A stretch of 64,000 bases of DNA. Source: an uncultured Muribaculaceae bacterium (GTDB taxonomy: Bacteria; Bacillota_I; Bacilli_A; RF39; UBA660). The stretch lies in NCBI GenBank assembly GCA_964630365.1, contig CAZVUP010000004.1:1970-65969 (forward strand). The letters are read 5' to 3'. The translations under genes were made by a program, and so were the position numbers. Below are positions 1 through 64,000 of the stretch, in pieces (within the stretch, counting starts at the first letter, position 1; each line of letters starts with the position of its first letter). The notes below the pieces were generated by a model. It had not been told where the DNA came from and ran no database searches. It saw only the letters and a program-made list of their open reading frames with translations.

Positions 1-24
1 TATATTGTTTTTTCCCAAGTATAT

Positions 25-1278
25 TTAAACAACTTTAGCATCAATATCACCATCACTAAATTCAATAGATATTAAATCATTTTTCTTAAGCTTTTTACTG
101 CTACTAACTACTTTACCATTAACTTTAGTCATTGTATAGCCACGTTTTAAAGTAAGTAAAGGACTAAGTGTTTCTAATTTTGATATCAACTGTAAGTATT
201 GATTACTCTTCTTATCTAATAATTTATATGGTTTTTGTAAAACATAAGAATTCTTTAATCTAATTAATTCTTTTTCTTTAATATTAGTTAAATTAGTAAG
301 ACTAAATTTTAATTTTTCTAATAAATTTGAAAAAACCATCTCTTTAGTCTGATAAATTAGTAACGGATTTTTAAATAAATTACGATTCATAATATCAGTA
401 TATTTTCTCTTCAATGATTTTATCTGATTAATAACTGAATTGTTTAATCTAATACTAATTTGACTAAGATATTTACTAACATCAGCAAGTTGTGGAACTG
501 CCATTTCAGCAGCGCCAGTAGGTGTTGGTGCTCTAAGGTCCGCTACAAAATCAGCAATTGTAAAATCTATTTCATGACCAACAGCACTGATTATTGGTGT
601 TTTAGCATTATAAATAGCTCGTGCAACTATTTCTTCATTAAATGCCCATAAATCTTCAATACTACCACCACCACGACCAACTATTAGTGTATCAAGGCCA
701 AAACTATCAGCCTTCTCAATTTGCTTAACAATATCTTCTTTAGCTGATTCTCCTTGAACTAGAGCTGGAAACAAATAAATTTCAGTCAATGGCCATCTTC
801 TTTTAATCGTTGAAATAATATCTTTTATAGCAGCACCAGTAGGAGCAGTAACCACTCCAACTTTTAAAGGAATCTTAGGTATTTGTTTCTTCCGAAGTGG
901 ATCAAATAAGCCTTCACTTTCCAATTTCTTTTTAAGTTGCTCATAAGCAATATATAAATTACCAATACCATCTTCAAGCATCTCATTAACATATATTTGA
1001 TATGCACCATTAGCTTCAAAAACACTTATCTTTCCAGTCACTAAAACTTTCATCCCATCCTGGGGAATAAACTTAACATTACGAGTAGCAGATTGAAACA
1101 TAATAGCATTAATTCGACTACCTTCATCCTTTAAAGTAAAATAAAAATGTCCTCTACTATGAGCTTTAAAATTAGATATTTCACCTTTCAAAAAAACCTC
1201 ATTTAAGTTACTATCATTATCAATTTTATATTTTATATAACGTGTAAGTTGTGTAACAGATATATATTTATCAGTCAT
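25..1278 (-). CDS. xseA: Exodeoxyribonuclease VII large subunit
   Basis: The 417-aa ORF has an N-terminal OB-fold-like segment (VFLKGEISNFKAHSRGHFYFTLKD). Its length and layout are typical of XseA, and it lies directly downstream of nusB. Confidence 0.9.
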   Translation of the reverse strand: MTDKYISVTQLTRYIKYKIDNDSNLNEVFLKGEISNFKAHSRGHFYFTLKDEGSRINAIMFQSATRNVKFIPQDGMKVLVTGKISVFEANGAYQIYVNEMLEDGIGNLYIAYEQLKKKLESEGLFDPLRKKQIPKIPLKVGVVTAPTGAAIKDIISTIKRRWPLTEIYLFPALVQGESAKEDIVKQIEKADSFGLDTLIVGRGGGSIEDLWAFNEEIVARAIYNAKTPIISAVGHEIDFTIADFVADLRAPTPTGAAEMAVPQLADVSKYLSQISIRLNNSVINQIKSLKRKYTDIMNRNLFKNPLLIYQTKEMVFSNLLEKLKFSLTNLTNIKEKELIRLKNSYVLQKPYKLLDKKSNQYLQLISKLETLSPLLTLKRGYTMTKVNGKVVSSSKKLKKNDLISIEFSDGDIDAKVV

Positions 1279-1283
1279 AATTT

Positions 1284-1685
1284 TTACTTCTCTTCCTCAT
1301 GATATATTTTATCTAAAACACCATTTATCATTTTAGTTACCGCTTCATCACTATATTTTTTTGATAATTCAATAGCCTCGTTAATAGCAACAATAGCTGG
1401 AGTTTCTGAAAATTTGAGTTCATAAGCACCAACTAAAATAATAGCTTGATCAACTTTACTTAATCTATCAAATGTCCAATCAACTAAATATTTATTAATA
1501 CATTCAATAAGATCTGTTTTATTTTTAAGCACACCATTAACTAAATCATTCACAAAATCATTTTCTATTTCTAATTGATCTTTTATTAAATCGTTAACTA
1601 TATATTCAATTTTAGCATCATCATAAATTAATGTTTGATATAAAACTTTTATAGCTATTTCTCGAAGTTCACTCCTGTTTTTCAT
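1284..1685 (-). CDS. nusB: Transcription antitermination factor NusB
   Basis: The 133-aa ORF starts RSELREIAIKVLYQ and continues with DRLSKVDQAIILVGAYEL, both typical of NusB. Confidence 0.85.
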   Translation of the reverse strand: MKNRSELREIAIKVLYQTLIYDDAKIEYIVNDLIKDQLEIENDFVNDLVNGVLKNKTDLIECINKYLVDWTFDRLSKVDQAIILVGAYELKFSETPAIVAINEAIELSKKYSDEAVTKMINGVLDKIYHEEEK

Positions 1686-1740
1686 CTAAATCACCACCAA
1701 TATTTTATCATATTCATAAACTATTTAAAAGAACAATAAT

Positions 1741-1773
1741 AATAAAAAGATAAGTATGGCTTAAACCATACTT
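1741..1773 (-). terminator. Rho-independent terminator after the hydrolase gene
   Basis: An 8-bp stem pairs AAGTATGG (1752-1759) with CCATACTT (1766-1773) around a 6-nt loop. A T-rich run follows on the minus strand. Confidence 0.5.
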
Positions 1774-1779
1774 AAATCA

Positions 1780-3297
1780 TTATCTAGTATAAGTTTCATA
1801 ATTCGAATAATTACCATCAGCACAGTAACTATTATCATCAATACAACGTAAATATGTACGAACAAGACTATTATACTTTTCTTTCTGTAATCCAGCTAAT
1901 ATAAAAGCATGTGGCTGATCACTAACATTCCAGTAAAAATTAAATTTAGTACCAATTTCTTTTGCTTTATTTCTTACTTGAACAGCATTACGATAATTAA
2001 TAATATCATCAGTCTTACTATGAATAATTAATACTTTATCACTAGGCCTAAAACCTCTTCCATTACCAAATACATTTTCATAAGTATCAAAATTAGAAGA
2101 ATTAATACCAAAAACTCTATTATCAATTATGTATTGTTTAATAACATCATCAGTAACTTGACTATTATTTAATTCATTACCTTCATTATAGTTTTTAGCA
2201 TCAACATTAATTCGCCTATTATTAATATAATTATTTATTAAATTTTCAAACTCCGTAGTCGAAATATTTCCATTAGCTAAATCACTTATCGTTTTTTGAT
2301 CAACACTAAGACCCAATTCGTTTATAACTGATGTAATATTTCTTTCGAAGTTACCAGTTTCTTCTTCAGTATTTTGAACAAATAGATCTAAATCCATAGT
2401 ATCTCCAGCGTTTATTAGGCCCTTAATCAACTCAGTAAGTGAAACATAACCAGAGTCTTCAACTAACCCTTTAAAGTGATATTTATTTCTCAAATCAGCT
2501 GTAAAATTAGGATTAGTAACCAACTGCATACCAGTATTAGCTCCAAGAGAAACACCATGAACAACTAAAGTATCAACATTATAGTTATTATTAAGCCATT
2601 TAATCCAGTCAAAAGCATCTAAGCTTTCTAAATAACCCCACGAATTAACACCACCACTTTTACCATGACCTCTTAAATCTGGTGCTAAAATATTATATCC
2701 ACGAGTTACATAAGGGGCACCAACTTGATTATAGATTGCTTTTCCTCCTCCAGCATTACCATGCAATAACAAAACCCATTTATTACTACTTGCAGATGAA
2801 ATATAAACGTACCCATTTAATTTATCATCACCCAAACAATATTCACTACTTGAGCCATACGTTGAACAAACAGTATCTGTTCCAATTGTAACCTTTTTTG
2901 CCTGAATACTATTAGGATTAATTAAATTATCATAATCAGCAGATACTTTACCAAGTTCTTCATCAAGTACTTTCTTTAAATCTTCGGTAGATTTAATATT
3001 TTTATCACGCATTAAGTTTTTTATATCTTCTGAAGTATAACCAACAAGTTCTCCTTCAGAATAATACTTAGATAAATCAAGCATCTGACTAGCAATACTA
3101 TTTTTAGCATCATTTAAATCCATATTATTATCTAAGTTTGCAATAAAATCATCTAATTCAGTAATAAAATCATCAGTACTTTCATCAATTGTACTACTTT
3201 TTGTTGAAACGTCATTAATATTTGCTAAATACCAAACTAAAAAAAACAAGCCACAAATAACAAATATTAAAAATATATCTTTAATTCTCTCTTTCAA
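1780..3297 (-). CDS. Membrane-anchored, probably extracytoplasmic alpha/beta-fold serine hydrolase
   Basis: An N-terminal TM helix (IFLIFVICGLFFLVWYLANI) is followed by LLLHGNAGGG, the nucleophile elbow HGVSLGA, then HSKTDD and PHAF, which are candidates for a Ser-Asp-His triad. The start is TTG, 5 nt after AGGGGTGA, which directly follows the stop of the upstream kinase-like gene. Confidence 0.7.
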   Translation of the reverse strand: MKERIKDIFLIFVICGLFFLVWYLANINDVSTKSSTIDESTDDFITELDDFIANLDNNMDLNDAKNSIASQMLDLSKYYSEGELVGYTSEDIKNLMRDKNIKSTEDLKKVLDEELGKVSADYDNLINPNSIQAKKVTIGTDTVCSTYGSSSEYCLGDDKLNGYVYISSASSNKWVLLLHGNAGGGKAIYNQVGAPYVTRGYNILAPDLRGHGKSGGVNSWGYLESLDAFDWIKWLNNNYNVDTLVVHGVSLGANTGMQLVTNPNFTADLRNKYHFKGLVEDSGYVSLTELIKGLINAGDTMDLDLFVQNTEEETGNFERNITSVINELGLSVDQKTISDLANGNISTTEFENLINNYINNRRINVDAKNYNEGNELNNSQVTDDVIKQYIIDNRVFGINSSNFDTYENVFGNGRGFRPSDKVLIIHSKTDDIINYRNAVQVRNKAKEIGTKFNFYWNVSDQPHAFILAGLQKEKYNSLVRTYLRCIDDNSYCADGNYSNYETYTR

Positions 3298-3308
3298 CTA
3301 CATCACCC

Positions 3309-5243
3309 CTAATCATATATAGGTTTAGCATTAATTATCTTATATTTAACGCATACATCATTTTTTAATTTATAGACTCTTGAACAAGTATACTTTACTT
3401 CTGGCTCCTTAAAATCATCTTTAAGACATGTTACACCACTTAAAATATAACCATCAGGACAGGTATATAGTTCTAAAGCATCAGTAGTAACCTTACCATG
3501 ACACACACCATCTTTTAATTCCATTTCATCAGTACAAACATACTTCGCATTAGCATCAATAGTTGCCGAATTTGTACATTTATCACCTACTTTTGTATAT
3601 CCATCAGGACAAGTATAATTAGCAGTAGCAGGTACTGATACATTAATATCCTTAACACAATGACCTTGTCCATCAGAAGTTCCAACTAAACAGCTATATG
3701 TTGGTGTCGGTTGATAATAAAGACCACATTTTCCATCAGCATCACTATAACGATAGCCGTTAGGACAAATAGGATTATCATAATGATCATAACTTGGATT
3801 CTGTGTTAAATAACAACCACTATTAGTATAAGAACCGCCTCTAGAACATCCATATGTAGTAACTGCATTAGTAATAGATTGATTTGTTTTTGTACAAACA
3901 GTACCAGACTTCGTATATGAACTATCAGGGCAAGTATAAGACTTAGACGCATCAAAACTATTAATCGTAACACATATTGTTCCCGCAAGAACATAATTAT
4001 CAGGGCAAGTATAAACAACTGGCGCCTCCGCACTAATTTCTTGAATACACTTTTTGCCATCTAATTTAAAGTCATCAGCACACACATATGTTTTTTTAGG
4101 TTTTTTTGACTTTTTATAAACACATAAATCATTAGAGTATATATAATCATCTGGACAATAGAAATTCTCGGTAGCTGCAACTTCCTTCACTATCTTCTGA
4201 CACTTACTGCCATTAAGATCATATCCATCAGGGCACTCATAATGTCCATCAACACAAATACCATATTTATTAATTTTTCCATCTGAACATTTATATTTCA
4301 TCCGCCATAAGAATAATATACAACCAACTAAAACAATTACAAAAACAATCCAAGATAGTATTTTAAAGATATCTTTAAAAGAATATTTTTTACGTATACT
4401 AACAAGGTTATCATATAATTTGCTATTAGCAACAAGACTATCAAAATCTAAAGTATCACTAGATTTTTTTACTTTTCCTTTACTATCAACAATAGGCTGT
4501 TCTTCAATTATATTAATGCTATTTAATGCATCATACATCTTACCAACATCACTATATTGTTCACTAGAATCAATATCTAAAGCTAACATAATAATATTCA
4601 TTAAATCAGCGGATATATTCTCTAGATATGGTACTTTTTGACCAGTTTTTAACATTTCTAAAACTTCATCAGAACTCTTTAAATCAAAAGGAAGCTTACC
4701 AGCTAATAACTGATATAATAAAATACCAACTAGTGAAATATCAGTTTTAGTACTAAATGAATTATTAATACTAGCTAAAGCATCTATTCCACCAAGTTTA
4801 TAAGTAGTACCATCAACATAAATATTATCAACATTTATATTATTATGAATAATATCATTAACATGAAAAGCTGCTAAAGCTAATAAAATATTTTTTCCAA
4901 TTTCAATAATATTTTTTTCTGTATAATGATTACCAGTAAAACTTACTCCAAGGCTTTCTAAATATTCGAATATAATATAGAGTTTTCCCTCTTCAGAATC
5001 ATCAAAAACATCATAATATTTAATTATATATGGATTATTTTGAATTTTGCTAATAGCCTCTACTTCCCGAAATAGTGCGTCACGAACTTCAACATCAGAT
5101 ACACTATAATAATTTATAATTTTTAAATAAGCAGGTATTTTCCCAGTAGAAGTCAAATAATCAATTTTATACAACTCACCATAAGCTATATCTTTAATCT
5201 TCTCAATTATTGAGTATTTATTAATAATATCATTCTTCATCAT
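3309..5243 (-). CDS. Bitopic Ser/Thr-kinase-like protein (predicted pseudokinase) with a Cys-hairpin repeat ectodomain
   Basis: The N-terminal ~240 aa look like a Hanks-type kinase (AYLKII lysine, REVEAISK, DISLVGILLYQLLAGKLPF). The catalytic loop reads HNNINVDN instead of HRDxKxxN, and the DFG position reads GGID. One TM helix (ILSWIVFVIVLVGCILFLW) precedes a 330-aa Cys-rich repeat region. Confidence 0.7.
   Translation of the reverse strand: MMKNDIINKYSIIEKIKDIAYGELYKIDYLTSTGKIPAYLKIINYYSVSDVEVRDALFREVEAISKIQNNPYIIKYYDVFDDSEEGKLYIIFEYLESLGVSFTGNHYTEKNIIEIGKNILLALAAFHVNDIIHNNINVDNIYVDGTTYKLGGIDALASINNSFSTKTDISLVGILLYQLLAGKLPFDLKSSDEVLEMLKTGQKVPYLENISADLMNIIMLALDIDSSEQYSDVGKMYDALNSINIIEEQPIVDSKGKVKKSSDTLDFDSLVANSKLYDNLVSIRKKYSFKDIFKILSWIVFVIVLVGCILFLWRMKYKCSDGKINKYGICVDGHYECPDGYDLNGSKCQKIVKEVAATENFYCPDDYIYSNDLCVYKKSKKPKKTYVCADDFKLDGKKCIQEISAEAPVVYTCPDNYVLAGTICVTINSFDASKSYTCPDSSYTKSGTVCTKTNQSITNAVTTYGCSRGGSYTNSGCYLTQNPSYDHYDNPICPNGYRYSDADGKCGLYYQPTPTYSCLVGTSDGQGHCVKDINVSVPATANYTCPDGYTKVGDKCTNSATIDANAKYVCTDEMELKDGVCHGKVTTDALELYTCPDGYILSGVTCLKDDFKEPEVKYTCSRVYKLKNDVCVKYKIINAKPIYD
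3312..4304 (-). repeat. Coding repeat: 13 copies of a C-x10-12-C hairpin motif, consensus Y-(T/S)-C-P-D-G-Y-x-L-x-G-x-x-C, period ~25 aa
   Basis: Repeats were counted directly in the translation, for example CPDGYDLNGSKC, CPDDYIYSNDLC, CPDNYVLAGTIC, CPDGYTKVGDKC and CPDGYILSGVTC. All 26 Cys residues fall into 13 evenly spaced pairs. Confidence 0.85.
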
Positions 5244-7597
5244 CGTTTCGCCTCAAGTTTCTTTCTTAAAATGAAATAACAAATCAGTATAAGAGCCAAA
5301 GACATTAAACCAATTATTATTGCACTATTATAAAAATGGCTAGCCGTATACTCAAACATTGGATCATATTGACGAATATAACCAGGCACAACCTCCTGAA
5401 TCTTATCAATCAAGCCATTAAAATCATTAGTTGTCCCAAACATTTCTAATGACCATCGACATAATATAAAGGTTGAAATTTTTAAAACAGCACCTTTAAG
5501 TTCAAACAAAAGTCCACAAAACAATGACTGTGGAACTAAAAGCAAAGGCACATATGTCATAGCCATACTTTCATCTCTAGCAAAAGAAGAAACAACTAAA
5601 CCAATAGCTGATGAACCAAATATAGTAAGTGCCATAGTCGCCATCATTTCAATATTCCAATAATAAACAACACCATCACTAGGAGTATCAATAAATAATC
5701 CAAAAACATAAACAAACAATACAGCTTGAATTATAGAAAGAAAAGCAAACACTGTAATTTTAGAAAAAACATAAGAACTAAGCCGTAAATTAGCCATGTG
5801 CTCTTTCTTCAAAATAACTCTTTCCTTACATATTTCTTGAATAGAATTACCAAGACCTAAATATAAACCCGCCAAAGCAATACAAAACATAATTTCTTTA
5901 GTTCTTTCATATATTTCAAAAACTTTATCCGTTAAAATTAAGGACATCATAAAAACAATTATTGGAGATTGAATCAAAAGCAATAATAGTTGCGTTCTAT
6001 TATTAAGAATAGTCTTAATATAACGCTTAGTCAAAGTAAAATATTGACTAATAGCTGATGTATTAGTAATCTCTTTTTGTTTAACTTTTATCAAATGTTC
6101 ACTGTCTTCTAAAGAAGCAACATCTGGTAATATTTGTTCATCTAAATATTTTTGATGCCACTTATCAGGATCATCACCAATTAACAAATAAATATCTATT
6201 AAATCTTTAGTACCAAAGAAAGCATTTGCTTGGTTAGGAAAACCATCATAGCAAATTTTACCACCATCACCAAAGAAAACAACCCTATCACACAAATACA
6301 AATTAAGGGTATTGTGCGTAACTAAAATAACAGTTCTCCCACTATCAGCCATTTTTCGTAATGTAAGCATCATTCTTCTCTCATTTTCAGGATCCAAACC
6401 ACTTGTTGGTTCATCTAAGAAAAACAACCTAGGGTCCGCCAACAATTCAACAGCAATACCTGCTCTTTTTCTTTGTCCTCCAGACAAATTTCTAATAAGT
6501 ACATCTTCTTTACCAACCAAATCAACAATATCAAGAACCTCTTTTATTCTTCTTTCTTTTTCAACAGAAGTAGATTTAAGTGGCATTCTTAAATCAGCAG
6601 AATACTTAAGCATATCAATTAAAGTTAAATTAGTAAAAACAATATCATCCTGGGGAACATAACCTATGTTGTTTTTCAATTGTTCGTAGTTTTTAAACAA
6701 ATCACTTCCATTAATTAGAACTTGTCCTTTAGTAGGCTTATTAAGACCACACATCGAAAGCATTAATGTTGTCTTACCAACACCACTAGCTCCAACAAAA
6801 GCAACAAATTTACCAGGAGAAATAGTCATATTAATATCCTCAGAAATATTAACTTTTCGCCCTTTTATCCTAACTGTATTATAAATACCACGTACATCAA
6901 CACGAACACCCTTTTCAGCAAACTGATAAATTACTTCATCGCGCGAATATATAAGTTTAAGATCTTCAATTTGAATAACATCATTATCATCTAATACAAT
7001 ATTATCTTCAACTAATTTACTATTTACATATACATCTCTACCCATTGAAAATAATATATATCTATCTTTATCTTTTCTAATCTCAATATAATCTTCTACA
7101 TCACTTTTATAAAGCAACATAATATTACAACCACTGCAGTTACCAATTTTCGTAACTGTTCGATGTAAGCGATAATGATTCCACCTATGAATATTATTTC
7201 CAATCTTTACCATAAATAAGATACCATGTTTACTATGATCACTTATATTATCAATACGAATATAATCATTATCATTCAAAGTATACTCACTTATCTTCTG
7301 ATCATTAACAATAAGGCCATTTTTACTATCATTATCATATACTTTTAAAACATTATCCTTTATTACAAAAAAACCATGGAATTTTGAAACAAACAAAGAA
7401 GGAATTACAATGTCATTGGTTTTATCACGACCAAATGTAATTCTTTCTTTATGAAAATCAGATAAGACTATATTAGAAATTTCTCCATTAGCAACAATAG
7501 ATATATTAAAAACAGTATCTAAATAGTCTTTATTAGTAGAAATTTCATAATTATTATTATCATTTGAATTTTGAACATCTAATTTTTCTATATCCAT
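5240..7597 (-). CDS. FHA-domain-containing ABC transporter (fused ATPase and ABC-2/ABCG-type permease)
   Basis: FHA1 reads ITFGRDKTNDIVIPSLFVSKFHG...DSKNGLIVN, and a second degenerate FHA-like segment spans aa ~145-217. ABC motifs are Walker A GASGVGKTT, signature LSGGQRKR and Walker B LFFLDEPTSGLD, followed by a C-terminal multi-TM domain. The gene overlaps the downstream kinase-like gene by 4 nt. Confidence 0.85.
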   Translation of the reverse strand: MDIEKLDVQNSNDNNNYEISTNKDYLDTVFNISIVANGEISNIVLSDFHKERITFGRDKTNDIVIPSLFVSKFHGFFVIKDNVLKVYDNDSKNGLIVNDQKISEYTLNDNDYIRIDNISDHSKHGILFMVKIGNNIHRWNHYRLHRTVTKIGNCSGCNIMLLYKSDVEDYIEIRKDKDRYILFSMGRDVYVNSKLVEDNIVLDDNDVIQIEDLKLIYSRDEVIYQFAEKGVRVDVRGIYNTVRIKGRKVNISEDINMTISPGKFVAFVGASGVGKTTLMLSMCGLNKPTKGQVLINGSDLFKNYEQLKNNIGYVPQDDIVFTNLTLIDMLKYSADLRMPLKSTSVEKERRIKEVLDIVDLVGKEDVLIRNLSGGQRKRAGIAVELLADPRLFFLDEPTSGLDPENERRMMLTLRKMADSGRTVILVTHNTLNLYLCDRVVFFGDGGKICYDGFPNQANAFFGTKDLIDIYLLIGDDPDKWHQKYLDEQILPDVASLEDSEHLIKVKQKEITNTSAISQYFTLTKRYIKTILNNRTQLLLLLIQSPIIVFMMSLILTDKVFEIYERTKEIMFCIALAGLYLGLGNSIQEICKERVILKKEHMANLRLSSYVFSKITVFAFLSIIQAVLFVYVFGLFIDTPSDGVVYYWNIEMMATMALTIFGSSAIGLVVSSFARDESMAMTYVPLLLVPQSLFCGLLFELKGAVLKISTFILCRWSLEMFGTTNDFNGLIDKIQEVVPGYIRQYDPMFEYTASHFYNSAIIIGLMSLALILICYFILRKKLEAKR

Positions 7598-7624
7598 GAT
7601 TCACCAACAACCCTATTCTAGATA

Positions 7625-7633
7625 ATTATAACA
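7625..7633 (-). promoter_or_regulatory. Extended -10 element (TGTTATAAT) upstream of the FHA-ABC operon
   Basis: The minus strand reads TGTTATAAT about 30 nt upstream of the ATG at 7597. No good -35 box was found. Confidence 0.4.
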
Positions 7634-7701
7634 CATTGCACACAAAACAATCTACAAAAAATAATAAAAAAAAGAAATTATTTCAAAATAGATTATAAAA
7701 C

Positions 7702-10248
7702 CTACTTATCATTAATTTCTTTCTTTAAATTATATAAAAAATTAAGAGCTTCCATCGGTGTCATTTCTAAAGGATTAATATCTTTTAATTTCTTTTCAAT
7801 TAAATTTTCTTCTTTTTCATCCTTTTCCGTATACTCAAACAAACTTGTTTGTGTAAAAGTTTCTTTCTTTACACTCTTCTTCTCATATAAATTCAATATC
7901 TCATCAGCTCTATCAATTAAACTCTTCGGTAAATTTGCTAATGAAGCTACATGAATACCATAACTTTTATCAATAGCACCAGCTTTAACTTTATGTAAAA
8001 ATGTAATCGTATTATTTTCTTCAATTGCCGATACATGAACATTTTTTAGATGTTTTAAATCTTTTTCTAATATAGTAAGTTCATGATAATGTGTAGAAAA
8101 TAATGTCTTTGCCTTTATCTTATCATGAATATATTCAAGTATTGCTTGAGCAAGACTCATACCATCATAAGTAGCTGTACCACGGCCTAATTCATCAAAA
8201 AGAATTAAACTATTTTCCGTAGCTTCACTAAGAGCATAATTAGCTTCTTTCATTTCAACCATGAATGTCGACTCGCCAGCGACTAAATCATCACTAGCAC
8301 CAATTCTTGTAAAGATTTTATCAAAAATAGGCAAAACAGCACTTTTACAAGGGACAAAGCAGCCCATCTGAGCCATAATAACAGTAATAGCACATTGTCT
8401 CATATAGGTTGACTTACCAGCCATATTTGGACCAGTAATTAACAAAACATTGGTTGTTTTATCCATCACTATATCATTAGGAATATATTTATCTTTCATC
8501 ACCTGTTCAATAACAGGATGTCGACACTCTATTAATTTCAAATTTTTATCATTAGTTATTTCAGGTCTTGTAAATTTATAATTATCACTAACAATTGAAA
8601 AAGACTGTAACATATCAACTTCACTTAGTATTTTAGCAACTTTTTGAAGTTTTGAAACATAACGTTTTATAACCTCTCTAATATCCATAAACAATTTATA
8701 TTCAAGAGAGATAATCTTTTCTTCAGCACCTAAAATAATATTTTCTTTTTCTTTCAAAATTGGTGTAATAAATCTCTCACAATTAGTTAAAGTTTGTTTT
8801 CTTTCATAACCAAACTCTTCTTTTACTAACCCAACTTGTCCTTTAGAAACTTCTATGTAATATCCAAAAACCTTATTAAAACCAACCTTTAAGTTTTTAA
8901 TACCTGTTCGCTCTTTTTCAGCCTGTTCCATTTCTAAAATAAATTCCCGAGAGCCACTACTAATCTTTTTTAATTCATCAAGCTCGGCATTATAACCTTC
9001 TTTAATTAAATGTCCTTCATGCAAAGTAAATGGTGCATCCTCTAGTATTGTTTTTTCTAACAATTGATAAACTTCATCAAAAGTCTCTATTGTTTTATCA
9101 TACTGTAATTCTTCTAATATATCTTTAATTCTAGGTAAAACTTTTAAAGAACTTTTTAATTGTAATAAATCTTTAGCATTTAAATTACCATAAGTAATTC
9201 TTCCAACAAGTCTTTCTAAATCATATACATTTTCTAAAGATTTAATTAAATCATCACGTAAAATAAATTCTGTACTTAATTTTGAAATAAAATCATATCT
9301 TCTTTCAATTTCTTTTTTATCAGTCAAAGGAGAAAGAATACTGCTTTTTAAATATCTACTTCCCATTGCTGTACGGCATCTATCAAGCAGCCACAGTAAA
9401 CTATATTGGCGTTCTCTTGTTCGTAAAGTCTCAACAAGTTCTAGATTTCTTGTCGTATTAACATCAAATTCCAAATACATAGAACTCTTTTTAACTACAC
9501 AAGCTTGTAAGTGGTGCAAATCACCTTTTTTTGTATCAAGAACGTATTTCAATAAATGCTTAACAGTTTCAATAAGTCTAGTATCTTCTAAATCTTTATA
9601 AACATAACTATAATCATCAATATCTAAAGTTTCTTTTTCAATAGTAACTAAAACTTCATAATTAGTCCTTAATTTTTCAACAATTTCTCTATTGATACTA
9701 TCATTAACAATTACTTCTCTAAATCCAGCTCTTGCAACCTCTTTTAAGATCTTATCTTGTTCTCCATCGACTAACATGGCATAAACTTCACCAGTAGAAA
9801 TATCAGCATAACTAAGCCCAAAACAATAACCAAAATCATAAACATTTGCAATATAGTTATTACTCTTAGAATCAAGATTAGCATCGATTCTAGTACCCTT
9901 AGTAACTATTTGAACAACATCTCTTTTAACCATTCCTTTAGTTTCCTTAGGATCTTCTAATTGTTCACAAATCGCAACTTTATAGCCTTTATCAATTAAA
10001 GTATCAATATATGTCGCATAAGCATGATGTGGCACTCCACACATCGGAACTCGCTCATCAAGACCAGCTTGCTTCCCGGTTAAAGTTAGTTCTAATACTC
10101 TTGAAGCTAAAATAGCATCTTCAAAAAACATCTCATAAAAGTCTCCAAGCCTAAAAAAGATAATCGTATCTTCATACTTATCTTTTATCTCCATATATTG
10201 TTGCATCATTGGACTAAGTTTTTCTCTGTCTACTTCGCTTCGTTTCAT
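7702..10248 (-). CDS. mutS: DNA mismatch repair protein MutS
   Basis: Motifs include KLSPMMQQYMEIK, GDFYEMFFEDA, the Walker A ITGPNMAGKST and DELGRGT. The start is set at the ATG (MKRSEV) after GGTGA, not the upstream GTG of the ORF track. Confidence 0.95.
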   Translation of the reverse strand: MKRSEVDREKLSPMMQQYMEIKDKYEDTIIFFRLGDFYEMFFEDAILASRVLELTLTGKQAGLDERVPMCGVPHHAYATYIDTLIDKGYKVAICEQLEDPKETKGMVKRDVVQIVTKGTRIDANLDSKSNNYIANVYDFGYCFGLSYADISTGEVYAMLVDGEQDKILKEVARAGFREVIVNDSINREIVEKLRTNYEVLVTIEKETLDIDDYSYVYKDLEDTRLIETVKHLLKYVLDTKKGDLHHLQACVVKKSSMYLEFDVNTTRNLELVETLRTRERQYSLLWLLDRCRTAMGSRYLKSSILSPLTDKKEIERRYDFISKLSTEFILRDDLIKSLENVYDLERLVGRITYGNLNAKDLLQLKSSLKVLPRIKDILEELQYDKTIETFDEVYQLLEKTILEDAPFTLHEGHLIKEGYNAELDELKKISSGSREFILEMEQAEKERTGIKNLKVGFNKVFGYYIEVSKGQVGLVKEEFGYERKQTLTNCERFITPILKEKENIILGAEEKIISLEYKLFMDIREVIKRYVSKLQKVAKILSEVDMLQSFSIVSDNYKFTRPEITNDKNLKLIECRHPVIEQVMKDKYIPNDIVMDKTTNVLLITGPNMAGKSTYMRQCAITVIMAQMGCFVPCKSAVLPIFDKIFTRIGASDDLVAGESTFMVEMKEANYALSEATENSLILFDELGRGTATYDGMSLAQAILEYIHDKIKAKTLFSTHYHELTILEKDLKHLKNVHVSAIEENNTITFLHKVKAGAIDKSYGIHVASLANLPKSLIDRADEILNLYEKKSVKKETFTQTSLFEYTEKDEKEENLIEKKLKDINPLEMTPMEALNFLYNLKKEINDK

Positions 10249-10295
10249 ACTTATCACCAATCTCTATTATAACAAAAATATTTAATATAACGAAA

Positions 10296-11198
10296 TTATT
10301 TAGTTAATTTCTTTTTAAAATTACCATCTATTCCTACTCCATCTCCCATAATCATAAAAGCATTAGGAGATAATTCATTTAAATGTCTTTCTAATCTTTG
10401 CATTTCATATTTTGACATTGCCGAATAAACTATATAAGTTTTAGAGTCATCAAAACCACCAGTTGCTTCCCAATATGTTGAATCTCTCTTTAAATCATCC
10501 TTTATAAAACTAACCAATTTCTCAGGACGCTTCTTAGTAAAAATCATTGCATAACTACAAATATTCTGCTTATGCAATTGATCAACTACCACACTAGAAA
10601 TAACTGCATAAATAATCGAATATATCATGACAGGTATTCCATATAATATTCCACTAATAACGTATATTACTATATTAATACCTCTACCAATTTTTCCTAC
10701 AGACAAACTATTATTCTTCATACTAAATAATAAACCTATAATATCAGTTCCACCAGTAGAACCACTAGCAGTAAGTGTAATACCAAGTCCAATTCCTCCA
10801 AGAATACCACCAATTAAAACACTAGTTAAAATATCATCAACTAAAGCTGCATTAGGTATCGGTATAACTGATAAAAATATAGTTTGAAAAACAACACAGA
10901 CAACAGTCCTTCTAAAAAAAGTCTTACTAATCAGTTTATAAGCAATAAAGAATAATGGTAAATTAATAAGTAAATTTATTAATCCTGATATATCAAACTT
11001 AAAATTAATTCCAAAAAGTGAAGATAAAACACTTCTAATTAATTGAGAAATACCTAGTATACCACCATTATATAAATTATTAGGTACAATAAAAAGATTA
11101 ATTGCTAATGAGCAAATAAGACAACCAAACAAAGCTTTAAAAAACTCATCTAAATCCCATTTATAAAATTTATTTAATTTTTCATTTATATTATCCAT
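10296..11198 (-). CDS. YitT-family membrane protein (C-terminal DUF2179-like domain)
   Basis: A multi-TM N-terminal part is followed by a soluble tail (YSAMSKYEMQRLERHLNELSPNAFMIMGDGVGIDG) typical of the YitT family. Confidence 0.75.
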   Translation of the reverse strand: MDNINEKLNKFYKWDLDEFFKALFGCLICSLAINLFIVPNNLYNGGILGISQLIRSVLSSLFGINFKFDISGLINLLINLPLFFIAYKLISKTFFRRTVVCVVFQTIFLSVIPIPNAALVDDILTSVLIGGILGGIGLGITLTASGSTGGTDIIGLLFSMKNNSLSVGKIGRGINIVIYVISGILYGIPVMIYSIIYAVISSVVVDQLHKQNICSYAMIFTKKRPEKLVSFIKDDLKRDSTYWEATGGFDDSKTYIVYSAMSKYEMQRLERHLNELSPNAFMIMGDGVGIDGNFKKKLTK

Positions 11199-11215
11199 AA
11201 TATTACCTCATAAAA

Positions 11216-11244
11216 ATTCTATATCTTTTAAAGATAAAATGCAA
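11216..11244 (-). promoter_or_regulatory. Sigma-A-type promoter for the yitT-like gene
   Basis: The minus strand reads TTGCAT (11239-11244), a 17-nt spacer, then TAGAAT (11216-11221), about 18 nt upstream of the ATG region. Confidence 0.5.
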
Positions 11245-11273
11245 TAAAAAAGGAAACACAATTAATGTTACCT
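11245..11273 (-). terminator. Rho-independent terminator-like hairpin downstream of the MMPL/YhgE operon
   Basis: On the minus strand, AGGTAACA-ttaattg-TGTTTCCT forms a stem with one mismatch and is followed by TTTTTT. Confidence 0.45.
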
Positions 11274-11330
11274 TATTAAAGTATTTCCCTGTATTTAGAT
11301 TATAATACAAAATATAAAATATATCAATTT

Positions 11331-12953
11331 TTATTTTCCTAATTTATAAATAAATATTGTTGAAGTAGCATCAGTACCAGTAAATCCTGAATAATTATTA
11401 CTAAGTTCTAGCATCTTCTTAACAGTTAAAGCATAGTCACTAGCTTTAGATCCATATTCAGTTAACTTGTTTATTCCTTCTTCATTGATTTTTGCTATTC
11501 CATCACTTAACAATTTAGTAGAATCAGCAACTTGTCTATTACCAGAATCAAGTAATAAAGAATTCTCATATAAATACTGAAGCCCATTTTCTAATTCAAA
11601 AGCACCGTTAGAAAGTTCATTAGTACCAGTATATGCTTGATTAGCTTTTTCCATAATAGTATTTAATAGATTTTTAACTCCTTCAAGCAAACTATAATTA
11701 TTATTTTCTAAATACTTCATTAATTTAATATTATTCTCATAAGTTTCCTTACAAACAATAAGTTTTATAATTTCTTCTGAACTAACGCCCATATTTTCAA
11801 AATAATTAATCATTTCTTCAGAAGAAGAATATTTATCAAGTTCTTTAGAGTGATAAGTATCATCTAAAGAAATAATTACATTTCTAGCCTCATTTATAAT
11901 ATCTTGATTATCATTAATAGTCTTTCTAATTTTTTGAATTTCTGCGACAATATCAGGATCCAATCTTGCCAAATCTTCCTCAGTTTCTTGACTATTAAAT
12001 AATCTATCAATAAGCTCTAAAACACCATAATAATATTCAACCTCAGAATTCAAAGTAGAAACACCATCTGCTAATTTAACAGAACCATCATAAGCTTGTT
12101 TTAAGCCATTAGAAAACTGTGTCATACCACTACTTAACATAGCAGTACCATCGCTAAGTTTATTAGCACCTAAAGAAACCTGATTCATACCATCTTGCAA
12201 AGTATTTAAAGAATTACCAAGATTAGCTACTTTGTCTAATTTAGAAACATCAATTTCATCTAACAATTTAGGACTACTAGCAATATATATATCATTAATT
12301 TTAAAACTATCAGTAGTATAATTAATAGTTATTGTATCAAAATCAATATTATTAAATTCACTTAAAGAAATATCTTTTTCTAATCCAGGAGCGGCAATAC
12401 TAGTAATTATATATTGATTACCTGTACTAACAACTTTACCATTACTTACTGAAACTTTAGAGTTTGCATCACTATCTAACATCAAAACAGCCGTACTAAC
12501 AAAAGGTGTATATAATTTAGCAGCTTGATTATAAGCAGTATTTTCCAATTCAATTCTAATTGAAATATCACCACTCTTTCCTAAAATGTTTTTAGGGTTA
12601 ATTTCTTCATTATTAAGAAAATATTTTACTTTAACTTTAATTGGTAATTCTGAATTTAATTTTCCTTCATAAAATATATCTTTACCAGTAGAATTCCAAG
12701 TTAATTTGTTACTTTCTTTTGAAAATTTTTCACGACCATTAATATTTTTTATATTTTCTAAATATGTATAGTCAACTATATCACCACTATCTAAATTAGT
12801 TAATGAAACATTAATATCAGTACTTTTTACTTCACCATTATAATTTAAATTAGAATATATCATTTCTGATTTTTCTAAAGCAAAAATAGATAATGGTTGA
12901 AATAATAAAGATATTAAACTAAAACTAATAAATATTTTTTTAAAATTCTTCAT
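11331..12953 (-). CDS. Secreted YhgE/Pip-domain-like protein (LxxG heptad repeats)
   Basis: The protein has a signal peptide (MKNFKKIFISFSLISLLFQPLSIFA). Two blocks of L-x-x-G repeats are present (LSDGTAMLSSGMTQFSNGLKQAYDGSVKLADGVSTL and LSNGAFELENGLQYL...LSDGIAKI). The gene abuts the MMPL gene. Confidence 0.5.
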   Translation of the reverse strand: MKNFKKIFISFSLISLLFQPLSIFALEKSEMIYSNLNYNGEVKSTDINVSLTNLDSGDIVDYTYLENIKNINGREKFSKESNKLTWNSTGKDIFYEGKLNSELPIKVKVKYFLNNEEINPKNILGKSGDISIRIELENTAYNQAAKLYTPFVSTAVLMLDSDANSKVSVSNGKVVSTGNQYIITSIAAPGLEKDISLSEFNNIDFDTITINYTTDSFKINDIYIASSPKLLDEIDVSKLDKVANLGNSLNTLQDGMNQVSLGANKLSDGTAMLSSGMTQFSNGLKQAYDGSVKLADGVSTLNSEVEYYYGVLELIDRLFNSQETEEDLARLDPDIVAEIQKIRKTINDNQDIINEARNVIISLDDTYHSKELDKYSSSEEMINYFENMGVSSEEIIKLIVCKETYENNIKLMKYLENNNYSLLEGVKNLLNTIMEKANQAYTGTNELSNGAFELENGLQYLYENSLLLDSGNRQVADSTKLLSDGIAKINEEGINKLTEYGSKASDYALTVKKMLELSNNYSGFTGTDATSTIFIYKLGK

Positions 12954-12954
12954 A

Positions 12955-15018
12955 TTATTTTCCCTCCTTAAATTTTGTTGTCTTCATAATAAAGCCATCA
13001 AAGATAATTAGTAGTGCTGGTAAAATTAAGATTACAACTAACATACTAATAATGCTACCTCTTGACAATAGATTACAAATACTACCTATCATATCAATCT
13101 TAGTATATAGTGAAACTCCAATAGTTGCTGCAAAGAAACATAATGCCGATGTAATAATAGATGGAACAGTTGTCGCTAAAGTCTCTTTCATTGCATCAAT
13201 CTTATTTAAAGCTTTACTATGTCTCTGTTCTAAATAAGTATTAGACATAAGAATTGCATAATCTATAGTAGCGCCAAGCTGAATGGTACCAACAACAATA
13301 GATGCAATAAATGGTAGACTCTCCCCTGTATAATAAGCACAAGCCATATTCATAAATATAGCAAATTCAATTACAAATATTAAAATTATTGGTAATCCAA
13401 AAGATTTTAAAACAAATAACATAACCAAAAATACAACAGCAATGGAAGTATAATTAACCATATGAAAATCATGATCAGCTATTGTTACTAAATCTTTCAT
13501 TAAAGCACCCTCACCTGCTAAAATAGCATTCTTATCATATTTCGAAATGATTTTATTAATTACATTTACTTGATTATTAAGTTCATCACTAGCAATTTCA
13601 TAATCAGAATTGAAAATTATTAATTGATATTTATCATTATTTATAATCTTAGAAAAATCATCAGGAAGTAAAGATAAAACAGCAGGAGATGCTAATATAT
13701 TAGGTGCTAATACAAAATCAACACCATCAACATTTTTTATTTCATCAACAAGATCTCTAACGTCACTAGCCGAAAGATTTTTATCAATAACAATCATCTC
13801 AGGAGAAATTATATTAAATTCTTTTGCTAACCTAGAATTAGCAACTTGAAATGGTAAACTGCTTGGTAAAGATTCATCTAATTTATAATAAACATCATAG
13901 CTCTTATTACCGATATAAGCTGGAATTAATAGAACTAAAAATATTGCAAATATATATTTATAATATTTAATAGAAAAATTTTGTATTCTTCTAAACTTAG
14001 GCAGAAAAACTTTATGATTAGTCTTTTCTATATATTTATCAAATGTAAGTATTAATGCTGGAAAAATCGTTAAAACACAAATTAAACCAAATAAAACACC
14101 TTTTGCCATTACTAAACCAATATCCATGCCTAAAGTTAATTTCATAGTACATAAAGCTAAGAATCCAACAAAAGTTGTTAAGCTAGATCCTAAAACAGAT
14201 TTAAAAGTCATCATAATAGCTTCTTGCATAGCTACTCTATTATCAGTATATTTTTTCTTAGCACCCAAATACTTATGATACAGAAAGATTGAAAAATCCG
14301 TAGTAACACCCAATTGCAATACAGCAGTAATTGATTTCGTAATATAACTAATTTGACCAAATATAAAATTAGTACCTAAATTATATAAAATAGCTAAACC
14401 AATATTTAAAAGCAATAATACTGGAATAATATAAGAATCAGTAGAAATAATTAAAACAATTCCACAAAGTACAGCAGCAATTACAACATATGTAAGCATT
14501 TCTTCATTAGATAAATCCCTAGTATCTAAAACCATTGAAGTCATACTACTAATACTTGAAGCATCACCTACAACATTACGAAGTTCAGTAACAGCTTCCA
14601 CTGTTGCATCAGCCGATGCATTATCATTAAATGTTACAAGAATTACACTAGTATTATCATGATATAGTTTTTTTAAAACTTCATCAGGTAACATTTCTTT
14701 AGGAATAGTCGTTCCCACAATATCAGCAACACTTACAACTTGATTAACTCCTGATATTTTTCTAATTTTATTTTCTAAGTTTAAAACTTTTCGGTTCGAT
14801 TTCATATCAGTCATAACGAAAGCATAAGCACCTAAACCAAAATCATCATCCAAAATATTTTGGCCTTTAATTGTATCAATATTATCCGGCAAGTATACTA
14901 AAATATCATAATTAATTTTTGTAGTAACAAATCCATATACAGCTGGAATAATAAGAATTAAACTTAAAATTAATATAAGAATATTATTTTTAGATATAAT
15001 ATTAGCAAATTTTTTCAT
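12955..15018 (-). CDS. MMPL/RND-superfamily membrane transporter
   Basis: The 687-aa protein has two 6-TM bundles, each preceded by a soluble loop, which is the MMPL-type organisation. Confidence 0.8.
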   Translation of the reverse strand: MKKFANIISKNNILILILSLILIIPAVYGFVTTKINYDILVYLPDNIDTIKGQNILDDDFGLGAYAFVMTDMKSNRKVLNLENKIRKISGVNQVVSVADIVGTTIPKEMLPDEVLKKLYHDNTSVILVTFNDNASADATVEAVTELRNVVGDASSISSMTSMVLDTRDLSNEEMLTYVVIAAVLCGIVLIISTDSYIIPVLLLLNIGLAILYNLGTNFIFGQISYITKSITAVLQLGVTTDFSIFLYHKYLGAKKKYTDNRVAMQEAIMMTFKSVLGSSLTTFVGFLALCTMKLTLGMDIGLVMAKGVLFGLICVLTIFPALILTFDKYIEKTNHKVFLPKFRRIQNFSIKYYKYIFAIFLVLLIPAYIGNKSYDVYYKLDESLPSSLPFQVANSRLAKEFNIISPEMIVIDKNLSASDVRDLVDEIKNVDGVDFVLAPNILASPAVLSLLPDDFSKIINNDKYQLIIFNSDYEIASDELNNQVNVINKIISKYDKNAILAGEGALMKDLVTIADHDFHMVNYTSIAVVFLVMLFVLKSFGLPIILIFVIEFAIFMNMACAYYTGESLPFIASIVVGTIQLGATIDYAILMSNTYLEQRHSKALNKIDAMKETLATTVPSIITSALCFFAATIGVSLYTKIDMIGSICNLLSRGSIISMLVVILILPALLIIFDGFIMKTTKFKEGK

Positions 15019-15126
15019 TTTATCCCCTCACGAATAATATTTTATAAAAATATAAATGTTTTAGAAGCAATAAAAAGCATAAAATGTCTGTTATCCAACA
15101 AAAAACTTCAATTTGTATAATAATTA

Positions 15127-15174
15127 TCCTACATTTGTAGGTTATATTTACAATTGTCCAAAAAAGTAATATAA
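15127..15174 (+). promoter_or_regulatory. Candidate TetR operator palindrome plus promoter of the tetR-family gene
   Basis: A perfect inverted repeat CCTACA-tt-TGTAGG (15127-15140) lies just upstream of TTTACA (15146-15151). A 17-nt spacer and TATAAT (15169-15174) follow. The element sits between the divergent tetR and MMPL genes. Confidence 0.5.
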
Positions 15175-15193
15175 TTTCTATAGGTGATATTAT

Positions 15194-15781
15194 ATGCAAA
15201 AAAAAGAAGATTTACGAATTAGAAAAACAAAAGCTAATCTTTATAAAGGACTACTACAATTAATGGAAGAAAAAACATTTGAAGATATAAAAGTAACTGA
15301 TATTTGTAACATTTCATTAATAAATAGATCAACATTTTATGATCACTTTAATGATAAATATGAATTACTTGCTGCATTCCTTGAAGATTTAAAGAAAGAA
15401 TTAATAGCTCATCTAGAAGTAAAAAAAGAAGTCACAAGTATCAAAGAATATTATCTTGAGTTAATAAAACTTCTAATTGATTACACTGAAAAGAATATTA
15501 ATTTATACTCATCTATATCTATTGTCAAAAAAAATAATAATTCAATTGCCTATGATATGATGCTAGATGCAGCTGAAGAAGCAGTTACTAATCACTTAAA
15601 AGAAAATTACAAAAACAACTCAAATGTTCCAATAGAATTAATTTCATTATTCTATGTTAGTGGAGTTATCAAAATATGCCTTGAATTTTTAAAAGAACCA
15701 ACAAAATATAATCATGATGAACTATTAAGTTATATAGAAAAACTTATTCCCGACATAGATTATTTAGAACCAATAAAATAA
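15194..15781 (+). CDS. TetR/AcrR-family transcriptional regulator
   Basis: An N-terminal HTH (FEDIKVTDICNISLINRSTFYDHFNDKYELL) is typical of TetR. The gene is divergent from the MMPL operon. Confidence 0.85.
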   Translation: MQKKEDLRIRKTKANLYKGLLQLMEEKTFEDIKVTDICNISLINRSTFYDHFNDKYELLAAFLEDLKKELIAHLEVKKEVTSIKEYYLELIKLLIDYTEKNINLYSSISIVKKNNNSIAYDMMLDAAEEAVTNHLKENYKNNSNVPIELISLFYVSGVIKICLEFLKEPTKYNHDELLSYIEKLIPDIDYLEPIK

Positions 15782-15783
15782 AA

Positions 15784-15806
15784 AATAATACATAAATTGT
15801 ATTATT
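15784..15806. terminator. Bidirectional terminator between convergent genes
   Basis: AATAATAC (15784-15791) pairs with GTATTATT (15799-15806), with T-runs on both strands. The hairpin overlaps the stop codon of the minus-strand gene. Confidence 0.5.
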
Positions 15807-17265
15807 TTTTTAATCCACCAAGAATTCCATTAATTATTCCCTTTGGTCTAACTAATGAATAAATATTAAGATCTTCCCTTATACATTTAATAGCCGATGA
15901 TAAAATATCATCTGTTTCTCCAGGATAAAGTGCATATCTACTTCTAGGATAACTATAATCAAAGAAGAAAATAGGTATTTGCATTTCATAATCTATCGTA
16001 ACCATTTCAGTATTATAATCAGCAACAGGCATTTCTTTTCTAATACCATATAAACTAGTTATAAAAAGAGAATTAACATTAACACATGCTTCAACAACAA
16101 ACCCTAAAACTTTATCAATTTCACCTAACTGATTTTTCAAATCATTAACTGTCCTAGATACATTCATATGATAATCAAATATTATTAAATCATAATCTGA
16201 TTCATTAATTAACTTATTTACTGCCTCTTGTGTTTGAAAATATCTATTATCAAGCTTCATAAACACAACATTAGGATTATTAACATGATTATAACCATTA
16301 GCTAAGAAATTAATATAATTAATATTTTTTTCATCAGTTATAATTAATGCTTTCTTCTGAGCCTTAGTAAGAATCGCAGATAAAGTATTATCATAAACAA
16401 CATTTTCAATAAAAAATGGTATAGCATAACTACTATCTAATTTTACCAATGAGTAAAATGGTAAATTAACTTGAGCATTTTTGAATACTTCTGGTTCATT
16501 TTTAACTATACAATTAATTATATTATCATAATTAGTTCTCTTAGTATTAAAAAACATTATCGTATCACCATTAGTAATTGCACAATCATTAGTAGCACAA
16601 AAAGTAGGAACTACACATGGACGAATATTACTTTCTTTAAGGGATATTAATTTTTTATCAGTTTCACTCCATCTCTCACACGAACAATAAAAAAGCACTT
16701 TTCGCATCGCCGTAAGAATATCGATAGTAATTTCCTCCGGTAATGACTCTTTTCCCATAATAAATCCAACTGTAATACGTTCATTAATATGATATTTTAT
16801 ATAATTAATGGTTGATATTAATTTATCATAATCACCAGTAGTTTGTTGAGTAAGAATTAAATGAAGATATATTTGCTTATTAACTGGCAACTCCATGATA
16901 TTAACCATATTATTAAGTTGTTCAACAATTTTATCGCTATCTGGTTCTAAAAAAATATGAAATTTTTCTTCTTCTTTAGAAACACTTTGCAATAGACTTT
17001 GATAAGTTTTATTAGAAGTAACTTGTTCATTAAAAACATTGTTATTTAAATACTGTAATTCCGTAACAGATGTATCTCCTAAAAAAAACTGTTGATACGC
17101 ACTTTTATATTCTAGAGAATTAATAAGAGCCGTAGTAAAAAAAGATGTCTCTTTTGTTTTTGAAAGATTAGGCATACATTGATCAATTGAAATACTATAA
17201 CTACCAGGTCTCTCTATACCTAGTCCATTTATTAAAAATATAACACTTTTTTTCAAAGAAATCAT
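15802..17265 (-). CDS. Cofactor-independent phosphoglycerate mutase (iPGM)-like protein, probably non-catalytic
   Basis: The sequence is colinear with remembered iPGM blocks. VIFLINGLG matches LIILDGFG, and NTLSAILTKAQKKALIITDEKNINYINFLANG matches NTLGEVLS..LRIAETEKYAHVTFFFNGG. YDLIIFDY matches YD.IILNFAN, and LFITSLYG matches LLITADHGN. The first Asp is Asn, and the ADHG Asp-His pair is Leu-Tyr. Confidence 0.5.
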   Translation of the reverse strand: MISLKKSVIFLINGLGIERPGSYSISIDQCMPNLSKTKETSFFTTALINSLEYKSAYQQFFLGDTSVTELQYLNNNVFNEQVTSNKTYQSLLQSVSKEEEKFHIFLEPDSDKIVEQLNNMVNIMELPVNKQIYLHLILTQQTTGDYDKLISTINYIKYHINERITVGFIMGKESLPEEITIDILTAMRKVLFYCSCERWSETDKKLISLKESNIRPCVVPTFCATNDCAITNGDTIMFFNTKRTNYDNIINCIVKNEPEVFKNAQVNLPFYSLVKLDSSYAIPFFIENVVYDNTLSAILTKAQKKALIITDEKNINYINFLANGYNHVNNPNVVFMKLDNRYFQTQEAVNKLINESDYDLIIFDYHMNVSRTVNDLKNQLGEIDKVLGFVVEACVNVNSLFITSLYGIRKEMPVADYNTEMVTIDYEMQIPIFFFDYSYPRSRYALYPGETDDILSSAIKCIREDLNIYSLVRPKGIINGILGGLKK

Positions 17266-17304
17266 CTCCCATTATTAATATACAACGAAATAGAAAATTT
17301 TAAA

Positions 17305-17336
17305 AACAAAAAACGTAAAATTAAAATATTTTACGT
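17305..17336 (-). terminator. Rho-independent terminator after map
   Basis: ACGTAAAAT (17313-17321) pairs with ATTTTACGT (17328-17336), and a T-run follows on the minus strand. The hairpin touches the map stop codon. Confidence 0.55.
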
Positions 17337-18088
17337 TAATTAAGTCTTGGAGTTAATATTTCATAACCATCATCAGTAACTAAGATTGTATGCTCATAAT
17401 GTGCTGCTGCTGAACCATCTTGAGTAACTACAGTCCAATCATCATCAAGTAAAAAAACATCTCGATATCCAAATGTAAGCATAGGTTCTACACAAATAAC
17501 CATCCCCGGCTTTAATCTTGCTCCAGTATTAGCAATCCCAAAATTAGGAACTTCAGGATCCTCATGCATATCTTTACCTATTCCATGACCACATAACTCT
17601 CGAACAACGCCTAAATTGTGTGTTTCAGCATAGTTTTGTACTGCTTCCGAAATATCACCTATTCTATTACCAGGCTTTATCATTTTAATTCCTTCATACA
17701 AAGCTTTTTCCGTATGTTCCATTAAATATTTTTTATCATCATCAACTTCACCTACCGCATAAGTCCAAGCTGCATCACCTTGATATCCTTTATATCCGAT
17801 AACAACATCAATTGTAATTATATCGCCATTTTTAAGTTTTCTATTACTAGGAATACCATGAACAACTTCATCATTAACACTTGTACATAGAGCGCAAGGA
17901 AACCCTTCATAGCCTTTGCAAGAAGGAACAGCATCATTATCCAAGATAAATTTTTCACAAAGTCTATCTAATTCTTTAGTAGTTACACCAGCTTTAATAT
18001 AAGGTTTAATAAATTGATGCATCTTAGATACTAACATACCAGCATGACGCATTAATTCTATTTCTCTATCACTTTTAATAGTAATCAT
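17336..18088 (-). CDS. map: Type I methionine aminopeptidase
   Basis: The 250-aa protein carries the metal-ligand context DIVIGYKGYQGDAAWT, GHGIG, VICVEPM and HYEHT. Confidence 0.95.
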   Translation of the reverse strand: MITIKSDREIELMRHAGMLVSKMHQFIKPYIKAGVTTKELDRLCEKFILDNDAVPSCKGYEGFPCALCTSVNDEVVHGIPSNRKLKNGDIITIDVVIGYKGYQGDAAWTYAVGEVDDDKKYLMEHTEKALYEGIKMIKPGNRIGDISEAVQNYAETHNLGVVRELCGHGIGKDMHEDPEVPNFGIANTGARLKPGMVICVEPMLTFGYRDVFLLDDDWTVVTQDGSAAAHYEHTILVTDDGYEILTPRLN

Positions 18089-18152
18089 CTAATCACCCCA
18101 AACAAGTAAATTATACACGCATTTTCTTAAAAAATCCAGGAAAATATATAAA

Positions 18153-18180
18153 TATAAAAACAGTATCATTTCGATACTGT
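18153..18180 (-). terminator. Rho-independent terminator after the surface-protein gene
   Basis: ACAGTATC (18160-18167) pairs with GATACTGT (18173-18180), and TTTTT follows on the minus strand. The stop codon lies inside the hairpin. Confidence 0.55.
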
Positions 18181-19644
18181 TTTTAATTTCTTACCCAACT
18201 TAAATAAATTAGGATAAAATACCATTAATATTGCGACTATACATAAAACTAATGAAATTATAGTTCCTGTATCTGGATTAGTAATTGCTTTCCATTGAAC
18301 ATCAACTACAACATCATCATCAGGCATTACAAAAGTATAATCTTTTTTGTTATATTGAACTGTATTATTAGCAGTATCAGTTATAGTTACTGACGAAACA
18401 GAATAACCAGGATTACTTTTAAATCGCATTTGAACTTTTTCACCAGGTTTAAAATAGTCATTATCAAAATATACACTATCACTACTCTCGGCAGTCATTA
18501 CTTTTCGTTTATAAGTAAAAACAATATCATGAGCTTCCAAGTCTTCAGCTACATGACCAGTTGTATAAAGCATAACAAAGTCTCCATTACGAAGTCTTGC
18601 CACACTATTTAAAATAGTTGCTGCATTTGTTTGACTTTGATTACTTCCAAAAGCAGGTATTGTAGCAATTTCCTTTTCATATATTAAATTATAATTTAAA
18701 TCATATACTGAAATAGAAATAGTACAAGTCTGATTATCCTCGCTAAGTATTTGATTAGTAAACACATAACCATTATCAAGTTCTTCAGCATATTTAACTC
18801 GAGCTAAAATTCCAAAAAACATATGTCCCATTGCCAAATAACTACTTGCTGCATAATCAGGATGCTTTAAAGCAAAATTTTGAAGATCTTCTGTAATTAT
18901 GTAATATCCTTTATTATCCTCATCCATAGTTAAACCAATATATTTTTGTCCCTTTAATTTAACTAATGGTGCAAAACCCGAATTTTCAGGAAAATTATGA
19001 ATAGCATGATAATTCAAATTAGCATCAAGATTATATAATGTTTGTCCATGCACAAATGATGCTTCATGATCAATATTAGAAAACATCATTATTTGATTAT
19101 CATCTAATGAAATAGGTTTTGTCTTAATAACATTAAGATCTAAATCATACTGATAAATCATCGAAGTAGTAACTGAAACTAAGGTATCTCCCAATCTGAC
19201 AACAGGATTTATTTCTCCTAATGGTAAATCTACAGTTTTAAGTAATTTACCATCATTTTCTAATAAAAATGCTTTTTTAGGAAAAGCCACTATAACTCGG
19301 TTATTAGGAAGAGGTATAAGTTTTCCTGTCAAAATACTAGCTTCACCTAACCCCTCAGCCATAAAACTTTGTTTATATACTAAATTATATTTAGAATCAT
19401 ATCTTAAAACAACAATTTCTGGTGAAGTTTCATCTATTTCACCTTGTATACCAAAAATAGCATATCCATCATCATCCATAATACATAAATCACTAAAATA
19501 TAAGGCCGTCCCATTATCGCTCTTATAATCATGTTGAATTCGTTGTCGATACGCCTCCTCATCATCTGCTAAAACACTACATGGCAATAAAAAAACAGCC
19601 ACTAATATTAAACAAATAAAAAATAAATTATTCTTTTTTATCAT
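18166..19644 (-). CDS. Putative sortase-anchored surface protein (NPDTG sorting signal)
   Basis: The start is moved to the ATG at 19644 (AAGGAGTG RBS), which gives the signal peptide MIKKNNLFFICLILVAVFLLPCSVLA. The C-terminus reads NPDTG (18265-18279), then a hydrophobic stretch (TIISLVLCIVAILMVF), then a basic tail (KLGKKLK). Confidence 0.6.
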   Translation of the reverse strand: MIKKNNLFFICLILVAVFLLPCSVLADDEEAYRQRIQHDYKSDNGTALYFSDLCIMDDDGYAIFGIQGEIDETSPEIVVLRYDSKYNLVYKQSFMAEGLGEASILTGKLIPLPNNRVIVAFPKKAFLLENDGKLLKTVDLPLGEINPVVRLGDTLVSVTTSMIYQYDLDLNVIKTKPISLDDNQIMMFSNIDHEASFVHGQTLYNLDANLNYHAIHNFPENSGFAPLVKLKGQKYIGLTMDEDNKGYYIITEDLQNFALKHPDYAASSYLAMGHMFFGILARVKYAEELDNGYVFTNQILSEDNQTCTISISVYDLNYNLIYEKEIATIPAFGSNQSQTNAATILNSVARLRNGDFVMLYTTGHVAEDLEAHDIVFTYKRKVMTAESSDSVYFDNDYFKPGEKVQMRFKSNPGYSVSSVTITDTANNTVQYNKKDYTFVMPDDDVVVDVQWKAITNPDTGTIISLVLCIVAILMVFYPNLFKLGKKLKTVSK

Positions 19645-19737
19645 AAATTCACTCCTTCTATCATCAATACCAATAATACAAGAAAAAAAATGGTTTGTAT
19701 GCAAACTAGTGATATACAAAAAAAGAATGATAAATAA

Positions 19738-19890
19738 TCACTCTTCATCAAACATATTGTACATCATTTGACTAACATTTTTACCCATTTCACGCATTTT
19801 ACAAGCCGTTTCAGGATGTTTTTTCATATACATATAACCAAAAATACCCATCCCACCAATTGCAGCCATTACTTTAGTCATCATTTTCAT
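19738..19890 (-). CDS. Small Met-rich membrane peptide (50 aa), absent from the ORF track
   Basis: An ATG follows AGAGGTGATAGT. The translation is MKMMTKVMAAIGGMGIFGYMYMKKHPETACKMREMGKNVSQMMYNMFDEE. It has one hydrophobic helix and 12 Met in 50 residues, and it lies in an otherwise empty 200-nt gap. Confidence 0.4.
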   Translation of the reverse strand: MKMMTKVMAAIGGMGIFGYMYMKKHPETACKMREMGKNVSQMMYNMFDEE

Positions 19891-19925
19891 ACTATCACCT
19901 CTACGAGTAGTATGAACACATATTA

Positions 19926-22118
19926 TTAATCTATACCATAAATTAAATAATCTTTAATAGTAGTCCTTCTTTCATCTTCCTTATTATTAGCAGCAGCCAT
20001 CTCAAGAGCCTTATAATCACCTACTAAATATAGTTTTTTCTTAGCTCTTGTAACTGCTGTATATATTAATTTTTGATATAACATTTTGTTATATCCCTTA
20101 ACCATAGGAATAACAACAACATCGAATTCTGATCCTTGTGCCTTATGAATACTAATTGCATAAGCTAAACGAAAATTATTAAAATTTGCCGGTGTATATT
20201 TAACAATATTGCCATCAAAATCGATATAAACCTCTTTCTTATTCCCAACAATTATTCTGTCAATTAAACCAATATCACCATTATAAACATTATCATCAGG
20301 CATATTAGTAAGTTGAATAACCTTATCATTTTCTCTAAATAGAACATCTCCAATCCTGTTTTCTTTTATAGTATTATCTTTAGGATTAAAGATGTTTTGA
20401 GCAGTAATATTTATTTTATCAATACCTGTTATTCCCTTATACATAGGAGCAAGTATCTGAAAACTTTTATAACTTAAATCTTTATATGTATTACAAATTT
20501 CATAAATATTATTCAAAACTTCATTATCAGAGCACTCAATAAAAGTAAGATCCTCATCAACATTAAAAATATCTCTATTTATATAACTATTTCTAATATC
20601 ATAAGCTAAAGTAATAATATTAGAATTATCACCTTGGCGATATAATTCATTAAGTCGGATAACAGTTAGCATTTCACTAGAAATCAAATCATGCAAAACT
20701 TGTCCAGCACCAACACTTGGTAATTGATTATCATCACCTACAATGATTATCTTGCATTTAGAAGATAAGCCCTTAAGTAAACTAGCCATTAGCAAAGTAT
20801 CAATCATACTAGCTTCATCAATAATAACTATTTCAGCTTTACTACGATTATATTCATTAATTTGAAACTTATTTGCCTCTTTTTGCCATTTTAAAAATCT
20901 ATGAATCGTACTAGCCGGCATGAGTGTCGCCTCACTCATTCTCTTAGCAGCTCTTCCAGTAGGTGCCAGTAAAACCATTTTTTCAATTAATTCAGAATAA
21001 CTAAGTTTATTTAATTCCCGATAAAGTTCACAAATACCCTTCATAATAGTAGTCTTGCCAGTCCCAGGCCCACCTGTAATTATTAAAAAATCACGCATAC
21101 AACTCTTAACAATAGCTTCTTTCTGAGAAGTATTATACTTAATTCCTAATTTTTCTTCTAAAGCCTCTAGTTTACTATCTAAATTTTTATACTTAGTCTC
21201 TTTATTATTATTAAGCATTCTAAATCTTTTAACAATCAAAGTTTCAGCCTCATACATCTCTTTTAAATAGTGTCTTTCTCCCTTAACAACTATTTTTAAA
21301 TCCTTAATTAATATTTTAAAAGCTTTATCACTAATAGAAGTATCAACAACAACTCCTAAAACTCTTGGTAGATAAGATAAAATTTCATCACGAGAAAAAT
21401 AACTATGACCATAAGTATTACTAACTTCTTCCATGATATATATAATGGCCGCACATACTCTATTTAAATCATCTTTACTAACACCATTACGTAAAGCAAT
21501 CATATCAATTTTTTTAAATGACAATTCAAAAATATCATCAATAATTTTATATAAATTATCACTAATTACATTCTTAGTTTTACTCTTATAATAATTATAA
21601 ATAAGCATAGAATCCCGTGTAGAAAAACCTAAGTCAGTTAGTTCTATAATTATTTCATAACTAGCCTCATACTCTTTTAATTTACTATGCAAAACATCTA
21701 TGTTTTTTTTCGTAATACCCGGTATTAAAATTAAATTATCCGGATTTTCCAGAATAATTTTTAAAGTGTCTTTTCCTAAGACATCAACAATCTTTTTAGC
21801 TTTAACTTCCCCAATTCCAGGAAACAAACCACTAGTTAGAAATTCAACTATTCCATCTTTATCTTCTGGTTTTACTCTCTCATAACTATCAACCTGAAAT
21901 TGTTCCCCATACTTATCATGATTAACTAATTTCCCATAAAAAATATATCTATCAAGATTATTTAATTCATGAAAATAACCAGTAAAGGTAATACTTCTAC
22001 CTATATAGTCAGCAACTTTTTCATCATTTGTATCACTAACCTTAAAAATTCCGATAATATAACCGGAATTACTTTGATAAATACTTTTTGAAAATGTCCC
22101 TTTAATATAAGTAGCCAT
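19926..22118 (-). CDS. recD2: RecD2-type ATP-dependent DNA helicase
   Basis: Motifs include ITGGPGTGKTT, VLLAPTGRAAKRM, IIDEASM and AISIHKAQGSEF. The start is set at MATYIKGTF (22118), which removes the overlap with mtaB. Confidence 0.9.
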   Translation of the reverse strand: MATYIKGTFSKSIYQSNSGYIIGIFKVSDTNDEKVADYIGRSITFTGYFHELNNLDRYIFYGKLVNHDKYGEQFQVDSYERVKPEDKDGIVEFLTSGLFPGIGEVKAKKIVDVLGKDTLKIILENPDNLILIPGITKKNIDVLHSKLKEYEASYEIIIELTDLGFSTRDSMLIYNYYKSKTKNVISDNLYKIIDDIFELSFKKIDMIALRNGVSKDDLNRVCAAIIYIMEEVSNTYGHSYFSRDEILSYLPRVLGVVVDTSISDKAFKILIKDLKIVVKGERHYLKEMYEAETLIVKRFRMLNNNKETKYKNLDSKLEALEEKLGIKYNTSQKEAIVKSCMRDFLIITGGPGTGKTTIMKGICELYRELNKLSYSELIEKMVLLAPTGRAAKRMSEATLMPASTIHRFLKWQKEANKFQINEYNRSKAEIVIIDEASMIDTLLMASLLKGLSSKCKIIIVGDDNQLPSVGAGQVLHDLISSEMLTVIRLNELYRQGDNSNIITLAYDIRNSYINRDIFNVDEDLTFIECSDNEVLNNIYEICNTYKDLSYKSFQILAPMYKGITGIDKINITAQNIFNPKDNTIKENRIGDVLFRENDKVIQLTNMPDDNVYNGDIGLIDRIIVGNKKEVYIDFDGNIVKYTPANFNNFRLAYAISIHKAQGSEFDVVVIPMVKGYNKMLYQKLIYTAVTRAKKKLYLVGDYKALEMAAANNKEDERRTTIKDYLIYGID

Positions 22119-22128
22119 AATATCCTTT

Positions 22129-23406
22129 CTAGCTAATTTCTCCAATACAGTATGGATAATCAACTCTAACTATTTTAACTTTAATGATTTCATTATGTGG
22201 TAACTCACCTTTAATTTTAACGTATAAAAAGTTCCCAGTATGACCATAACTATAACCATCTTTATATTCTTCTATTAAAACATCAACTTCCCGATTAATA
22301 AATTTCTGCATATAATTAGTTTCTAATTCATGAGAAACTGCTATTAATCTTCTAGCTCTATCTTTTTTCACACTACCATCAAGTTTACCATCAAGCGTAG
22401 CTGCTACTGTACCTTTTCTTTCACTAAAAGGAAAAACGTGTAGTTTGCTAAATTCTAATTTCCTACAAGTATCAATTGTTGTTTGAAAGTCTTCTTCACT
22501 CTCATCTGGAAAACCTACAATTACATCTGTACTAATCGCTATTTCTGGTCTAATAGACCTAATTTCAGCTATTTTATCAAAAAAGTAAGCTAAATCATAT
22601 TTTCTCTTCATTGCCTTTAGTATCTTATCACTACCAGCTTGAATAGGGATATGCAAATGATCAACTAAAACTTTTGATTTTTTTAAAACTTCTAACACAT
22701 CATCATTTAATTCAGTTGTCTCAATTGAAGAAATTCTAAGTCTATCTAATCCAGGAATTTCAACACAACGTTTTAATAAATCAGCAAAACTAGTTTCTAA
22801 ATCAACTCCGTAACTACCAGTATGAATACCTGTAAGAACGATTTCTCGATAACCATTATTAACTAAATCCTTAATTTCAGAAATAACCTTATCTTCATCT
22901 TTACTTCGGCACTTACCACGAACAAATGGAATAATGCAATAAGAACAAAAATTATCGCACCCATCCTGAATTTTTACAAAAGCTCTAGTCCGACCAGGAA
23001 ATGAGTTAATATACATATCTTCGAATTCCTTTAAACGTCCCTTATACTGAAGCTTCATAACTTCCTTATTTTTAAAATACTCATCTAACAATTCAACTAT
23101 CCGAGCTTTATCTTTATTCGCAATAGTAATATCCAATCCATCAATAGAATAGTCTTGATTAGCTGCAATAAAACATCCCATTGCTACAACACAAGCATCA
23201 CTATTTCTTCTAATAGCTTGTCTTATCATTTTCATACTCTTTGAATCACTCTGATTAGTAACAGTACAAGTATTAATAATATAGATATCACATATATCAT
23301 CAAAATCTTTAATAATATATCCAGCTTTTTTTAACTCATTTATGACATATTCCGACTCATAAGTATTAACCTTACAACCAAGAGTTAAAACACCAACACT
23401 ACGCAT
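22129..23406 (-). CDS. mtaB: MiaB-like radical-SAM tRNA methylthiotransferase (MtaB type)
   Basis: An N-terminal UPF0004 region (VGVLTLGCKVNTYESE) is followed by the radical-SAM cluster motif CDNFCSYCIIP and a C-terminal TRAM-like tail. Confidence 0.85.
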   Translation of the reverse strand: MRSVGVLTLGCKVNTYESEYVINELKKAGYIIKDFDDICDIYIINTCTVTNQSDSKSMKMIRQAIRRNSDACVVAMGCFIAANQDYSIDGLDITIANKDKARIVELLDEYFKNKEVMKLQYKGRLKEFEDMYINSFPGRTRAFVKIQDGCDNFCSYCIIPFVRGKCRSKDEDKVISEIKDLVNNGYREIVLTGIHTGSYGVDLETSFADLLKRCVEIPGLDRLRISSIETTELNDDVLEVLKKSKVLVDHLHIPIQAGSDKILKAMKRKYDLAYFFDKIAEIRSIRPEIAISTDVIVGFPDESEEDFQTTIDTCRKLEFSKLHVFPFSERKGTVAATLDGKLDGSVKKDRARRLIAVSHELETNYMQKFINREVDVLIEEYKDGYSYGHTGNFLYVKIKGELPHNEIIKVKIVRVDYPYCIGEIS

Positions 23407-23484
23407 AATACCACCCTCTAATTAAGTATACTCATCCCAAGTAACTTTCCGTTAATAAATTATATCACACTAAATAAAAATATA

Positions 23485-23510
23485 AAATAAAAATAGGTAA
23501 AAACCTATTT
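23485..23510 (-). terminator. Rho-independent terminator
   Basis: AAATAGGT (23491-23498) pairs with ACCTATTT (23503-23510), followed by a T-run on the minus strand. Confidence 0.5.
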
Positions 23511-23512
23511 TA

Positions 23513-24547
23513 TTAATCCAATTTCTTTTGTAATTCTCTAAGTGTCATCAAGAACTCATTAGTTTTCTTAATTTCTTGATCAAGCTTTTCATAATTAGCT
23601 GTATTTTCTAATTCAATATCAGTATCTTTTTCTTTATTCTCAATCCCATATATTGGTGAAATAATAGGACTACTTTTAAATTTATAAGTCTTAGATTCAT
23701 TACTAAGAGGAACTTTAACAGAACTAAAATCTTCAAGCACAACTTTATTTGTAGCAGGTTGCATAACAGTAGGAGCATCTACTGCTTTTACTTCAGCGAC
23801 AACATTATTAGTAACTGGTAAAACATCACTAACATTATCATTTAATTCTACTTCGTTAACAGCATCACTAATCTCAAAATTTTCTGTATAGATAGCACCA
23901 GTTTTTCCCGCTTGACGTGCTAACTCATCCAAACTTATTGGTACAGTATTATCATCAATATACTGTGTCTTTTCATTATTCTCATATAGTTCTTTACTCT
24001 TTTTAACTAACTCTTCCAAACTAATTATAGCACTTTCTTCTTGCAAATCTTCATAATTATTAATTAATTCTGGTTCACTAACTTGTTGTAAGTTTTCATA
24101 ACTATTAATAATCTCCGGTTCCCTAACCTCTTCTACTACAGTATTTTCTTCTTGTGCTTTTTCAAGTTCTTCACGTAGCTTTTGTAACTCGAGTTTAGCC
24201 GTAGCTTGATCTGGCTCAATGGTTGTATATTCTAATTTTTCTTCTATTTGCTCAGGCTCTTTTTCTACTCTTTCAGGAACAACAACTGCATTATCAGCTT
24301 CTGGCTTTACTTCTTCAATAGTCTCTAATACTGGCTCATCAGAATAGTTAACTTCATTTTCTTCTCCAACTTCTTCTTGGATTTGTTCAACTAATTTATT
24401 AAGCTCTCTAGTATTACTACGTCTTTTACGCTTATCTGTATTCTTTTCAACTAAATATATAATGAAACATAGTACACAAGCTAAGCCTATAACTATATAT
24501 ACAACCATAATTTCTTCAGAAGTTAAAAAATTGATTAATTCATTCAT
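23513..24547 (-). CDS. Bitopic membrane protein with a large Glu-rich cytoplasmic domain (function unknown)
   Basis: The protein has an N-terminal TM helix followed by KRKRR and is highly acidic. It contains a tandem 14-aa repeat, EPEIINSYENLQQ / EPELINNYEDLQE (24038-24124), and a conserved-looking C-terminal SPIISPIYGI motif. Confidence 0.55.
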   Translation of the reverse strand: MNELINFLTSEEIMVVYIVIGLACVLCFIIYLVEKNTDKRKRRSNTRELNKLVEQIQEEVGEENEVNYSDEPVLETIEEVKPEADNAVVVPERVEKEPEQIEEKLEYTTIEPDQATAKLELQKLREELEKAQEENTVVEEVREPEIINSYENLQQVSEPELINNYEDLQEESAIISLEELVKKSKELYENNEKTQYIDDNTVPISLDELARQAGKTGAIYTENFEISDAVNEVELNDNVSDVLPVTNNVVAEVKAVDAPTVMQPATNKVVLEDFSSVKVPLSNESKTYKFKSSPIISPIYGIENKEKDTDIELENTANYEKLDQEIKKTNEFLMTLRELQKKLD

Positions 24548-24749
24548 AATGCCACCTCTATTTTCAGTTTAACACATTATATATAATCATTATCATAAAA
24601 TATTTACTAATATTTATAATTGACAATACTTTTTACAAAAATAATCTTATGTTCGATATCGACCATATTCGACATCCTACAACAATAAAATCATAACATA
24701 TCTATTTTTATAATGAAATATTTTTTTACAATTTTTCATAAAAATTAAT

Positions 24750-26039
24750 ATGAAAGAAAAATTTATTAAATCTACTATAATTCTCTTAATTGGCGGATTT
24801 CTAACAAAAATTCTCGGAATGCTTATAAAAATTATCATGGCCCGAATTATCGGTACCAAAACATTAGGAACTTATATGTTAATTCTACCAACATTTTCTC
24901 TTTTAATCAGCCTTAGTCAATTTGGTCTTCCAATAGCCCTTTCTAAACTAATTTCAGAAGAAACAAGAAACAATAAAAATCTTTTCTTTACTCTCTTACC
25001 ACTCTTAGTAGCAATTAATATCTTACTATCTATCTTAATAGTAATAACGGCCCCAATAATTAGTACAAGACTATTACACAATGATAATACCTATCTAGCA
25101 ATTTTAGCCATGTCCCTAGTTATACCTTTCACATCAACATCGAGTATCTGTAGAAGCTATTTTTTTGGCAAATCAAGAATGTTCCCCCATGTTCTATCAA
25201 ACATCATTGAAGACATAACTAGACTTTTATTATTAATTACAACTCTACCAAAAATTATTCTTTATGGAACAAAATACGCTGTAGCTTATCTAGTCTTAAT
25301 AAACATAATTAGTGAAATAGCATCAACAATAGTTTTAATCTTCTTTCTACCAAAAAATATAAAAATAACTAAAAAAGACTTTATACCAAATAAAAACTAT
25401 CTAAAAGATAGCCTAAAAATAAGTATTCCTAATACCAGTACTAGACTAATAGGAAGTATTGGTTATTTTCTAGAACCAATTATAATATCAACCATTCTCT
25501 TAAAAGTGGGTTATACAACTAACTATATAACTACTGAATATGGTATCATTTCTGGTTATGTAATACCCTTAATATTATTACCATCATTCTTTACACTAGC
25601 CATATCTCAAGCACTACTTCCCATAATATCAAAAGAATATACTAAAGGAAATAAAATATATGTAAAAAGAAAAATAATTCAAGCTATTGTCTTATCTTTA
25701 CTTATAGGTATCCCCGTAACTATTATTTTAGTCTTAAAACCAGCCTATTTTCTAAATTTAATCTACCATACAAACGAAGGTACAACATACATAAAAATAC
25801 TTGCTCCAATATGTATATTTCAGTATATTCAAGCACCGCTTGCAAGTTCTTTAGATGCTATGGCTAAAAGTAAAGATGCCTTTCTAGCAACCCTCTATGG
25901 CACAATAATTAGAACAACTACACTCTATCTAACATCATATTTAAAAATAGGATTCTATTCACTAATCATCGCCACTAGCCTAAATATATTAGTAGTAACA
26001 TTCTATGAAATAAAAAAAGTAAGAAAATATCTTACTTAG
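24750..26039 (+). CDS. MOP-superfamily polysaccharide/lipid-II flippase (SpoVB/MurJ-like)
   Basis: The 429-aa polytopic protein has the N-terminus FIKSTIILLIGGFLTKILGMLIKIIMARIIGTKTLGTY, typical of the SpoVB/MurJ family. Confidence 0.75.
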   Translation: MKEKFIKSTIILLIGGFLTKILGMLIKIIMARIIGTKTLGTYMLILPTFSLLISLSQFGLPIALSKLISEETRNNKNLFFTLLPLLVAINILLSILIVITAPIISTRLLHNDNTYLAILAMSLVIPFTSTSSICRSYFFGKSRMFPHVLSNIIEDITRLLLLITTLPKIILYGTKYAVAYLVLINIISEIASTIVLIFFLPKNIKITKKDFIPNKNYLKDSLKISIPNTSTRLIGSIGYFLEPIIISTILLKVGYTTNYITTEYGIISGYVIPLILLPSFFTLAISQALLPIISKEYTKGNKIYVKRKIIQAIVLSLLIGIPVTIILVLKPAYFLNLIYHTNEGTTYIKILAPICIFQYIQAPLASSLDAMAKSKDAFLATLYGTIIRTTTLYLTSYLKIGFYSLIIATSLNILVVTFYEIKKVRKYLT

Positions 26040-26961
26040 TTTTAACTATTTCTTTGTCATCTTCCATACCTCTATAATATTCTAATCTTTGTAACTCCAT
26101 ATAATAAGCATCAACTAAATCTTTTAATGTAGGAGTTATATGATATGTTTGTCCTCCTGGTAATCTTGTTATAGAAATATGAGTAAAATCCACTAAGAAC
26201 CTACTTATCAAAGAACAAGCATCAGAATAAAGCTGATCATCAACAAATATAGTTCTAAAAGGAGTTGAACCTTCAGTTTTTTCAAAAAAACCTTTAATTT
26301 TAGAATGTAAAATAATATTAATATGTTCATTAAGAAGTAAATCTTCATCATAATTTCCTGGATCTATTTTTGAAATATTATCTTCTATTATTGTAGGAAT
26401 AAATGATTTAATAAATTGATCATAATAGAAATCACCATATAATTTATCAGAATATATTTGATCTATATGCTGTAATGTTTTTTCAAAATCCGTATCACTT
26501 TGATCTCCATAGCCACATCTTCTATAATCAAACATATAATAAAGATCTAATATTTTTTTTAAAGTTGTATTTATAGTCACTTCATAAATTCTAGAATTTT
26601 CATCTTTAGACCAACAAGAAACTTTCAAATGATCTCGAAGAATATAAATAAGTATATCAAAAGCTATATCAAAATAGTTTTCTTGAATATAAAATGTATT
26701 TTCACCAGAGATAAAAAGGCCAGGTCCATGATAAGGTTGTATTTTTATCTTTTCATCAATAATTGTTTTGTCTTTAACATCATAAGGACTCCAATGTTTA
26801 CTATCTATAGAAAAGGTATCAAAATGATCATCTAAAGACACATTTATAAATATTGGTAAAAACTCTCTCATAAATCCCATTATAATATCTGTTATAGCGT
26901 CACTTTCTACATCTTGAGAATAACTTTTCATATCTTCTATTTTTTCATAAAAATTAGCCAT
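26032..26961 (-). CDS. Paralog 4 of a tandem four-gene family (two-module cytoplasmic protein, unknown function)
   Basis: The protein starts MANFYEK, follows an AAGGAG RBS, and ends YYMELQRLEYYRGMEDDK. The N- and C-halves align with each other. Confidence 0.75.
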   Translation of the reverse strand: MANFYEKIEDMKSYSQDVESDAITDIIMGFMREFLPIFINVSLDDHFDTFSIDSKHWSPYDVKDKTIIDEKIKIQPYHGPGLFISGENTFYIQENYFDIAFDILIYILRDHLKVSCWSKDENSRIYEVTINTTLKKILDLYYMFDYRRCGYGDQSDTDFEKTLQHIDQIYSDKLYGDFYYDQFIKSFIPTIIEDNISKIDPGNYDEDLLLNEHINIILHSKIKGFFEKTEGSTPFRTIFVDDQLYSDACSLISRFLVDFTHISITRLPGGQTYHITPTLKDLVDAYYMELQRLEYYRGMEDDKEIVKTK

Positions 26962-26975
26962 ATAAATTCTCCTTA

Positions 26976-27908
26976 TTACTTTTTAACCGCAACTTTTTCT
27001 TTGTCATCTTCCAAAGCCCGATAATGTTCTAATCTTTGTAATTCCATAAAATATGTTTTAATCATCTCACGTAAATATTCTTTATATTTAAAACTTACTC
27101 CGTAAGACCGACCACCATTAAAACAACATTCTGGAGATAAATAATCTTTAATAAGATTTATAAATTCAGAATAAAATTGATCATCAACAAAAATACTTTT
27201 TTCCCAACAAATTACACTATCATCTTCCATAACATCAGGAAGTTTTGAATTTTTAAAAACAGAAACTACCCCAGAATTAATTATATCTCTCTCATAATTA
27301 CTAGGGGTAATTTGAGAAATTCCTTGATTAATAACAAGCGGCATAATTTTACCAATGAACTCATCATAGAATAAATCACCATATAACTTTTCAGAATAAA
27401 TTTGTTCCAAATATTTAAGCTTTTTCTCAAAGTCAGTATAAACATTTATATCAGCTTCACCATATCTTCTAGGATCATATGAATAATACAGCCTTAAAAG
27501 ATTATTTAAACTTGTACTAAAAGTAATAATAATGTCATTATCACTATTTCTATTCCATTCATATGAATAGTCCAACTCAGAACGAATAATATTTCTTAGT
27601 TTATCAGCAAAAAATTCTAAATAATCTTCTCTAACAATAAAATCTTTATTATCAAACATAACTAAGCTAGAATCATACACCGCTTGAAAAGGGCGGATAG
27701 TTATTGTCCTCTTTTCTTCTAATTCTCTTATTGATTCTGGCTTTAAATCAGCGCTTAAACTATTTATATTATCTAATGATTCATTAATCCAATATGGTAA
27801 AACCAAATGCATAAATTCTAATATCATATCAGCAATAATATCGCTTTCTACATCTATAGAATAATTTTTAACATCATTTACTTTTTCATAAAAATTAGCA
27901 ATCTCCAT
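26976..27908 (-). CDS. Paralog 3 of the tandem family
   Basis: The protein starts MEIANFYEK and ends YFMELQRLEHYRALEDDK. It shares YSYDPRRYG and IYSEKLYGDLFYDEFI with its neighbours. Confidence 0.75.
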   Translation of the reverse strand: MEIANFYEKVNDVKNYSIDVESDIIADMILEFMHLVLPYWINESLDNINSLSADLKPESIRELEEKRTITIRPFQAVYDSSLVMFDNKDFIVREDYLEFFADKLRNIIRSELDYSYEWNRNSDNDIIITFSTSLNNLLRLYYSYDPRRYGEADINVYTDFEKKLKYLEQIYSEKLYGDLFYDEFIGKIMPLVINQGISQITPSNYERDIINSGVVSVFKNSKLPDVMEDDSVICWEKSIFVDDQFYSEFINLIKDYLSPECCFNGGRSYGVSFKYKEYLREMIKTYFMELQRLEHYRALEDDKEKVAVKK

Positions 27909-27921
27909 AGTAATACCTCTC

Positions 27922-28845
27922 TTATTTCTTTACCTTTTCTTTTGCTTTATCGTCTTCTATACCTCTATAATATTCTAATCTTCGTAATTCCATATAATAT
28001 TCTTTTACTAAATCATCCAGAGTAATATTAAATCTAAAAACATATCCTTTTAATGCTGCAGAATATCCAACAACATCCCCCCATAAATCATCCTCAAAAC
28101 GTTTTTTAAGCATAGTAATAAACTCATCATAAACAGCATCATCAACTACAAAATAAAATATATCTTTTTCTTGCTTTTTTATTAATTCAGATGAATCATA
28201 TACCGATTTTTCTACTACAACAAATTTTTCAGAGACAATATGTGTATGCATATAATTATGAGGTTGAATTCTTGATATATTACTTTCTATAATACTAGGT
28301 AATAATTTACCAATAAACTTATCATAATATGTATCACCATACAATTTATCATCATAAATATTACCTAACCAATTTAATTTTTCTTCAAAATCTCTTGGAG
28401 CAACATCTTCTCCTCCATATCTTCTAGGATCATATAAGTAATATAAATTCGTAATCTTACTTAAAGATGTTCCCATTTTAATTACACTCTCATTTTTATA
28501 TTTATGAATATCACAATTCATAACAATACCATTAAGAGATTCTATAATATTTAAAAAAGTTTTATAGTAAGCTTCATTTACAAAAATACTTGTCCCAATA
28601 ACTTCCGCCGCTTTTTTATCAGAAGATGAAATTACTCTAATAGTTTCAACAAACGTATCATCTGCAATATCATCAAAAGATAACTTAGAACTTTTAGCTT
28701 TTATTTTATCTATTTGCTTATTAATAACATTTCCTAAAAGTTCTTGCATAAACATCATTAAAATATCAGTTACTACATCAGCTTCTATATCTCGAGATAA
28801 ATCTTTTGCTTCTTCTATTTTTCTAAAAAAGTTTTTCTTTTCCAT
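27922..28845 (-). CDS. Paralog 2 of the tandem family
   Basis: The start is set at MEKKNFFRK (the ATG after AGGTGG, which overlaps the paralog-1 stop). The protein ends YYMELRRLEYYRGIEDDK. Confidence 0.75.
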   Translation of the reverse strand: MEKKNFFRKIEEAKDLSRDIEADVVTDILMMFMQELLGNVINKQIDKIKAKSSKLSFDDIADDTFVETIRVISSSDKKAAEVIGTSIFVNEAYYKTFLNIIESLNGIVMNCDIHKYKNESVIKMGTSLSKITNLYYLYDPRRYGGEDVAPRDFEEKLNWLGNIYDDKLYGDTYYDKFIGKLLPSIIESNISRIQPHNYMHTHIVSEKFVVVEKSVYDSSELIKKQEKDIFYFVVDDAVYDEFITMLKKRFEDDLWGDVVGYSAALKGYVFRFNITLDDLVKEYYMELRRLEYYRGIEDDKAKEKVKK

Positions 28846-28857
28846 AAAATACACCAC

Positions 28858-29745
28858 CTATTTCTTAACCTTTTCTTTAGGCTGATCATTTCTCATACCT
28901 TGATAGTATTCAAGTCTTTGTAATTCCATATAATATGCATTGACTAAATCCATAAAAGAACAATCAAATGCAATTTTTGATCCATCTTTAGAAAAAGAAT
29001 TACCAAGATCATAATCTTCCATAAATTGCATTATTTTTTCTCTGACCTTATCAACATATAAAGGATTAACTACAATACTATAAGGATCATCTAAAACTTC
29101 CAAAGCCACACCATAACCGCCAATGATATTACAATCAAAATTAAATTCTGGAACTTCAGAAAGATTAGCTAAATCAGTATTTTCAATTGCCTCATCAATA
29201 GTACCATAAACATATCCTGAAAGAAATTCTTGATAATAAAAATCTGTTGCCAAATCTTCACAATAAGCATTTATTTTACGTAGATTTGGTTCAAATTCTT
29301 TATCAACTATTTCTCCATCTCCCCAACGTCTTTCATCATTATGATAAAACACTTCTAATAGTCTCCATAAAGGAGCAAAAATATGGATAGAGTCTTCCTG
29401 AACTACAAATCCTAATTCATCATCAAAATAATTGGCAAGATAATCCCTAAGAGCATTATAAATCTCTGTACTAGGTATAAAAAGTTTTCCACTATTAGGA
29501 TCTATTTTTCTAAAAACAACTTTTTTCTGGCCTAAATAAAATTCAGTATTTTCGAGTTTTAATACATATTTTGTTTTTGCACCAAAAGAATACATTTTAA
29601 AATCATTTGATATTATTACCGAATTAATAATAGCAGGTAAAACTTTTCCTACAAACACGCTATAAAAATTTCCTACTACTTCTTCACTATATATATCTCC
29701 AAGCCACTCCTTAGTATTCTTATTTTTTTCATAAAAATTTTTCAT
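28858..29745 (-). CDS. Paralog 1 of the tandem family (most divergent)
   Basis: The protein starts MKNFYEK after a GGAGG RBS, ends YYMELQRLEYYQGMRNDQ, and contains FYHNDERRWG in place of YYxYDPRRYG. Confidence 0.75.
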   Translation of the reverse strand: MKNFYEKNKNTKEWLGDIYSEEVVGNFYSVFVGKVLPAIINSVIISNDFKMYSFGAKTKYVLKLENTEFYLGQKKVVFRKIDPNSGKLFIPSTEIYNALRDYLANYFDDELGFVVQEDSIHIFAPLWRLLEVFYHNDERRWGDGEIVDKEFEPNLRKINAYCEDLATDFYYQEFLSGYVYGTIDEAIENTDLANLSEVPEFNFDCNIIGGYGVALEVLDDPYSIVVNPLYVDKVREKIMQFMEDYDLGNSFSKDGSKIAFDCSFMDLVNAYYMELQRLEYYQGMRNDQPKEKVKK

Positions 29746-29769
29746 TTAAAACCTCCAAATATGCTTTTT

Positions 29770-29798
29770 ATACTAACACAATTATTTTCTAAAGACAA
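29770..29798 (-). promoter_or_regulatory. Promoter-like element for the four-paralog operon
   Basis: The minus strand reads TTGTCT (29793-29798), a 17-nt spacer, then TAGTAT (29770-29775) preceded by TGT, an extended -10. A weak hairpin with a T7 run lies just upstream. Confidence 0.4.
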
Positions 29799-29831
29799 GA
29801 AAAAAAGAAAGCTAAGCCTTCTAAAATATAA

Positions 29832-30956
29832 CTAATTAATAGTTGGAAAATCAACAAACGGATTATTAGCATCATAAACATTTTGAACAATCTGTGTCCC
29901 AGCAGCATCATATGTTGTCGCTACAATTGTATCTCCTACTCTCTCATAAGAAGTTTGAGTATAAAGATTTCCGTTATTATCATAGCGAAATTCATGCCCA
30001 TTTGCTTGTCTATCATTCAGTAAAACTCCATTCTCATAATATTGAGAAGACCCATCAGATCCACTAACATTCGTGTAAGTAGTTGAGCCATCAGAATTTG
30101 TCCTATAATCATATTTAAATTCTACACCATTTTCATCAACATGAAGTTTTACCCTTCCATCAGAATCATATTGTTTATATGACCCATCGGCATTCTTTTC
30201 TTCAAAAACAGTACCATTACTATATTTAGTATACGACCCATCAGCCTTTGCTTCATATTCCAATGCTTGACTCCCATCTTTATCGCGTTTAATGATTTTT
30301 TCTGCCCCGTCAGCAGCATAATAATGTTCTTCAGTTTTGCCAGAAAAAATATCAAAATCATAAGTTGTTTCATTTCCATTACTATCTTTAGAATAAATAA
30401 GTCCTCTATTATTTGAAATTCTATAGTTGCCATCAGAATCTATAACTAGTTTAACATCCGGATTATCAATATCCTTATAATTTAAATGCGGAAGATCTGC
30501 TGAACGAGTAATTCCATCATCTCTACCAATCCAATTAGTACACAAAGATCGTATAGCCTCTCCATACAATTCAACGCTACCATCTGGCTTAATAATTTTA
30601 AAAACTTCACCATCTTTATCATAATACTTGATAGTTCCATCATCTAATAATTCTTTTTTCTTATACTCGAGAGTAATACCATCAGTAGATATAGTAGTCT
30701 CCCTTTCCATTCCCATACGTCCCAAATCAAATCGTTCCGTATCTCTAGAAGGATCACCAATCAAAGTTAGAGCCTTTGGTACAGAACTAGCGGCACTAGA
30801 AACAGCATCTAAATCAACTGTTTCAATTTCAGCTTCTTTTTCAGCAAATTTTTGTGCTACTAAATCTTTTTTAGGAATAACTCCTCTATCATTAGGATTT
30901 TCATGTTTATATTCCAAATCATAAGTTTTAACATTATTTACAAGCATCTTTATCAC
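29832..30956 (-). CDS. Cytoplasmic YD/MORN-like beta-hairpin repeat protein
   Basis: More than 15 short D/N-G-x4-6-Y repeats are present, for example KQYDSDGRVKLHVDENGVEFKYDY, SQYYENGVLLNDRQANGHEFRYDNNGNLY and YYDKDGEVFKIIKPDGSVELY. No signal peptide, TM helix or recognisable enzymatic domain was seen. Confidence 0.6.
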   Translation of the reverse strand: MIKMLVNNVKTYDLEYKHENPNDRGVIPKKDLVAQKFAEKEAEIETVDLDAVSSAASSVPKALTLIGDPSRDTERFDLGRMGMERETTISTDGITLEYKKKELLDDGTIKYYDKDGEVFKIIKPDGSVELYGEAIRSLCTNWIGRDDGITRSADLPHLNYKDIDNPDVKLVIDSDGNYRISNNRGLIYSKDSNGNETTYDFDIFSGKTEEHYYAADGAEKIIKRDKDGSQALEYEAKADGSYTKYSNGTVFEEKNADGSYKQYDSDGRVKLHVDENGVEFKYDYRTNSDGSTTYTNVSGSDGSSQYYENGVLLNDRQANGHEFRYDNNGNLYTQTSYERVGDTIVATTYDAAGTQIVQNVYDANNPFVDFPTIN

Positions 30957-31024
30957 CCATCTTAATTATAACATATAAAATATACAGACATATCATTATT
31001 TATCATTTGATACATATCTTTACA

Positions 31025-33055
31025 TTAATTATAAATAATTAGTTCATGCTGTGCTCTCGTACACGCAACATATAATAAATTTCTCTCATCTCTTCTATAA
31101 GTATTATTGCGATCATTATAGATAATTACACTATCAAATTCTAATCCTTTAGATACATAGGCTGGAACTATAATTAAATCTTTCTTAAATGCTGTACTAT
31201 TAGCTTCTACTAATGATATATCTATTTTATCTTTAATAAGTTCATATATAGTATTAGCTTCTCTGTCATCTTTTGTGATTAACGCAACACTCTTATAATT
31301 ACTTTTTAAGTACTCAATATCTTTTATTAGTTGATCACTTAAACTATCAACATTCTTTCTAACAATAACTGGTTTATGATTATCTTTTCTAATCGCATTA
31401 ACATGATGTAGATTTAAAATCTTATTTGTATAATTGATTATTTCTGGAGAAGAACGATAAGTTTTTAATAATTCTAAGTATTTAACATCACCATCAAACA
31501 AATTAGCTAAATCATTTAATGATCCATAATGATAATATGGATTAATATTTTGATTAATATCACCAAGTATAGTAAAATCTGCTTTTCTAAATATTTTAGT
31601 AATAATAATATATTGTAATCTATTATAGTCTTGCGCCTCATCTATAATTACTTGCTTAACATTAGCTTCATAAATAAATCCTTCAAGCATTCCTTTTATA
31701 TAAGCAAAAATAAGAGCATCTTCATAATTAATAATATCCTTATTAATTGTCCTTTTAATATCTTTTTCATCCTGTTTTATTCTAAAGAATTCACTTTCCA
31801 TAAACTCTTTATATATTTCTTTGTAATCTCTTTTAAAATTAGCATTTTCAAATAATAATTTCTTGTAAGTAGCAATCTTTTTACGACTACCTTTATAATT
31901 AGTGGTTACCAGTTTCTCAGCTATTTCATCTACTCTTTCAAATAAAGGTAATCTATCATATCTATCATGTAACCATTCATTTATTTCATCTTTATCAATA
32001 TACTTAGTCTCATCTTCATAAAAACTATTAATAAACTTACAATTATCAACATAATTTTCTAAGAAAGCATCCAAATCATCAATAATTCTATCACTTTGTT
32101 TATATCTAACTAATTCTGGATTTACTTCACTATAAGAATAATATCTTGATACAAAATCAGAAAAATCTTCTACTTCCTTATATTCATCTATAAAACTTGC
32201 TAAATAATCAGCAAAAGTAGTTTGCAAAGTATTATCTTCTCCAAGTGAAGGAAGTACATCAGAAATATACTCAGTAAAGATATTATTAGGAGAAAAAATT
32301 AAAATATTATTACTATTTAAATTTTCAATTCGATAAAGTAAAAAAGCTATTCTATGTAGAGCCACTGTTGTTTTACCACTACCAGCAATTCCTTGGACAA
32401 TTAAGTGATCATCTTCTAAGTTTCTAATAACTTGATTTTGTTCTTGTTGAATAGTATTAACAACTTGCTTCATTTTATCACTTGACTCTTCTGCCAAAAC
32501 ATCTTGTAATACTTCATCATTTATATTAAGTGAATTATCAAAGACACCTAATAATTTATTATTTTCAAGTTTATATTGTCTTTTTCTTTTTAATTCTCCT
32601 GAATAAATTCCCCCTGGAGCAGTATAACTACAAGGACCTACCTCATAGTCATAAAACAAACTACAAATAGGACTCCTCCAGTCATATAAAATATTGTTGT
32701 CATCAACGTCTTTTAAATAAGTAAGGGACATATAAATATTAAAAATATTTCCTTCATCATCTTTAAAGACAATACTAGCAAAATAAGGTTTATTACGAAT
32801 ACTTTTAAGTCTTTTATAATACTTTTGTCTTCTCCAAGCCTTATCCTCTTCTTCAGCAGTCATAAGCATTGCTTGCTGTGCTTCACCTGCATCAAAACTA
32901 CTAGCATTCTCCCACATCATTTTCTTAAATTCAACTAAATCTTCTTCATCATTAACTACATCTACACCAAGTTCTTCAAGTCTCTTTTCTAATAAATTAT
33001 GAACCTTTTTTAATATTTTCTTCTCTTTAATAATTTCTGCTTCACTAATAGCCAT
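31025..33055 (-). CDS. helD: HelD-type (helicase IV-like) UvrD-family helicase
   Basis: Motifs include GIAGSGKTTVALHRIAFLLY, VIIDEAQDY, LKTYRSS and a GLEFDSVII-type motif. An N-terminal non-helicase region is present, as in RNA-polymerase-associated HelD. Confidence 0.8.
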   Translation of the reverse strand: MAISEAEIIKEKKILKKVHNLLEKRLEELGVDVVNDEEDLVEFKKMMWENASSFDAGEAQQAMLMTAEEEDKAWRRQKYYKRLKSIRNKPYFASIVFKDDEGNIFNIYMSLTYLKDVDDNNILYDWRSPICSLFYDYEVGPCSYTAPGGIYSGELKRKRQYKLENNKLLGVFDNSLNINDEVLQDVLAEESSDKMKQVVNTIQQEQNQVIRNLEDDHLIVQGIAGSGKTTVALHRIAFLLYRIENLNSNNILIFSPNNIFTEYISDVLPSLGEDNTLQTTFADYLASFIDEYKEVEDFSDFVSRYYSYSEVNPELVRYKQSDRIIDDLDAFLENYVDNCKFINSFYEDETKYIDKDEINEWLHDRYDRLPLFERVDEIAEKLVTTNYKGSRKKIATYKKLLFENANFKRDYKEIYKEFMESEFFRIKQDEKDIKRTINKDIINYEDALIFAYIKGMLEGFIYEANVKQVIIDEAQDYNRLQYIIITKIFRKADFTILGDINQNINPYYHYGSLNDLANLFDGDVKYLELLKTYRSSPEIINYTNKILNLHHVNAIRKDNHKPVIVRKNVDSLSDQLIKDIEYLKSNYKSVALITKDDREANTIYELIKDKIDISLVEANSTAFKKDLIIVPAYVSKGLEFDSVIIYNDRNNTYRRDERNLLYVACTRAQHELIIYN

Positions 33056-33128
33056 AATACCATCCTCGCTATTATTAACTATATCACAATAAATAACTAC
33101 ATACTAGAATCTAAACATCAACTTTACA

Positions 33129-33153
33129 TAAAAAAGAGCCTATAATAGGCTCT
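33129..33153 (-). terminator. Rho-independent terminator
   Basis: AGAGCCTAT (33135-33143) pairs with ATAGGCTCT (33145-33153), and TTTTTT follows on the minus strand. The hairpin includes the stop codon of the DUF3267-like gene. Confidence 0.6.
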
Positions 33154-33820
33154 CTAAGGCAAATATAATTAAGAATATTACAAAGATAATAATTGATTTC
33201 TTTGTAATTGTAAATTTCTCTATATTTTCAAATATAAAATCTTCTGATCTATAATCTTTAACCTTAATTATTTTAAAAAATATACTTTTTTTCTTTTCTA
33301 AATTTTCACTACTAATTAAGACAAATTCATCATTATTACCTGATTCACTATAAACTACATCTTTAATTCTTAAAATATAGAAAAACATTACCAAGTCCAT
33401 TGCCGCACCTGTCAGATTAACAATTGATAGAGTAATTAATAAATTAAGATTAAAAACTACACCTATAATATAAGTAATTACTCCAATTACCATAAATGGC
33501 ATTTGTAACGATATTAAAATATTCTTTTTACTTATTTCTTCACAATCCATGCAATATAATAATCCCTTTTCAAGACAAATACCATATTTTATTTTATCTC
33601 TGTGTCCTCCACCAAGAAAATATCCTACTCCATGCAAAAATTCATGAAGACAAAAATATAACATCATTGTAATAAATAAAACTAATACATTAGAATCAAA
33701 TCTATAATTTTTATCAATAACCACTGTAAAGATAAAACAAATAATTAAAATAACAAACGCCAATATATTAGCCGGTACTAAATTCATTTTAAAATAATAT
33801 GCTTTTTTATTCTTGGACAT
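33140..33820 (-). CDS. Membrane-embedded putative zincin peptidase (DUF3267-like)
   Basis: The polytopic protein has HEFLHG (HExxH) at the end of a TM helix. The gene overlaps the upstream PMM gene by 14 nt. Confidence 0.55.
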   Translation of the reverse strand: MSKNKKAYYFKMNLVPANILAFVILIICFIFTVVIDKNYRFDSNVLVLFITMMLYFCLHEFLHGVGYFLGGGHRDKIKYGICLEKGLLYCMDCEEISKKNILISLQMPFMVIGVITYIIGVVFNLNLLITLSIVNLTGAAMDLVMFFYILRIKDVVYSESGNNDEFVLISSENLEKKKSIFFKIIKVKDYRSEDFIFENIEKFTITKKSIIIFVIFLIIFALESLL

Positions 33821-35180
33821 TTTTAATTACTCCCATAAATTCATCTTCAATTTCTTTTAATCTATCTTCATTCTTAGCTTCAAACCTAACAGTTAAATTA
33901 GGCCCTGTATTACTTGCACGAACTAATGCCCAACCATCATCAAATTCAACTCTTGCTCCATCAATATCAATAAGTTTATAACCTTTTTCTCTAACATATT
34001 TAATAACCTCATCTACTATTTTAAATTTCTTATCATCACTAGTTGCAATCTTAATTTCCGGAGTTGAATAATATTTATTAATTCCTTCTAATAATTCTTC
34101 AACATTCTTATCGGTATTTGATAATACCTCTACCATCCTAAGACCAGCATATATTCCAGAGTCAAATCCTAACCATCTATCTCTAAAGTATACATGTCCT
34201 GATAACTCTCCCCCAAAAGGAATATCAAAATCTCTACAAGCAGCTTTAGTATATGAATTACCCGTTCTATAGCAAATACCTTTAGCCCCAAGTCTTTCAA
34301 TTTCATCTGCCAAAGTCTTAGAACATTTTACATCATATAAAAATTCTTTTTTATAAACTTTATCTATCATATCTCTAATAAAAATAATCATATATTGATC
34401 TGTTGGTATAAAAGTGGCTTTATTAGATACCATTCCCATTCTATCTCCATCACCATCAAAACCAATTCCAATATCTGCACCAATTTCTAATACTTTTTTC
34501 TTCAATTGTTCTAAGTTTTCTTCAACACAAGGGTCTGGATGATGATTAGGAAAATTACCATCACTAACATCATTTATATATGTTGCTTCAATCGGAAACA
34601 TATCAAATAATTTTTTTACAATAACTGCAGTTGTTCCATTCCCAGGATCAATCACAGCTTTAACACGTCTCTTACCAAATTTAAAAGCATTCTTAAACAA
34701 TTCTATATAATCAGGAGTAATATCATATTCTTTTACATGACCATAACCTTTAGAAAATTCACCTTTTAAAATATATGCTAAAAAGTCTTGAATCTCCTGT
34801 CCCTTACAATTACCAGATTCATCAAAAGCAAATTTAAAACCATTATCATCTTTTGGATTATGGGAAGCCGTAACCATTACACCACTAAATATCTTCAATT
34901 TAATACAAGCATAATAATACATTGGTGTTGTACAAAGACCCAACGAAATAATATCAATACCAGTCTCCATTATACCTTCAATTAGTGATTCATATAAACT
35001 AAGTCCACTAAGTCTATTGTCATGCCCAACAACACAAGTAGTTTTACCTATTGACTTAATATAGCTACCAAATCCAAGCCCAATAGTATATGCTGTATCT
35101 TCATCTATTTCTGTAGGATAAATTCCTCTAATGTCATATCCTCTAAAAATATTTTTTGCGATATCTTTTTTATATTTCAT
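33807..35180 (-). CDS. Phosphomannomutase/phosphoglucomutase (alpha-D-phosphohexomutase family)
   Basis: Motifs include IFRGYDIRG, the active-site loop TASHNPKDDNGFK, the metal loop GFDGDGDR and GELSGH. Confidence 0.9.
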   Translation of the reverse strand: MKYKKDIAKNIFRGYDIRGIYPTEIDEDTAYTIGLGFGSYIKSIGKTTCVVGHDNRLSGLSLYESLIEGIMETGIDIISLGLCTTPMYYYACIKLKIFSGVMVTASHNPKDDNGFKFAFDESGNCKGQEIQDFLAYILKGEFSKGYGHVKEYDITPDYIELFKNAFKFGKRRVKAVIDPGNGTTAVIVKKLFDMFPIEATYINDVSDGNFPNHHPDPCVEENLEQLKKKVLEIGADIGIGFDGDGDRMGMVSNKATFIPTDQYMIIFIRDMIDKVYKKEFLYDVKCSKTLADEIERLGAKGICYRTGNSYTKAACRDFDIPFGGELSGHVYFRDRWLGFDSGIYAGLRMVEVLSNTDKNVEELLEGINKYYSTPEIKIATSDDKKFKIVDEVIKYVREKGYKLIDIDGARVEFDDGWALVRASNTGPNLTVRFEAKNEDRLKEIEDEFMGVIKNVQE

Positions 35181-35259
35181 AAAATCATCTCCAAACTATC
35201 TATCTTAAAATAATTATATCTCAAATAATTTTTAAATAAAAGAAAAAGGATAAATTAAT

Positions 35260-36018
35260 TTATCCTATAAATAATGAAATAATTAATATAACTACACCAA
35301 TTCCAATGCCTAGAAATGAAATACGTCTATTATGAGTATTTCTAATTCTAGGAATTAATTCATCCAATATTATAAATACTAACATTCCAATAGTTAGAGA
35401 AAGTAATATACCTAATAAGATTTCACTAACAACTGTAAGTTTAAATATATACATAACTAATCCACCAATAAATGTTGAAAGTGCCACTAAAGCAATAGAG
35501 GCAAATGTCCTTTTATTATCAACATTACTTTGATAAAAACTACTAGCAATAACCATTCCCAAAGGAATATTATGAAAACCTACACCTATTGCTAATAAAA
35601 GTCCTAGATGAGCATCACTAAGAGCAGCAGAATAAACTGCAATACCTTCAACAATATTATGTAAAATAAGTGCCAAAGTAGTTATAATTCCAATGTGTGC
35701 TAAGTTATTATTTGCTTCTTTCTTAGTCATCCGATGATGATCATGATGAGCCGGAACAAGAGTATCTAAAAACTTTAATAAGAAAAAGCCTGCTATAGAA
35801 AATAGCAAAAACAAATAAATATGTTTTAATCCAAAACTTTCAAAAGTCTCCGGTAATAAATCAGTAACTAATAAAGTAGCAATAACCCCAAATGCTAATC
35901 CAATTGAAAAATCTACTATTTTTTCCTTTTTATTTATAAGTAAAGCAATAAACGCTCCAACCAAAATAAATATTCCTAATAAAAATGTAGTAAGCAAACC
36001 AACTTGATAATTATGCAT
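35260..36018 (-). CDS. ZIP-family divalent metal transporter (ZupT-like)
   Basis: The protein is polytopic, has a His-rich loop (AHHDHHRM), and carries paired HNIVEG / HNIPLG motifs. Confidence 0.8.
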   Translation of the reverse strand: MHNYQVGLLTTFLLGIFILVGAFIALLINKKEKIVDFSIGLAFGVIATLLVTDLLPETFESFGLKHIYLFLLFSIAGFFLLKFLDTLVPAHHDHHRMTKKEANNNLAHIGIITTLALILHNIVEGIAVYSAALSDAHLGLLLAIGVGFHNIPLGMVIASSFYQSNVDNKRTFASIALVALSTFIGGLVMYIFKLTVVSEILLGILLSLTIGMLVFIILDELIPRIRNTHNRRISFLGIGIGVVILIISLFIG

Positions 36019-36022
36019 ACTC

Positions 36023-36541
36023 TCATCCTCCTATAATACTCTTTAGAATACCAAATGAAACTATCATCATTATAATACTTGCTAAAAAGATACCTAAACT
36101 AGCAGCTTTAAAAGCTGTTTTTCTATCCATATTTAATACCGCAGCTATTAAACACCCAGTCCAAGCTCCAGTACCTGGAAGAGGAATACCAACAAATAAA
36201 ACTAATCCCCAAAAACCATATTTTTCTATTTTATCTTTTTTCTTTGCCACTTGCTTATCCAAAAATTTTGCAAAAGAAGAAAGAAATTTAGTATTACGCA
36301 TCCAATTTAATAATACATTACCAAACCACAATATAAATGGTACAGGTATTATATTGCCAATTATAGAAATTATATAGCTAACAATAGGATTAAGTTTTAA
36401 AAGCGATGCAGCAATCAAACCACCACGAAGTTCTAAAACTGGCAATAATGATATTATAAAAACAGTTATTTCTTTTCCAAATGGCAAACTAAATAAACTA
36501 CTAAATACCCCTATTAAATAACCAACTAGTTTTTCAACCAT
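36023..36541 (-). CDS. Small membrane protein, COG2426 / small multidrug-export-like
   Basis: The 172-aa protein has 4-5 TM helices and a PVLELRGGLIAA motif. Confidence 0.45.
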   Translation of the reverse strand: MVEKLVGYLIGVFSSLFSLPFGKEITVFIISLLPVLELRGGLIAASLLKLNPIVSYIISIIGNIIPVPFILWFGNVLLNWMRNTKFLSSFAKFLDKQVAKKKDKIEKYGFWGLVLFVGIPLPGTGAWTGCLIAAVLNMDRKTAFKAASLGIFLASIIMMIVSFGILKSIIGG

Positions 36542-36549
36542 TCAATCAC

Positions 36550-38166
36550 CTATCCCTCTATTACTTCCATTATTGTAGGAACAACATGTTTCTTTCTAGA
36601 AACAATTCCTGAAATAAATTCTCCTTCTTTAACATCTCTTTCATAGGCAATGCTAATTAAACCACTACCTTTAGTATTATAAATAATATAACTACCATTT
36701 TTAATAATGTCTGTAACATATAAAGCCACCAACATATAATCATTTCCTTCAGCCACATTATCTAGAACCTTTATATATTCATCTATTTCTTTTTCTATTT
36801 CTTCAAAGTTCATAGTAAAGAACTGTCCTATAGCAAATTTCTTATCATTAACAGTATAAATTTTATAATCATTATATAAAACATCTTCTTTACTCATTCC
36901 TTCTAAAGAAGTACCAGATTTAAGTAAATTCATACCATATTCTTCGTAATCAACACCAGCAATTTTAGAAAGTTCCATTATAGCATTCCTATCTCTATCA
37001 GTAGCAGTTGGGCTTCGAAGAATTAATGTATCAGAAAGAATTCCTGATAATAATGCTCCAGCAATATCTTGTGGTATATCAACTTTTCTTTCTTTAAACA
37101 AAGTATAAACAATAGTACAAGTAGAACCAACCGCAACGTTTCTAAAGTTAATCGGAATATTAGTTGTAATACTTCCTAAATTATGATGATCAAATATCTC
37201 TAAAATGTTTGCTTCCTCTAAACCTTCAACGCTTTGTAATTTTTCATTATGATCAACTAAAATTACATTCTTTGGTGTTTTATCAGACAAATCTGTAACT
37301 TTTAATAATCCTAAACACCTATTTTTCTTATCAACTACTGGATAATTGGTATGCTTTTGTTTATTATTAATATCAATTATATCAGATACAAAATCAGTTT
37401 CCATAAACTTAGTAGGATTATAATTACTCCTCATTGACTTTATATAATTTGAAAGAGCAATTAATCTTGAAACATGGTAAGTATCATATGGTGTCCTAAT
37501 AATATTAACACCATTGTTTTTAGCAATCAAAACATGTTCTTCTTTGATATATGAGTTACCAGATAAAACTATTAACTTTACACCAGATGTAACAGCATAC
37601 TCGATAACACTATGTCTATCACCAACAATTAAAATATCATCAGGGCCAAAAGTAATATTAGATAAAACTGTAGTACTACGATATGCTGCTACTAATATTC
37701 TACCAACTATTTCTTCATCTGCTCTATTAATTTCTTCTCCCTTTAATACTTTTAATAAATTATCATATGATGTATATAATTCTTCAATATTCTCATTAAT
37801 AATAACATGACTTAAATCTTTAATAGTAATAAGGCCAGAAAAATGATTATTTTCTTTAACTATTGGTACACCAGTAAGTTCTTCTCTAAGCATGGCTTGA
37901 TATCCATCAAAAATACTATCAGTTTCTTTGATAAAAAAACCTTTATGATATTTAATATCTTTTAATTGTAATTTAACATCGTTTAAATACTTAGGCTTAG
38001 TCAAATTAAAATAATTTAATGCATATGCTGATTCCTTATTAATATCTCCCAATACCCGTGCTTCAGTATTCTCCCCTAAAGCATTTTTTAAATATGACAA
38101 TCCAATTGCTGACATAACAGAATCAGTATCAGGTTTTCTATGTCCAAAGATTAAAGTTTTCTTCAT
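36550..38166 (-). CDS. ppaC: CBS-domain-containing family II (DHH) inorganic pyrophosphatase
   Basis: The N-terminus is FGHRKPDTDSVMSAIG. Inserted CBS/DRTGG-like regions are present, along with VDHNE, FDHH and a C-terminal DHHA2-like part. Confidence 0.8.
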   Translation of the reverse strand: MKKTLIFGHRKPDTDSVMSAIGLSYLKNALGENTEARVLGDINKESAYALNYFNLTKPKYLNDVKLQLKDIKYHKGFFIKETDSIFDGYQAMLREELTGVPIVKENNHFSGLITIKDLSHVIINENIEELYTSYDNLLKVLKGEEINRADEEIVGRILVAAYRSTTVLSNITFGPDDILIVGDRHSVIEYAVTSGVKLIVLSGNSYIKEEHVLIAKNNGVNIIRTPYDTYHVSRLIALSNYIKSMRSNYNPTKFMETDFVSDIIDINNKQKHTNYPVVDKKNRCLGLLKVTDLSDKTPKNVILVDHNEKLQSVEGLEEANILEIFDHHNLGSITTNIPINFRNVAVGSTCTIVYTLFKERKVDIPQDIAGALLSGILSDTLILRSPTATDRDRNAIMELSKIAGVDYEEYGMNLLKSGTSLEGMSKEDVLYNDYKIYTVNDKKFAIGQFFTMNFEEIEKEIDEYIKVLDNVAEGNDYMLVALYVTDIIKNGSYIIYNTKGSGLISIAYERDVKEGEFISGIVSRKKHVVPTIMEVIEG

Positions 38167-38245
38167 CCCTTTTTACCTTCTTTCTTCAAGAATTATAACA
38201 TACTTTTAAAACAAAAAAAAGAGTTAACTACTAGTTAATTAACAC

Positions 38246-38734
38246 TTACTTTAACATTCCGATAATAACTAATATAACAAAATTATAATTAGATACTAGT
38301 TTCCATCTAGTCGAAAATATTCTCTCATAGATAGCTGCAATATCATCACAAAAATCTACAATCCAACTTTCAATGTATTTAGGAGCCCTAAATGTAATTG
38401 GAAACATATGCTTAATAATTATATCTTCCTCTCTAGCAGTTAATGAAAAATATTTTTTAGCATTTTCCAAAGCAAATTTTGGATGTTCACGAAGTCGTTC
38501 TAAACTATTTTTATCTTTAACTTCATCAATAAAAAAATCATGTAATAAAGCAGCTCTAGTAGCTTCACCATAATTAAGTCCTATAAACTTAGTTACTTTA
38601 TATGTATATTCTGCTACACGAAGAGAATGATCTAATCTCGTAATACCATGATGTCCAATATCACTTAATTTTAAAAATTCTTTATTATTTATAATATCAT
38701 CTATCAAAGTATAAAATTCATCTTTTATTTTCAT
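38246..38734 (-). CDS. HD-domain phosphohydrolase
   Basis: Motifs are HGITRLDHSLRVA and ALLHDF. The start is taken at MKIKDEF, although the upstream GTG at 38761 is also possible. Confidence 0.7.
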   Translation of the reverse strand: MKIKDEFYTLIDDIINNKEFLKLSDIGHHGITRLDHSLRVAEYTYKVTKFIGLNYGEATRAALLHDFFIDEVKDKNSLERLREHPKFALENAKKYFSLTAREEDIIIKHMFPITFRAPKYIESWIVDFCDDIAAIYERIFSTRWKLVSNYNFVILVIIGMLK

Positions 38735-38828
38735 AAATATCAACCCACTAAATAGTAACACAATAATTACTAAATAAAAAATAATTTTAAAAAATTACTC
38801 TTATCTTTACATATTTTTACAAAAAAAA

Positions 38829-40136
38829 TTAGATAAGTTCATTTAAAATCTTATCTAATTCTTCTACTTCCTCATCAGATGTTTCTTTTATCTCTTGCTC
38901 TTTATTAAACCATACTGGAACAGCTTTCTCAGTTGAAGATTTATGATTAGGCTTATCCTTATTAGTACTCTGAACCATTTTCTTTAATTTCTTATGTTCT
39001 TTTTCCGTAATTTTCATTGCTTCTTCAACTGTTTCAATATTAAGTCTTTTCCATTGACCAGCTATTGTCTCAACATAACTCTTTTTCAATTGTTCATTAT
39101 TAATCTTTAAAACATAACTAATCAAAACATTAACAACACCAGGGTTTAATTTTTGATCAATTAATAAACTCTCTATTAATCTCTTGTCTCTATCTGTTGG
39201 TTCAGCCCCTTTATATTTTGCCCGCAAAAGTTGATATGGTGTTATGTTTTCAAAAGTATAGACCATCTTTGCCCATTTAGAATTATCACCTTCCGGTTTT
39301 TTCAAATATTCTGGCTGTTTATTATAAATAAGCGTTGGAAGATTACCCATATTATCAAACTGATAATAATTACGACAACTCTTCCTTAGAAGACTCTTAT
39401 CAATTAAGCCTTTTTCATTAATGGCATTCCTAACTAAACCTTGCATATCAAGGGTATTTAAATTATAAATATAACTTAAACTATTAATAAGATCTTTAAC
39501 ATCATCATTAAAACATTTCTCATTCATTTGACTAGCAGGAATACTAGACATTAAAAGATTAAAGTCTATACCTTTATTAATCAATAGATTATTTGAATCC
39601 CTCTTAGTTATATCCTGTTCTACTTCCATAATTGTTCCTTGAACAGGACTAAAAACCTCATCAAATGAAGCAGTTATATCATTAAATTCTTTTAAATTAA
39701 ATTTAGGAACCTTAAAACAATTTAATACTTTTTGATATTCTTTTTTACCTAAATTATTATATAAAACAATATTAAGTATTGGATGATTAAAAAAATCACT
39801 TGCACTAATTGGAGAATAAATTAAATATACAAATTGGTTAATATTTCCTTTTTTAAAATATGTTTTTAATAGACCTACAGCCTCCAATTTTTCTCTTGCA
39901 ATAATGATGTCTTCTAGCTTTAATTGCATTGTAGCCATTAAATGATGATGTGTTAAATCATCACTAATTATTTCTTGCTTATCTAAATCATCGAGCAATG
40001 TATAATATAGAGCTACAGCTGCAAAACCAATAATTGGCTGATATAACATTGAAATAATCTTTTTATCTTTTTCAGTAACTACTGATTTATTAATAACAGT
40101 ATATGTATCTGCAGGTAAAACACTAATATTCTTCAT
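38829..40136 (-). CDS. dnaB: Replication initiation and membrane attachment protein (Bacillus DnaB / DnaD-domain type)
   Basis: The N-terminus VINKSVVTEKDKKIISMLYQPIIGFAAVALYYTL and the C-terminal DnaD-like repeat (YVETIAGQWKRLNIETVEEA) are typical of this family. Confidence 0.75.
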   Translation of the reverse strand: MKNISVLPADTYTVINKSVVTEKDKKIISMLYQPIIGFAAVALYYTLLDDLDKQEIISDDLTHHHLMATMQLKLEDIIIAREKLEAVGLLKTYFKKGNINQFVYLIYSPISASDFFNHPILNIVLYNNLGKKEYQKVLNCFKVPKFNLKEFNDITASFDEVFSPVQGTIMEVEQDITKRDSNNLLINKGIDFNLLMSSIPASQMNEKCFNDDVKDLINSLSYIYNLNTLDMQGLVRNAINEKGLIDKSLLRKSCRNYYQFDNMGNLPTLIYNKQPEYLKKPEGDNSKWAKMVYTFENITPYQLLRAKYKGAEPTDRDKRLIESLLIDQKLNPGVVNVLISYVLKINNEQLKKSYVETIAGQWKRLNIETVEEAMKITEKEHKKLKKMVQSTNKDKPNHKSSTEKAVPVWFNKEQEIKETSDEEVEELDKILNELI

Positions 40137-40166
40137 TATATCACCACCACTTAAAATCTCTAAAAT

Positions 40167-40195
40167 GAATATATATTATCTATTTATATTTGTCA
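40167..40195 (-). promoter_or_regulatory. Sigma-A-type promoter of the dnaB-like gene
   Basis: The minus strand reads TTGACA (40190-40195), a 17-nt spacer, then TATATT (40167-40172). Confidence 0.55.
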
Positions 40196-40202
40196 ATAAA
40201 CT

Positions 40203-40225
40203 AAAAAAAGCAAGTTTAACTTGCT
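40203..40225 (-). terminator. Rho-independent terminator after pilD
   Basis: AGCAAGT (40209-40215) pairs with ACTTGCT (40219-40225), and T7 follows on the minus strand. Confidence 0.6.
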
Positions 40226-40229
40226 TATG

Positions 40230-40991
40230 TTATGTAAGAAACCCAAGAATACTAGTTATATCAACACCTGTAAAATATATAAACGTAAAACCAATTAATA
40301 AAAATGGTCCAAATGGAATTAAATCTTTATTACTTCTATATAAAATAAGTAATGAAACAGGTAAGGCTATGAAACTTGCTATAAAGATTACAACTAAACC
40401 CATAACAGGATTAAGAAGCAACCCAAAAACAAACATCATTTTAACATCGCCGCCACCCAAGGTCTCCTTTTTAAAGATAGCATTACCTAAAAACATTATT
40501 AAATACATTATCGTAAAAAGAATAATTCCACTACCAATGCTTAATAAAGCAGCAATAACTCCATTTTGAAGACAAGTTATAATTACAAAATATCCTGAGA
40601 AAAAGATTAAAATCTCATCTGGAATGACATAATATGTAATATCAGAAACAGATATAATGATAAGCATTGCAACTATTCCTAAAGCGATAAACAACTCATA
40701 TGAAAAACCAAAAGCAAAATAACTAAGTGCAAATAAAACACCTGTAAAAAACTCCATATAAGTAGATAAATCACTTATCTTAGAATGACAATACCTACAT
40801 CTTCCCTTTAAAGATAAGAAAGATATAATGGGTATCATATCCATAAATGAAAGTTCATGGTGACATTTATCACAATAACTTCTATTAGAAATAAAACTTT
40901 CTTTTTTAGGAAGTCTTAATCCAACAACCGTAAAAAACGATCCAAAAATAGTTCCTAAAATAAAAAAGATAATTAAATATAAAATCAACAT
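40230..40991 (-). CDS. pilD: Prepilin peptidase (A24 family; PilD/ComC)
   Basis: The start is set at MLILYLIIFF after GGAGGT. Motifs are the Cys pairs CDKCHH...CRYCHS and the two catalytic Asp contexts SVSDITYYVIPDE and GGGDVKMM. Confidence 0.85.
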   Translation of the reverse strand: MLILYLIIFFILGTIFGSFFTVVGLRLPKKESFISNRSYCDKCHHELSFMDMIPIISFLSLKGRCRYCHSKISDLSTYMEFFTGVLFALSYFAFGFSYELFIALGIVAMLIIISVSDITYYVIPDEILIFFSGYFVIITCLQNGVIAALLSIGSGIILFTIMYLIMFLGNAIFKKETLGGGDVKMMFVFGLLLNPVMGLVVIFIASFIALPVSLLILYRSNKDLIPFGPFLLIGFTFIYFTGVDITSILGFLT

Positions 40992-41004
40992 ATAATTACC
41001 TCCT

Positions 41005-42375
41005 CTATTTAACCTGACTATATATCGAGAACATAGGTTGAATGATAGCCATAAGAATGATACCAACAACTACAGCAAGGAAACAAATAAGTAAAGGTTC
41101 TACTAAACTTTTCATCTGATCAATAACATTTTTATGTAACATTTGAAAGTGATCAGCAACCTTCTCCATCATTTGTCCAAGTTGACCAGTAGTTTCACCA
41201 GTAACAATCATTTCATACGCAACAACTGGAATTGCCCATTCACCTTTAAAGGCACTTGATATTGAATCACCTTTACCAAGATTTTCCAATGTATTATTAA
41301 TTATTCTTTTCATAACCTCATTATTTGTAATTTTTGATAATATTTCCATACTATCAGTAATAAATACACCATGATTTATTAATGAGGCAAAAGTCTTAGT
41401 AAAATTGGCAATCTCATTATAAATAATAATATCTTTTATAACCGGTAAATGCATAAGTAAAATTTGAACATTTTCCCGAAATTTTTGACTTTTCTTAAAA
41501 GTCATTATAAAGGCAGTAGCAACTACCCCAATTATTATTAAAAGTAACCACCATTTAGTCTTAATAAAATTACTAGTTGCTAAAATTGCTAAAGTAAGTG
41601 CTGGCATTGTAGCTCCATTATCTGCAAATAATGAAGAAAATTGTGGAACTAAATAAGTAAGCATAAATATTAAAACACCAATAGCAATAGTTAAAACTAC
41701 TAATGGATAAGTCATAGCTGATTTCATCTGCTTCTTAGTTTGATCCATTGATGTATAATAATCAGCCATATCATCTAATATAGAAGGTAAATCACCAGTC
41801 ATTTCAGCAGTCTTTACCATATTCACTAAAAGTTTTGGAAAAACCTTTCCTTGATAAGACATAGCTTCAGATAAACTTTCACCTTTTAATAATTGATAAA
41901 CTAATGTATAAAAGCTCTTTTTAAGACTCGCTTTTCTAGATTGTTTAGCCAAAATCTTAACAGAATCTGCTAAAGGAATTCCAGATTTTATATAAGTTGA
42001 TAATTGTGTTAATGAAAATGATAAATCACCTGCTTTTATTTTGGCATTACCACCAATATCAATATCATATTTACTTCTTTCTTTTACTTCCAATACTTGA
42101 TAACCAAGTGATGCCAAAAAACCCTTCAAATCATTTTCATTTTCAGCTTCAAGTGTACCACTTTCTTTTTTCCCGGCATCATTAACTATAGTATAACGAT
42201 ATTCTGTAGTAGCAATTCTCTGTTTCTCCTTAGGTGCAGTTCCAGTAGCAGGACTAGCAACATTCTCAGAAGATACAGTATTATTATTCATAGCATCAGC
42301 AGCTGCAGCTACAGTTTGTGAATCTTGTTGAACTGATTGATTTTGCTCTGTAGGATTACTATTATTTTTAAACAT
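41005..42375 (-). CDS. pilC: Type IV pilus / T2SS platform protein (PilC/GspF/ComGB family)
   Basis: Two GspF-type repeats are present (LSTYIKSGIPLADS... and FTKTFASLINHGVFITDS...), along with 3 TM helices. An extra ~60-aa Q/N/A/T-rich N-terminal extension follows a GAGGGA RBS. Confidence 0.85.
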   Translation of the reverse strand: MFKNNSNPTEQNQSVQQDSQTVAAAADAMNNNTVSSENVASPATGTAPKEKQRIATTEYRYTIVNDAGKKESGTLEAENENDLKGFLASLGYQVLEVKERSKYDIDIGGNAKIKAGDLSFSLTQLSTYIKSGIPLADSVKILAKQSRKASLKKSFYTLVYQLLKGESLSEAMSYQGKVFPKLLVNMVKTAEMTGDLPSILDDMADYYTSMDQTKKQMKSAMTYPLVVLTIAIGVLIFMLTYLVPQFSSLFADNGATMPALTLAILATSNFIKTKWWLLLIIIGVVATAFIMTFKKSQKFRENVQILLMHLPVIKDIIIYNEIANFTKTFASLINHGVFITDSMEILSKITNNEVMKRIINNTLENLGKGDSISSAFKGEWAIPVVAYEMIVTGETTGQLGQMMEKVADHFQMLHKNVIDQMKSLVEPLLICFLAVVVGIILMAIIQPMFSIYSQVK

Positions 42376-42491
42376 ATTACCATCCCTCTACTATTCTCTA
42401 TCATATACATGATAACACAAAATATTTGTTTTTCAAATAACAAATTAAACATTTTAATAATTTTACATATATTAATATAGAGGTGAATATC

Positions 42492-42758
42492 ATGTATCCT
42501 AACCCTACAGTAAATACTCTAGGAAAAACAATTTCCATGTTAAAAAATATAAAATGGGCTGATTTACTTGATGGAACCCAAAAAACACTTAATGTAATAA
42601 ATCAAGCTATACCAATTGTTTATCAAATAAAACCTTTAGCAAACAATGCTAAAACTTTATTTAAAATAGCTAATATAATAAATACTCCAAGTAATGTAAA
42701 CACTAGTACAACGCAAGAAAAAAAGACTGCTCAAAACAGCCCAATTTTTTACATATAA
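42492..42758 (+). CDS. Small hypothetical protein (possibly YqfQ-like)
   Basis: An ATG follows the AGGTGA RBS. The 88-aa product is followed by a hairpin at 42761-42782. Confidence 0.45.
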   Translation: MYPNPTVNTLGKTISMLKNIKWADLLDGTQKTLNVINQAIPIVYQIKPLANNAKTLFKIANIINTPSNVNTSTTQEKKTAQNSPIFYI

Positions 42759-42760
42759 AA

Positions 42761-42782
42761 ACTTGTTTCATTAGAAACAAGT
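42761..42782. terminator. Shared terminator hairpin between convergent genes
   Basis: ACTTGTTTC (42761-42769) pairs with GAAACAAGT (42774-42782). A T-run follows on the minus strand. Confidence 0.5.
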
Positions 42783-42784
42783 AA

Positions 42785-43015
42785 TTATAATTGATTTTTC
42801 TTTGTAGAATCCATAAACTTACTATTAAAAATTTCTGGCGTATAAATCATAATGGCATTTAATTCTTCTTCACTCAAAACACATTCTTTTTTAATATATC
42901 CATCAGCCCCATAACGGTTTGGATTAGTTAACTTACTAACAGCTCTTGCAAAAGCTGGACGATAAATTTTCATTAAATCAGAATCGCTATTTTTAATTCT
43001 TGAAAAATCATCCAC
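42785..43015 (-). CDS. Small hypothetical protein downstream of tgt
   Basis: The ORF track start at 43069 overlaps tgt. A GTG at 43015, 7 nt after GAGGGG, gives a 76-aa product with no overlap. The start remains uncertain. Confidence 0.4.
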   Translation of the reverse strand: MDDFSRIKNSDSDLMKIYRPAFARAVSKLTNPNRYGADGYIKKECVLSEEELNAIMIYTPEIFNSKFMDSTKKNQL

Positions 43016-43046
43016 AATATCACCCCTCAAAAGTGTTATAATTATA

Positions 43047-44189
<1,143 letters not shown>

Positions 44190-44237
44190 TTAATATATTA
44201 TCAAAAGAAAAAAGTCCTGTCAATAAACAGGCTTTTT

Positions 44238-45263
44238 CTACTTAATAAACATTGCATCCCCAAAAGAGAAAAAACGATATTTTTCATTAACCGCAATTTT
44301 ATAAGCATTTAAAATATGTTCTCTTCCAGCAAGCGCAGAAACTAGCATGACCAAAGTTGATTTTGGCAAATGAAAATTAGTAATCAACGCATCTATTGCC
44401 TTAAATTTATATCCTGGATATATAAAGATATCAGTCCAGCCACTACATTCTCTAAATTCTCCATATTTTGATGCAATAGTCTCCAAAGTTCTAGTTGAAG
44501 TTGTTCCAACCGCAATAATTCTTTGTCCATTCTTTTTAGCTTCATTTAATTTAGCAGCTACTTCACCACTCATTTGATAGTACTCACTATGCATTTTATG
44601 ATCTTCTATTTTATCAACACTAACTGGTCTAAACGTACCAAGTCCAACATGCAAAGTAACATATAAGACACTAATCCCTTTATCTTCTATTTGTTTAAGT
44701 AAATCATTAGTAAAATGCAAACCAGCCGTAGGTGCAGCAGCACTACCAACTTCTTTAGCATAGACAGTTTGATATCTATTTTGATCAGTTAGTTTTTCAT
44801 GAATATATGGTGGTAATGGCATAGTACCTAACTCTTCTAATATTTCCATTAAAATACCATCATAAACAAGTTCAAATCCTCTAATCCCTTCTTCTGCCTC
44901 ACTAATACATCTCGCTTTAAGTTTTCCTGCACCAAAAGATACAATCGTCCCAATCTTTACTCTTCTTGCTGGTTTAACTAAACATTCCCATTTATCACCA
45001 GAAATATTTTTAAGTAATAATATTTCAATTACTGCACCAGTCTCTTCTTTTACACCAATTAAACGTGCAGGTAATACTTTTGTATCATTTAAAACCAATA
45101 CATCACCAGGTTCTAAATAATCAATAATATTATAGAATTTTCTATGTTCAACTTCTCCACTATTTTTATCCAAAACTAAAAGTCTAGACTCATCTCTTTT
45201 TAATAATGGTGTTTGAGCAATCAATTCTTCTGGTAAATTATAATCAAAGTCTTCAACCTTCAT
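44238..45263 (-). CDS. queA: S-adenosylmethionine:tRNA ribosyltransferase-isomerase
   Basis: Motifs include [38 protein letters not shown] and [10 protein letters not shown]. Confidence 0.95.
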
Positions 45264-45273
45264 GTAACCACTC

Positions 45274-46293
45274 CTATTTTTTATTTACTTTTTCTATTCC
45301 TAAAACTTCATAAGCTTTATCTGTAACAACTCTTCCGCGAGCTGTTCTTTTTAATAATCCCATTTGTAAAAGATAGGGTTCATAAACATCTTCAATTGTT
45401 GTTACTTCTTCACCTATTGTACTACTTATAGCTTCAATTCCAACAGGCCCACCATTAAATTTATTAATAATAGAAAGTAATAATTCTCTATCGGTATTAT
45501 CAAGACCCATTTTATCAACTTTTAATCTATTTAGTGCATCTTCAGTTATTTTAAGATTTATTCTTCCATCACCTTTAACCATGGCAAAGTCACGTACTCT
45601 TTTAAACAATCTATTAGCAATTCTTGGAGTACCTCTACTTCTTTTAGCAAGTTCAACAGCCGCCTCATCATCAATTTCAACATTTAAAACTCGAGCTGTT
45701 CTCTTAACTATATCAGTCAGTTCTTCTACAGTATAAAATTGTAGTTTATTAATTATTCCAAATCTATCTCTTAAAGGTGCTGATAAGTCCCCAGCTCTAG
45801 TTGTTGCTCCAACTAAAGTAAATGGTGGTAAATCTATCTTTATATTCCGACTATTTCCTTCACTACCGACAATAATATCTAAGGAAAAGTCTTCCATTGC
45901 GGGATAAAGAATTTCTTCAATATATCTAGGCATTCTATGAATCTCATCAATAAATAAGACATCACCCGGTTCCAATGAAGAAAGTATCGCTGCTAAATCA
46001 CCACTCTTTTCAATACTAGGTCCACTTGCTGTTTTAATATTAGTACCTAACTCATGCGCAATTATAAAAGCAAGAGTTGTCTTTCCAAGCCCAGGAGGGC
46101 CATATAATAAAACGTGATCAAGCGACTCATTTCGCATTTTAGCAGCTTCAACAAAAACCTTAATGTTTTCTTTAACATCAGTCTGCCCAATATACTCTTC
46201 TATTGACTCCGGTCTAATTGTATTATCAATTGTATTATCATCAAATAATTCATAGTTTCTTATAACATTTTCATTATTCATAACTGCCTCCAT
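45274..46293 (-). CDS. ruvB: Holliday junction branch migration helicase RuvB
   Basis: Motifs include [20 protein letters not shown] and GTPRIANRL. Confidence 0.95.
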
Positions 46294-46856
46294 TATTTAA
46301 GTAATAATTTTAACGCATCCTTTACCTGTTCCTCAATTGATAAAGAAGTATTAACACGAGCAAGTACTGGTTTTAATTCCTTATCCTTATACCCCAATCC
46401 AAGTAATACTTCACGAAGTTCGTTTTCTACTTGTACTTCATCATCACTTATACCAACACCAATAAACTCTAACTTTCCTTTTAAATCCAAAATAATTTGT
46501 TTAGCAAGTTTATCACCAATTTTTGGAAACTTCTTTAAATATAAAACGTTTTCTCTTTCAATAGCATCCATAATACCTTCAATAGAACCAACTGCTAAAA
46601 TAGGAAGAGCCATCTTACAACCAAGTCCTTTAACACTTATCAATTTCAAAAATAAATCCTTCTCTTCAATAGTTTTAAAACCATAAAGTAAATGTTCATC
46701 TTCCGTAATATGTTGATAAATATAAACTTTATATTCTTTACCAATTTCAAAAGAATATGGATTGGCAACATAAACTAAGTATCCTACTCCATTATTATCT
46801 AAAATAATTGCATTATTCTTAATCATTGCTATTTTACCTATAATATAATCGTACAT
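46293..46856 (-). CDS. ruvA: Holliday junction DNA helicase RuvA
   Basis: Motifs include [13 protein letters not shown] and SVKGLG, a tandem HhH region. The stop overlaps the ruvB start. Confidence 0.9.
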
Positions 46857-46913
46857 CTAACCACTCCAATTCTTATTATATAACAAAATTTAATATCTAT
46901 CTATACAAAACTA

Positions 46914-46942
46914 AATATATCGTACAATTGTTTTATTGTCAA
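46914..46942 (-). promoter_or_regulatory. Sigma-A-type promoter of ruvAB-queA-tgt
   Basis: The minus strand reads TTGACA (46937-46942), a 17-nt spacer, then TATATT (46914-46919). Confidence 0.55.
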
Positions 46943-46943
46943 T

Positions 46944-46967
46944 CAAAAAAGATGATTAAATCATCTT
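46944..46967 (-). terminator. Rho-independent terminator
   Basis: AAGATGAT (46949-46956) pairs with ATCATCTT (46960-46967), and T6 follows on the minus strand. The stop codon lies inside the hairpin. Confidence 0.55.
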
Positions 46968-47752
46968 AAATATCTTTGTATTGAATCATCTGCTATATTT
47001 AAAGATTTTACTAATCTTTTACAATCATCTTTTTCAATAGCATCAATCCTATAACTATCTCCATAATCAGAAAGACATAAAAACTCATCTGCCACATGCG
47101 AATATAATAATGTATAAAGATTATAATCGCTATCCATAGCTTCACAATCTGAAAATGGATAATTAATACCTAACAATAACCATCTAACAAAATATATTGC
47201 ATCAGAATATTGTCTATTACAAGGACTATCACCAAGCATCCTACTTAAATCATTTACCAATTTATCAAAATCTTTAATATCAGTAAAGTGACTATAATCA
47301 GCACGTGTCCTATATTGATAACCAAGTCTTGTATCAACTTCTAATAATTTTTCTCTATAATATGCATCTGTAGAAGTAAAACCTTTTGTTTCTAGACTAA
47401 GTTTTACTCGTGTTAGATCACTATATGCTGCATCTAATCTCCATATAATACCATCCCTATCTTTATAAGTTAAATAACTATGATTAGGACTATAATTATT
47501 ACTAACTTCAGCATCAGTAAATTCCTTAATTAATTTTAATAATACATACTTACAATATGTATGACAAATTACTAAATAATCATCAACCTTAGTAAGATCT
47601 ATTCTTTTATTAAATTCTTCTCCGGCAGTAAATTTATACCTACTATCAAAAGAAAACAATTTACAGGTTTCTAAATAGATATAGCGAACTTTTTCAAAAT
47701 CAGTTAAATCTTTTTCTCCAATATCTCTACCAATCTGATTAATTATATCCAT
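46961..47752 (-). CDS. Divergent transglutaminase-like (papain-fold) protein
   Basis: FEKVRYIYLETCKLFSFD is followed by LVICHTYCKYV (candidate Cys) and NHSYLTYKDRDGIIWRLDAAY (candidate His and Asp), in parallel with the upstream gene. The start is set at MDII (47752), but 47758 is also possible. Confidence 0.45.
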   Translation of the reverse strand: MDIINQIGRDIGEKDLTDFEKVRYIYLETCKLFSFDSRYKFTAGEEFNKRIDLTKVDDYLVICHTYCKYVLLKLIKEFTDAEVSNNYSPNHSYLTYKDRDGIIWRLDAAYSDLTRVKLSLETKGFTSTDAYYREKLLEVDTRLGYQYRTRADYSHFTDIKDFDKLVNDLSRMLGDSPCNRQYSDAIYFVRWLLLGINYPFSDCEAMDSDYNLYTLLYSHVADEFLCLSDYGDSYRIDAIEKDDCKRLVKSLNIADDSIQRYLR

Positions 47753-48782
47753 AATCATCTCTCCTTGGTAATGGTGGTGGTGTTTTAACATATTGCTTTG
47801 GTCTATCTGTACTAAGTAGTGGCGGAGGGCAAGGTTTAGCCATCATCCTAGCCTCAATATAAAAATTATAATCATCATGATGCTTAATAACATGTTTTCT
47901 TTTTATTATTTCATTTTCATCTACCCCATTTAGATTTTTAAAAGACAAATCATAATAACTAACACCATTAATATCTCTTAATTCGTTCCATACATGATAT
48001 TTGTTTTTATCAGGGGTACTCGCTAAAAGAATACCTTGAGTTAAAAAGCAAGGACACTTTAAATAATAATTGTTTAAAATAACTTTTAATAAGCCTGATC
48101 TTCCAGCACATACTCCAGTTTTTCTTTTAAAAGTCATTATTGGATCTTGACTATATTCACACCCTGGTTTTAAACCTGTATCAGTTGTTGCAGCTAATTC
48201 AAATCCTATGTTTTTTAAACACCAATCATAAGCAAAATTCATTTTTTCTTGTGCATTTAAATTTCTCAAATGAGGATATTTATCATAAAAATCCCTAGCA
48301 ATTTTTCGCATTTCTATTACTCTATTTCTAGCTTTTGGAGTAAGTTTACTAAGTAACACTCTATAATCAACATCATTTAGTCGCAAAGCCCACCAATCAA
48401 AATCATTAGCCTCACAATATTCAAACTCTCTAGCCTCTGTCCAGTTATCAAATAAATTAGTAATTTTAACATTATCTGGTAAATTTTTATAATTTAATTT
48501 AACACAAGAGCCAAACTTCATATTAAATCTATTTAAAGACAAAATAATTATTCTATTTGTTCTAATATCTGCCAAAGAATCAAAAAGAGCATTAAAGCTT
48601 GCAACATCATTTGCACTAGCTTTAACATTTATTATAACTTTTCTAACATAATAAGGTAATGAATTAATATTATCAATCAGTGTATCAGTAATTTCACTAG
48701 AAATATCTCCCGAAATTATTAGCGTCATATTATCAAGCAATTTATATTTTAAACCACACTGATCATTCCAATTTATCTGCAT
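47739..48782 (-). CDS. Transglutaminase-like cysteine-protease-fold protein with a Pro-rich tail
   Basis: The core motifs are KTGVCAGRSGLL (Cys) and KYHVWNELRDINGVSYYDLS (His and Asp). The C-terminal tail reads PCPPPLLSTDRPKQYVKTPPPLPRRDDYGYN. The start is set at MQINWND after GGGGGAG. Confidence 0.6.
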   Translation of the reverse strand: MQINWNDQCGLKYKLLDNMTLIISGDISSEITDTLIDNINSLPYYVRKVIINVKASANDVASFNALFDSLADIRTNRIIILSLNRFNMKFGSCVKLNYKNLPDNVKITNLFDNWTEAREFEYCEANDFDWWALRLNDVDYRVLLSKLTPKARNRVIEMRKIARDFYDKYPHLRNLNAQEKMNFAYDWCLKNIGFELAATTDTGLKPGCEYSQDPIMTFKRKTGVCAGRSGLLKVILNNYYLKCPCFLTQGILLASTPDKNKYHVWNELRDINGVSYYDLSFKNLNGVDENEIIKRKHVIKHHDDYNFYIEARMMAKPCPPPLLSTDRPKQYVKTPPPLPRRDDYGYN

Positions 48783-48810
48783 AATATACTCCCCCTTTTT
48801 TACTTCACAT

Positions 48811-48839
48811 ATTATATCACAAATAAATAAATAAAGCAA
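48811..48839 (-). promoter_or_regulatory. Sigma-A-type promoter with extended -10
   Basis: The minus strand reads TTGCTT (48834-48839), a 17-nt spacer, then TGaTATAAT (-10 at 48811-48816). Confidence 0.55.
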
Positions 48840-48840
48840 A

Positions 48841-48869
48841 AAAAAACGTAATTACTAATTGTAATTACG
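48841..48869 (-). terminator. Rho-independent terminator
   Basis: A 9-bp stem pairs CGTAATTAC (48847-48855) with GTAATTACG (48861-48869), and T8 follows on the minus strand. The stop codon is embedded in the hairpin. Confidence 0.65.
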
Positions 48870-49590
48870 CCTCAAAATTACCGGTTGCTTTTAAATTTTT
48901 AGATAAATCATAATAATTTCCATCACTTCTTTTAGCAATAATTGTTTGGCCCCAACCAGCACCTTCTTTAATACCTGAACTTGCAGATAATATACTTACT
49001 ACATCTTCTACACCTTCAAGTGTTCCATAAGAATTAAATCTTTGATTTTCATCTTGTGGTGGATATTTTACATCCTTATACAATGGAGTATATTGAACAG
49101 TACCATCTTCCATTAAATATAAAATAACCTCATAGCCTGCTGCTTGTCCAAAACCTCCAACAAATGCTTGTGCGATTTTTTTATCAAAAGTTTTTGTAAC
49201 TCTTGAACGAGTGCCATCAGTAGCCCCTCCGCACTCTCCACCATATATTGAGCATAACTTAACATTATCATATTCAATAATAGCTGTCTTCAAATCATCT
49301 TTAACACTAACAGATAAATTTATTGCTGAAAAATATGCCTCAAGATGATATACTACATTTTCATCACCATTCAAACAATCCTTCAAACCATACTCCACAG
49401 TATTCATAACAGTTTGGTCATTAACTTCACTCTTATCACTACTAGCTTTTGTAGTAACAACTTCTCCATCACTAAATATCTTATCTTTATTAACAAAGAT
49501 AAAACCACCAAGTCCACAACATATTAGTAATAATAAAACTACTAAGAAAACCAAACCACCATTACCTTTTTTCTTTTCTTTTCCTTCCAT
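48865..49590 (-). CDS. Membrane-anchored extracytoplasmic hypothetical protein
   Basis: An N-terminal basic stretch and TM helix (GGLVFLVVLLLLICCGLGGFIF) precede a ~200-aa domain with 4 Cys. No family was recognised. Confidence 0.5.
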   Translation of the reverse strand: MEGKEKKKGNGGLVFLVVLLLLICCGLGGFIFVNKDKIFSDGEVVTTKASSDKSEVNDQTVMNTVEYGLKDCLNGDENVVYHLEAYFSAINLSVSVKDDLKTAIIEYDNVKLCSIYGGECGGATDGTRSRVTKTFDKKIAQAFVGGFGQAAGYEVILYLMEDGTVQYTPLYKDVKYPPQDENQRFNSYGTLEGVEDVVSILSASSGIKEGAGWGQTIIAKRSDGNYYDLSKNLKATGNFEA

Positions 49591-49679
49591 TTTTTCACCT
49601 CAAAATAATTATATCGCACACAAATAAAAAATGTTATGTTTATAAGAATAATAATTTGTCAATTGACAAAAAAAGAAAG

Positions 49680-50228
49680 TTATTTAACTTTCTTCATCAA
49701 TCTCTTTAAATAATTCTTTGCTTGAGTAATTCTAACTTCCAAACTACTCTTAAGTCTAGGAAACACCGCTGGTATAATAAATACTACTAACCATAAACAA
49801 TCAAAGTAATTCCCCACTAACAAAGCATGAATTCCTAATATAACAACTGCAACTGCAAAAAGCAAAAGACAAACAACAACAATTAAATTAGAAATATTTT
49901 TAAAGTTACTTAAGTTTTCAAAATCAATTTCTTTCTTAGAAAGTAATTTATCTGCTCTTTCTGTAAAACGCCTATATCTAGCATTAAAATCTTCAGAATT
50001 CTCTATTTTAACACTTGACTCATATAAGTCTCCACGATACAAAAATTTCCCATCAGGTAAAACACTAACATCAACATTAGCATAATTATCAATCTTAAAG
50101 TTAATATTAAATTCTTCAGAAAGTATTTTAATAACTTTATTTCGACATTTATTTGAAATAAAACCTGATTCATTCATATAGACTTTTAATTCATTGTTAA
50201 TTCTATTTAATCTTTCTTGTTCAATCAT
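49680..50228 (-). CDS. Hypothetical protein with two C-terminal TM helices
   Basis: This is a 182-aa ORF with a soluble N-terminal half and two hydrophobic helices near the C-terminus. Confidence 0.5.
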   Translation of the reverse strand: MIEQERLNRINNELKVYMNESGFISNKCRNKVIKILSEEFNINFKIDNYANVDVSVLPDGKFLYRGDLYESSVKIENSEDFNARYRRFTERADKLLSKKEIDFENLSNFKNISNLIVVVCLLLFAVAVVILGIHALLVGNYFDCLWLVVFIIPAVFPRLKSSLEVRITQAKNYLKRLMKKVK

Positions 50229-50237
50229 AATTTCCCC

Positions 50238-50960
50238 TTAATCTTCTTTTAAATTATAATAAACATCTTGTACATCATCTAATTCCTCTAAAGCATCAAC
50301 AAGCTTCATAACTTTTTCTTGACCTTCACTGTCAAGCTCTACTTCCATATTTGGAACATAAGTCAAAGTACATTCTAAAAACTCTTTAACCCCAGCAGCT
50401 TCTAAGGCATCTCTTACACTAGTAAATGTATTTTGATCAGTAGAAATAACATAATTATCTTCTACTTTCTCAAAATCAAGCGCTCCAGCGTCAAGAGAAG
50501 CCATCATCATTTCATCTTCATCATAATCAGCAGGAATTACAATTGAACCACGACGCTCGAACATATAACTAACTGATCCATCAGTTCCAAGGTTTCCTCC
50601 TGCTTTCGTAAAAGAACTTCTAACTTGCGAAGCAGTCCTATTTCTATTATCAGTTAAACAATCAACCATAAAAGCAACTCCACCATGTCCATAACCTTCA
50701 TAACGAACACTTTCATAATTAGCGCCATCAGCACCACCAGTTGCCTTTTCTATTGCTTTTTGGATATTATCTTTTGGCATATTTTGCGCTTTTGCTTTAT
50801 CAACTGCCAATCTTAAAGCTGCATTTTGATTAGGATCTGGACTACCACCTTTTGCTGCTACCATAATTTCTTTAGCTAATTTTTGAAATATTTTACCTCT
50901 TTGTTGATCTAACAATCCCTTTTTTCTATGGATTGTTGCCCACTTTGAATGTCCACTCAT
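50238..50960 (-). CDS. yebC: YebC/PmpR-family DNA-binding regulator
   Basis: The sequence MSGHSKWATIHRKKG...GKIFQKLAKEI is diagnostic of the YebC/TACO1 family. Confidence 0.95.
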   Translation of the reverse strand: MSGHSKWATIHRKKGLLDQQRGKIFQKLAKEIMVAAKGGSPDPNQNAALRLAVDKAKAQNMPKDNIQKAIEKATGGADGANYESVRYEGYGHGGVAFMVDCLTDNRNRTASQVRSSFTKAGGNLGTDGSVSYMFERRGSIVIPADYDEDEMMMASLDAGALDFEKVEDNYVISTDQNTFTSVRDALEAAGVKEFLECTLTYVPNMEVELDSEGQEKVMKLVDALEELDDVQDVYYNLKED

Positions 50961-51071
50961 TTTATTCCTCCTCGCTTTACTACGTAATTATAATATCATA
51001 AATATTAAATTTATCCAATAATTTATTTTTACTTTAAAACAATATTACGTTATAATTAATTTGGTGATAAT

Positions 51072-51392
51072 ATGTATATCATTTTAAATAAGAAAAAAAT
51101 AGAAATAAAAGAACCAACTTCATTCTGGGACAAATTTAAAGGACTAAAATTTATTTTAAATCCTATCGATTATGGTATACTTTTCAGAAATAAAAAATTT
51201 ATTACAACAAATTTTCACTGTCAAAGAATAGATATTATAATTACTGATGAAGATAATCGAATAATTGCTATTTATAAAGATATAGGTAGTGAAAAATACA
51301 TAATTAATTTAAAGGCTAAAAACACCTATTTTTTTCCTTTACAAACAGCCGAAAATTTTCGAATAAATGACATTTTAAAAATAAAAAAATAA
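51072..51392 (+). CDS. DUF192-like small protein
   Basis: The 106-aa protein follows a GGTGAT RBS. The pattern FWDKFKGLKF...GILF...RIDIIITDEDNRIIAI resembles DUF192 (COG1430). Confidence 0.5.
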   Translation: MYIILNKKKIEIKEPTSFWDKFKGLKFILNPIDYGILFRNKKFITTNFHCQRIDIIITDEDNRIIAIYKDIGSEKYIINLKAKNTYFFPLQTAENFRINDILKIKK

Positions 51393-51413
51393 AGAATCCT
51401 TCAGGATTCTTTA
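51392..51413. terminator. Bidirectional terminator between convergent genes
   Basis: AAAGAATCC (51392-51400) pairs with GGATTCTTT (51405-51413) around the loop TTCA. Confidence 0.6.
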
Positions 51414-52211
51414 TTTGTTCATCTCTTTATACATCATTGTTTTTTCAACTATTCTTTTAATAGTTTGATCATTAAATGGTTTTTCTAGCATATCAACAAT
51501 ATCATATGTAAAAGCTCTATCTATTGTCTCTTTTGAAGAATCTCCAGATATTATTGATACTGGCATTTTTTTAAATAGATCATTTTGTCTCATAAATTCA
51601 AGTACACCAAAACCATCTACTTTTGGCATTTTTAAATCAAGTAAAACTGCTTCTATTAATTCATTATTCATATTGGCTTTTAAAACTGCAATTGCTTCTT
51701 CACCATCTTTAGCAATACCAACAGTATATTTATCACTGAATATCCTTTTTACAAAATTTCTAACTATATTAGAATCATCAACAACTAAAATAGTCTTCTT
51801 ATCAAAAACAGCATTAGCCTGTGTTTCAATATCATTAACATTTCTTGAATCATCACCATTCATATATTCTTGAATTAAAACAATAGTCTTATTTGTTTCT
51901 TCAATTAAATCATTAATATGCTCAGAAATGTATACCAAATCACCTATTTTACTCTTTTTTTCATGCTCATAAGCCATATCTGCAAGAGCTTTAAATCCAA
52001 AACTCTTTGCATCATTTTTCATTGAATGAACATAAACTTCATATGTAAACAAATCGTTAGCTTCAAACAACTTAATTAACTGACTTATTTTTGTATGAAT
52101 ACCAACTAAAAACTCTCCTAGCGTGTTATTATATGTTTCTTCATCACCAAAAACATTCATACTACTTTGAACATCTACACCATGTTCTTCTAAAAATTTA
52201 ATACTCTTCAT
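51411..52211 (-). CDS. Hpt-REC fusion protein (phosphotransfer domain plus CheY-like receiver, no output domain)
   Basis: The Hpt motif is VHSMKNDAKSFG. The receiver has VVDDS, the phospho-acceptor context VLLDLKMPKVDG, SIISGD and LEKPF. Confidence 0.8.
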   Translation of the reverse strand: MKSIKFLEEHGVDVQSSMNVFGDEETYNNTLGEFLVGIHTKISQLIKLFEANDLFTYEVYVHSMKNDAKSFGFKALADMAYEHEKKSKIGDLVYISEHINDLIEETNKTIVLIQEYMNGDDSRNVNDIETQANAVFDKKTILVVDDSNIVRNFVKRIFSDKYTVGIAKDGEEAIAVLKANMNNELIEAVLLDLKMPKVDGFGVLEFMRQNDLFKKMPVSIISGDSSKETIDRAFTYDIVDMLEKPFNDQTIKRIVEKTMMYKEMNK

Positions 52212-52233
52212 AAAACACCTCTATCTTGAATAA

Positions 52234-52262
52234 ATTATATAACACAAAAAAAGAAATTACAA
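52234..52262 (-). promoter_or_regulatory. Promoter-like element upstream of the Hpt-REC gene
   Basis: The minus strand reads TTGTAA (52257-52262), a 17-nt spacer, then TATAAT (52234-52239). Confidence 0.45.
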
Positions 52263-52266
52263 TTAC

Positions 52267-54294
52267 TTATTTCTTAATAAGTGTGTAATTTCTCTGATTA
52301 GTAGCATTCTCTAAATATTTAGCTTTATTATTTCTGATAATTTCTAAAAAGCTCTTATTATCAGGGCTAAGATAATATTCTTCAATACTATCAATAGCCA
52401 TATCACCAAGTTCTTCTTCTCCTTTTAAATAACATGACTTGGCATAAAGAAGAGTCTCATTTACAAGCCTATTTTCAACTCTCCTAGTAACTTTAGAAAA
52501 ATCCCTATTATAGCCAGACTCTTTAGCCATTGCATTAGCAACTATCAAAGAATCTAGTGCTTCATCATAATGATTAAGTTTATATAAACAACAACCATAA
52601 TAGAAATAAATAATTTCGTGAGGATTACCGCCCATAATAAGTTTTCTAAAAACCATTAAAGCTTCCATATATTTTTGATTACCATAAAGTTCTTTAGCAA
52701 TAATAAACTCTTCCTTAAAGTTAATATATTCAAAACTTCTTCTTCTAAGAACTATTCTATCTTTATTACGATAATTAATTTTAAAAGAAGCAACCTCTTT
52801 AGAATAATTATCTAAATCACCTAAAATCTTATTTGTTTGCTTTGGAGATAAAACTGGAACTAAATAAACATATCTCTCATCTTTAATAATCTCTAATAAT
52901 TTATCTACAAAGTCTTTTTTACTAGTGACTGGCTTTTTTGGTTTTTCTTTTTGATCTATTACTTTATTATCTGTAATTCTCTCAACCATATTAACAAGAT
53001 CTGATATATATGGATACCTAACACCTAATATTCTTGCTCCATATATTAAATTTAGATAAACTCTAGCAGAATCTTTATCATGCATATCTACTGCTTCTTG
53101 AAATTTTTGTAAGTGATAATCCAAATCAAATTTATAACTATTATTTCTAATATCTGCTAAAGAATTGTTAATGAGCTCATTAATACTACTATCTTTTCCA
53201 GCAAGCATTATATAAGCATCAAACAAAAATAAATAATCACTCTTATTAATCGAATATAAATATCTACTGATAGTAGATAAAACTAAAGATGTATCAATTG
53301 AAGTATTATCACTTAAATTTTTAACAATACTAGGGACATCAGAAACTTGCTTATTATTTTTTACATCATCAATAATTTTAATTACTTTTAGCAATAGAAC
53401 ATACAAAATATTCTTATTAGCATTATCACCTTTCTTAGCATATATATAAGCTACTAAATCTTCAAAATGATTATTATAAAGGCTCTCCGTCAAATCATCT
53501 TGATCAAATTCAGACACCACCTCAGGAATAGCTCCTTTTTGCAAAACATCAAAATAAGTTTGTAAAAGATATAAAATTTTTGCTTCTTTCTTTGATAATA
53601 TACTACTATCTTTTTTTTCAAGCATACGCTTAGCCTCTAATAAACAATCAGCTTTTATTGCTCCAGCAACTTTGTGCAAAAAATCTTTTTGTAGCGAACT
53701 AGCTTTAGTTAATAACTTAGAATCAGCAGAAATAGAAAAAGTATTAGTGCCAGAGACCATTCCGTTATGATTTACTTTATGAGCGAAAACATACTCATTG
53801 TGATATACAGCTTCTCTAACTTTATTTGTATCATCTAACTGAACATTATTTTCTAGCAATAAATCATTAAGATTTAAACTTGCTACATAATCCTTGTATT
53901 TTATTGGCAAATCACAAAGATAGTTTAAAATATATAATTTATAATTAAAATCTGCCTCACTTTTCAAAACATCAAAATATTTATTTAGTAAGATAATAAT
54001 TTTTTCAAAATTATCACTTTCAATAAAATAATCAAAAAATACATAAAAAACTTTCTTATCGTTTTTATCAATTAAATACTTAAAAAGATACTCTGCTTCT
54101 TCAAAACGCGAATTCTTATAACACCCAACAGCATATATAGCAAGTGAAAAATCATCTCCTAAAGAAAGATTCTTTTTACTATCACAAACTAATACTTCTT
54201 CTAAAAGTAAGTCACTAATTATGATACCTGGTATTTTTATTTGATCCATTGAAATATTTTTGGTTCTTCTTAATAATTCAAATAATTCAATCAT
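52267..54294 (-). CDS. Large TPR-like helical-repeat protein, paralog B
   Basis: The 675-aa protein has a C-terminal block (YFYYGCCLYKLNHYDEALDSLIVANAMAKESGYNRDF...LYAKSCYLKGEEELGD) that is paralogous to the upstream gene. Confidence 0.65.
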   Translation of the reverse strand: MIELFELLRRTKNISMDQIKIPGIIISDLLLEEVLVCDSKKNLSLGDDFSLAIYAVGCYKNSRFEEAEYLFKYLIDKNDKKVFYVFFDYFIESDNFEKIIILLNKYFDVLKSEADFNYKLYILNYLCDLPIKYKDYVASLNLNDLLLENNVQLDDTNKVREAVYHNEYVFAHKVNHNGMVSGTNTFSISADSKLLTKASSLQKDFLHKVAGAIKADCLLEAKRMLEKKDSSILSKKEAKILYLLQTYFDVLQKGAIPEVVSEFDQDDLTESLYNNHFEDLVAYIYAKKGDNANKNILYVLLLKVIKIIDDVKNNKQVSDVPSIVKNLSDNTSIDTSLVLSTISRYLYSINKSDYLFLFDAYIMLAGKDSSINELINNSLADIRNNSYKFDLDYHLQKFQEAVDMHDKDSARVYLNLIYGARILGVRYPYISDLVNMVERITDNKVIDQKEKPKKPVTSKKDFVDKLLEIIKDERYVYLVPVLSPKQTNKILGDLDNYSKEVASFKINYRNKDRIVLRRRSFEYINFKEEFIIAKELYGNQKYMEALMVFRKLIMGGNPHEIIYFYYGCCLYKLNHYDEALDSLIVANAMAKESGYNRDFSKVTRRVENRLVNETLLYAKSCYLKGEEELGDMAIDSIEEYYLSPDNKSFLEIIRNNKAKYLENATNQRNYTLIKK

Positions 54295-54323
54295 AAAAAC
54301 ATCTCCCTATAATATATATACAA

Positions 54324-56543
54324 TTATCTTTTAATTACCAAACAATTCATATGTTGATTTTTACGATGTGAATAAAATAATCGATTAGCCTTTAAATTCT
54401 TTATAAGTAATTTTAAAAGATCTGTTTTATTTCGACTTTTAATTACTTCCCTCAAGTATCTATCACCACATTCAAGATCGCCATCAGAATAACAATCTCT
54501 AGCATAAACAAGTTTTGCATAATTAATTTTTTCCATAGTTAAACCAAGTTTTTCAACTGTCTCTTCTAAACTAAGGCCACCATCACGAGATAGTTCAATT
54601 AATGAATTTATAAGATCAGCTTCACTTCTAAATAATTCTTTGAAACTTCCCCCAAATTTTGATTGAAAAGATTGTCTTCTTCTTTTCTTACACTGTTCCA
54701 ATAAACCATCATAATTAGTATCCCAGCCTCTTCGTTTAACCATTGAGTTAGCAATTAATAAACAATCAATTGCTTCATTATATTCACCTAAATTATATAA
54801 TATCAAACCACATTTAGCATATACTCCCGCACTTGGTCTCCCAAAAGATAATAGTTCTCTACCATATTCTAAAGCTTTTCGATAGTTTTGAAAAACATAA
54901 TAATGTTGAAATTCTTCAACTAATGGTGCTATGTCAATATACTCTTCAGTATATTTTTTCTTTTTAATAGCAATTCTTTTATCATCACCATCATCAATAG
55001 TAAAAGCAACAGCATCATCAAAATGAGAAACCATCTCAAAAATTTCACTTGTTTTTTTGTAACCTAATGGTGGTAAAACTATTACACTTCGACCATTAGC
55101 TAACTCTTTCATTTTTAAACGAACATAGTTTTTTAATGATAATACTCCATAATCTTCATCAACTACCATAGTAGCAAACTTTTGCCCACCAAAACGTTCA
55201 TATAAAGAAGTTAATTCAAGCTCCAATTCTGGATTAAAAATAAATGTTTGACTATAATCTAATATGTCATAATATAATTTTGCTTTTGGAAATTCACCAG
55301 CATATAAAGCTTCTTTATAAAGATCAATATATTTAGTACTATCAAACTGAAATTCATCTTCACTTAAATCTGTAAGCAATTCAATTACCTTACTAAATGT
55401 TTGATCATTATCTAAAGTAGAAATCATTAAAACATCGCGAACTAAGTAATAATAATCAGCCATATCTATTTCACATAAGTATTCTTTTATAGCTTGATAA
55501 TCACCAATATATACCGCACTAATAGCCCTATCTAAAGTAGTACATTCATTCTTTTTATCTCTTCGAAGTTCAACTATTGAATTAATCAATTCATTAATCT
55601 TCTTAAGCATTAAATATAAAATATTATTAGAATTATAACCTCTATAAGAAGTTAAAGCTCTTCTAAAATCTAAATTATCAATATGATCATAAGTATTAGC
55701 ATTAGCAACTGTTTTATGAATAGGAATACGACATGTCTCAGAAATCTCTAAATAGGCATTAATTGTTTTTAAAGTATAAATATCATTTTTTGAAGCTCTA
55801 CCAGATTCTTGAAGTTTTTCTAGAATCTCTTGTACACTTTCAAAGTTATCATTTTCTATTTCCCTAGCCATTTTCCTGCCTAGTTTTTTATATTTAGTAT
55901 TAGCCATTTTTATAAGTTTAGCAGAAATACTATCATAAACTGTAACCTTACTTAAAGCATCCATTTTACGATCAGTTTTAATATCTGCTTCAATTGTATA
56001 ATTCTCATATACTGATCTTCTTATTTCATTTTCAAAACTATGTTGCATATATCTTTGATCATCCATTGATACAGAAATATCATCTAAAGTAAGATTTTTT
56101 ACTCGATCTAGAGTTTCAGAATCAATTCCATCAAAAGCCTTAGTCATTAACAAATAAAAATAATTTATATCTTTACTATAATATTCATCTCCAGCATAAA
56201 CTTTTTCTAAATTTTCTAAATGTTCTCTAAATACTTCTAATTTACCATCATCAATAGAATTATTTAAAAACCATAAATTAACAACAACGTTATATCTATC
56301 CTTTAAATAACAAATATCAATAAGCTTATTTGCAAACCCTTTATTACTTTTCCAGTTTTTTATCGCAAATATAAATAACTTATCAACACTACCTAAAGTA
56401 TACTCATTAGTAGCAGCTTGTTCTAAAAAACCACTAGAAATAAACTTCTCAATTTCATTATCACTAAACCCAATAGTAATTAGTTCATCTCTAGAGATAA
56501 AACCATTCTTCAAGATAGCATCTAAAATGCTAATTAAATTCAT
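54324..56543 (-). CDS. Large TPR-like helical-repeat protein, paralog A
   Basis: The start is set at MNLISILD after GGGGGT. The C-terminal block YAKCGLILYNLGEYNEAIDCLLIANSMVKRRGWDTNY...VYARDCYSDGDLECGD matches paralog B. Confidence 0.65.
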   Translation of the reverse strand: MNLISILDAILKNGFISRDELITIGFSDNEIEKFISSGFLEQAATNEYTLGSVDKLFIFAIKNWKSNKGFANKLIDICYLKDRYNVVVNLWFLNNSIDDGKLEVFREHLENLEKVYAGDEYYSKDINYFYLLMTKAFDGIDSETLDRVKNLTLDDISVSMDDQRYMQHSFENEIRRSVYENYTIEADIKTDRKMDALSKVTVYDSISAKLIKMANTKYKKLGRKMAREIENDNFESVQEILEKLQESGRASKNDIYTLKTINAYLEISETCRIPIHKTVANANTYDHIDNLDFRRALTSYRGYNSNNILYLMLKKINELINSIVELRRDKKNECTTLDRAISAVYIGDYQAIKEYLCEIDMADYYYLVRDVLMISTLDNDQTFSKVIELLTDLSEDEFQFDSTKYIDLYKEALYAGEFPKAKLYYDILDYSQTFIFNPELELELTSLYERFGGQKFATMVVDEDYGVLSLKNYVRLKMKELANGRSVIVLPPLGYKKTSEIFEMVSHFDDAVAFTIDDGDDKRIAIKKKKYTEEYIDIAPLVEEFQHYYVFQNYRKALEYGRELLSFGRPSAGVYAKCGLILYNLGEYNEAIDCLLIANSMVKRRGWDTNYDGLLEQCKKRRRQSFQSKFGGSFKELFRSEADLINSLIELSRDGGLSLEETVEKLGLTMEKINYAKLVYARDCYSDGDLECGDRYLREVIKSRNKTDLLKLLIKNLKANRLFYSHRKNQHMNCLVIKR

Positions 56544-56547
56544 ATTT

Positions 56548-57213
56548 TTACCCCCTATTATTATAAATAATTGGATAAGGATTTCCAAACTCCTCCATAG
56601 TTTTTACCATCAACTTACCCATTCCTTTTCTCTCGACTAACTCCTCAGCTGCACAAATAACTCCATGTGCCCATTCATCAGCATCTTCATAAAAATCAAA
56701 ACCTTCACCATGAGGTCCACCATCGCCTAAGGCCACCATAAAATCAATTTTCTCAGCAATTGCTCTATCAATTACTAATTCTGCTGCCTCCTCTGGCATT
56801 AATCCAATTAAAAGATTACAGTCAGCAAGTGAACTACTTTTAGTAAACTTTTCTCTGACAAGCTTTAAACTCATAGTATCTTCTTCGTATATACTTAGTC
56901 GTGGATCATAAACAACTAATCTACCAGTATCTAATTCAGCTTCAATTCTTTTCGCTAAACATGGAATAACTCCTCCACCTACTTCAACAATTCTTCTACC
57001 ATTAAGAGTAAAATTATCTTTAAGTAATTGAAAAAAGCCATCATAAATATTTAAATTACTTGGTAAAATTTCTAATTGATCATAAACTTCTCTAACATCC
57101 GCTGGTATAAATTGTTCAGTAATTACATAATCCAAAATAAGTTTCTTTTCATAATCTGTAAAAAGTTTTGGATACTGATCTAAATATTTACGTATTTGTT
57201 GCTGATAATCCAT
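56548..57213 (-). CDS. Rossmann-like protein (possibly UPF0146-like / methyltransferase fold)
   Basis: RRIVEVGGGVIPCLAKRI is a glycine-rich loop after a beta-strand. It is followed by LVVYDPR and CNLLIGLMPEEAAELVIDRAIAEKIDFMV. The start is set at MDYQQQ after AGGTGA. Confidence 0.4.
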   Translation of the reverse strand: MDYQQQIRKYLDQYPKLFTDYEKKLILDYVITEQFIPADVREVYDQLEILPSNLNIYDGFFQLLKDNFTLNGRRIVEVGGGVIPCLAKRIEAELDTGRLVVYDPRLSIYEEDTMSLKLVREKFTKSSSLADCNLLIGLMPEEAAELVIDRAIAEKIDFMVALGDGGPHGEGFDFYEDADEWAHGVICAAEELVERKGMGKLMVKTMEEFGNPYPIIYNNRG

Positions 57214-57254
57214 ATTAATCACCTATAAACAATATTAGAAAATATCATAGCACA

Positions 57255-58529
57255 CTATTCTTTAAAATCAAAGTAAAAATCTAAAATACGAACTTGGTCG
57301 CCTTCTTTAGCTCCCATTTCAATTAATTTATCATCAATTCCCATTTTTCTTAATTTCTTAGCAAATCTATAAACTGCCTCATCACTAGAGAATTTAGTCA
57401 TCTTAAATATTCTTTCAACTTCCTTACCACTAACAGCCCATAAACCTTCCTCTTCTTTAGTAATAGTAAATGGCTCTTCTTTTTTAAATTTATAAAGTAC
57501 ATGACTCTCAATCTGAGATTCATCATAAAGTGGATTAGATGGAATAGTATCTAAAATATCTGCTAATTTATCAACTACCGTATTTAGTCCCGTATTAGTA
57601 GCAGCACTAACTTCAAATATTTCTAAATCAACTTTTTTCTTAAATTCTTCTAAATTTTCTTTAGCACCAGGAAGATCCATTTTATTCGCAATAACAATCA
57701 TTGGTTTTTTAATAAGTTTCTCATTAAAAGCTTCTAGTTCTTTATTTATTAAAAGATAATCTTCATAAGGATTTCTTCCCTCACTACCGCTCATATCAAT
57801 AACATGAGCAATAACTCTCGTTCTTTCAATATGACGTAAGAATTTATCTCCTAATCCTTCACCATGACTAGCACCCTCAATTAAACCTGGTAAATCTGCC
57901 ATAACAAAACTTCTACCATCACTTGCTTTAACAACTCCTAAATTAGGATTTAATGTTGTAAAGTGATAAGCTGCTATTTTAGGACGAGATCTAGACACAC
58001 AAGAAATAATTGTACTTTTACCAACACTAGGAAGTCCAACAAGGCCAACATCCGCAAGCATTTTAACTTCTACTTTTAAATTTTTAACTTCTCCTTCTTC
58101 TCCTCTTTCCGAATAATCAGGAGCAGTATTTGTTTGCGTTTTAAAAGCTGTATTACCGCGACCACCACGACCACCTTTAGCAATAACTTCTTCTTGATCT
58201 TTATGAGATAAATCAGCTAAAACCAATCCTGTATCTAAATCCGTAACAACAGTACCAAGTGGTACTTTAACAACTAATGGACTAGCACCTTTTCCATGTT
58301 GATTCTTTCCACGTCCTGCTTCACCATTACTACCTTTAATAGTTTTTTGATAACGTAAATCAAGTAAAGTATGTAGTCCTTCATCAACCTTAAAAATAAT
58401 ATCAGCACCATGTCCTCCATTACCACCATAAGGTCCACCCATCTCTATATATTTTTCACGACGAAAAGCAGTACAACCATCGCCACCTTTACCAGCTTCT
58501 ACCTTAATTTCTACTTCATCTACAAACAT
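57255..58529 (-). CDS. obg: GTPase Obg
   Basis: The N-terminus is MFVDEVEIKVEAGKGGDGC, a glycine-rich Obg fold. GTPase motifs are GLPSVGKST, DLPGLIEGA and NKMD, and a C-terminal OCT domain is present. Confidence 0.95.
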   Translation of the reverse strand: MFVDEVEIKVEAGKGGDGCTAFRREKYIEMGGPYGGNGGHGADIIFKVDEGLHTLLDLRYQKTIKGSNGEAGRGKNQHGKGASPLVVKVPLGTVVTDLDTGLVLADLSHKDQEEVIAKGGRGGRGNTAFKTQTNTAPDYSERGEEGEVKNLKVEVKMLADVGLVGLPSVGKSTIISCVSRSRPKIAAYHFTTLNPNLGVVKASDGRSFVMADLPGLIEGASHGEGLGDKFLRHIERTRVIAHVIDMSGSEGRNPYEDYLLINKELEAFNEKLIKKPMIVIANKMDLPGAKENLEEFKKKVDLEIFEVSAATNTGLNTVVDKLADILDTIPSNPLYDESQIESHVLYKFKKEEPFTITKEEEGLWAVSGKEVERIFKMTKFSSDEAVYRFAKKLRKMGIDDKLIEMGAKEGDQVRILDFYFDFKE

Positions 58530-58569
58530 ACAATCACCACCTATCTTATTATATCAAATATCTCTTAAT

Positions 58570-59757
58570 TTAATCTACACTTCTAAAATAACTATAAGCA
58601 TTATCTTCTAGTTTTTTAATTAACCTTTTACCTCTAAACACTTCACCAAAATTATAAAAATCTTCATCTTTCATAATCTTTTCTAATAATTCTTCCATAA
58701 AAAATTCTAACTGTAGTAAATCACTAACACCAAAAATATTTTCAAATAATTCGGTATTATTATATAAAGCTAAATAATTAAGTAAATCTCTATTCTCTTC
58801 AAAAAAATATAAAACATAATGAAATAAACCTTGATAAGAGTTTTTTAGTTTTGCTTCATCTTGTGCCCAAAGTACCATTCCTTGTAAACGTCTTAAATCA
58901 TTAACGGCATTTTCTTCCGTATGAACTTCATCAATAAGTCTATAAGGTCCACCATGCATCTGTTTCAAACCACAACCCTTATCTCCTGTTTCAATAGCAT
59001 GTCTTAGTTCATGAAAAAAGTTATGATCAATATCACCAATCTCTAATAAAGAAACTAATGGAAAATATAATATACTGCCAATATTATCATCAGTATTACT
59101 AAGGATTTGTGTCGTAGTAGCAAGATTAGGATATGTTGCTGATTTTAATATTGATAATATTTCAGAAGTAGGCAAAAGACCAAATTTTTCTCTAACCTTA
59201 GCAGTAATTCTCTTACCCCAAAGTGAGTTTTCTAAAATATATAAATCGCAATTCTTATTTAGCATTTCCATTGTACTATTTAATGCTTTTATAGTTTCAA
59301 TATTATATATTGGACTAATACCTAATCTCTTACAGGTTCTTCTGTATTCTGCATCAAATATTGTTTTGTCTTCCTCGCTAAGTGTCTCATCTAGTAAAAA
59401 TGAATAATCTAGTTCTAATAACTTTTTAGCTCCACGACGAACATTAAAAGTACTACTCAAGAGATTAATATATGGCTTTCTAAATTTTCGAATAGCCTTA
59501 CTTTCCAATCTTGAAAAGTTACAAGCTTCATCAGTCATTCTTTTAGCAAGTTTAGCATCACCCCTAGCATGTTCATAAAGCTTAACAACAGTCTCAACTG
59601 GATCAACGTCAAATAAATATAGTGTATTTCTAAGACGTTCTTCAATTATATCACGATGTTCTTCTCCATAATCTTCCATATAAATATCAAGTAAGTTACT
59701 TTGATATTCTAAAACTGCCTCTTCTGGATATAATACATTTTCATAATTAACTGCCAT
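58570..59757 (-). CDS. HExxH-motif protein, paralog B (putative cytoplasmic zinc metallopeptidase fold)
   Basis: Motifs include FFHELRHAIETGD, DEVHTEENA and WGKRIT. The start is set at MAVNYEN after AGGTGGTGA. Confidence 0.6.
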   Translation of the reverse strand: MAVNYENVLYPEEAVLEYQSNLLDIYMEDYGEEHRDIIEERLRNTLYLFDVDPVETVVKLYEHARGDAKLAKRMTDEACNFSRLESKAIRKFRKPYINLLSSTFNVRRGAKKLLELDYSFLLDETLSEEDKTIFDAEYRRTCKRLGISPIYNIETIKALNSTMEMLNKNCDLYILENSLWGKRITAKVREKFGLLPTSEILSILKSATYPNLATTTQILSNTDDNIGSILYFPLVSLLEIGDIDHNFFHELRHAIETGDKGCGLKQMHGGPYRLIDEVHTEENAVNDLRRLQGMVLWAQDEAKLKNSYQGLFHYVLYFFEENRDLLNYLALYNNTELFENIFGVSDLLQLEFFMEELLEKIMKDEDFYNFGEVFRGKRLIKKLEDNAYSYFRSVD

Positions 59758-59769
59758 ATATATCACCAC

Positions 59770-60969
59770 CTACTTCTTTTTTGAATTATCTCTTAGCTTT
59801 TTCACTAATACTCTACCTTCTTCTTTTATTTCACGAGAAAAAGCAATTTTATCTCTCCTTAAAGAAAATCCCCTTCTTAATAATTCTTCAAATTTCGCCA
59901 AATTATCTTTACCAAAATAAGATTCAAAAGAACTAATGGCATTATTAATCGCAAACCTATTTAAAACCTCACAATACTCATCAAAAAACTCTTCTAAATT
60001 TAATTCTGAATATAAATATTCATATTCATTTCTATATCTACTAGGTAAAGGTTCTTGAGACCATAAAACTTTTCCTTTAAGTGCCTCTAAATCGCGAAGA
60101 GCGTTTTTTTCAGTTCTAAGTTCATTAAACAAATCATAATGATTACCAATATTTGTACTAAGGCCTGTTGATAAATCACCAAGCTCAACAACATGTCGTA
60201 ACTCATGAAAAATTATATTATCAAGAGCTTGATATTTTAATCGTTCAATAACTGGTAAATATACAAAACTATATCTAGCTCCTCCAGATGAAACTAGTCT
60301 CCCCGTAGCACCTGAAGAATCAAGACTTAATATATTAATAATATTATCAACACTAATTTCACTATACCAATTAGAAAGCTTTCTAGTGATTCTCTTACCC
60401 CATTTAGTATTTTGTAAAAGATATCGTTTTTCATCTCTTTCAGCATTTCTTCTATTACTCTCTAAAATAGTAATATAAGCGCTATCAGTTAATGGTTTAA
60501 CACCTAAACTAACACATTGTTTTAGATAATCTTTCTGTCTTTTTAGTATTTTACTTTTCACATATCTTGGAACCTGTGCATTGTTTAACATACTAACATT
60601 TTTCGTACTAAAACTTGAATAGTCAAGCTTTTCAAGTTCAGACATGGGTACTTTCTTAGGTTTAAAAAAACTAATTAACATTGAATAATACCCTGAATAA
60701 ATATGTTTATGATTCTTCCTAGCTGCCTTAATATAATCAAAGTATTCCTCTTCGACATATTCAGGAATATCAAAACGTTTCAATTTAGCACAGAATTCAT
60801 ATGTACTAATAGGATCAGAATCAAACAAATACATAGTATCATAAATTCTATCAGCCATTTTAGTAATCTGTTCTATTCCATAATCATGTGAATACAAGCT
60901 AAAAAGATTTGGAATATAATCCAAAAAAGCTTCATCAGGACGTAAAATTGCATCTAGCTTCACACTCAT
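59770..60969 (-). CDS. HExxH-motif protein, paralog A
   Basis: Motifs include IFHELRHVVELGD, NELRTEKNA and WGKRIT. The protein is 399 aa and follows a GGGGAG RBS. Confidence 0.6.
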   Translation of the reverse strand: MSVKLDAILRPDEAFLDYIPNLFSLYSHDYGIEQITKMADRIYDTMYLFDSDPISTYEFCAKLKRFDIPEYVEEEYFDYIKAARKNHKHIYSGYYSMLISFFKPKKVPMSELEKLDYSSFSTKNVSMLNNAQVPRYVKSKILKRQKDYLKQCVSLGVKPLTDSAYITILESNRRNAERDEKRYLLQNTKWGKRITRKLSNWYSEISVDNIINILSLDSSGATGRLVSSGGARYSFVYLPVIERLKYQALDNIIFHELRHVVELGDLSTGLSTNIGNHYDLFNELRTEKNALRDLEALKGKVLWSQEPLPSRYRNEYEYLYSELNLEEFFDEYCEVLNRFAINNAISSFESYFGKDNLAKFEELLRRGFSLRRDKIAFSREIKEEGRVLVKKLRDNSKKK

Positions 60970-60995
60970 ACTAAACTCCCCTTTAACCAGTGCAT

Positions 60996-61024
60996 ATTAT
61001 ACCATAAAACACTTATTTTAGCAA
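60996..61024 (-). promoter_or_regulatory. Sigma-A-type promoter (extended -10) for the HExxH-HExxH-obg unit
   Basis: The minus strand reads TTGCTA (61019-61024), a 17-nt spacer, then TGgTATAAT (-10 at 60996-61001). It lies immediately after the rpmA terminator. Confidence 0.6.
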
Positions 61025-61048
61025 GAAAAAAGAGCCTTACTGGCTCTT
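61025..61048 (-). terminator. Rho-independent terminator after rpmA
   Basis: AAGAGCC (61030-61036) pairs with GGCTCTT (61042-61048), and T6 follows on the minus strand. Confidence 0.6.
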
Positions 61049-61054
61049 AAAAAT

Positions 61055-61345
61055 CTATTTACCTTCTGGGTAAACTGAAGCTCTTTTCTTATCTCTTCCT
61101 AAACGTTCAAATTTAACGATTCCGTCAACTGTAGTATAAATAGAATCATCATTACCACGACGAGTATTTACACCTGGGAAAACTTTAGTTCCTCTTTGAC
61201 GATATATAATAGAACCAGCTGTTACAAATTCACCATCAGCTGCTTTAGCTCCAAGTCTACGTCCTGCTGAATCACGACCATTAGATGTTGATCCTTGACC
61301 TTTATGGTGTGCAAATAATTGAATATCTAATTTCAAAAATTTCAT
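61055..61345 (-). CDS. rpmA: 50S ribosomal protein L27 (with a cleavable N-terminal extension)
   Basis: The protein reads [26 protein letters not shown]... The [11 protein letters not shown] junction matches the Prp cleavage context of Bacillota L27. Confidence 0.95.
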
Positions 61346-61357
61346 AAACTTTCCTCC

Positions 61358-61660
61358 TTATTTTACTTGAATATTTTCTGGATAATTACCTTCCAGTTCC
61401 TTTAAAAGACTAACCATATTATTAATTAGTATTTGCGTAGTAGTATCCGTACTTTTAATATCAATACTCATACCCTTTTTACTAACTAAGTAACTTAGAC
61501 TATCCTTATTAAGTGCTAAAATACCATTAACCGTAGTTGTAACAATACTACTACAAGCACTACATACAATATCTTTTCCATAATCATCATATAAAGCATG
61601 ACCAAGAATTGTAATCTTTTTGTATTTAGCTTTTTCTTTAACAACATTTACATTAATCAT
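61358..61660 (-). CDS. prp: Ribosomal-processing cysteine protease Prp
   Basis: The 100-aa protein carries GHALYDDYGKDIVCSACS (the His and Cys dyad) and lies between rplU and rpmA. Confidence 0.9.
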   Translation of the reverse strand: MINVNVVKEKAKYKKITILGHALYDDYGKDIVCSACSSIVTTTVNGILALNKDSLSYLVSKKGMSIDIKSTDTTTQILINNMVSLLKELEGNYPENIQVK

Positions 61661-61662
61661 AA

Positions 61663-61965
61663 TTAACCATTAATTTTAGTAATTTTAATCTTTGTATAAG
61701 GTTGTCTATGTCCTTGAGTCTTACGATTAGATCTATCTTTACTTTTATATTTGAAAACTTTAATTTTCTTAGCTTTACCATTCTTTAGAACTTCACCTTG
61801 AACAGTAGCATTAGTAAGATAAGGATTACCAACTTTAGAATCAAGCATTAATACTTGATCAAAGTTAACTACATCACCTGCTTCGCATTCTAACTTTTCA
61901 ACGAAAATTTCAGAACCTTCAGTAACATAGTATTGCTTTCCACCAACTTTAATTACAGCGTTCAT
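61663..61965 (-). CDS. rplU: 50S ribosomal protein L21
   Basis: The start is set at MNAVIKVGGKQYYV after AAAGGAGGT. The upstream part of the ORF-track ORF is the leader region. Confidence 0.95.
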   Translation of the reverse strand: MNAVIKVGGKQYYVTEGSEIFVEKLECEAGDVVNFDQVLMLDSKVGNPYLTNATVQGEVLKNGKAKKIKVFKYKSKDRSNRKTQGHRQPYTKIKITKING

Positions 61966-62060
61966 ATATTTACCTCCTTTTTTTAAACTAAGACTCGCTC
62001 TTAAGGTACGTAAATACGTTTTTACCTTTTCAATGCGGTTTGAGCATGAGGCGTCAAACA
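61966..62060 (-). promoter_or_regulatory. Structured 5' leader of rplU (candidate L21 ribosomal-protein leader)
   Basis: About 95 nt lie between the predicted TSS and the rplU ATG. The leader contains the hairpin AAGGTA-n14-TACCTT and is relatively GC-rich. An L21 leader is known at this position in Bacillota. Confidence 0.45.
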
Positions 62061-62065
62061 TCTAG

Positions 62066-62094
62066 ATTCTATCATATGAAATAATCTTTGTCAA
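62066..62094 (-). promoter_or_regulatory. Sigma-A-type promoter of rplU-prp-rpmA
   Basis: The minus strand reads TTGACA (62089-62094), a 17-nt spacer, then TGaTAGAAT (-10 at 62066-62071). Confidence 0.65.
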
Positions 62095-62123
62095 GTTGAA
62101 TCAACAGTTCAAAAAATAAGATT

Positions 62124-62151
62124 TAAAAAAGAGTGTATTAAAAAACACTCT
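62124..62151 (-). terminator. Rho-independent terminator
   Basis: AGAGTGT (62130-62136) pairs with ACACTCT (62145-62151), and T6 follows on the minus strand. Confidence 0.6.
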
Positions 62152-62162
62152 ATATAAAAACC

Positions 62163-63998
62163 TTATTGATATTGAACAGGCACCAAAGAACTCATAACAG
62201 TGCTATACTCTTCTTCATTTAAAATCATTCCCTCAAATATTGCCTGATACATACTATTGCCTTCACTAAGTAATCTATTAACTTTATTAACCGCAACAAG
62301 TACCCCATTAATATTATATAATCGACTACTAACTCTATATTCTTCTAAATTACTAGAATTAATACCCAAATCAACTTCTTCTTTGAAATCTAAAACATTT
62401 AATAAATAAGAATCCATCTCTTCATCTCTAATAAAGAATCTCTTACTTTGGCATACACTATAAAATGTTTCTAAATCTTGTACAGGCATATTTAAAGAAT
62501 TTAATACTTCTAATCTTTTAATATCACAAACATTAAGTATACCTAAATCTTCTTCTAAAAACTTTTCATATCCTAGTTCAAGTAAACGTTCAACTTTAAC
62601 CAATAATTCACTATCAACTAAAAACAAATAACTAGTAGTAGTTTTCAAATGACCTAATAAATCATAACTTTTAAGTATATCTAAATTATTTTGTAAAAGT
62701 AAACTATTACCTATTAAGATATTTCCATTATTAGTAAACATATTAGGATTTAAACTATAACTCTCAAATAATAATATATTATTCTTTAGTAACAAATATT
62801 TTGGACTATCACTACAAAAAACATCAAAATTACCTAGTATAAATTCATCACTTAATATACCTCTATCAATATATCCCTTTATTTCTTTAACAGTAGCTAA
62901 GTCTGTACTTTTTAAAATTTTAAATAAAATATCACTACTTAATCCTGTTTTAGAAATAATTTTTAATATATCTTCTACCTCTTCCAAACTATTATACATA
63001 ATAGCTTCAATACTTTTACTATCAACTTTTATACCATAATCACTTAAAAGGACTTGATATTTAACATTACTTTTACCATTTAATGACTCATATTCTTTCG
63101 ATAGCTCTTTATAATATTTTGCATTATGTTCATAAATAATTTCTAAAAAAGCTCTTTTTATTTCTGGATCTTTAATTAAATAAAGAATTCTTAAAACATC
63201 TGTAATTTCTTTTTTTTGTAGTCCTTCATCAAGTATTGAAACAGCTAAATCTAAATTACTAAGCTCTCTATATTTATTTTTAGCATAATCCTTAGCTTCT
63301 TTATCTATTTTTCGAACTCCTTCAGAAATTCTATTAAATAAGGCAAAAACTTCGCTAAGAGAAGTTAAACTTGATAACCCTTGTTTAATATATTTCTTTT
63401 TTAAATTATTTGCATTTCTAATAACTTCTCTTGGAGCATTCAAATCACTTAATGCACCCGCTAATCTTTCATGTATCTCTTGAACATCACGATTAATACA
63501 TCCAGCAGCATAATAGACATTCATCATATTGTTAATCAATAACTGATCTTCAAAATATAATTCAAAAAATTCTGCAATTGGAAAATTAATACTATCTGCA
63601 TGACTCTTAAGACTAGTCAAATTATCAATTATATCTTCACGCAGTTTTAAATCAAAAGACATTATTTTTGATTTTATTGAACTCTTCTCTTTTAAATATC
63701 TAACTACTTTTTCACCTTCACCGCTATCCGCAATTATTTCAGATATATATATTGTGTGACTTAATGATTGATAATCCATTCCTGAAACTACGGGATAAAC
63801 TATCCTATCAACAATTCTTTCAGCCTCTTTCTCAGATGGATTAGGATTTAAAGTTTGTGAAAAATAAAGTACTTTTAAAAGATATTTCATATCATAACCA
63901 ATAAAATCTTCTGGCTTAGAAATAAAATGATTCTTACAAAAATCACTAAGAGGATAATATTGAGGTATAAAAACATAATCACTATCTAATTCTTTTTT
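62163..63998 (-). CDS. Large alpha-helical hypothetical protein, 5' end possibly outside the window
   Basis: The reading frame stays open from the stop at 62163 to the window edge (…KKELDSDYVFIPQYYPLSDFCKNHFISKPEDFIGYDMKYLLK…). The first in-window ATG is at 63890. The sequence is rich in Leu/Ile/Asn helical segments. Confidence 0.5.
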   Translation of the reverse strand, partial: KKELDSDYVFIPQYYPLSDFCKNHFISKPEDFIGYDMKYLLKVLYFSQTLNPNPSEKEAERIVDRIVYPVVSGMDYQSLSHTIYISEIIADSGEGEKVVRYLKEKSSIKSKIMSFDLKLREDIIDNLTSLKSHADSINFPIAEFFELYFEDQLLINNMMNVYYAAGCINRDVQEIHERLAGALSDLNAPREVIRNANNLKKKYIKQGLSSLTSLSEVFALFNRISEGVRKIDKEAKDYAKNKYRELSNLDLAVSILDEGLQKKEITDVLRILYLIKDPEIKRAFLEIIYEHNAKYYKELSKEYESLNGKSNVKYQVLLSDYGIKVDSKSIEAIMYNSLEEVEDILKIISKTGLSSDILFKILKSTDLATVKEIKGYIDRGILSDEFILGNFDVFCSDSPKYLLLKNNILLFESYSLNPNMFTNNGNILIGNSLLLQNNLDILKSYDLLGHLKTTTSYLFLVDSELLVKVERLLELGYEKFLEEDLGILNVCDIKRLEVLNSLNMPVQDLETFYSVCQSKRFFIRDEEMDSYLLNVLDFKEEVDLGINSSNLEEYRVSSRLYNINGVLVAVNKVNRLLSEGNSMYQAIFEGMILNEEEYSTVMSSLVPVQYQ

Positions 63999-64000
63999 TC

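Follow-up and report, generated by a model that had tools for sequence, protein, structure and literature searches.

Organization of the locus

Between positions 7597 and 1780, the minus strand of the window (the whole 64-kb stretch of DNA that was analysed) carries three co-oriented, densely packed genes. The first (5240..7597, 785 aa, assigned by its Pfam domains) encodes a tandem-FHA ABC-2 exporter, the second (3309..5243, 644 aa) a single-pass receptor with a Cys-rich ectodomain outside and a putative pseudokinase domain in the cytoplasm, and the third (1780..3297, 505 aa, TTG start) an alpha/beta serine hydrolase outside the cytoplasm, attached to the membrane by an N-terminal anchor. Re-reading of the ORFs and junctions bore out the close linkage described in an earlier, sequence-only reading of this DNA: the stop of the exporter gene overlaps the start of the receptor gene by 4 nt (ATGA, 5243-5240), and the hydrolase TTG lies 11 nt past the receptor stop, preceded by AGGGGTGA. 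The same reading had placed the only good terminator downstream of the trio, and the sole intergenic terminator-like hairpin with a T-run was indeed located on the minus strand 5 nt past the hydrolase stop (1774..1751, T's on to about 1741), the 2 further matches lying inside the exporter coding sequence. The 104-nt gap between mutS and the exporter gene (7598..7701, minus strand) was read for promoter candidates only; it contains a candidate extended -10 element, TGtTATAAT (7633-7625), which the promoter scan did not score, and a GGTGA ribosome-binding site, and no consensus -35 was found in it. Transcription by read-through from mutS is possible, and we infer that the trio is co-transcribed. 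The trio is best read as coding for a single envelope module. Profile searches matched FHA, ABC_tran, ABC2_membrane, Pkinase and Abhydrolase_1; given the E-values of the multi-domain matches (1e-16 to 1e-31) and the conserved synteny, these are not chance matches.

The exporter and the hydrolase

The exporter has an ABCG-like architecture with the NBD before the TMD (Pfam FHA at 53-115, ABC_tran at 253-399 and ABC2_membrane at 518-700); a search at E <= 1e-10 gives about 7,900 homologues. Its ATPase motifs are intact: Walker A GASGVGKTT, signature LSGGQRKR, Walker B LFFLDEPTSGLD and H-loop VTHN. The first FHA domain (FHA1, aa 53-115, 7253..7441, minus strand; PF00498, 60.8 bits) has an intact phosphothreonine pocket, as had been claimed, with GR at 56-57, SxxH at 71-74 and NG at 93-94; these residues are retained in 119/120 ABC homologues, and its best PDB match is FHA-2 of Rv1747 (6CAH, E = 4e-7). 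We propose from this sequence signature that FHA1 acts as the working phosphothreonine reader of the exporter. The second FHA-like segment (FHA2, aa ~135-222, 6932..7195, minus strand) reads IGN where IGR is expected and has neither SxxH nor NG, in agreement with the earlier description. Judged by its hhalign probability of 98.3% to the canonical FHA2 of L016-L018 (88% to FHA1), it is nevertheless a true FHA fold, though a degenerate one. The FHA2 arginine is missing only in the 13 closest ABC clusters, and four lineages (L012, L014, L020 and L021) pair a degenerate FHA2 with a canonical kinase. The decay of FHA2 therefore predates the death of the kinase and is not an adaptation to the pseudokinase.

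The hydrolase matches Abhydrolase_1 (174-263), Hydrolase_4 and Peptidase_S15 and has its membrane anchor at aa 8-24. Its Ser-Asp-His triad is intact, with the oxyanion motif LLLHGN, the nucleophile motif HGVSLGA (Ser250), the Asp in SKTDD and the His in QPHAF, and the motifs are conserved in 8/8 homologues. The closest solved structures are the esterase 5G59 and the MARTX ABH domain 6IMP. The enzyme is esterase/lipase-like and anchored on the outside, and it probably acts on the cargo of the exporter or next to it.

The receptor

Pkinase matches the receptor with 61.8 bits, split into two stretches. The AF2 model of the corresponding domain (aa ~8-245, 4509..5222, minus strand; pLDDT 81.3, pTM 0.79) is a kinase fold, and its best Foldseek matches are Nek2 and S. 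aureus PknB/Stk1 (TM 0.62-0.77). Motifs were placed by phmmer against PDB and by family alignment with catalytically canonical orthologues, and the losses reported in the sequence-only reading were all recovered. The catalytic loop HNNINVDN (aa 133-140, 4824..4847, minus strand) aligns to HRDLKPAN of Nek2 and StkP and to H[RSKGTAN]D[IVL]K[PF]xN of 18 relatives, so that Asn stands at the position of the catalytic Asp and again at that of the loop Lys, the terminal Asn being retained. GGID (aa 151-154, 4782..4793, minus strand) replaces GDFG, with Gly-Ile-Asp at the DFG position, where the sister lineages read GDFD, GDFD and GLFD; after it ~17 residues are deleted, so that activation loop, P+1 loop and APE are all missing, and the phmmer alignment has a gap in place of the activation segment. 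The G-loop, IKDIAYG, has a single Gly and an Asp where the phosphate-facing Gly is expected. The beta3 Lys (K41) and the alphaC Glu (E60) are both present in the window protein, also as first noted. The receptor family as a whole is atypical: members that have the Asp still show non-RD HxD motifs and poor G-loops. Based on these alignments, we infer that the kinase domain of the receptor lacks catalysis and is a pseudokinase.

The juxtamembrane segment contains the motif SSDTLDFD (aa 261-268, 4440..4463, minus strand), a region of low confidence and probable disorder in the AF2 model. T264 is the sole invariant column from M215 to C319 among 20 aligned family members, and the +3 position is I, V, L or F in 21/21 aligned sequences, giving a TxxΦ motif (Φ = I/L/V/F). 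Both features are retained in a segment which is only 24-46% identical, and for the dead clade this retention is read from the juxtamembrane sequence of three lineages only, a thin basis. T264 is a likely FHA1 phosphothreonine docking site as far as conservation can indicate, and it could also be conserved for a reason other than phosphorylation. The single transmembrane helix (aa 295-313, 4305..4361, minus strand; ILSWIVFVIVLVGCILFLW) aligns with a hydrophobic segment in every relative. The ectodomain (aa 318-644, 3312..4292, minus strand) consists of 13 C-x10-C beta-hairpin modules with 26 Cys, and its AF2 model is all-beta and elongated (pLDDT 86.8, pTM 0.34). Searches of Pfam and PDB gave no family and no fold match for it; the model is best read as a rod of 13 disulfide-stapled hairpins.

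Conservation of the trio and origin of the degenerate kinase

Each of the 10 relative loci examined that are contig-complete has the trio. They represent three genomic contexts (mutS-nusB, LemA-RelA and other) and two gene orders, and the trio is conserved outside the mutS-nusB site as well. HNN together with the activation-segment deletion was found in the window, P0001, P0002, P0003 and L019, and HxD, DF[GSN] and [AS]PE are retained in 18 relatives from other clades. In a tree built from the ectodomain only, the dead clade (four sampled lineages) is monophyletic and nested among catalytic-looking sisters, of which L014, L020 and L021 share its mutS-nusB site; the loss of catalysis was thus recent and happened in situ. 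P0002, P0003 and L019 have no alphaC Glu, L019 has no beta3 Lys either, and the DFG Asp is missing from the window and L019 but retained in P0002 and P0003 (GDFD). Read from these alignments, decay of the kinase is still ongoing inside the dead clade. FHA1 retains GR, SxxH and NG where the kinase is dead (window, L005, L002 and P0007). All three lineages that have a full-length sequence show an intact receptor ORF; the L019 contig stops inside the gene. Against P0002, the kinase domain has a dN/dS of ~0.36 and the ectodomain one of 0.155, rough values given that dS is saturated (~1.2) for the informative pairs; by this measure the receptor gene is still under selection. Amino acid identity between the window and L005 is 94% for mutS, 83% for nusB, 81% for the exporter, 73% for the ectodomain, 67% for the hydrolase and 49% for the kinase domain.

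A proposed pseudokinase scaffold and its alternatives

The reading which we prefer, at a probability a little short of even, is that the receptor, which in most family members is a Hanks kinase with plausible catalysis, would in this lineage be a pseudokinase whose kinase domain now serves as a docking and allosteric scaffold. A kinase from another locus of the genome, e.g. of the PrkC type, would phosphorylate T264 (TxxΦ) in trans, FHA1 of the exporter would bind phosphothreonine 264, and ligand-dependent changes in the receptor would thereby be coupled to the activity or assembly of the exporter. Neither a second kinase nor a PP2C phosphatase was found in the 64-kb window, so the trans-kinase is hypothetical. 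There are precedents for the individual steps: PknB phosphorylates the MviN pseudokinase, to which FhaA is then recruited by its FHA domain (PMC12599244, PMC6180346), a juxtamembrane Thr of PknB itself recruits FhaA (PMC6180346), FHA-1 of Rv1747 recruits PknF (PMC3138270), and bacterial kinases are reported to cross-phosphorylate one another (PMC4166321). The suggestion of the sequence-only reading, that a phosphothreonine reader is coupled to a dead kinase acting as a scaffold or phosphorylated in trans, is supported; of the checks which that reading had offered for refuting it, the two computational ones, on the placement of the catalytic residues and on the conservation of the trio, did not refute it.

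The main rival, by analogy with YukC-YukB, is a phosphate-independent scaffold in which the pseudokinase lobes would form a constitutive complex with the exporter's FHA region, with no kinase needed and T264 being structural. We consider it rather unlikely, despite a structural parallel in the T7SSb of B. subtilis, where cryo-EM shows YukC touching FHA2 of YukB via the alphaC helix and inter-lobe loops (PMC12637312). The persistence of FHA2 as a domain after the loss of its phosphothreonine-binding residues is what such a surface predicts, and the G-loop variant KIKD[IL]xYG[EQ]LYKI, strongly conserved in the three full-length lineages (L019 reads LKSFNDSD at this position), suggests a new constrained surface. 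However, the degeneration of FHA2 is older than the death of the kinase, and the dead clade fully keeps the FHA1 phosphothreonine pocket together with an invariant TxxΦ.

Some proteins classed as pseudokinases have been reported to possess weak or non-canonical phosphotransfer or other nucleotide-dependent activity. That the HNN domain is still an enzyme of this kind appears improbable: K41 and N140 are invariant in the family alignment that leaves out L019, E60 is kept in the window, the DFG Asp survives in two lineages and the family departs from the canon even where the catalytic Asp is present, but the window protein has neither the catalytic Asp nor the DFG Asp, an Asp replaces Gly in its G-loop, no activation or P+1 loop is left for holding a substrate, and lineages have lost different extra residues, as expected once catalytic constraint is released. 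In favour of the enzyme reading, a review (PMC12599244) notes that some bacterial pseudokinases bind ATP in alternative ways. Equally doubtful is a decaying relic, with a roleless cytoplasmic domain and only the ectodomain and anchor, or nothing, functional, since the kinase domain, although the fastest-evolving part of the locus and less identical relative to its ABC partner than in catalytic pairs, has no frameshifts or stops in the three full-length lineages (50-96% identical to the window), a dN/dS of 0.24-0.44, well under 1, a confidently predicted fold, conserved clade-specific HNN and KDIxYG motifs and a start codon that still overlaps the exporter stop. On the preferred scaffold reading, with T264 phosphorylated and in contact with FHA1, the module would show how a bacterial kinase becomes a signalling scaffold without catalysis in uncultured gut Bacilli.

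Comparison with known systems

The likeness to Rv1747 and PknF of M. tuberculosis had been pointed out from the sequence and holds for the architecture and for the best PDB match of FHA1. Both systems have tandem FHA domains N-terminal to an NBD-TMD ABC-2-type exporter and an adjacent, co-oriented kinase gene, and in Rv1747 too FHA-1 is the important reader, FHA-2 being dispensable or weaker (PMC3138270). The parallel fails for the long disordered FHA1-FHA2 linker with the PknF targets T150 and T208, which is absent here, where the sole invariant Thr sits on the receptor. Moreover, the partner here is catalytically dead, its ectodomain is large and Cys-rich, a third gene adds an external hydrolase, and the host is a low-GC uncultured Bacillus-class bacterium.

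PASTA-type kinases (PknB/Stk1/PrkC/StkP) share the N-terminal cytoplasmic kinase fold, the one TM helix and a repeat ectodomain, and are the closest structural matches (S. aureus PknB/Stk1, TM 0.69-0.77). In contrast to them, the receptor has lost its catalytic residues and has no PASTA repeats, carrying instead C-x10-C hairpins that lack a Pfam or PDB counterpart; it scores 51.9 with NCBIfam PknB_PASTA_kin against a cut-off of 450.

The combination had also been flagged as perhaps undescribed in Bacillota. Literature searches found no earlier description of the specific ABC, receptor and hydrolase module, but the general concept is not new, given the membrane pseudokinase YukC/EssB bound to the tandem-FHA membrane ATPase YukB/EssC (PMC12637312). 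YukC/EssB is likewise a single-pass membrane pseudokinase of Bacillota; it has an extracellular domain, and its activation loop is attenuated. YukB/EssC has two N-terminal FHA domains, of which FHA2 makes the contact. The present receptor, however, gives a Pkinase match and, at E <= 0.1, none to any YukC/EssB-type family, its partner ATPase is an ABC exporter rather than one of the FtsK/SpoIIIE type, FHA1 retains its phosphothreonine pocket, and WXG100, EsaA and YukD genes were not found near the trio.

The proposed mechanism is that of MviN (MurJ) with FhaA of mycobacteria (ActPs3 family): the MviN pseudokinase is tethered to the membrane, its activation loop is deleted, and PknB trans-phosphorylates a Thr outside the kinase core, which recruits the FHA domain. 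There, the pseudokinase is fused to a flippase, its three catalytic motifs are all degraded, the family is old and actinobacterial, and FhaA is a separate soluble FHA partner, whereas here the pseudokinase branched off recently within a family of catalytic-looking receptors and the FHA domain resides on the ABC exporter.

Organisation of the locus

The genes for the ABC exporter, the kinase-like receptor and the alpha/beta hydrolase form a head-to-tail series on the minus strand, flanked by mutS (10260..7702) and nusB/xseA (1685..25), with YitT as a further neighbour. ORF calls placed the ABC protein (785 aa) at 7597..5240, the receptor (644 aa) at 5243..3309 and the hydrolase (505 aa, TTG start) at 3297..1780, and bore out the tight linkage described in the sequence-only reading: the three genes are co-oriented, the ABC and receptor genes overlap by 4 nt (ATGA) and the hydrolase start, preceded by AGGGGTGA, lies 11 nt past the receptor stop. 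The terminator proposed beyond the hydrolase gene was recovered by a sequence scan as a hairpin with a T-run at 1774..1751 (minus strand). The 104-nt gap between mutS and the ABC gene holds an extended -10 candidate, TGtTATAAT (7625-7633, minus strand), and a GGTGA ribosome-binding site; the former has no recognisable -35 and received no score in a consensus scan, and the gap is a promoter candidate only.

Pfam matches of the ABC protein comprise FHA (residues 53-115), ABC_tran (253-399) and ABC2_membrane (518-700), and its ATPase motifs are all intact in sequence. The hydrolase matched Abhydrolase_1 (40.6 bits, cut-off 25.8), Hydrolase_4 and Peptidase_S15. It begins with a hydrophobic anchor, and its oxyanion motif, HGVSLGA (Ser250), the Asp of SKTDD and the His of QPHAF are intact, in canonical order and kept in all eight of eight homologues. 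Among solved structures, the closest to it are an esterase (5G59) and the ABH domain of MARTX toxins, which is of phospholipase type (6IMP).

Upstream of YitT/mutS, a conserved gene pair (11331-15781) encodes a 540-aa protein with no Pfam match and an MMPL/RND-like transporter (687 aa). It is adjoined by a divergent 195-aa ORF, whose counterpart on the relative contig L002 carries a TetR C-terminal domain; the synteny of this region is also present in L002. The sole Rfam match in the window was the ribosomal protein L21 leader (RF00559; 61981-62050, minus strand; 38 bits, gathering score 36).

The kinase-like domain

The receptor matched Pkinase (PF00069) in two separate stretches, scoring 61.8 bits (cut-off 31.7). 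The AF2 model of residues 1-300 was confident (pLDDT 81.3, pTM 0.79) and its best Foldseek matches were Nek2 and S. aureus PknB/Stk1 (TM 0.62-0.77, E = 1e-15), so that the domain is predicted to have a kinase fold. Alignments with PDB sequences and with relatives upheld the degeneracy noted from the sequence: Asn replaces the catalytic Asp (HNN at 133-135, against HxD in 18 aligned relatives) and also the catalytic-loop Lys, DFG reads GID at 152-154 with Gly at the position of the Asp, and the G-loop, IKDIAYG, has one Gly, with Asp in place of the second Gly of GxGxxG/S. When the receptor was compared with PDB sequences by phmmer, HNNINVDN paired with HRDLKPAN (Nek2, StkP) and GGID with the Nek2 GDFG, and a long gap opened against StkP at the position of the activation segment. 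Where relatives have GTPxYMAPE, ~17 residues are deleted here, so that the activation and P+1 loops are missing together with APE, and in the AF2 model the position is filled by a short loop only. The beta3 Lys (K41), the alphaC Glu (E60) and N140 are kept, K41 being invariant in the family alignment, which left out the relative contig L019. Judged by these motifs, the receptor would not be a competent Ser/Thr kinase, lacking the HxD Asp, the DFG Asp, the Gly-rich loop and APE. Identity as a PASTA kinase was rejected (51.9 bits, cut-off 450).

Conservation of the gene trio

Word-index searches, performed with the pseudokinase as query and with a 20-sequence profile, returned three true receptor relatives only (96%, 61% and 50% identity), all in the order mutS-ABC-receptor-hydrolase-nusB. 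When 1.84 billion representatives were searched exhaustively with a profile, about a dozen further full-length members came to light, reaching ~15 family representatives. The sole match of the pseudokinase among genome contigs was an unrelated Pirellulaceae kinase, and a metagenome contig scan using the family profile, with generic kinase motifs as patterns, yielded unrelated soil kinases only (21-31% identity).

The ABC protein has ~7,900 homologues, and we inspected relative neighbourhoods chosen at decreasing ABC identity. As the sequence-only reading had called for a neighbourhood comparison, we note that the same three genes are found in every relative locus with enough contig: at the mutS/nusB site in L014, L020 and L021 (ABC 62-63% identity), between LemA and RelA in L012 (58%), in L017 (50%) and, with the hydrolase gene first, in L016 and L018 (48%). 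A kinase or pseudokinase gene adjoins the ABC gene in 11 of the 11 relative loci examined, the truncated L019 counted. On the contig L009 (349-2896), whose ABC protein is identical to that of the window, mutS was called as two ORFs (694 and 152 aa), which is a frameshift or assembly error. On L002 (15985-18819), spoIVB (Peptidase_S55), spoIIGA (Peptidase_U4) and a sigma-E-like gene follow the trio at a distance of a few kb; their presence suggests that the host lineage, low-GC Bacilli found in ruminant or gut metagenomes, probably forms endospores.

Origin of the degenerate kinase

In joint alignments, all 18 relatives outside the clade of the window keep H[RSKGTAN]D...N, DF[GSN] and [AS]PE, and the combination of HNN with the activation-segment deletion is confined to the window, the relative proteins P0001, P0002 and P0003, and L019. 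We built a tree from the ectodomain only, which is independent of the kinase domain, taking in the full-length members of this dead group (window, P0002, P0003). They are monophyletic and nested among L014, L012, P0125 and P0129, which argues that catalysis was lost once, recently and in place. The pseudokinase therefore derives from catalytic-looking orthologues, recently and within a single clade.

Within the dead clade further residues have been lost piecemeal. The DFG Asp is gone in the window and in L019 (LFD) and kept in P0002 and P0003 (DFD), the alphaC Glu has given way to Q or S in P0002 and P0003, and L019 has neither this Glu nor the beta3 Lys; by sequence, such a pattern is the signature of released catalytic constraint. 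L019 (3027-3572; ABC 70% identical) represents a fourth dead-kinase lineage, still more degenerate, in which three alphaC residues are deleted as well and whose contig stops short of the juxtamembrane motif. The kinase domain evolves fastest within the locus, at 49% identity against 81% for the ABC protein and 94% for mutS. The degenerate domain is nevertheless maintained: the receptor ORF is unbroken in the three lineages with full-length sequence, the kinase-domain dN/dS is about 0.24-0.44 (dS being saturated for distant pairs), and the clade-specific KIKD[IL]xYG and HNN are conserved.

Many Asp-keeping members (P0127-P0138, L018) are non-RD (HGD, HTD, HND, HKD, HAD), and many have poor Gly-rich loops, such as ISKNNIS, LSSSTA and NDSGSFS. 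Activity may be weak across the receptor family as a whole, or the family may be drifting toward pseudokinases more than once.

Ectodomain

The ectodomain (3312-4292, minus strand) contains 26 Cys arranged as 13 C-x10-C hairpins and is better conserved than any other part of the receptor (dN/dS 0.155 against P0002). AF2 modelled it as an elongated all-beta rod with high local confidence (pLDDT 86.8, pTM 0.34). Foldseek gave no meaningful match in the PDB (best E = 0.046, TM < 0.1), and Pfam at E <= 10 gave no family, with sub-threshold cEGF-like fragments only. The C-x10-C repeats recur in 0.8-4 kb-long proteins (among them P0139, P0140, P0141, P0144 and P0149), and the F-type T4SS TraN domain (PF06986) ends five of the eight C-x10-C repeat proteins tested.

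FHA domains and a candidate docking threonine

The sequence-only reading had noted in the exporter one intact FHA signature and a second FHA-like segment without the binding residues, and both observations held. FHA1 retains the Arg, Ser, His and Asn of a canonical FHA domain, which are kept in 119 of 120 ABC homologues, all dead-clade members included, and its closest solved relative is Rv1747 FHA-2 (6CAH, E = 4e-7). FHA2, nearly contiguous with FHA1, is a true member of the FHA fold (hhalign probability 98.3% against the canonical FHA2 of distant relatives) that has lost Arg, SxxH and NG. This loss is common to the 13 closest ABC clusters and the degenerate FHA2 also occurs beside the catalytic-looking kinases of L012, L014, L020 and L021, which implies that FHA2 decay preceded the death of the kinase.

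The family alignment revealed no conserved phospho-acceptor Thr of the Rv1747 kind in the N-terminal region of the ABC protein. From the end of the kinase core to the first Cys of the ectodomain, T264 is the one residue that does not vary among 20 receptors. It lies in a juxtamembrane stretch of low AF2 confidence, which is probably disordered, within the motif x-[DEN]-x-T-[ILVF]-x-[ILVF]; all 21 of the 21 aligned sequences carry I, V, L or F at +3, and dead-clade versions read SDTLDF, TDTLNF and SDTFDI. pTxx[I/L/V] is the classic ligand class of many FHA domains, and this invariant TxxΦ (Φ, I/L/V/F) is the probable FHA1 ligand.

Mode of coupling

We propose that FHA1 of the exporter would bind the phosphorylated T264 of the receptor. 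In catalytic members of the family pT264 could arise by autophosphorylation; in the dead lineage it would have to come from another kinase, much as PknB phosphorylates the MviN pseudokinase, which then recruits FhaA (PMC12599244, PMC6180346). The family HMM found no other kinase in the 64-kb window, and such a trans-kinase is therefore hypothetical. The main rival is a phosphate-independent receptor-exporter complex, suggested by analogy with the Bacillus T7SSb, where cryo-EM found the membrane pseudokinase YukC complexed with FHA2 of the tandem-FHA ATPase YukB (PMC12637312). Both modes could coexist, with the degenerate FHA2 seated on the kinase lobe and FHA1, its binding residues retained, on pT264. 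Less likely are residual catalysis by the HNN domain, which keeps K41 and N140 and has lost the catalytic Asp and the activation segment, and simple decay of the kinase domain, which has shed residues and keeps an open frame.

A bolder reading, which we hold with rather less than even confidence, is a stepwise, single-site rewiring of a phosphothreonine signalling module. The module would have started out with both FHA domains working and the receptor kinase catalytic, would then have kept only one FHA domain in working order, and would last have lost catalysis by the kinase. In this final state the receptor, transferring no phosphate itself, would gate both the ABC exporter and the esterase that accompanies it. 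The pseudokinase would sense an envelope ligand via the previously uncharacterised hairpin-repeat ectodomain, and gating would proceed either through its use as a substrate or scaffold by a housekeeping kinase or purely allosterically. With its ABCG-like exporter, its surface receptor and an enzyme of esterase/lipase type on the outside, the module may serve to export and remodel a lipid or glycolipid of the envelope. Taken together, the gene arrangement and degeneracy observed in the sequence-only reading are confirmed and its interpretation is supported.

Comparison with known systems

The receptor is not a member of EssB/YukC, as no such Pfam family was matched at E <= 0.1 and there are no T7SS neighbours (EssC, EsxA); we keep EssB/YukC as a mechanistic analogue, not as a family. 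Nor does it belong to the ActPs3 pseudokinase family. An anti-phage defence system was rejected as well: the PADLOC matches mad6, PD-T4-6 and mad3 reflect partial, generic kinase-fold or ABC-ATPase similarity and leave the hydrolase unmatched, NCBIfam MADS6 was far below cut-off and the locus lies between core genes. Our literature searches found no description of an ABC-receptor-hydrolase trio, in agreement with the suspicion that the combination was new, and a 2025 review of bacterial pseudokinase families contains none like the receptor. Bacterial pseudokinases are recognised, yet hardly any has been put to an experimental test (PMC12599244). The known families are for the most part old and dead throughout, which hides how they arise; here catalytic-looking and dead orthologues share a gene trio and a chromosomal site, with the phosphothreonine reader and the likely docking Thr preserved, and offer matched pairs for experiments.

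The likeness to Rv1747/PknF of M. tuberculosis that had been pointed out holds in part. Tandem N-terminal FHA domains followed by the NBD and ABC-2 membrane domain, with a co-oriented adjacent kinase gene, are shared, and sequence likeness to Rv1747 is seen at the FHA level alone. Rv1747 bears its phospho-acceptor threonines T150/T208 on a disordered inter-FHA linker (PMC3138270), whereas the trio has no such linker and differs further in its third gene, its ectodomain and its dead kinase. The trio carries the Rv1747/PknF paradigm beyond Actinobacteria, as an envelope module that is widespread but so far unstudied in uncultured Bacilli of ruminants and the gut. If the stepwise rewiring is true, its receptor would be the bacterial equivalent of receptor pseudokinases in animals and plants, with a transporter as its direct partner.

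Follow-up and report, generated by a model that had tools for sequence, protein, structure and literature searches.

The best-described receptors of the general kind considered here are the PASTA kinases (PknB, PrkC and Stk1), in which a Hanks-type kinase fold is joined through one transmembrane (TM) helix to a C-terminal array of extracellular modules. To our knowledge, few ectodomains of bacterial receptor kinases have been described outside the PASTA, PQQ/beta-propeller and TPR types, and the text of an atlas of ~300,000 bacterial Ser/Thr kinases mentions neither a Cys-rich or EGF-like ectodomain nor a pairing with an ABC transporter. In the furin-like domains of EGFR and the insulin receptor, and in TNFR repeats, receptor ectodomains are built as chains of small disulfide-closed modules.

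Three further bodies of work bear on the locus. In Mycobacterium tuberculosis, pknF and Rv1747 form a two-gene operon of a kinase gene and a co-oriented gene for an FHA(-FHA)-NBD-ABC-2 exporter, and phosphorylation positively regulates the transporter (PMC3138270, PMC3908365). TraN is an adhesin of F-type type IV secretion systems (T4SS) that stabilises cell-cell contact in mating pairs; in AlphaFold models of TraN of pKpQIL, R100-1 and F, the N-terminal domain is beta-rich and all Cys residues can be placed in intramolecular disulfides (PMC9246713). Finally, Cys is generally excluded from the exported proteins of Firmicutes, and dedicated oxidases are absent from many of these bacteria (PMC2823432).

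The protein analysed here is encoded in a 64-kb stretch of DNA (the window, meaning the whole stretch). It shares with PASTA kinases the Hanks-type fold, the single TM helix and the C-terminal extracellular array, and its gene adjoins that of a co-oriented FHA-ABC exporter, as pknF adjoins Rv1747. Our preferred reading, to which we give a probability of about 0.55, is that disulfide-closed hairpin units make up the ectodomain of a Hanks-type single-pass receptor that works with the exporter encoded upstream. The features of the locus are as follows, in window coordinates.

1780..3297, minus strand: downstream gene for a membrane-anchored alpha/beta-hydrolase, 505 aa (Pfam Abhydrolase_1, Hydrolase_4, Peptidase_S15)
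3309..5243, minus strand: complete gene for a predicted single-pass pseudokinase with a hairpin-repeat ectodomain, 644 aa (ORF listing, Pfam, AlphaFold2)
3309-3311, minus strand: stop codon of that gene
3312..4298, minus strand: ectodomain, 329 aa (aa 316-644), with 13 two-Cys hairpin units (Cys map, unit alignment, translation-checked coordinates)
4254-4289, 4200-4235, 4122-4157, 4047-4082, 3972-4007, 3894-3932, 3813-3848, 3726-3767, 3657-3692, 3576-3611, 3501-3536, 3426-3461 and 3351-3386, minus strand: Cys-to-Cys cores of the 13 units
4299..4376, minus strand: single TM helix, aa ~290-315, with the hydrophobic core ILSWIVFVIVLVGCILFLW (helix in the AlphaFold2 model, and sequence)
4377..4508, minus strand: disordered juxtamembrane linker, aa 246-289 (pLDDT <50 for aa 247-289)
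4452-4454, minus strand: codon of Thr264 in the linker (translation check and alignment of 15 orthologs)
4509..5243, minus strand: degenerate, cytoplasmic, Hanks-type kinase-like domain, aa 1-245 (Pfam, NCBIfam, Foldseek, motif table)
5240..7597, minus strand: upstream gene for an exporter with an FHA domain, a degenerate FHA-2, an ABC ATPase and an ABC-2 permease, 785 aa (Pfam FHA, ABC_tran, ABC2_membrane)

A kinase fold without its catalytic residues

The 644-aa protein matches Pfam Pkinase (E 8.5e-17). Foldseek searches with its full-length AlphaFold2 model (mean pLDDT 77) returned kinases only, the best being S. aureus PknB/Stk1 (4eqm, E 6e-15, and 9ymt; TMt 0.77). The label "kinase-like" in the initial annotation is therefore right about the fold, but the catalytic residues are gone: in the 15-ortholog alignment, HNNINVDN replaces HxD[ILV]KPxN, GGI replaces DFG and the activation segment is deleted, so that no HRD-Asp, catalytic Lys or DFG-Asp remains. 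Judged by these motifs, the window copy is a pseudokinase. The complete catalytic motif set is present in 13 of the 15 family members.

As the initial annotation had proposed, PASTA domains are replaced by another array. No Pfam match to PASTA was found, even at E<=10 on the ectodomain, and the PASTA-kinase model NF033483 stays far below its cut-off of 450 bits, with a score of 51.9 that comes entirely from the kinase part. The protein thus differs from PASTA kinases in carrying 13 two-Cys hairpins and no PASTA, as well as in its lost catalytic residues and activation segment. If these hairpins sense an external signal, they would represent a new sensor type among bacterial receptor kinases.

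Between the kinase-like domain and the membrane, Thr264 is the only invariant residue of the linker, being kept in 15 of 15 orthologs in the context T-[LFVI]-x-[FIV]. It is a candidate phosphothreonine on which an FHA domain could dock once it is phosphorylated.

The cysteine array and its predicted structure

The Cys map of the 644-aa protein shows exactly 26 Cys after the TM helix, in 13 pairs; a 27th, C308, lies within the helix. The pairs are spaced C-x10-C in 11 units, C-x11-C in one and C-x12-C in one, and successive pairs are separated by 11-15 residues, except for units 1 and 2, which are 6 residues apart. A Tyr or Phe stands two residues ahead of the first Cys in 12 of the 13 units, six units start with CPD, and eight start with CP[DN]. 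Each unit spans ~25 aa, with the consensus Y-x-C-P-x-G-Y-x-L-x-G-x-x-C and a linker strand of ~13 residues. When the ectodomain was shuffled 100,000 times, gaps of 10-12 residues between two Cys occurred 2.45 times on average and never more than 10 times, against 14 observed, and the 13-unit, 26-Cys array is thus far beyond chance. Among all ORFs of the 64-kb window, no other is Cys-rich or has the two-Cys pattern. No tandem repeat was found at the DNA level, and therefore the units are old and diverged. These data bear out the initial annotation, which had described 13 two-Cys units with 26 Cys after the TM helix (at 3312-4304, which corresponds to aa 314-644) and a C-x10-12-C spacing; its consensus, Y-T-C-P-D-G-Y-x-L-x-G-x-x-C, is accurate by the unit alignment, and the extracytoplasmic location that it gave to the array is supported.

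The pattern is retained in 14 orthologs with 28-51% identity. Across the 15 sequences, 24 of the 26 ectodomain Cys are invariant, and all 26 are invariant in a nine-sequence subset; the conservation of the spacing, which had been named beforehand as a test of the disulfide idea, is thus confirmed. The ectodomains contain 26, 28 or 30 Cys, an even number in 15 of 15 orthologs, which is consistent with paired disulfides. Where orthologs have additional Cys, these are added two at a time with a short spacing between them, as in YYCNGTASLTSNNKC of P0007, and in P0020 one loop is reduced to C-x4-C with both Cys retained.

The AlphaFold2 model of the ectodomain is all-beta, with short strands and hairpins, a pLDDT of 83.9 (80-89) and no segment below 50, although its pTM is only 0.33. 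The string of beta-hairpins proposed in the initial annotation is thus supported as to local structure, and the region is not disordered. Most likely, each hairpin unit is closed by its own disulfide, by analogy with the C5-C6 loop of the EGF domain, where the C5-C6 pair is disulfide-bonded in established structures. Lined up on the outer side of the membrane, the units would make an all-beta rod or ribbon, straight or folded back, that is stapled by disulfides. Foldseek, the comparison that the initial annotation had suggested, gave no significant fold match for the ectodomain model in the PDB; the entries returned (best E 0.18, TM ~0.1) were only elongated beta proteins, lysenin and aerolysin among them, and were rejected as meaningless. 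Against BFVD, seven matches below 1e-3 were found, all to unnamed giant-virus or phage proteins; with a TM of only ~0.1, they are at most suggestive of hairpin arrays of a similar kind.

The pairing of the Cys could be different. They might form an inter-unit ladder, in which the second Cys of unit i bonds to the first Cys of unit i+1, remain reduced in an anoxic habitat, or bind metal. Such arrangements would suit a phylum that avoids exported Cys and of which many members have no dedicated oxidases (PMC2823432), and a CxxC scan of all ORFs of the 64-kb window gave no candidate for a Dsb- or Bdb-like thioredoxin-type oxidoreductase. The names of the metagenome samples give no hint of the habitat, and in an anoxic one a source of oxidant would be hard to identify. 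However, in a ladder the Cys at either end of the array would have no partner. Orthologs gain units as short-spaced pairs, the shrunken loop of P0020 keeps both of its Cys, and within cEGF the unit corresponds to model positions around C5-C6, a disulfide-bonded pair. Unbonded thiols are hard to reconcile with 26-30 Cys that are almost all invariant and even in number across 15 proteins, and C-x10-C is an unusual spacing for metal binding. We therefore consider bonding other than within units to be decidedly improbable. The 26 conserved exported Cys in a low-GC Firmicute run contrary to the documented exclusion of Cys in this phylum (PMC2823432) and, if they are disulfide-bonded, point to a capacity for oxidative folding in these uncultured Bacilli.

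Relatives of the repeat in other surface proteins

In searches of Pfam, NCBIfam and PDB sequences, nothing significant was found for the ectodomain, and no curated family reached its threshold. Similarly, there was no match in a phage collection and no true relative in a single-protein contig search of GTDB representatives. A word-indexed homolog search yielded three proteins only, whereas an exhaustive HMMER search of 50% identity clusters found 484 representatives at E<=1e-3, 156 of them at E<=1e-10. A unit HMM, which recovers only units that retain both Cys, counted 1,558 complete two-Cys units in 183 proteins. The initial annotation could assign the repeat to no known family, and indeed none of the curated ones covers it, but the repeat is not an orphan.

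Relatives with other architectures match at phmmer E-values of 1e-30 to 1e-60. The repeat is carried by long TraN adhesins, by lipoproteins and type-II membrane proteins of Firmicutes, by a Tc/RHS-type toxin protein and by an RsgI-like (RsgI_M) anti-sigma factor; some of these relatives begin with lipoprotein-type signal peptides. Family members also contain the surface domains Cadherin-like, Big_2, Flg_new and SH3_5, and in one 4,088-aa relative, which contains 304 Cys, Pfam finds nothing at all. By sequence comparison, the two-Cys hairpin repeat is a large, widespread bacterial family without a model of its own in the libraries searched. Since the unit is widespread in surface proteins, it is probably a stable spacer or a display or binding scaffold rather than an enzyme. 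With a family model and a solved structure, many surface proteins could be annotated, and so could the repeats of long TraN. One further candidate, DUF5874 (PF19202), reached 25.9 bits against a cut-off of 27.1 in one relative, and only one of 89 members matched it; it was not accepted as a family assignment.

In the long TraN proteins, extended arrays are built from this Y-x-C-P-x-G-Y-x-L-x-G-x-x-C unit as well (phmmer E down to 6e-53). P0010, P0019 and P0025 have the TraN domain PF06986 on the C-terminal side of their repeats, and one tblastn match falls inside an annotated traN gene of an F-type T4SS operon; the classical TraN of F and of pKpQIL are absent among the tblastn matches. In contrast, the window protein has no PF06986 match and no TraN C-terminal domain, and it has no conjugation context, as the neighbouring genes are chromosomal (mutS, nusB and xseA) with no T4SS operon. 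Moreover, TraN is a Gram-negative outer-membrane protein, while the host of the window is presumed to be monoderm.

Could the repeats instead be genuine EGF/cEGF or Sushi (CCP) domains of eukaryotic origin? No curated models overlap the unit except cEGF (PF12662) and the core of Sushi (PF00084), both of which share with it the local motif C-P-x-G-[YF]-x-L-x-G-x-x-C. On whole-protein scores (E<=0.01), cEGF is found in 29 and Sushi in 17 of 89 family members, and in P0035 the cEGF score, 54.7 bits, is well above the cut-off of 26.6; a profile of the orthologs has CCP proteins as its best PDB matches. Nevertheless, relatives that exceed the whole-protein cEGF score do so by summing many weak repeats, with no single stretch passing, and the CCP matches (E 0.013-0.28) include no significant stretch. 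On the window ectodomain itself, cEGF scores 10.2 bits (E 0.72), below the threshold, and covers only model positions 5-20, which correspond to the last Cys pair; Sushi does not match the window protein. The dimensions also disagree, as EGF has six Cys in three disulfides per ~40 aa and Sushi has four Cys and a Trp per ~60 aa, compared to two Cys per ~25 aa here, and neither has a fold-level match to the window ectodomain. Therefore, a eukaryotic origin as EGF or Sushi domains is extremely unlikely. The likeness to the Cys-rich ectodomains of EGFR, the insulin receptor and TNFR is by analogy only, without sequence or Foldseek support; among such receptors, the EphA2 LBD-CRD (8trv) gave only E 1.5.

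The exporter partner and the proposed role

The start codon of the pseudokinase gene overlaps the stop of the exporter gene by 4 nt (5240-5243), from which the two genes are predicted to be translationally coupled. The FHA-ABC gene lies directly upstream of the kinase gene in the window and in P0004, P0006, P0012 and P0031, with other neighbours differing, and wherever an ortholog contig extends far enough, it shows this adjacency. Among solved structures, the exporter FHA domain is closest to that of Rv1747 (6cah, E 4.3e-07), and the phosphothreonine-binding residues of FHA-1 (GR, SxxH, NG) are kept. Two FHA domains are detectable in the exporters of intact kinases but one in those of the two pseudokinases, a link that comes from a single lineage (the window and P0004). 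This conserved partner, on which the initial annotation was silent, is the best clue to function. Compared to PknF-Rv1747, the window system belongs to a different phylum, has the exporter gene first and a large Cys-rich ectodomain on the kinase, and pairs a pseudokinase with an exporter that has only one detectable FHA domain.

If the receptor reading is correct, region 3312-4298 would encode the outer domain of a Hanks-type single-pass receptor that acts together with the exporter encoded immediately upstream. In intact orthologs, the state of the ectodomain, for which none of the results points to a ligand, would control kinase activity and the phosphorylation of the invariant juxtamembrane Thr (T264 here). 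The phosphothreonine would then attract the FHA domain of the exporter and so adjust export, in the manner of PknF and Rv1747. Because the window copy cannot phosphorylate, this PknF-like mechanism is extrapolated from its orthologs. In the window lineage, the absence of catalytic residues means that the protein must act without catalysis, possibly as a scaffold or as the substrate of another kinase, with its ectodomain still constrained.

Between two genomes that carry the cassette, the cassette proteins are 39-68% identical, compared to 79-92% for flanking genes, and one close relative lacks the cassette. The three-gene cassette is thus accessory and fast-diverging, which could reflect relaxed constraint rather than a tuned signalling role. 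The pseudokinase gene is 50% identical between the same two genomes; within it, the ectodomain (59%) is better conserved than the kinase domain (46%) and is the best-conserved part, which gives no sign of strong diversifying selection on the ectodomain.

This divergence is relevant to a different proposal, namely that the protein is mainly a surface adhesin or recognition protein whose array, under diversifying selection, binds an outside partner, for example the surface of a host or neighbouring cell, a polysaccharide or a phage, with the dead kinase as no more than a cytoplasmic anchor and without a regulatory link to the exporter. The presence of the same repeats in the cell-cell adhesin TraN (PMC9246713) and in a Tc/RHS-type toxin protein, the co-occurring surface domains, the low identity of the gene relative to its flanks and the loss of catalytic residues would all suit such a protein. 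However, the FHA-ABC pairing is kept in every informative context, down to orthologs only 28-33% identical over their full length, most family members keep their catalytic motifs, the juxtamembrane Thr is invariant, and the ectodomain is the part that diverges least. An adhesin role is therefore considered unlikely.

A further reading would treat the cassette as a decaying remnant, with a dead kinase, a degenerate FHA-2 and a functionless ectodomain. The lost catalytic motifs, activation segment and detectable second FHA domain, the low identity of the cassette and its absence from a relative could each be signs of decay. Yet in two diverged genomes none of the three ORFs is broken and their translational coupling is preserved, the 26 ectodomain Cys, T264 and the FHA-1 binding residues are all kept, and the ectodomain retains its 59% identity; decay is thus very improbable.

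Under the preferred reading of a receptor coupled to the exporter, a broader claim can be put forward tentatively, at somewhat less than even odds: that the hairpin is an undescribed and structurally unsolved bacterial extracellular repeat, used in conjugation adhesins, toxins, lipoproteins, anti-sigma factors and kinases, and that in an uncultured low-GC lineage of Bacilli it provides the sensing rod for receptor Ser/Thr kinases and pseudokinases of a new class, firmly tied to an FHA-gated ABC exporter. If so, the system would be a Firmicute counterpart of PknF-Rv1747 with extracellular input, and it would follow that disulfides form efficiently outside the cell in a group thought to avoid them. 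The pairing of kinase and FHA-ABC exporter, together with a natural pseudokinase variant whose exporter lacks the second FHA domain, also offers a comparative handle on FHA-gated control of exporters such as Rv1747.

The third gene of the cassette, encoding the membrane-anchored hydrolase, also adjoins in the P0004 and P0006 loci, and the predicted outer part of the hydrolase has two close Cys pairs of its own, C-x10-C and C-x6-C.

Cysteine repeat of the ectodomain

The repeat region of the kinase-like protein is real and conserved. The best reading of the ectodomain that it forms is a rod of hairpin repeats stapled by disulfides, the outer domain in a family of receptor kinases that are coupled to an FHA-ABC exporter. 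The window member of this family is a catalytically dead form. The relevant features are:

3309..5243, minus strand: 644-aa ORF (ORF listing)
aa 247-289: disordered linker (pLDDT below 50 in the AlphaFold2 model)
aa 290-315: TM helix (AlphaFold2 model)

The region singled out in the initial annotation (3312-4304) corresponds to aa 314-644. The protein has 27 Cys residues. C308 is part of the membrane helix; the other 26, all C-terminal to it, make up 13 consecutive pairs (11 C-x10-C, one C-x11-C, and one C-x12-C). Between the second Cys of a pair and the first of the following pair there are 11-15 residues (6 between units 1 and 2), and a Tyr or Phe is present two residues ahead of the first Cys in 12 of the 13 units. 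A unit of ~25 residues comprises the consensus Y-x-C-P-D-G-Y-x-L-x-G-x-x-C and a linker. Cys gaps of 10-12 residues occur 14 times, in comparison to a mean of 2.45 and a maximum of 10 in 100,000 ectodomain shuffles; the Cys map and the shuffle test thus bear out 13 evenly spaced two-Cys units after the TM helix, as initially described. There is no DNA-level tandem repeat; the units are thus ancient copies that have diverged.

Used as the query of an exhaustive HMMER search, the ectodomain matches 484 cluster representatives at E<=1e-3, among which 156 reach <=1e-10 and 27 reach <=1e-30. Fourteen of the 484 have the kinase-TM-repeat architecture (636-778 aa, with 28-51% full-length identity). 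When these 14 orthologs are aligned with the window protein (alignment A1), the ectodomain Cys do not vary at 24 of 26 positions, nor at any of the 26 in a 9-sequence subset, and the Cys spacing on which the proposal of disulfides depended is therefore conserved. Every ortholog has an even number of ectodomain Cys (26, 28, or 30), an outcome expected ~3 times in 100,000 if parity were random. Additional Cys in the orthologs come in short-spaced pairs, for instance YYCNGTASLTSNNKC in P0007, and in the related protein P0020 one loop is shortened to C-x4-C with both Cys kept. Together, the invariance, even parity, pairwise gain, and short loop argue for paired disulfides, most likely within units. 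Since exported proteins of Firmicutes are documented to exclude Cys (PMC2823432), an ectodomain with 7.9% Cys is unusual, in agreement with the initial remark on low-GC Gram-positive bacteria. None of the other ORFs of the 64-kb window is Cys-rich, and no Dsb/Bdb-like candidate is visible among the ORFs of this region, which is too small to decide the matter.

Predicted fold and distribution of the repeat

The full-length AlphaFold2 model, built with the 14 orthologs, has a mean pLDDT of 77, and its ectodomain consists of short beta-strands only (pLDDT 80-86). A model of the ectodomain alone has a mean pLDDT of 83.9, with no helix and no residue below 50, and the region is thus not predicted to be disordered. 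However, its pTM is only 0.33, so that the local hairpins are confident and the overall shape is not.

Searches of curated libraries support the initial view that the repeat fits no curated family. Against Pfam, nothing significant was found with the window ectodomain, the best scores being PBCV1_P7 (E 0.0077) and cEGF (E 0.72), both far below their Pfam cut-offs; there was no NCBIfam match at E<=10 and nothing significant among PDB sequences. A nine-ortholog profile matched only Sushi/CCP proteins in the PDB (E 0.013-0.28), via a local Y-x-C-x-x-G-Y-x-L-x-G motif, and Foldseek with the ectodomain model against the PDB gave at best E 0.18 with a TM of about 0.1. Across the family, the Pfam models touched most at E<=0.01 were cEGF (29/89 members) and Sushi (17/89), always as sums of many weak repeat matches, and the cEGF model aligned at positions 5-20 only, where an EGF domain has its final Cys pair. 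A full EGF domain has six Cys and a Sushi domain has four plus a Trp; two Cys per 25 residues rule out either as the identity of the unit. The repeat therefore has no curated model, as first noted, but it is not without relatives, and the unit belongs to a large family (the 484 representatives) that lacks its own model in Pfam, NCBIfam, and the PDB.

With a unit HMM, 183 proteins were found to contain a total of 1,558 complete two-Cys units; the family logo is Y-[ST]-C-P-x-G-Y-T-L-x-G-x-x-C. Several strong matches (P0010, P0019, P0025, and P0064) carry a C-terminal TraN domain (PF06986) with the repeats upstream, and tblastn against plasmids matched 25 records, including Sphingobium, Sphingopyxis, and Shewanella; one match falls within an annotated traN whose neighbours are traW, traU, trbC, traF, and traH. 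For the classical TraN proteins of pKpQIL, R100-1, and F, AlphaFold models show a beta-rich N-terminal domain, all Cys of which can form intramolecular disulfides (PMC9246713); these three are not among the matches to the repeat. Other carriers are a SpvB/TcdB/RHS toxin-type protein (P0024), an RsgI-like anti-sigma factor (P0003), and numerous proteins of low-GC appearance that have either a lipoprotein-type signal peptide or a membrane anchor at the N-terminus. Co-occurring domains include Cadherin-like, Big_2, Flg_new, and SH3_5. The repeat is uncurated and structurally unsolved, and it recurs in long TraN proteins as well as in many surface proteins. Because it occurs across so many architectures, the hairpin module seems to be an extracytoplasmic building block of general use (spacer or scaffold) and not a sensor dedicated to the kinase family.

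Four matches (P0009, on a 138 kb JGI contig, P0037, P0048, and P0061) are giant proteins of 2,000-4,088 aa, mostly hairpin units, with N-termini resembling Gram-negative signal peptides. P0009, the only one of the four scanned against Pfam, has 4,088 aa, 304 Cys, 52 HMM units, and no Pfam match. No match to the repeat was found by tblastn in phage genomes, and no close relative of the window protein in GTDB representative genomes. Foldseek against BFVD returned local matches to the ectodomain model (A0A6M6DDH0, A0A142BZK2, E5EQ87, and A0A8F8KL79; E 4e-12 to 5e-06, TM about 0.1). These are unnamed viral proteins, the named matches including a Clandestinovirus 'hemagglutinin', and going by the models they may carry similar hairpin arrays.

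Pseudokinase and its FHA-ABC exporter

A protein-kinase domain is detected at the N-terminus (Pfam, E 8.5e-17; best stretch aa 31-144), and the full-length model has a kinase fold that, in the PDB, is most similar to S. aureus PknB/Stk1 (4eqm and 9ymt, TMt 0.77). Intact H-x-D-[ILV]-K-P-x-N and G-D-F motifs and a G-T-x-x-Y-x-x-P-E activation segment are present in 13 of 15 family members. The window protein shares with P0004, the relative closest to it, H-N-N-I-N-[VI]-D-N in place of the catalytic-loop motif and an activation segment that is short by about 15-20 residues; the window protein also has G-G-I where D-F-G is expected. It is thus a pseudokinase descended from an active receptor kinase, and the label 'kinase-like' holds for the fold but not for the catalytic motifs. 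The ectodomain is the best-conserved part relative to P0004 (59% identity, versus 46% for the kinase domain). The catalytically intact members are mostly non-RD (H-[SAGTKN]-D), with HRD in only 2 of 13 in alignment A1.

The adjacent gene encodes the exporter:

5240..7597, minus strand: FHA, ABC ATPase, and ABC-2 permease exporter, 785 aa (Pfam)
6848..7597, minus strand: second FHA domain, exporter aa about 140-230, undetected by Pfam

The pseudokinase start codon and the exporter stop overlap by 4 nt, and the same exporter gene lies directly upstream of the kinase gene also in the P0004, P0006, P0012, and P0031 loci, where other neighbours vary. The best solved relative of the exporter FHA domain is that of M. 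tuberculosis Rv1747 (6cah, E 4.3e-07), and the phosphothreonine-binding residues GR, SxxH, and NG are retained. In M. tuberculosis, the kinase PknF shares a two-gene operon with Rv1747, an exporter of FHA-FHA-ABC type, on which it acts as a positive regulator through Thr phosphorylation (PMC3138270, PMC3908365, PMC8339232). Similarly, the window exporter adjoins a kinase-family gene and shares the FHA/ABC architecture. Pfam detects two FHA stretches in exporters paired with intact kinases (comparison loci L006, L007, and L010) and one in those of both pseudokinases (window and P0004 locus); this difference fits functional kinase-exporter coupling, but represents a single evolutionary event. 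Across the kinase family, T264 (in the context T-[LFVI]-x-[FIV]) is the one position of the disordered juxtamembrane linker that never varies. FHA domains favour a hydrophobic residue at pT+3, and this match makes T264 a plausible candidate docking site. A kinase or pseudokinase with both a hairpin ectodomain and an FHA-ABC partner seems not to have been described before; in a recent bacterial kinome atlas, a term search for 'cysteine', 'EGF', and 'ABC transporter' came up empty.

The cassette and its surroundings

The third gene of the cassette is:

1780..3297, minus strand: membrane-anchored alpha/beta-hydrolase

In the window and the P0004 contig, the exporter, pseudokinase, and hydrolase genes lie between mutS and nusB (window 1780..7597), whereas in a relative with an 83%-identical MutS, mutS is directly followed by nusB and xseA (L012 12553..12629). 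The three-gene block is therefore accessory, by insertion or loss; its GC content is not distinctive. Judged by the identities below, the cassette diverges fast.

Protein identity, window versus P0004 contig
MutS (flank): 92%
XseA (flank): 92%
YitT (flank): 87%
NusB (flank): 79%
FHA-ABC exporter (cassette): 68%
Pseudokinase (cassette): 50%
Alpha/beta-hydrolase (cassette): 39%

Apart from its hydrophobic N-terminal stretch, the hydrolase has four Cys, closely spaced two by two: VCSTYGSSSEYC (C-x10-C) and, towards the C-terminus, CIDDNSYC. This arrangement suggests a second disulfide-bearing exported protein of the cassette.

The window has a GC content of about 28%, syntenic relatives carry sporulation genes (SpoIVB, SpoIIGA, and sigma-E types), and one ortholog was deposited as a 'Bacilli bacterium' MAG. 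Elsewhere in the window, 26032..29745 (minus strand) contains four paralogous ORFs in tandem, 295-310 aa long and with similar N-termini (M..NFYEK...D.E.D). Two further adjoining paralogs of 395 and 399 aa (58570..60969, minus strand), also with similar N-termini, adjoin ORFs with Obg-like (57255..58529) and ribosomal protein L27-like (61055..61345) N-termini.

Follow-up and report, generated by a model that had tools for sequence, protein, structure and literature searches.

The window, i.e., the 64,000-nucleotide stretch of DNA that was analyzed as a whole, carries an array of four open reading frames on its minus strand (29745-26032), which encode diverged full-length paralogs of one rare protein, here designated P1 to P4. 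P1 (28858..29745, minus strand; 295 aa; family HMM E 1e-62) comprises an N-module at approximately 29745-29290 and a C-module at approximately 29289-28861, contains the C-terminal motif NAYYMELQRLEYYQG and a tail ending in KEKVKK, and is preceded by the Shine-Dalgarno (SD) sequence GGAGG at 29756-29752. P2 (27922..28845, minus strand; 307 aa; N-module to approximately 28402, C-module approximately 28401-27925; motif KEYYMELRRLEYYRG) has an alternative GTG start at 28857 that would yield a product of 311 aa; the ATG at 28845 is preferred by metagenome gene callers and by the family N-terminus MEKKNFF, and leaves a gap of 12 nt. P3 (26976..27908, minus strand; 310 aa; N-module approximately 27908-27447, C-module approximately 27446-26979; motif KTYFMELQRLEHYRA) is followed by P4 (26032..26961, minus strand; 309 aa; N-module approximately 26961-26503, C-module approximately 26502-26035; motif DAYYMELQRLEYYRG). 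With P2 counted from its ATG, the intergenic gaps measure 12-14 nt, and the SD sequences, one per gene, are GGAGG, GGTGGTG, GAGAGG, and AAGGAG. The 3' end of P4 overlaps a convergent Polysacc_synt/SpoVB-like (flippase-like) gene (24750-26039) by 8 nt. Inspection of the sequence thereby confirmed the four same-strand genes at the coordinates given in a first-pass annotation of this DNA, their individual SD sequences, the 8-nt overlap, and the array's own promoter-like element, TTGTCT-17-TAGTAT at 29798-29770.

This sigma-A-type element, as read from the sequence (29770..29798, minus strand), has TGT directly upstream of its -10 hexamer. TTGnnn-17-TATAAT elements also precede the family gene at the related loci L014 (TTGACT-17-TATAAT), L019 (TTGCTT-17-TATAAT), and L012, and TGn-extended -10 elements do so at L008 and L017. 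A terminator scan detected a hairpin, AGAAGGCTTAGCTTTCT followed by a T-run (29799..29822, minus strand), after the upstream gene for a repeat protein, separating that gene from the array; the hairpin is weak, as its RNA fold reaches -6.1 kcal/mol (z -0.9). A second terminator-like hairpin, AAGUAAGA/UCUUACUU (26010..26037, minus strand), includes the P4 stop codon and precedes a U-run. Its RNA fold amounts to -8.7 kcal/mol (z -2.3), it is absent from the consensus scan because it is AT-rich, and it is likely to be the 3' end of a four-gene transcription unit. All promoter and terminator calls are consensus matches, which are common in DNA of 28% GC (57 found versus 43 expected). Taken together, the sigma-A-type promoter-like element, the strong SD sequence of each gene, and the flanking terminator-like hairpins suggest that the array is one transcription unit, the products of which are probably expressed during growth.

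Internal duplication, structure model, and conserved residues

All pairwise comparisons of P1-P4 yielded full-length alignments with 25-38% identity and BLASTP E-values from 2e-19 to 1e-68, which places their paralogy well past chance. The paralogs branch as (P1,(P2,(P3,P4))), an order that matches the physical gene order, and the four genes are, as judged from their sequences, a lineage-specific tandem expansion. Within P1-P4, the internal duplication is invisible to BLASTP. Comparison of N-half and C-half profiles by hhalign gave 91.7% (E 7.7e-7, 135 columns) for the four paralogs only and 99.5% (E 3e-22, 136 columns) for 31 family members, with E 0.13 for the reversed-sequence control. Moreover, the C-module HMM gave 23-34 bits for each N-module, and the N-module HMM gave 40-56 bits for each C-module. 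The earlier proposal that each paralog is an internal duplication, amounting to eight modules of approximately 150 aa, is borne out by these scores, and the four-paralog hhalign alignment pairs exactly the half-to-half segments that had been listed. Both half-ends keep AYYMELQR/AYYMEMQR in the relatives P0011, P0016, P0019, and P0020, and those of P0029 read AYYGERQR and AYYAELQR. The internal duplication can be dated before the tandem gene duplications.

The module is encountered in two forms, either as a fused two-module gene or as two adjacent single-module genes. Adjacent pairs of single-module genes (169-180 aa) are present at L012 and L013 (rabbit MAGs), and at L020 a 203-aa single-module gene adjoins the two-module P0029. 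Because the single-module genes occur as adjacent pairs, the working unit is probably a module pair, i.e., a dimer of modules.

The AlphaFold2 model of P4, based on a 31-sequence alignment, has a pLDDT of 80.7 and a pTM of 0.50, the latter rendering the packing of the two modules uncertain. The order of strands and helices (DSSP) is identical in both halves of the model, and the predicted module is of the alpha/beta type: it opens with a long helix, continues through three strands, a second helix, and a beta-hairpin, and closes with a final helix. The conserved motif lies in this closing helix, after which comes a short, often basic tail; in many family members, the C-terminal tail is Lys-rich. 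Conservation is highest in the C-terminal helix, LxxLIDAYYME(K/L)QR(I/L)EY; the nearly invariant C-terminus that had been noticed in the four genes is thus a conserved motif indeed, but one of the family as a whole rather than a specialty of these four. Among 31 sequences that are only 16-38% identical to P4, residues Y286 and E289 are invariant, and each of the residues M1, N3, F183, I192, L282, Y287, Q291, and R292 is retained by at least 90%. The N-module counterpart of the motif has decayed to LYYxYDxRRxG, of which the window paralogs retain YY..D.RR.G, so that the aromatic and polar face formed by Y, Y, E, Q, and R appears to remain fully conserved only in the helix near the C-terminus.

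The invariant Y-Y-E-Q-R cluster could just as well serve as a catalytic or ligand-binding site. A new-fold enzyme or small-ligand binder, with the invariant residues of the last helix as its active or binding site, would be in keeping with the clustering of invariant polar and aromatic residues in a single helix while the remainder of the protein drifts, and with the partially preserved N-module copy of the motif. Such a function is nevertheless very improbable, given that enzyme-family matches and a conserved metabolic neighborhood are lacking, and that four co-expressed, highly diverged paralogs would be unusual for a housekeeping enzyme.

In agreement with the first reading of the locus, no transmembrane segment is evident in P1-P4, of which the highest 19-residue Kyte-Doolittle means (1.2-1.8) lie in the conserved helix alpha1. 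The pI of the array products is 4.6-5.2, compared to 4.6-5.4 in nearly all family members, and the family has a net charge of -9 to -23 and a Tyr content of 5-11%. The array products are predicted to be soluble acidic cytoplasmic proteins.

Distribution and genomic context of the family

Among 1.84 billion (1.84e9) representative proteins, 36 clusters matched the family at E<=1e-3, including the four of the window itself. Six family loci were found in GTDB species representatives and five in JGI metagenomes, and every relative that could be placed belongs to uncultured Erysipelotrichaceae or Bacilli MAGs with 24-28% GC, including rumen and rabbit-derived assemblies. P1-P4 have no Pfam, NCBIfam, or PADLOC match, the family sequences have none among PDB sequences, and PHROGs returned only matches with E of at least 0.0017, to a different family for each paralog. 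The family was also absent from the IMG/VR search and from 50,697 GenBank phage records (tblastn). With neither PADLOC, phage-genome, nor IMG/VR matches, and the PHROGs matches being that poor, the reading as a phage or defense-system protein is not supported. By the libraries searched, the protein family is new, rare, and without match. Many other proteins of the same genome also have no Pfam match, and the lack of matches may thus be due in part to rapidly evolving sequences in this lineage.

The genomic context was compared across 13 loci of other genomes and metagenomes, two contigs being too short to contain neighbors. With X denoting the family gene, the most frequent context is glyQS-X-whiA-clpP, found in four lineages, and adjacency to whiA and glyQS is limited to 4 of the 13 loci. 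Other contexts are mgl-Sm_multidrug_ex-X-ileS in two lineages, pgk-XX-spo0A-gpmI at L012 and L013, and metG-tatD-X; further identifiable neighbors are helD, a GT2 glycosyltransferase gene, and an RNase III-like gene, and some neighbors are unannotated. The identifiable neighbors are mostly housekeeping or core genes, and no gene accompanies the family from one context to the next. Copy number ranges from 1 to 4 per locus when the window array is included; it is 1-2 at the other 13 loci, where the genes are on the same strand as their neighbors, and differs between lineages at the glyQS-whiA slot (1 versus 2). The four-copy array of the window is 99.9-100% identical in contigs from seven samples, which may all represent one strain, and no difference in gene order or content of the array was found among these contigs.

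The first-pass annotation had likened the array to a polyimmunity island. Polyimmunity loci and polyimmunity proteins, as described for the SUKH (SMI1/KNR4) and Imm families, involve tandem same-strand arrays and may contain more than one domain copy per polypeptide (Zhang et al., 2012; PMC3482391). The paralogs would accordingly be immunity (antitoxin) proteins that bind and neutralize polymorphic toxins delivered by competitors, encoded in a homogeneous polyimmunity locus of two-domain polyimmunity proteins. The array resembles such loci in being tandem, same-strand, and likely polycistronic, with one promoter-like and one terminator-like element and apparently a single expression unit, and in encoding distantly related (25-38% identity), acidic, cytoplasmic proteins composed of small alpha+beta domains. 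The presence of two domains per polypeptide and the copy number of 1-4 between lineages also fit the published description.

Unlike polyimmunity loci, the family occupies conserved housekeeping slots, glyQS-X-whiA being retained in four lineages. Copy number and content did not vary among the contigs from seven samples, which may, however, stem from a single strain. Toxin genes (LXG, RHS, WXG100, CdiA, or other), T7SS genes, and recombinase genes were adjacent to the family at 0 of the 13 loci, and no LXG, RHS, WXG100, or other toxin gene and no recombinase gene is among those annotated in the 64-kb window, although several of its ORFs are Pfam-less and might encode a novel toxin. Comparison with SUKH/SMI1-KNR4 and Imm families, which the earlier note had advised, gave no significant profile match: SUKH/SMI1 was not matched by any of 31 members at E<=1, nor by the two module consensus sequences or six further members at E<=10, and a single Imm40 match in 1 of 31 members (E 0.024, versus a 25-bit cutoff) is noise. 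No SUKH or Imm fold was present among the 50 PDB matches listed by Foldseek for the whole-chain model, the inter-module packing of which is uncertain.

The repeat protein that had been noticed just upstream of the array, and that would favor immunity by its weak repeat similarity, is present (29832..30956, minus strand; 371-374 aa; cytoplasmic). It contains YD/MORN-variant-like repeats, with Pfam matches below threshold (MORN_2, E 2.9e-5; RHS_repeat, E 3.9e-4). However, it is cut off from the array by the terminator-like hairpin, is nearly an orphan, and is missing at every other family locus; it is probably not part of the array unit. One or two copies among core-gene neighbors at the 13 loci largely correspond to the single-copy, core-syntenic arrangement that had been named beforehand as contradicting a polyimmunity island. 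The immunity reading is weakened by these observations rather than disproved, and is considered unlikely.

Tandem arrays of many diverged cytoplasmic paralogs of approximately 160 aa are also known from Firmicute T7SS loci, where they encode EsaG/DUF600 (YezG-like) immunity proteins. Compared by description and Pfam only, the present array shares with these the tandem, diverged cytoplasmic paralogs and the low-GC Gram-positive background, but no family member matches the Pfam profile of these immunity proteins at E<=1, and genes for an EsaD-like nuclease or a T7SS are lacking near every locus.

The context of some loci relates to sporulation, as the family genes of L012 and L013 lie directly upstream of spo0A, and in carrier lineages spo0A, genes for gerA-type receptors, or SpoVB-like genes are found in the vicinity of the loci. 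Coat proteins typically display rapid divergence, conserved termini, and tandem paralogs. A self-assembling, coat- or crust-like structural protein tied to sporulation, built through module-module assembly, could explain a Tyr-rich, fast-evolving, lineage-specific, and paralog-rich family. This possibility is quite unlikely, because the upstream promoters look like sigma-A (L014, L019) rather than sigma-E or sigma-K elements, an AC-17-CATA element was not found in the window, the high Tyr content derives in part from the AT-rich genome, and adjacency to sporulation genes is sporadic.

Structural comparisons and proposed function

Foldseek searches with the whole-chain P4 model returned nothing at E<0.01 in PDB and BFVD; among the 50 PDB matches listed, the best had E 0.045, and TM was at most 0.24. 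No characterized family matches by sequence or by the predicted whole-chain structure, in line with the earlier description of the module as unassigned. The top non-significant matches are mainly tandem-domain proteins (I-DmoI, KH1-KH2 pairs, SarS), many of which bind nucleic acids. If the family were a pseudo-dimer that binds nucleic acids, its two alpha-beta-beta-alpha-beta-beta-alpha-like modules would be arranged as a saddle, with DNA or RNA contacted by the basic tail; precedents for this arrangement are tandem KH domains and single-chain LAGLIDADG/WhiA proteins. Besides the tandem-domain matches, this possibility is favored by the predicted order of secondary structure elements, which resembles that of a LAGLIDADG domain, by the adjacency to whiA in four lineages, and by the Lys-rich tail of many members. 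It is highly improbable, since these matches (E at least 0.045, TM at most 0.24) are not significant, hhalign of the family or either module with four WhiA sequences gave probabilities of 0.1-0.2%, the net charge of -9 to -23 is unfavorable, and no LAGLIDADG, KH, or HTH profile matched.

The likeness to single-chain LAGLIDADG/WhiA proteins extends to the length of approximately 300 aa, a pair of homologous alpha/beta domains whose N-terminal helices are long, and the existence of both monomer-pair and fused forms. In contrast to these proteins, the family has no LAGLIDADG motif, carries its conserved motif in the last rather than the first helix, and is strongly acidic. A LAGLIDADG/WhiA-like pseudo-dimer is not supported by the WhiA hhalign result, by Pfam, in which no LAGLIDADG match was obtained, or by the Foldseek values for I-DmoI (E 0.07-0.7, TM<0.2).

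Class I chaperones of type III secretion systems (T3SS) are small acidic proteins with five strands and three helices, including a C-terminal amphipathic helix, and form homodimers (PMC2816692). The module agrees with this description in being acidic, in its five strands and three helices, and in its paired or fused forms. Like CesT, SrcA, and SicP, it measures approximately 15-17 kDa and has an alpha-beta3-alpha-beta2-alpha order with an amphipathic C-terminal helix, and the unit of the family likewise seems to be a module dimer. Nevertheless, the likeness is confined to the order of secondary structure elements, with no sequence match; the dimer is an asymmetric, covalent fusion; and injectisome genes are lacking both in the window and at related loci. 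No CesT, SicP, or SycE fold was found among the 50 PDB matches listed (best E 0.045).

The best guess, a low-confidence one, is that the array encodes abundant acidic proteins without enzymatic activity, pseudo-dimers that would act in binding or in a chaperone-like role. The P4 model yielded no chaperone, immunity protein, or other fold at E<0.01 by Foldseek, and the idea of a binding protein consequently rests on absent catalytic signatures, charge, and architecture. With a dimer of modules as the working unit, the fused proteins would be asymmetric pseudo-dimers, speculatively of the adaptor or chaperone-like kind. Their invariant C-terminal helix may be the docking site for a partner conserved clade-wide, and the fast-evolving sheet and loop regions, which vary between paralogs, could provide a second specificity that has diversified. 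The paralogs would then be chromosomal, vertically inherited components of these bacteria rather than a mobile conflict island.

The four-gene array and its surroundings

The array comprises four tandem paralogs on the minus strand, with open reading frames of 295 aa (P1, 29745-28858), 311 aa from a GTG start (P2, 28857-27922), 310 aa (P3, 27908-26976) and 309 aa (P4, 26961-26032). Each has its own Shine-Dalgarno sequence, and the end of P4 shares 8 nt with the convergent Polysacc_synt/SpoVB-like gene, which confirms the gene layout described in the first-pass annotation. For P2, metagenome gene callers choose an ATG at 28845 (307 aa), which agrees with the N-terminus of the family and leaves a 12-nt gap before P2 with GGTGGTG inside it. 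All six pairwise comparisons by BLASTP gave end-to-end alignments at 25-38% identity (E 2e-19 to 1e-68).

The promoter-like element that had been proposed ahead of the array was located, as a prediction, at 29798-29770 (minus strand) in the form TTGTCT-17-TAGTAT with a TGn extension, 5' of P1 and followed by GGAGG. A weak hairpin with a T-run (29822-29799, minus strand; -6.1 kcal/mol) lies upstream of it, and an AT-rich hairpin with a U-run follows P4 (26037-26010, minus strand; -8.7 kcal/mol, z -2.3). Comparable -35/-10-like elements were encountered at related loci in other genomes and metagenomes (TTGACT-17-TATAAT in L014, TTGCTT-17-TATAAT in L019, TTGTCT-17-TATAAT in L012), TGn-extended -10 elements precede the family genes in L008 and L017, and the promoter-like elements of the relatives are often placed after a terminator hairpin. 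These consensus matches, which are frequent in DNA of 28% GC (57 found versus 43 expected), point to independent, sigma-A-type and probably vegetative transcription of the array.

Upstream, the array follows helD and a gene (29832-30956, minus strand) for a cytoplasmic protein of 371-374 aa with YD/MORN-variant-like repeats; its Pfam matches, MORN_2 (E 2.9e-5) and RHS_repeat (E 3.9e-4), both fall below the cutoffs, and it is nearly an orphan, the MORN_2 protein P0003 being its sole distant relative. The convergent flippase gene (24750-26039, plus strand) is of the Polysacc_synt/MatE type and is one of only two large plus-strand genes in the window; in NCBIfam it comes closest to SpoVB (274.6 bits, where the cutoff is 372), and metagenome gene callers use a shorter start (387 aa). 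Beyond it, a 344-aa protein (23513-24547, minus strand) that has a single transmembrane helix at its N-terminus and a long Glu-rich region, acidic and of low complexity, shows no family match and no relatives at the other loci. A link of the array to the repeat protein or to this membrane protein as a family-wide feature was rejected, as both are absent from all other loci.

The annotated remainder of the 64 kb encodes housekeeping functions, including recD2, mtaB-like, mutS, nusB, glmM, ruvAB, tgt, queA, obg and pilCD. Nearly all genes are on the minus strand and the GC skew is negative throughout positions 1-64000 (-0.17 to -0.41), which gives the window the appearance of an extended chromosomal segment with its genes in one orientation; the sequence as read is probably the reverse complement of a leading strand. 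An L21 leader occupies 61981-62050, and a search of the window for tRNA genes found none.

Other genes in the window also lack an assignment. Two abutting 399-aa open reading frames (58570-59769 and 59770-60969, minus strand; 30% identical, E 8e-50) add another case of tandem, unassigned paralogs in this genome; the 58570-59769 frame, the one scanned, has no Pfam match at E<=1e-5. Adjacent frames of 675 and 754 aa (52267-54294 and 54324-56588, minus strand) are 24% identical (E 9e-27) and, like a neighbouring 224-aa frame (56548-57222), are without a Pfam match, and four frames between ruvA and a yebC-like gene (46961-50228, minus strand; 276, 366, 241 and 182 aa) have none at E<=1e-5. Neither the frame at 46961-47791 nor the ruvB gene at 45274-46293 has an exact product on record, which may reflect different start-codon calls.

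A rare family of paired or fused modules

P1 to P4 belong to a new and rare family built on a duplicated module of about 150 aa, which occurs in paired or in fused form. BLASTP self-comparison of the paralogs gave no signal for the internal repeat, and profile comparison was needed to detect it. Alignment of N-halves with C-halves by hhalign gave a probability of 91.7% (E 7.7e-7, 135 columns) for the four paralogs only, and 99.5% (E 3e-22, 136 columns) for the 31 members of the family alignment, with E 0.13 for the reversed-sequence control of the latter. The internal duplication read earlier from sequence similarity is thereby borne out, including the alignment of the individual segments that had been paired. 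Moreover, N-modules without exception scored 23-34 bits when searched with the C-module HMM, and C-modules likewise 40-56 bits with the N-module HMM. In four related proteins (P0011, P0016, P0019, P0020) AYYMELQR or AYYMEMQR closes both halves, while the half ends of P0029 read AYYGERQR and AYYAELQR.

The module also occurs on its own. Two rabbit-derived 'uncultured Bacilli' MAGs carry adjacent pairs of single-module genes of 169-180 aa (L012, L013), and one of these MAGs also contains a two-module gene (L019). In the related contig L020 the two-module gene, P0029, has an intact single-module gene of 203 aa on its 3' side (L020 4924-5559). The counterpart in L019 (L019 5150-5785) is broken into two pieces by a frameshift, which marks either a pseudogene or a fault of assembly. 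P0024, a 444-aa protein from a Logan contig, extends some 150 residues beyond its YYMEKQRIEYY motif, and this extension could be a third, degenerate module.

In all cases N-modules are closer to one another than to C-modules, and the window proteins form one clade, (P1,(P2,(P3,P4))), that matches gene order. It follows that the module duplication is old and that the array of four genes arose recently, by serial tandem expansion specific to the lineage. If this picture of the family is right, its path appears to have led from a pair of single-module genes via a fused pseudo-dimer to a tandem array.

Among the protein searches the productive one was an exhaustive HMMER run against 1.84 billion representative proteins: it returned 36 matches at E<=1e-3, including the four window proteins themselves, and the clusters of these matches hold 1-15 members each, none of them named. 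Word-indexed searches recovered little: P3 retrieved nothing besides itself, and the 31-sequence profile retrieved P0004 and P0026 only. Scanning of the GTDB species representatives with a pattern from an alignment narrower than the 31 sequences identified six loci: four belong to RUG MAGs from the rumen labelled 'uncultured Erysipelotrichaceae', two to rabbit MAGs labelled 'uncultured Bacilli'. Patterns built on P1 to P4 gave no match in GTDB, from whose representative genomes the source species appears to be absent. A pattern scan of JGI metagenomes yielded five further loci, and GC content is 24-28% across all family loci. Phage origin was rejected, as the family was found neither in IMG/VR by pattern scan nor in GenBank phages.

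The window itself recurs at 99.9-100% identity in contigs of seven metagenome samples, one set of which carries labels suggesting a ruminant gut survey. No change in gene content or order was found among these contigs, their identity precluded strain-level dN/dS analysis, and comparison of motif codons was uninformative owing to a strong AT codon bias.

Predicted fold and comparison with known families

Across the 31 sequences, which are 16-38% identical to P4, Y286 and E289 (P4 numbering) are invariant, and 90% or more of the sequences conserve M1, N3, F183, I192, L282, Y287, Q291 and R292. The N-terminus follows ME-N-[LF]-Y and the first long helix of each module is conserved (F..FLP.II...I and FE.EFLD..IV.II). 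Conservation is strongest in the last helix, LxxLIDAYYME(K/L)QR(I/L)EY, which precedes a tail of 8-15 residues that often ends in Lys or Arg; its N-module counterpart has decayed to LYYxYDxRRxG in the window paralogs. AlphaFold2 modelling with the 31-sequence alignment (mean pLDDT 80.7, pTM 0.50) predicts the modules confidently and their packing against each other not. In both halves the predicted order is a long helix, three strands, a helix, a beta-hairpin and a helix, with a short helix breaking the first sheet in the C-module model. The proteins are acidic, with a pI of 4.6-5.2 and a net charge of -9 to -23, and rich in Tyr (7-8%); a search for transmembrane segments revealed none that convinced, in line with the first-pass annotation.

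The four paralogs have no match in Pfam, NCBIfam or PADLOC and no recurrent one in PHROGs, the 31 members have no Pfam family in common, and the module consensus sequences and single-module proteins had no Pfam match. Sequence searches of the PDB, by single protein and by profile, returned noise only, and a literature search for the motif strings produced nothing relevant. Foldseek with the pLDDT 81 model retrieved no match at E<0.01 from the PDB or BFVD (best E 0.045 and 0.011, respectively; TM all <0.25), and a first, weaker model (pLDDT 67) gave the same outcome (best E 0.021 against the PDB). The family is thus outside every family tested, which supports the earlier description of the module as unassigned, and its newness is at the level of the protein family only. 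Many further open reading frames of the window also lack a Pfam match, which suggests a fast-evolving lineage in which such a result is weaker evidence than it would be elsewhere. Kinship with the neighbouring WhiA was rejected (hhalign probability 0.1-0.2%).

The module resembles type III secretion system (T3SS) class I chaperones, in the account of PMC2816692, in its size and acidity, in the order of its secondary-structure elements, in its amphipathic helix at the C-terminus and in its dimeric logic, but these chaperones were not among the PDB matches listed by Foldseek for the module proteins, and the resemblance may serve as a lead rather than as a sign of membership. The recurring, non-significant Foldseek matches are tandem-domain proteins, namely I-DmoI, KH1-KH2 pairs and tandem BMC shell proteins; that the acidic family proteins are nucleic-acid-binding pseudo-dimers is the least credible reading considered here.

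Genomic contexts and possible roles

Neighbours were examined at 13 loci, and the contexts are chromosomal and, where annotated, mostly housekeeping. With the number of family genes in brackets, the arrangements are glyQS-[1]-whiA-<clpP (L014), glyQS-[1]-whiA (L024), glyQS-[2]-whiA-<clpP (L009), glyQS-[>=2]...whiA (L008 and L011), mgl-Sm_multidrug_ex-[1]-(DUF4190)-ileS (L010, L017), pgk-[2 single-module genes]-spo0A-gpmI (L012, L013) and metG-tatD-[two-module]-[single-module] (L019, L020). A GT2 glycosyltransferase and an RNase III-like gene are the neighbours in L027, unannotated frames and DUF4230 genes those in L025, and L023 and L026 hold two tandem copies on contigs too short for neighbours. 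In three contexts the family genes are at most two genes from an aminoacyl-tRNA synthetase gene (glyQS in L014, ileS in L010/L017, metG in L019), a proximity that may be chance or mere placement among highly expressed core genes. A sporulation-linked structural protein is quite improbable; spo0A adjoins the family in L012 and L013, and the promoter-like elements are of a probably vegetative type.

The first-pass annotation had suggested a polyimmunity island. The array matches the formal features of polyimmunity loci (PMC3482391), but toxin adjacency and membership of an immunity family were both sought in vain: neither a toxin gene nor a recombinase adjoins the family at any locus examined, and no T7SS, LXG or RHS gene was found among the annotated genes of the 64-kb window, which also holds several frames without a Pfam match. 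Given these mostly housekeeping contexts, and measured by what the first-pass annotation itself had named as speaking against it, the island lacks support, and we consider it unlikely that P1 to P4 are an immunity array.

We infer that the functional unit is a dimer of modules; the fused form would be an asymmetric pseudo-dimer in which only one helix face, near the C-terminus, is fully conserved. Because a catalytic signature is lacking, the proteins are acidic, and a fast-evolving sheet and loops stand against one invariant helix, a non-enzymatic binding role, as adaptor or chaperone-like protein, is tentatively favoured; an enzyme or ligand-binding protein of new fold is very improbable. 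In such a binding role the conserved helix might dock the protein onto a clade-conserved partner, and the paralogs might diversify a second specificity. A more specific and more doubtful proposal is that the module is a new fold at the root of a family confined to the clade, whose members would be cytoplasmic binding proteins of dimeric or pseudo-dimeric build, acting in immunity against yet unrecognised toxins or as chaperones or adaptors, with the invariant YYMExQRxEY C-terminal helix for docking and with tandem expansion in herbivore-gut Erysipelotrichaceae.

Orphan families like this one are widespread in metagenomes, uncultured gut Firmicutes have many of them, and the genome contains other unassigned tandem paralog pairs, so the expected impact is moderate. 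Should this picture of the family hold, it provides a well-defined new domain with a clear duplication path and one very strongly conserved helix in poorly known, uncultured Erysipelotrichaceae and Bacilli, including rumen and rabbit-derived MAGs. It offers structural studies and interaction screens a definite object, and such work could reveal a new binding or chaperone module or a new immunity family.
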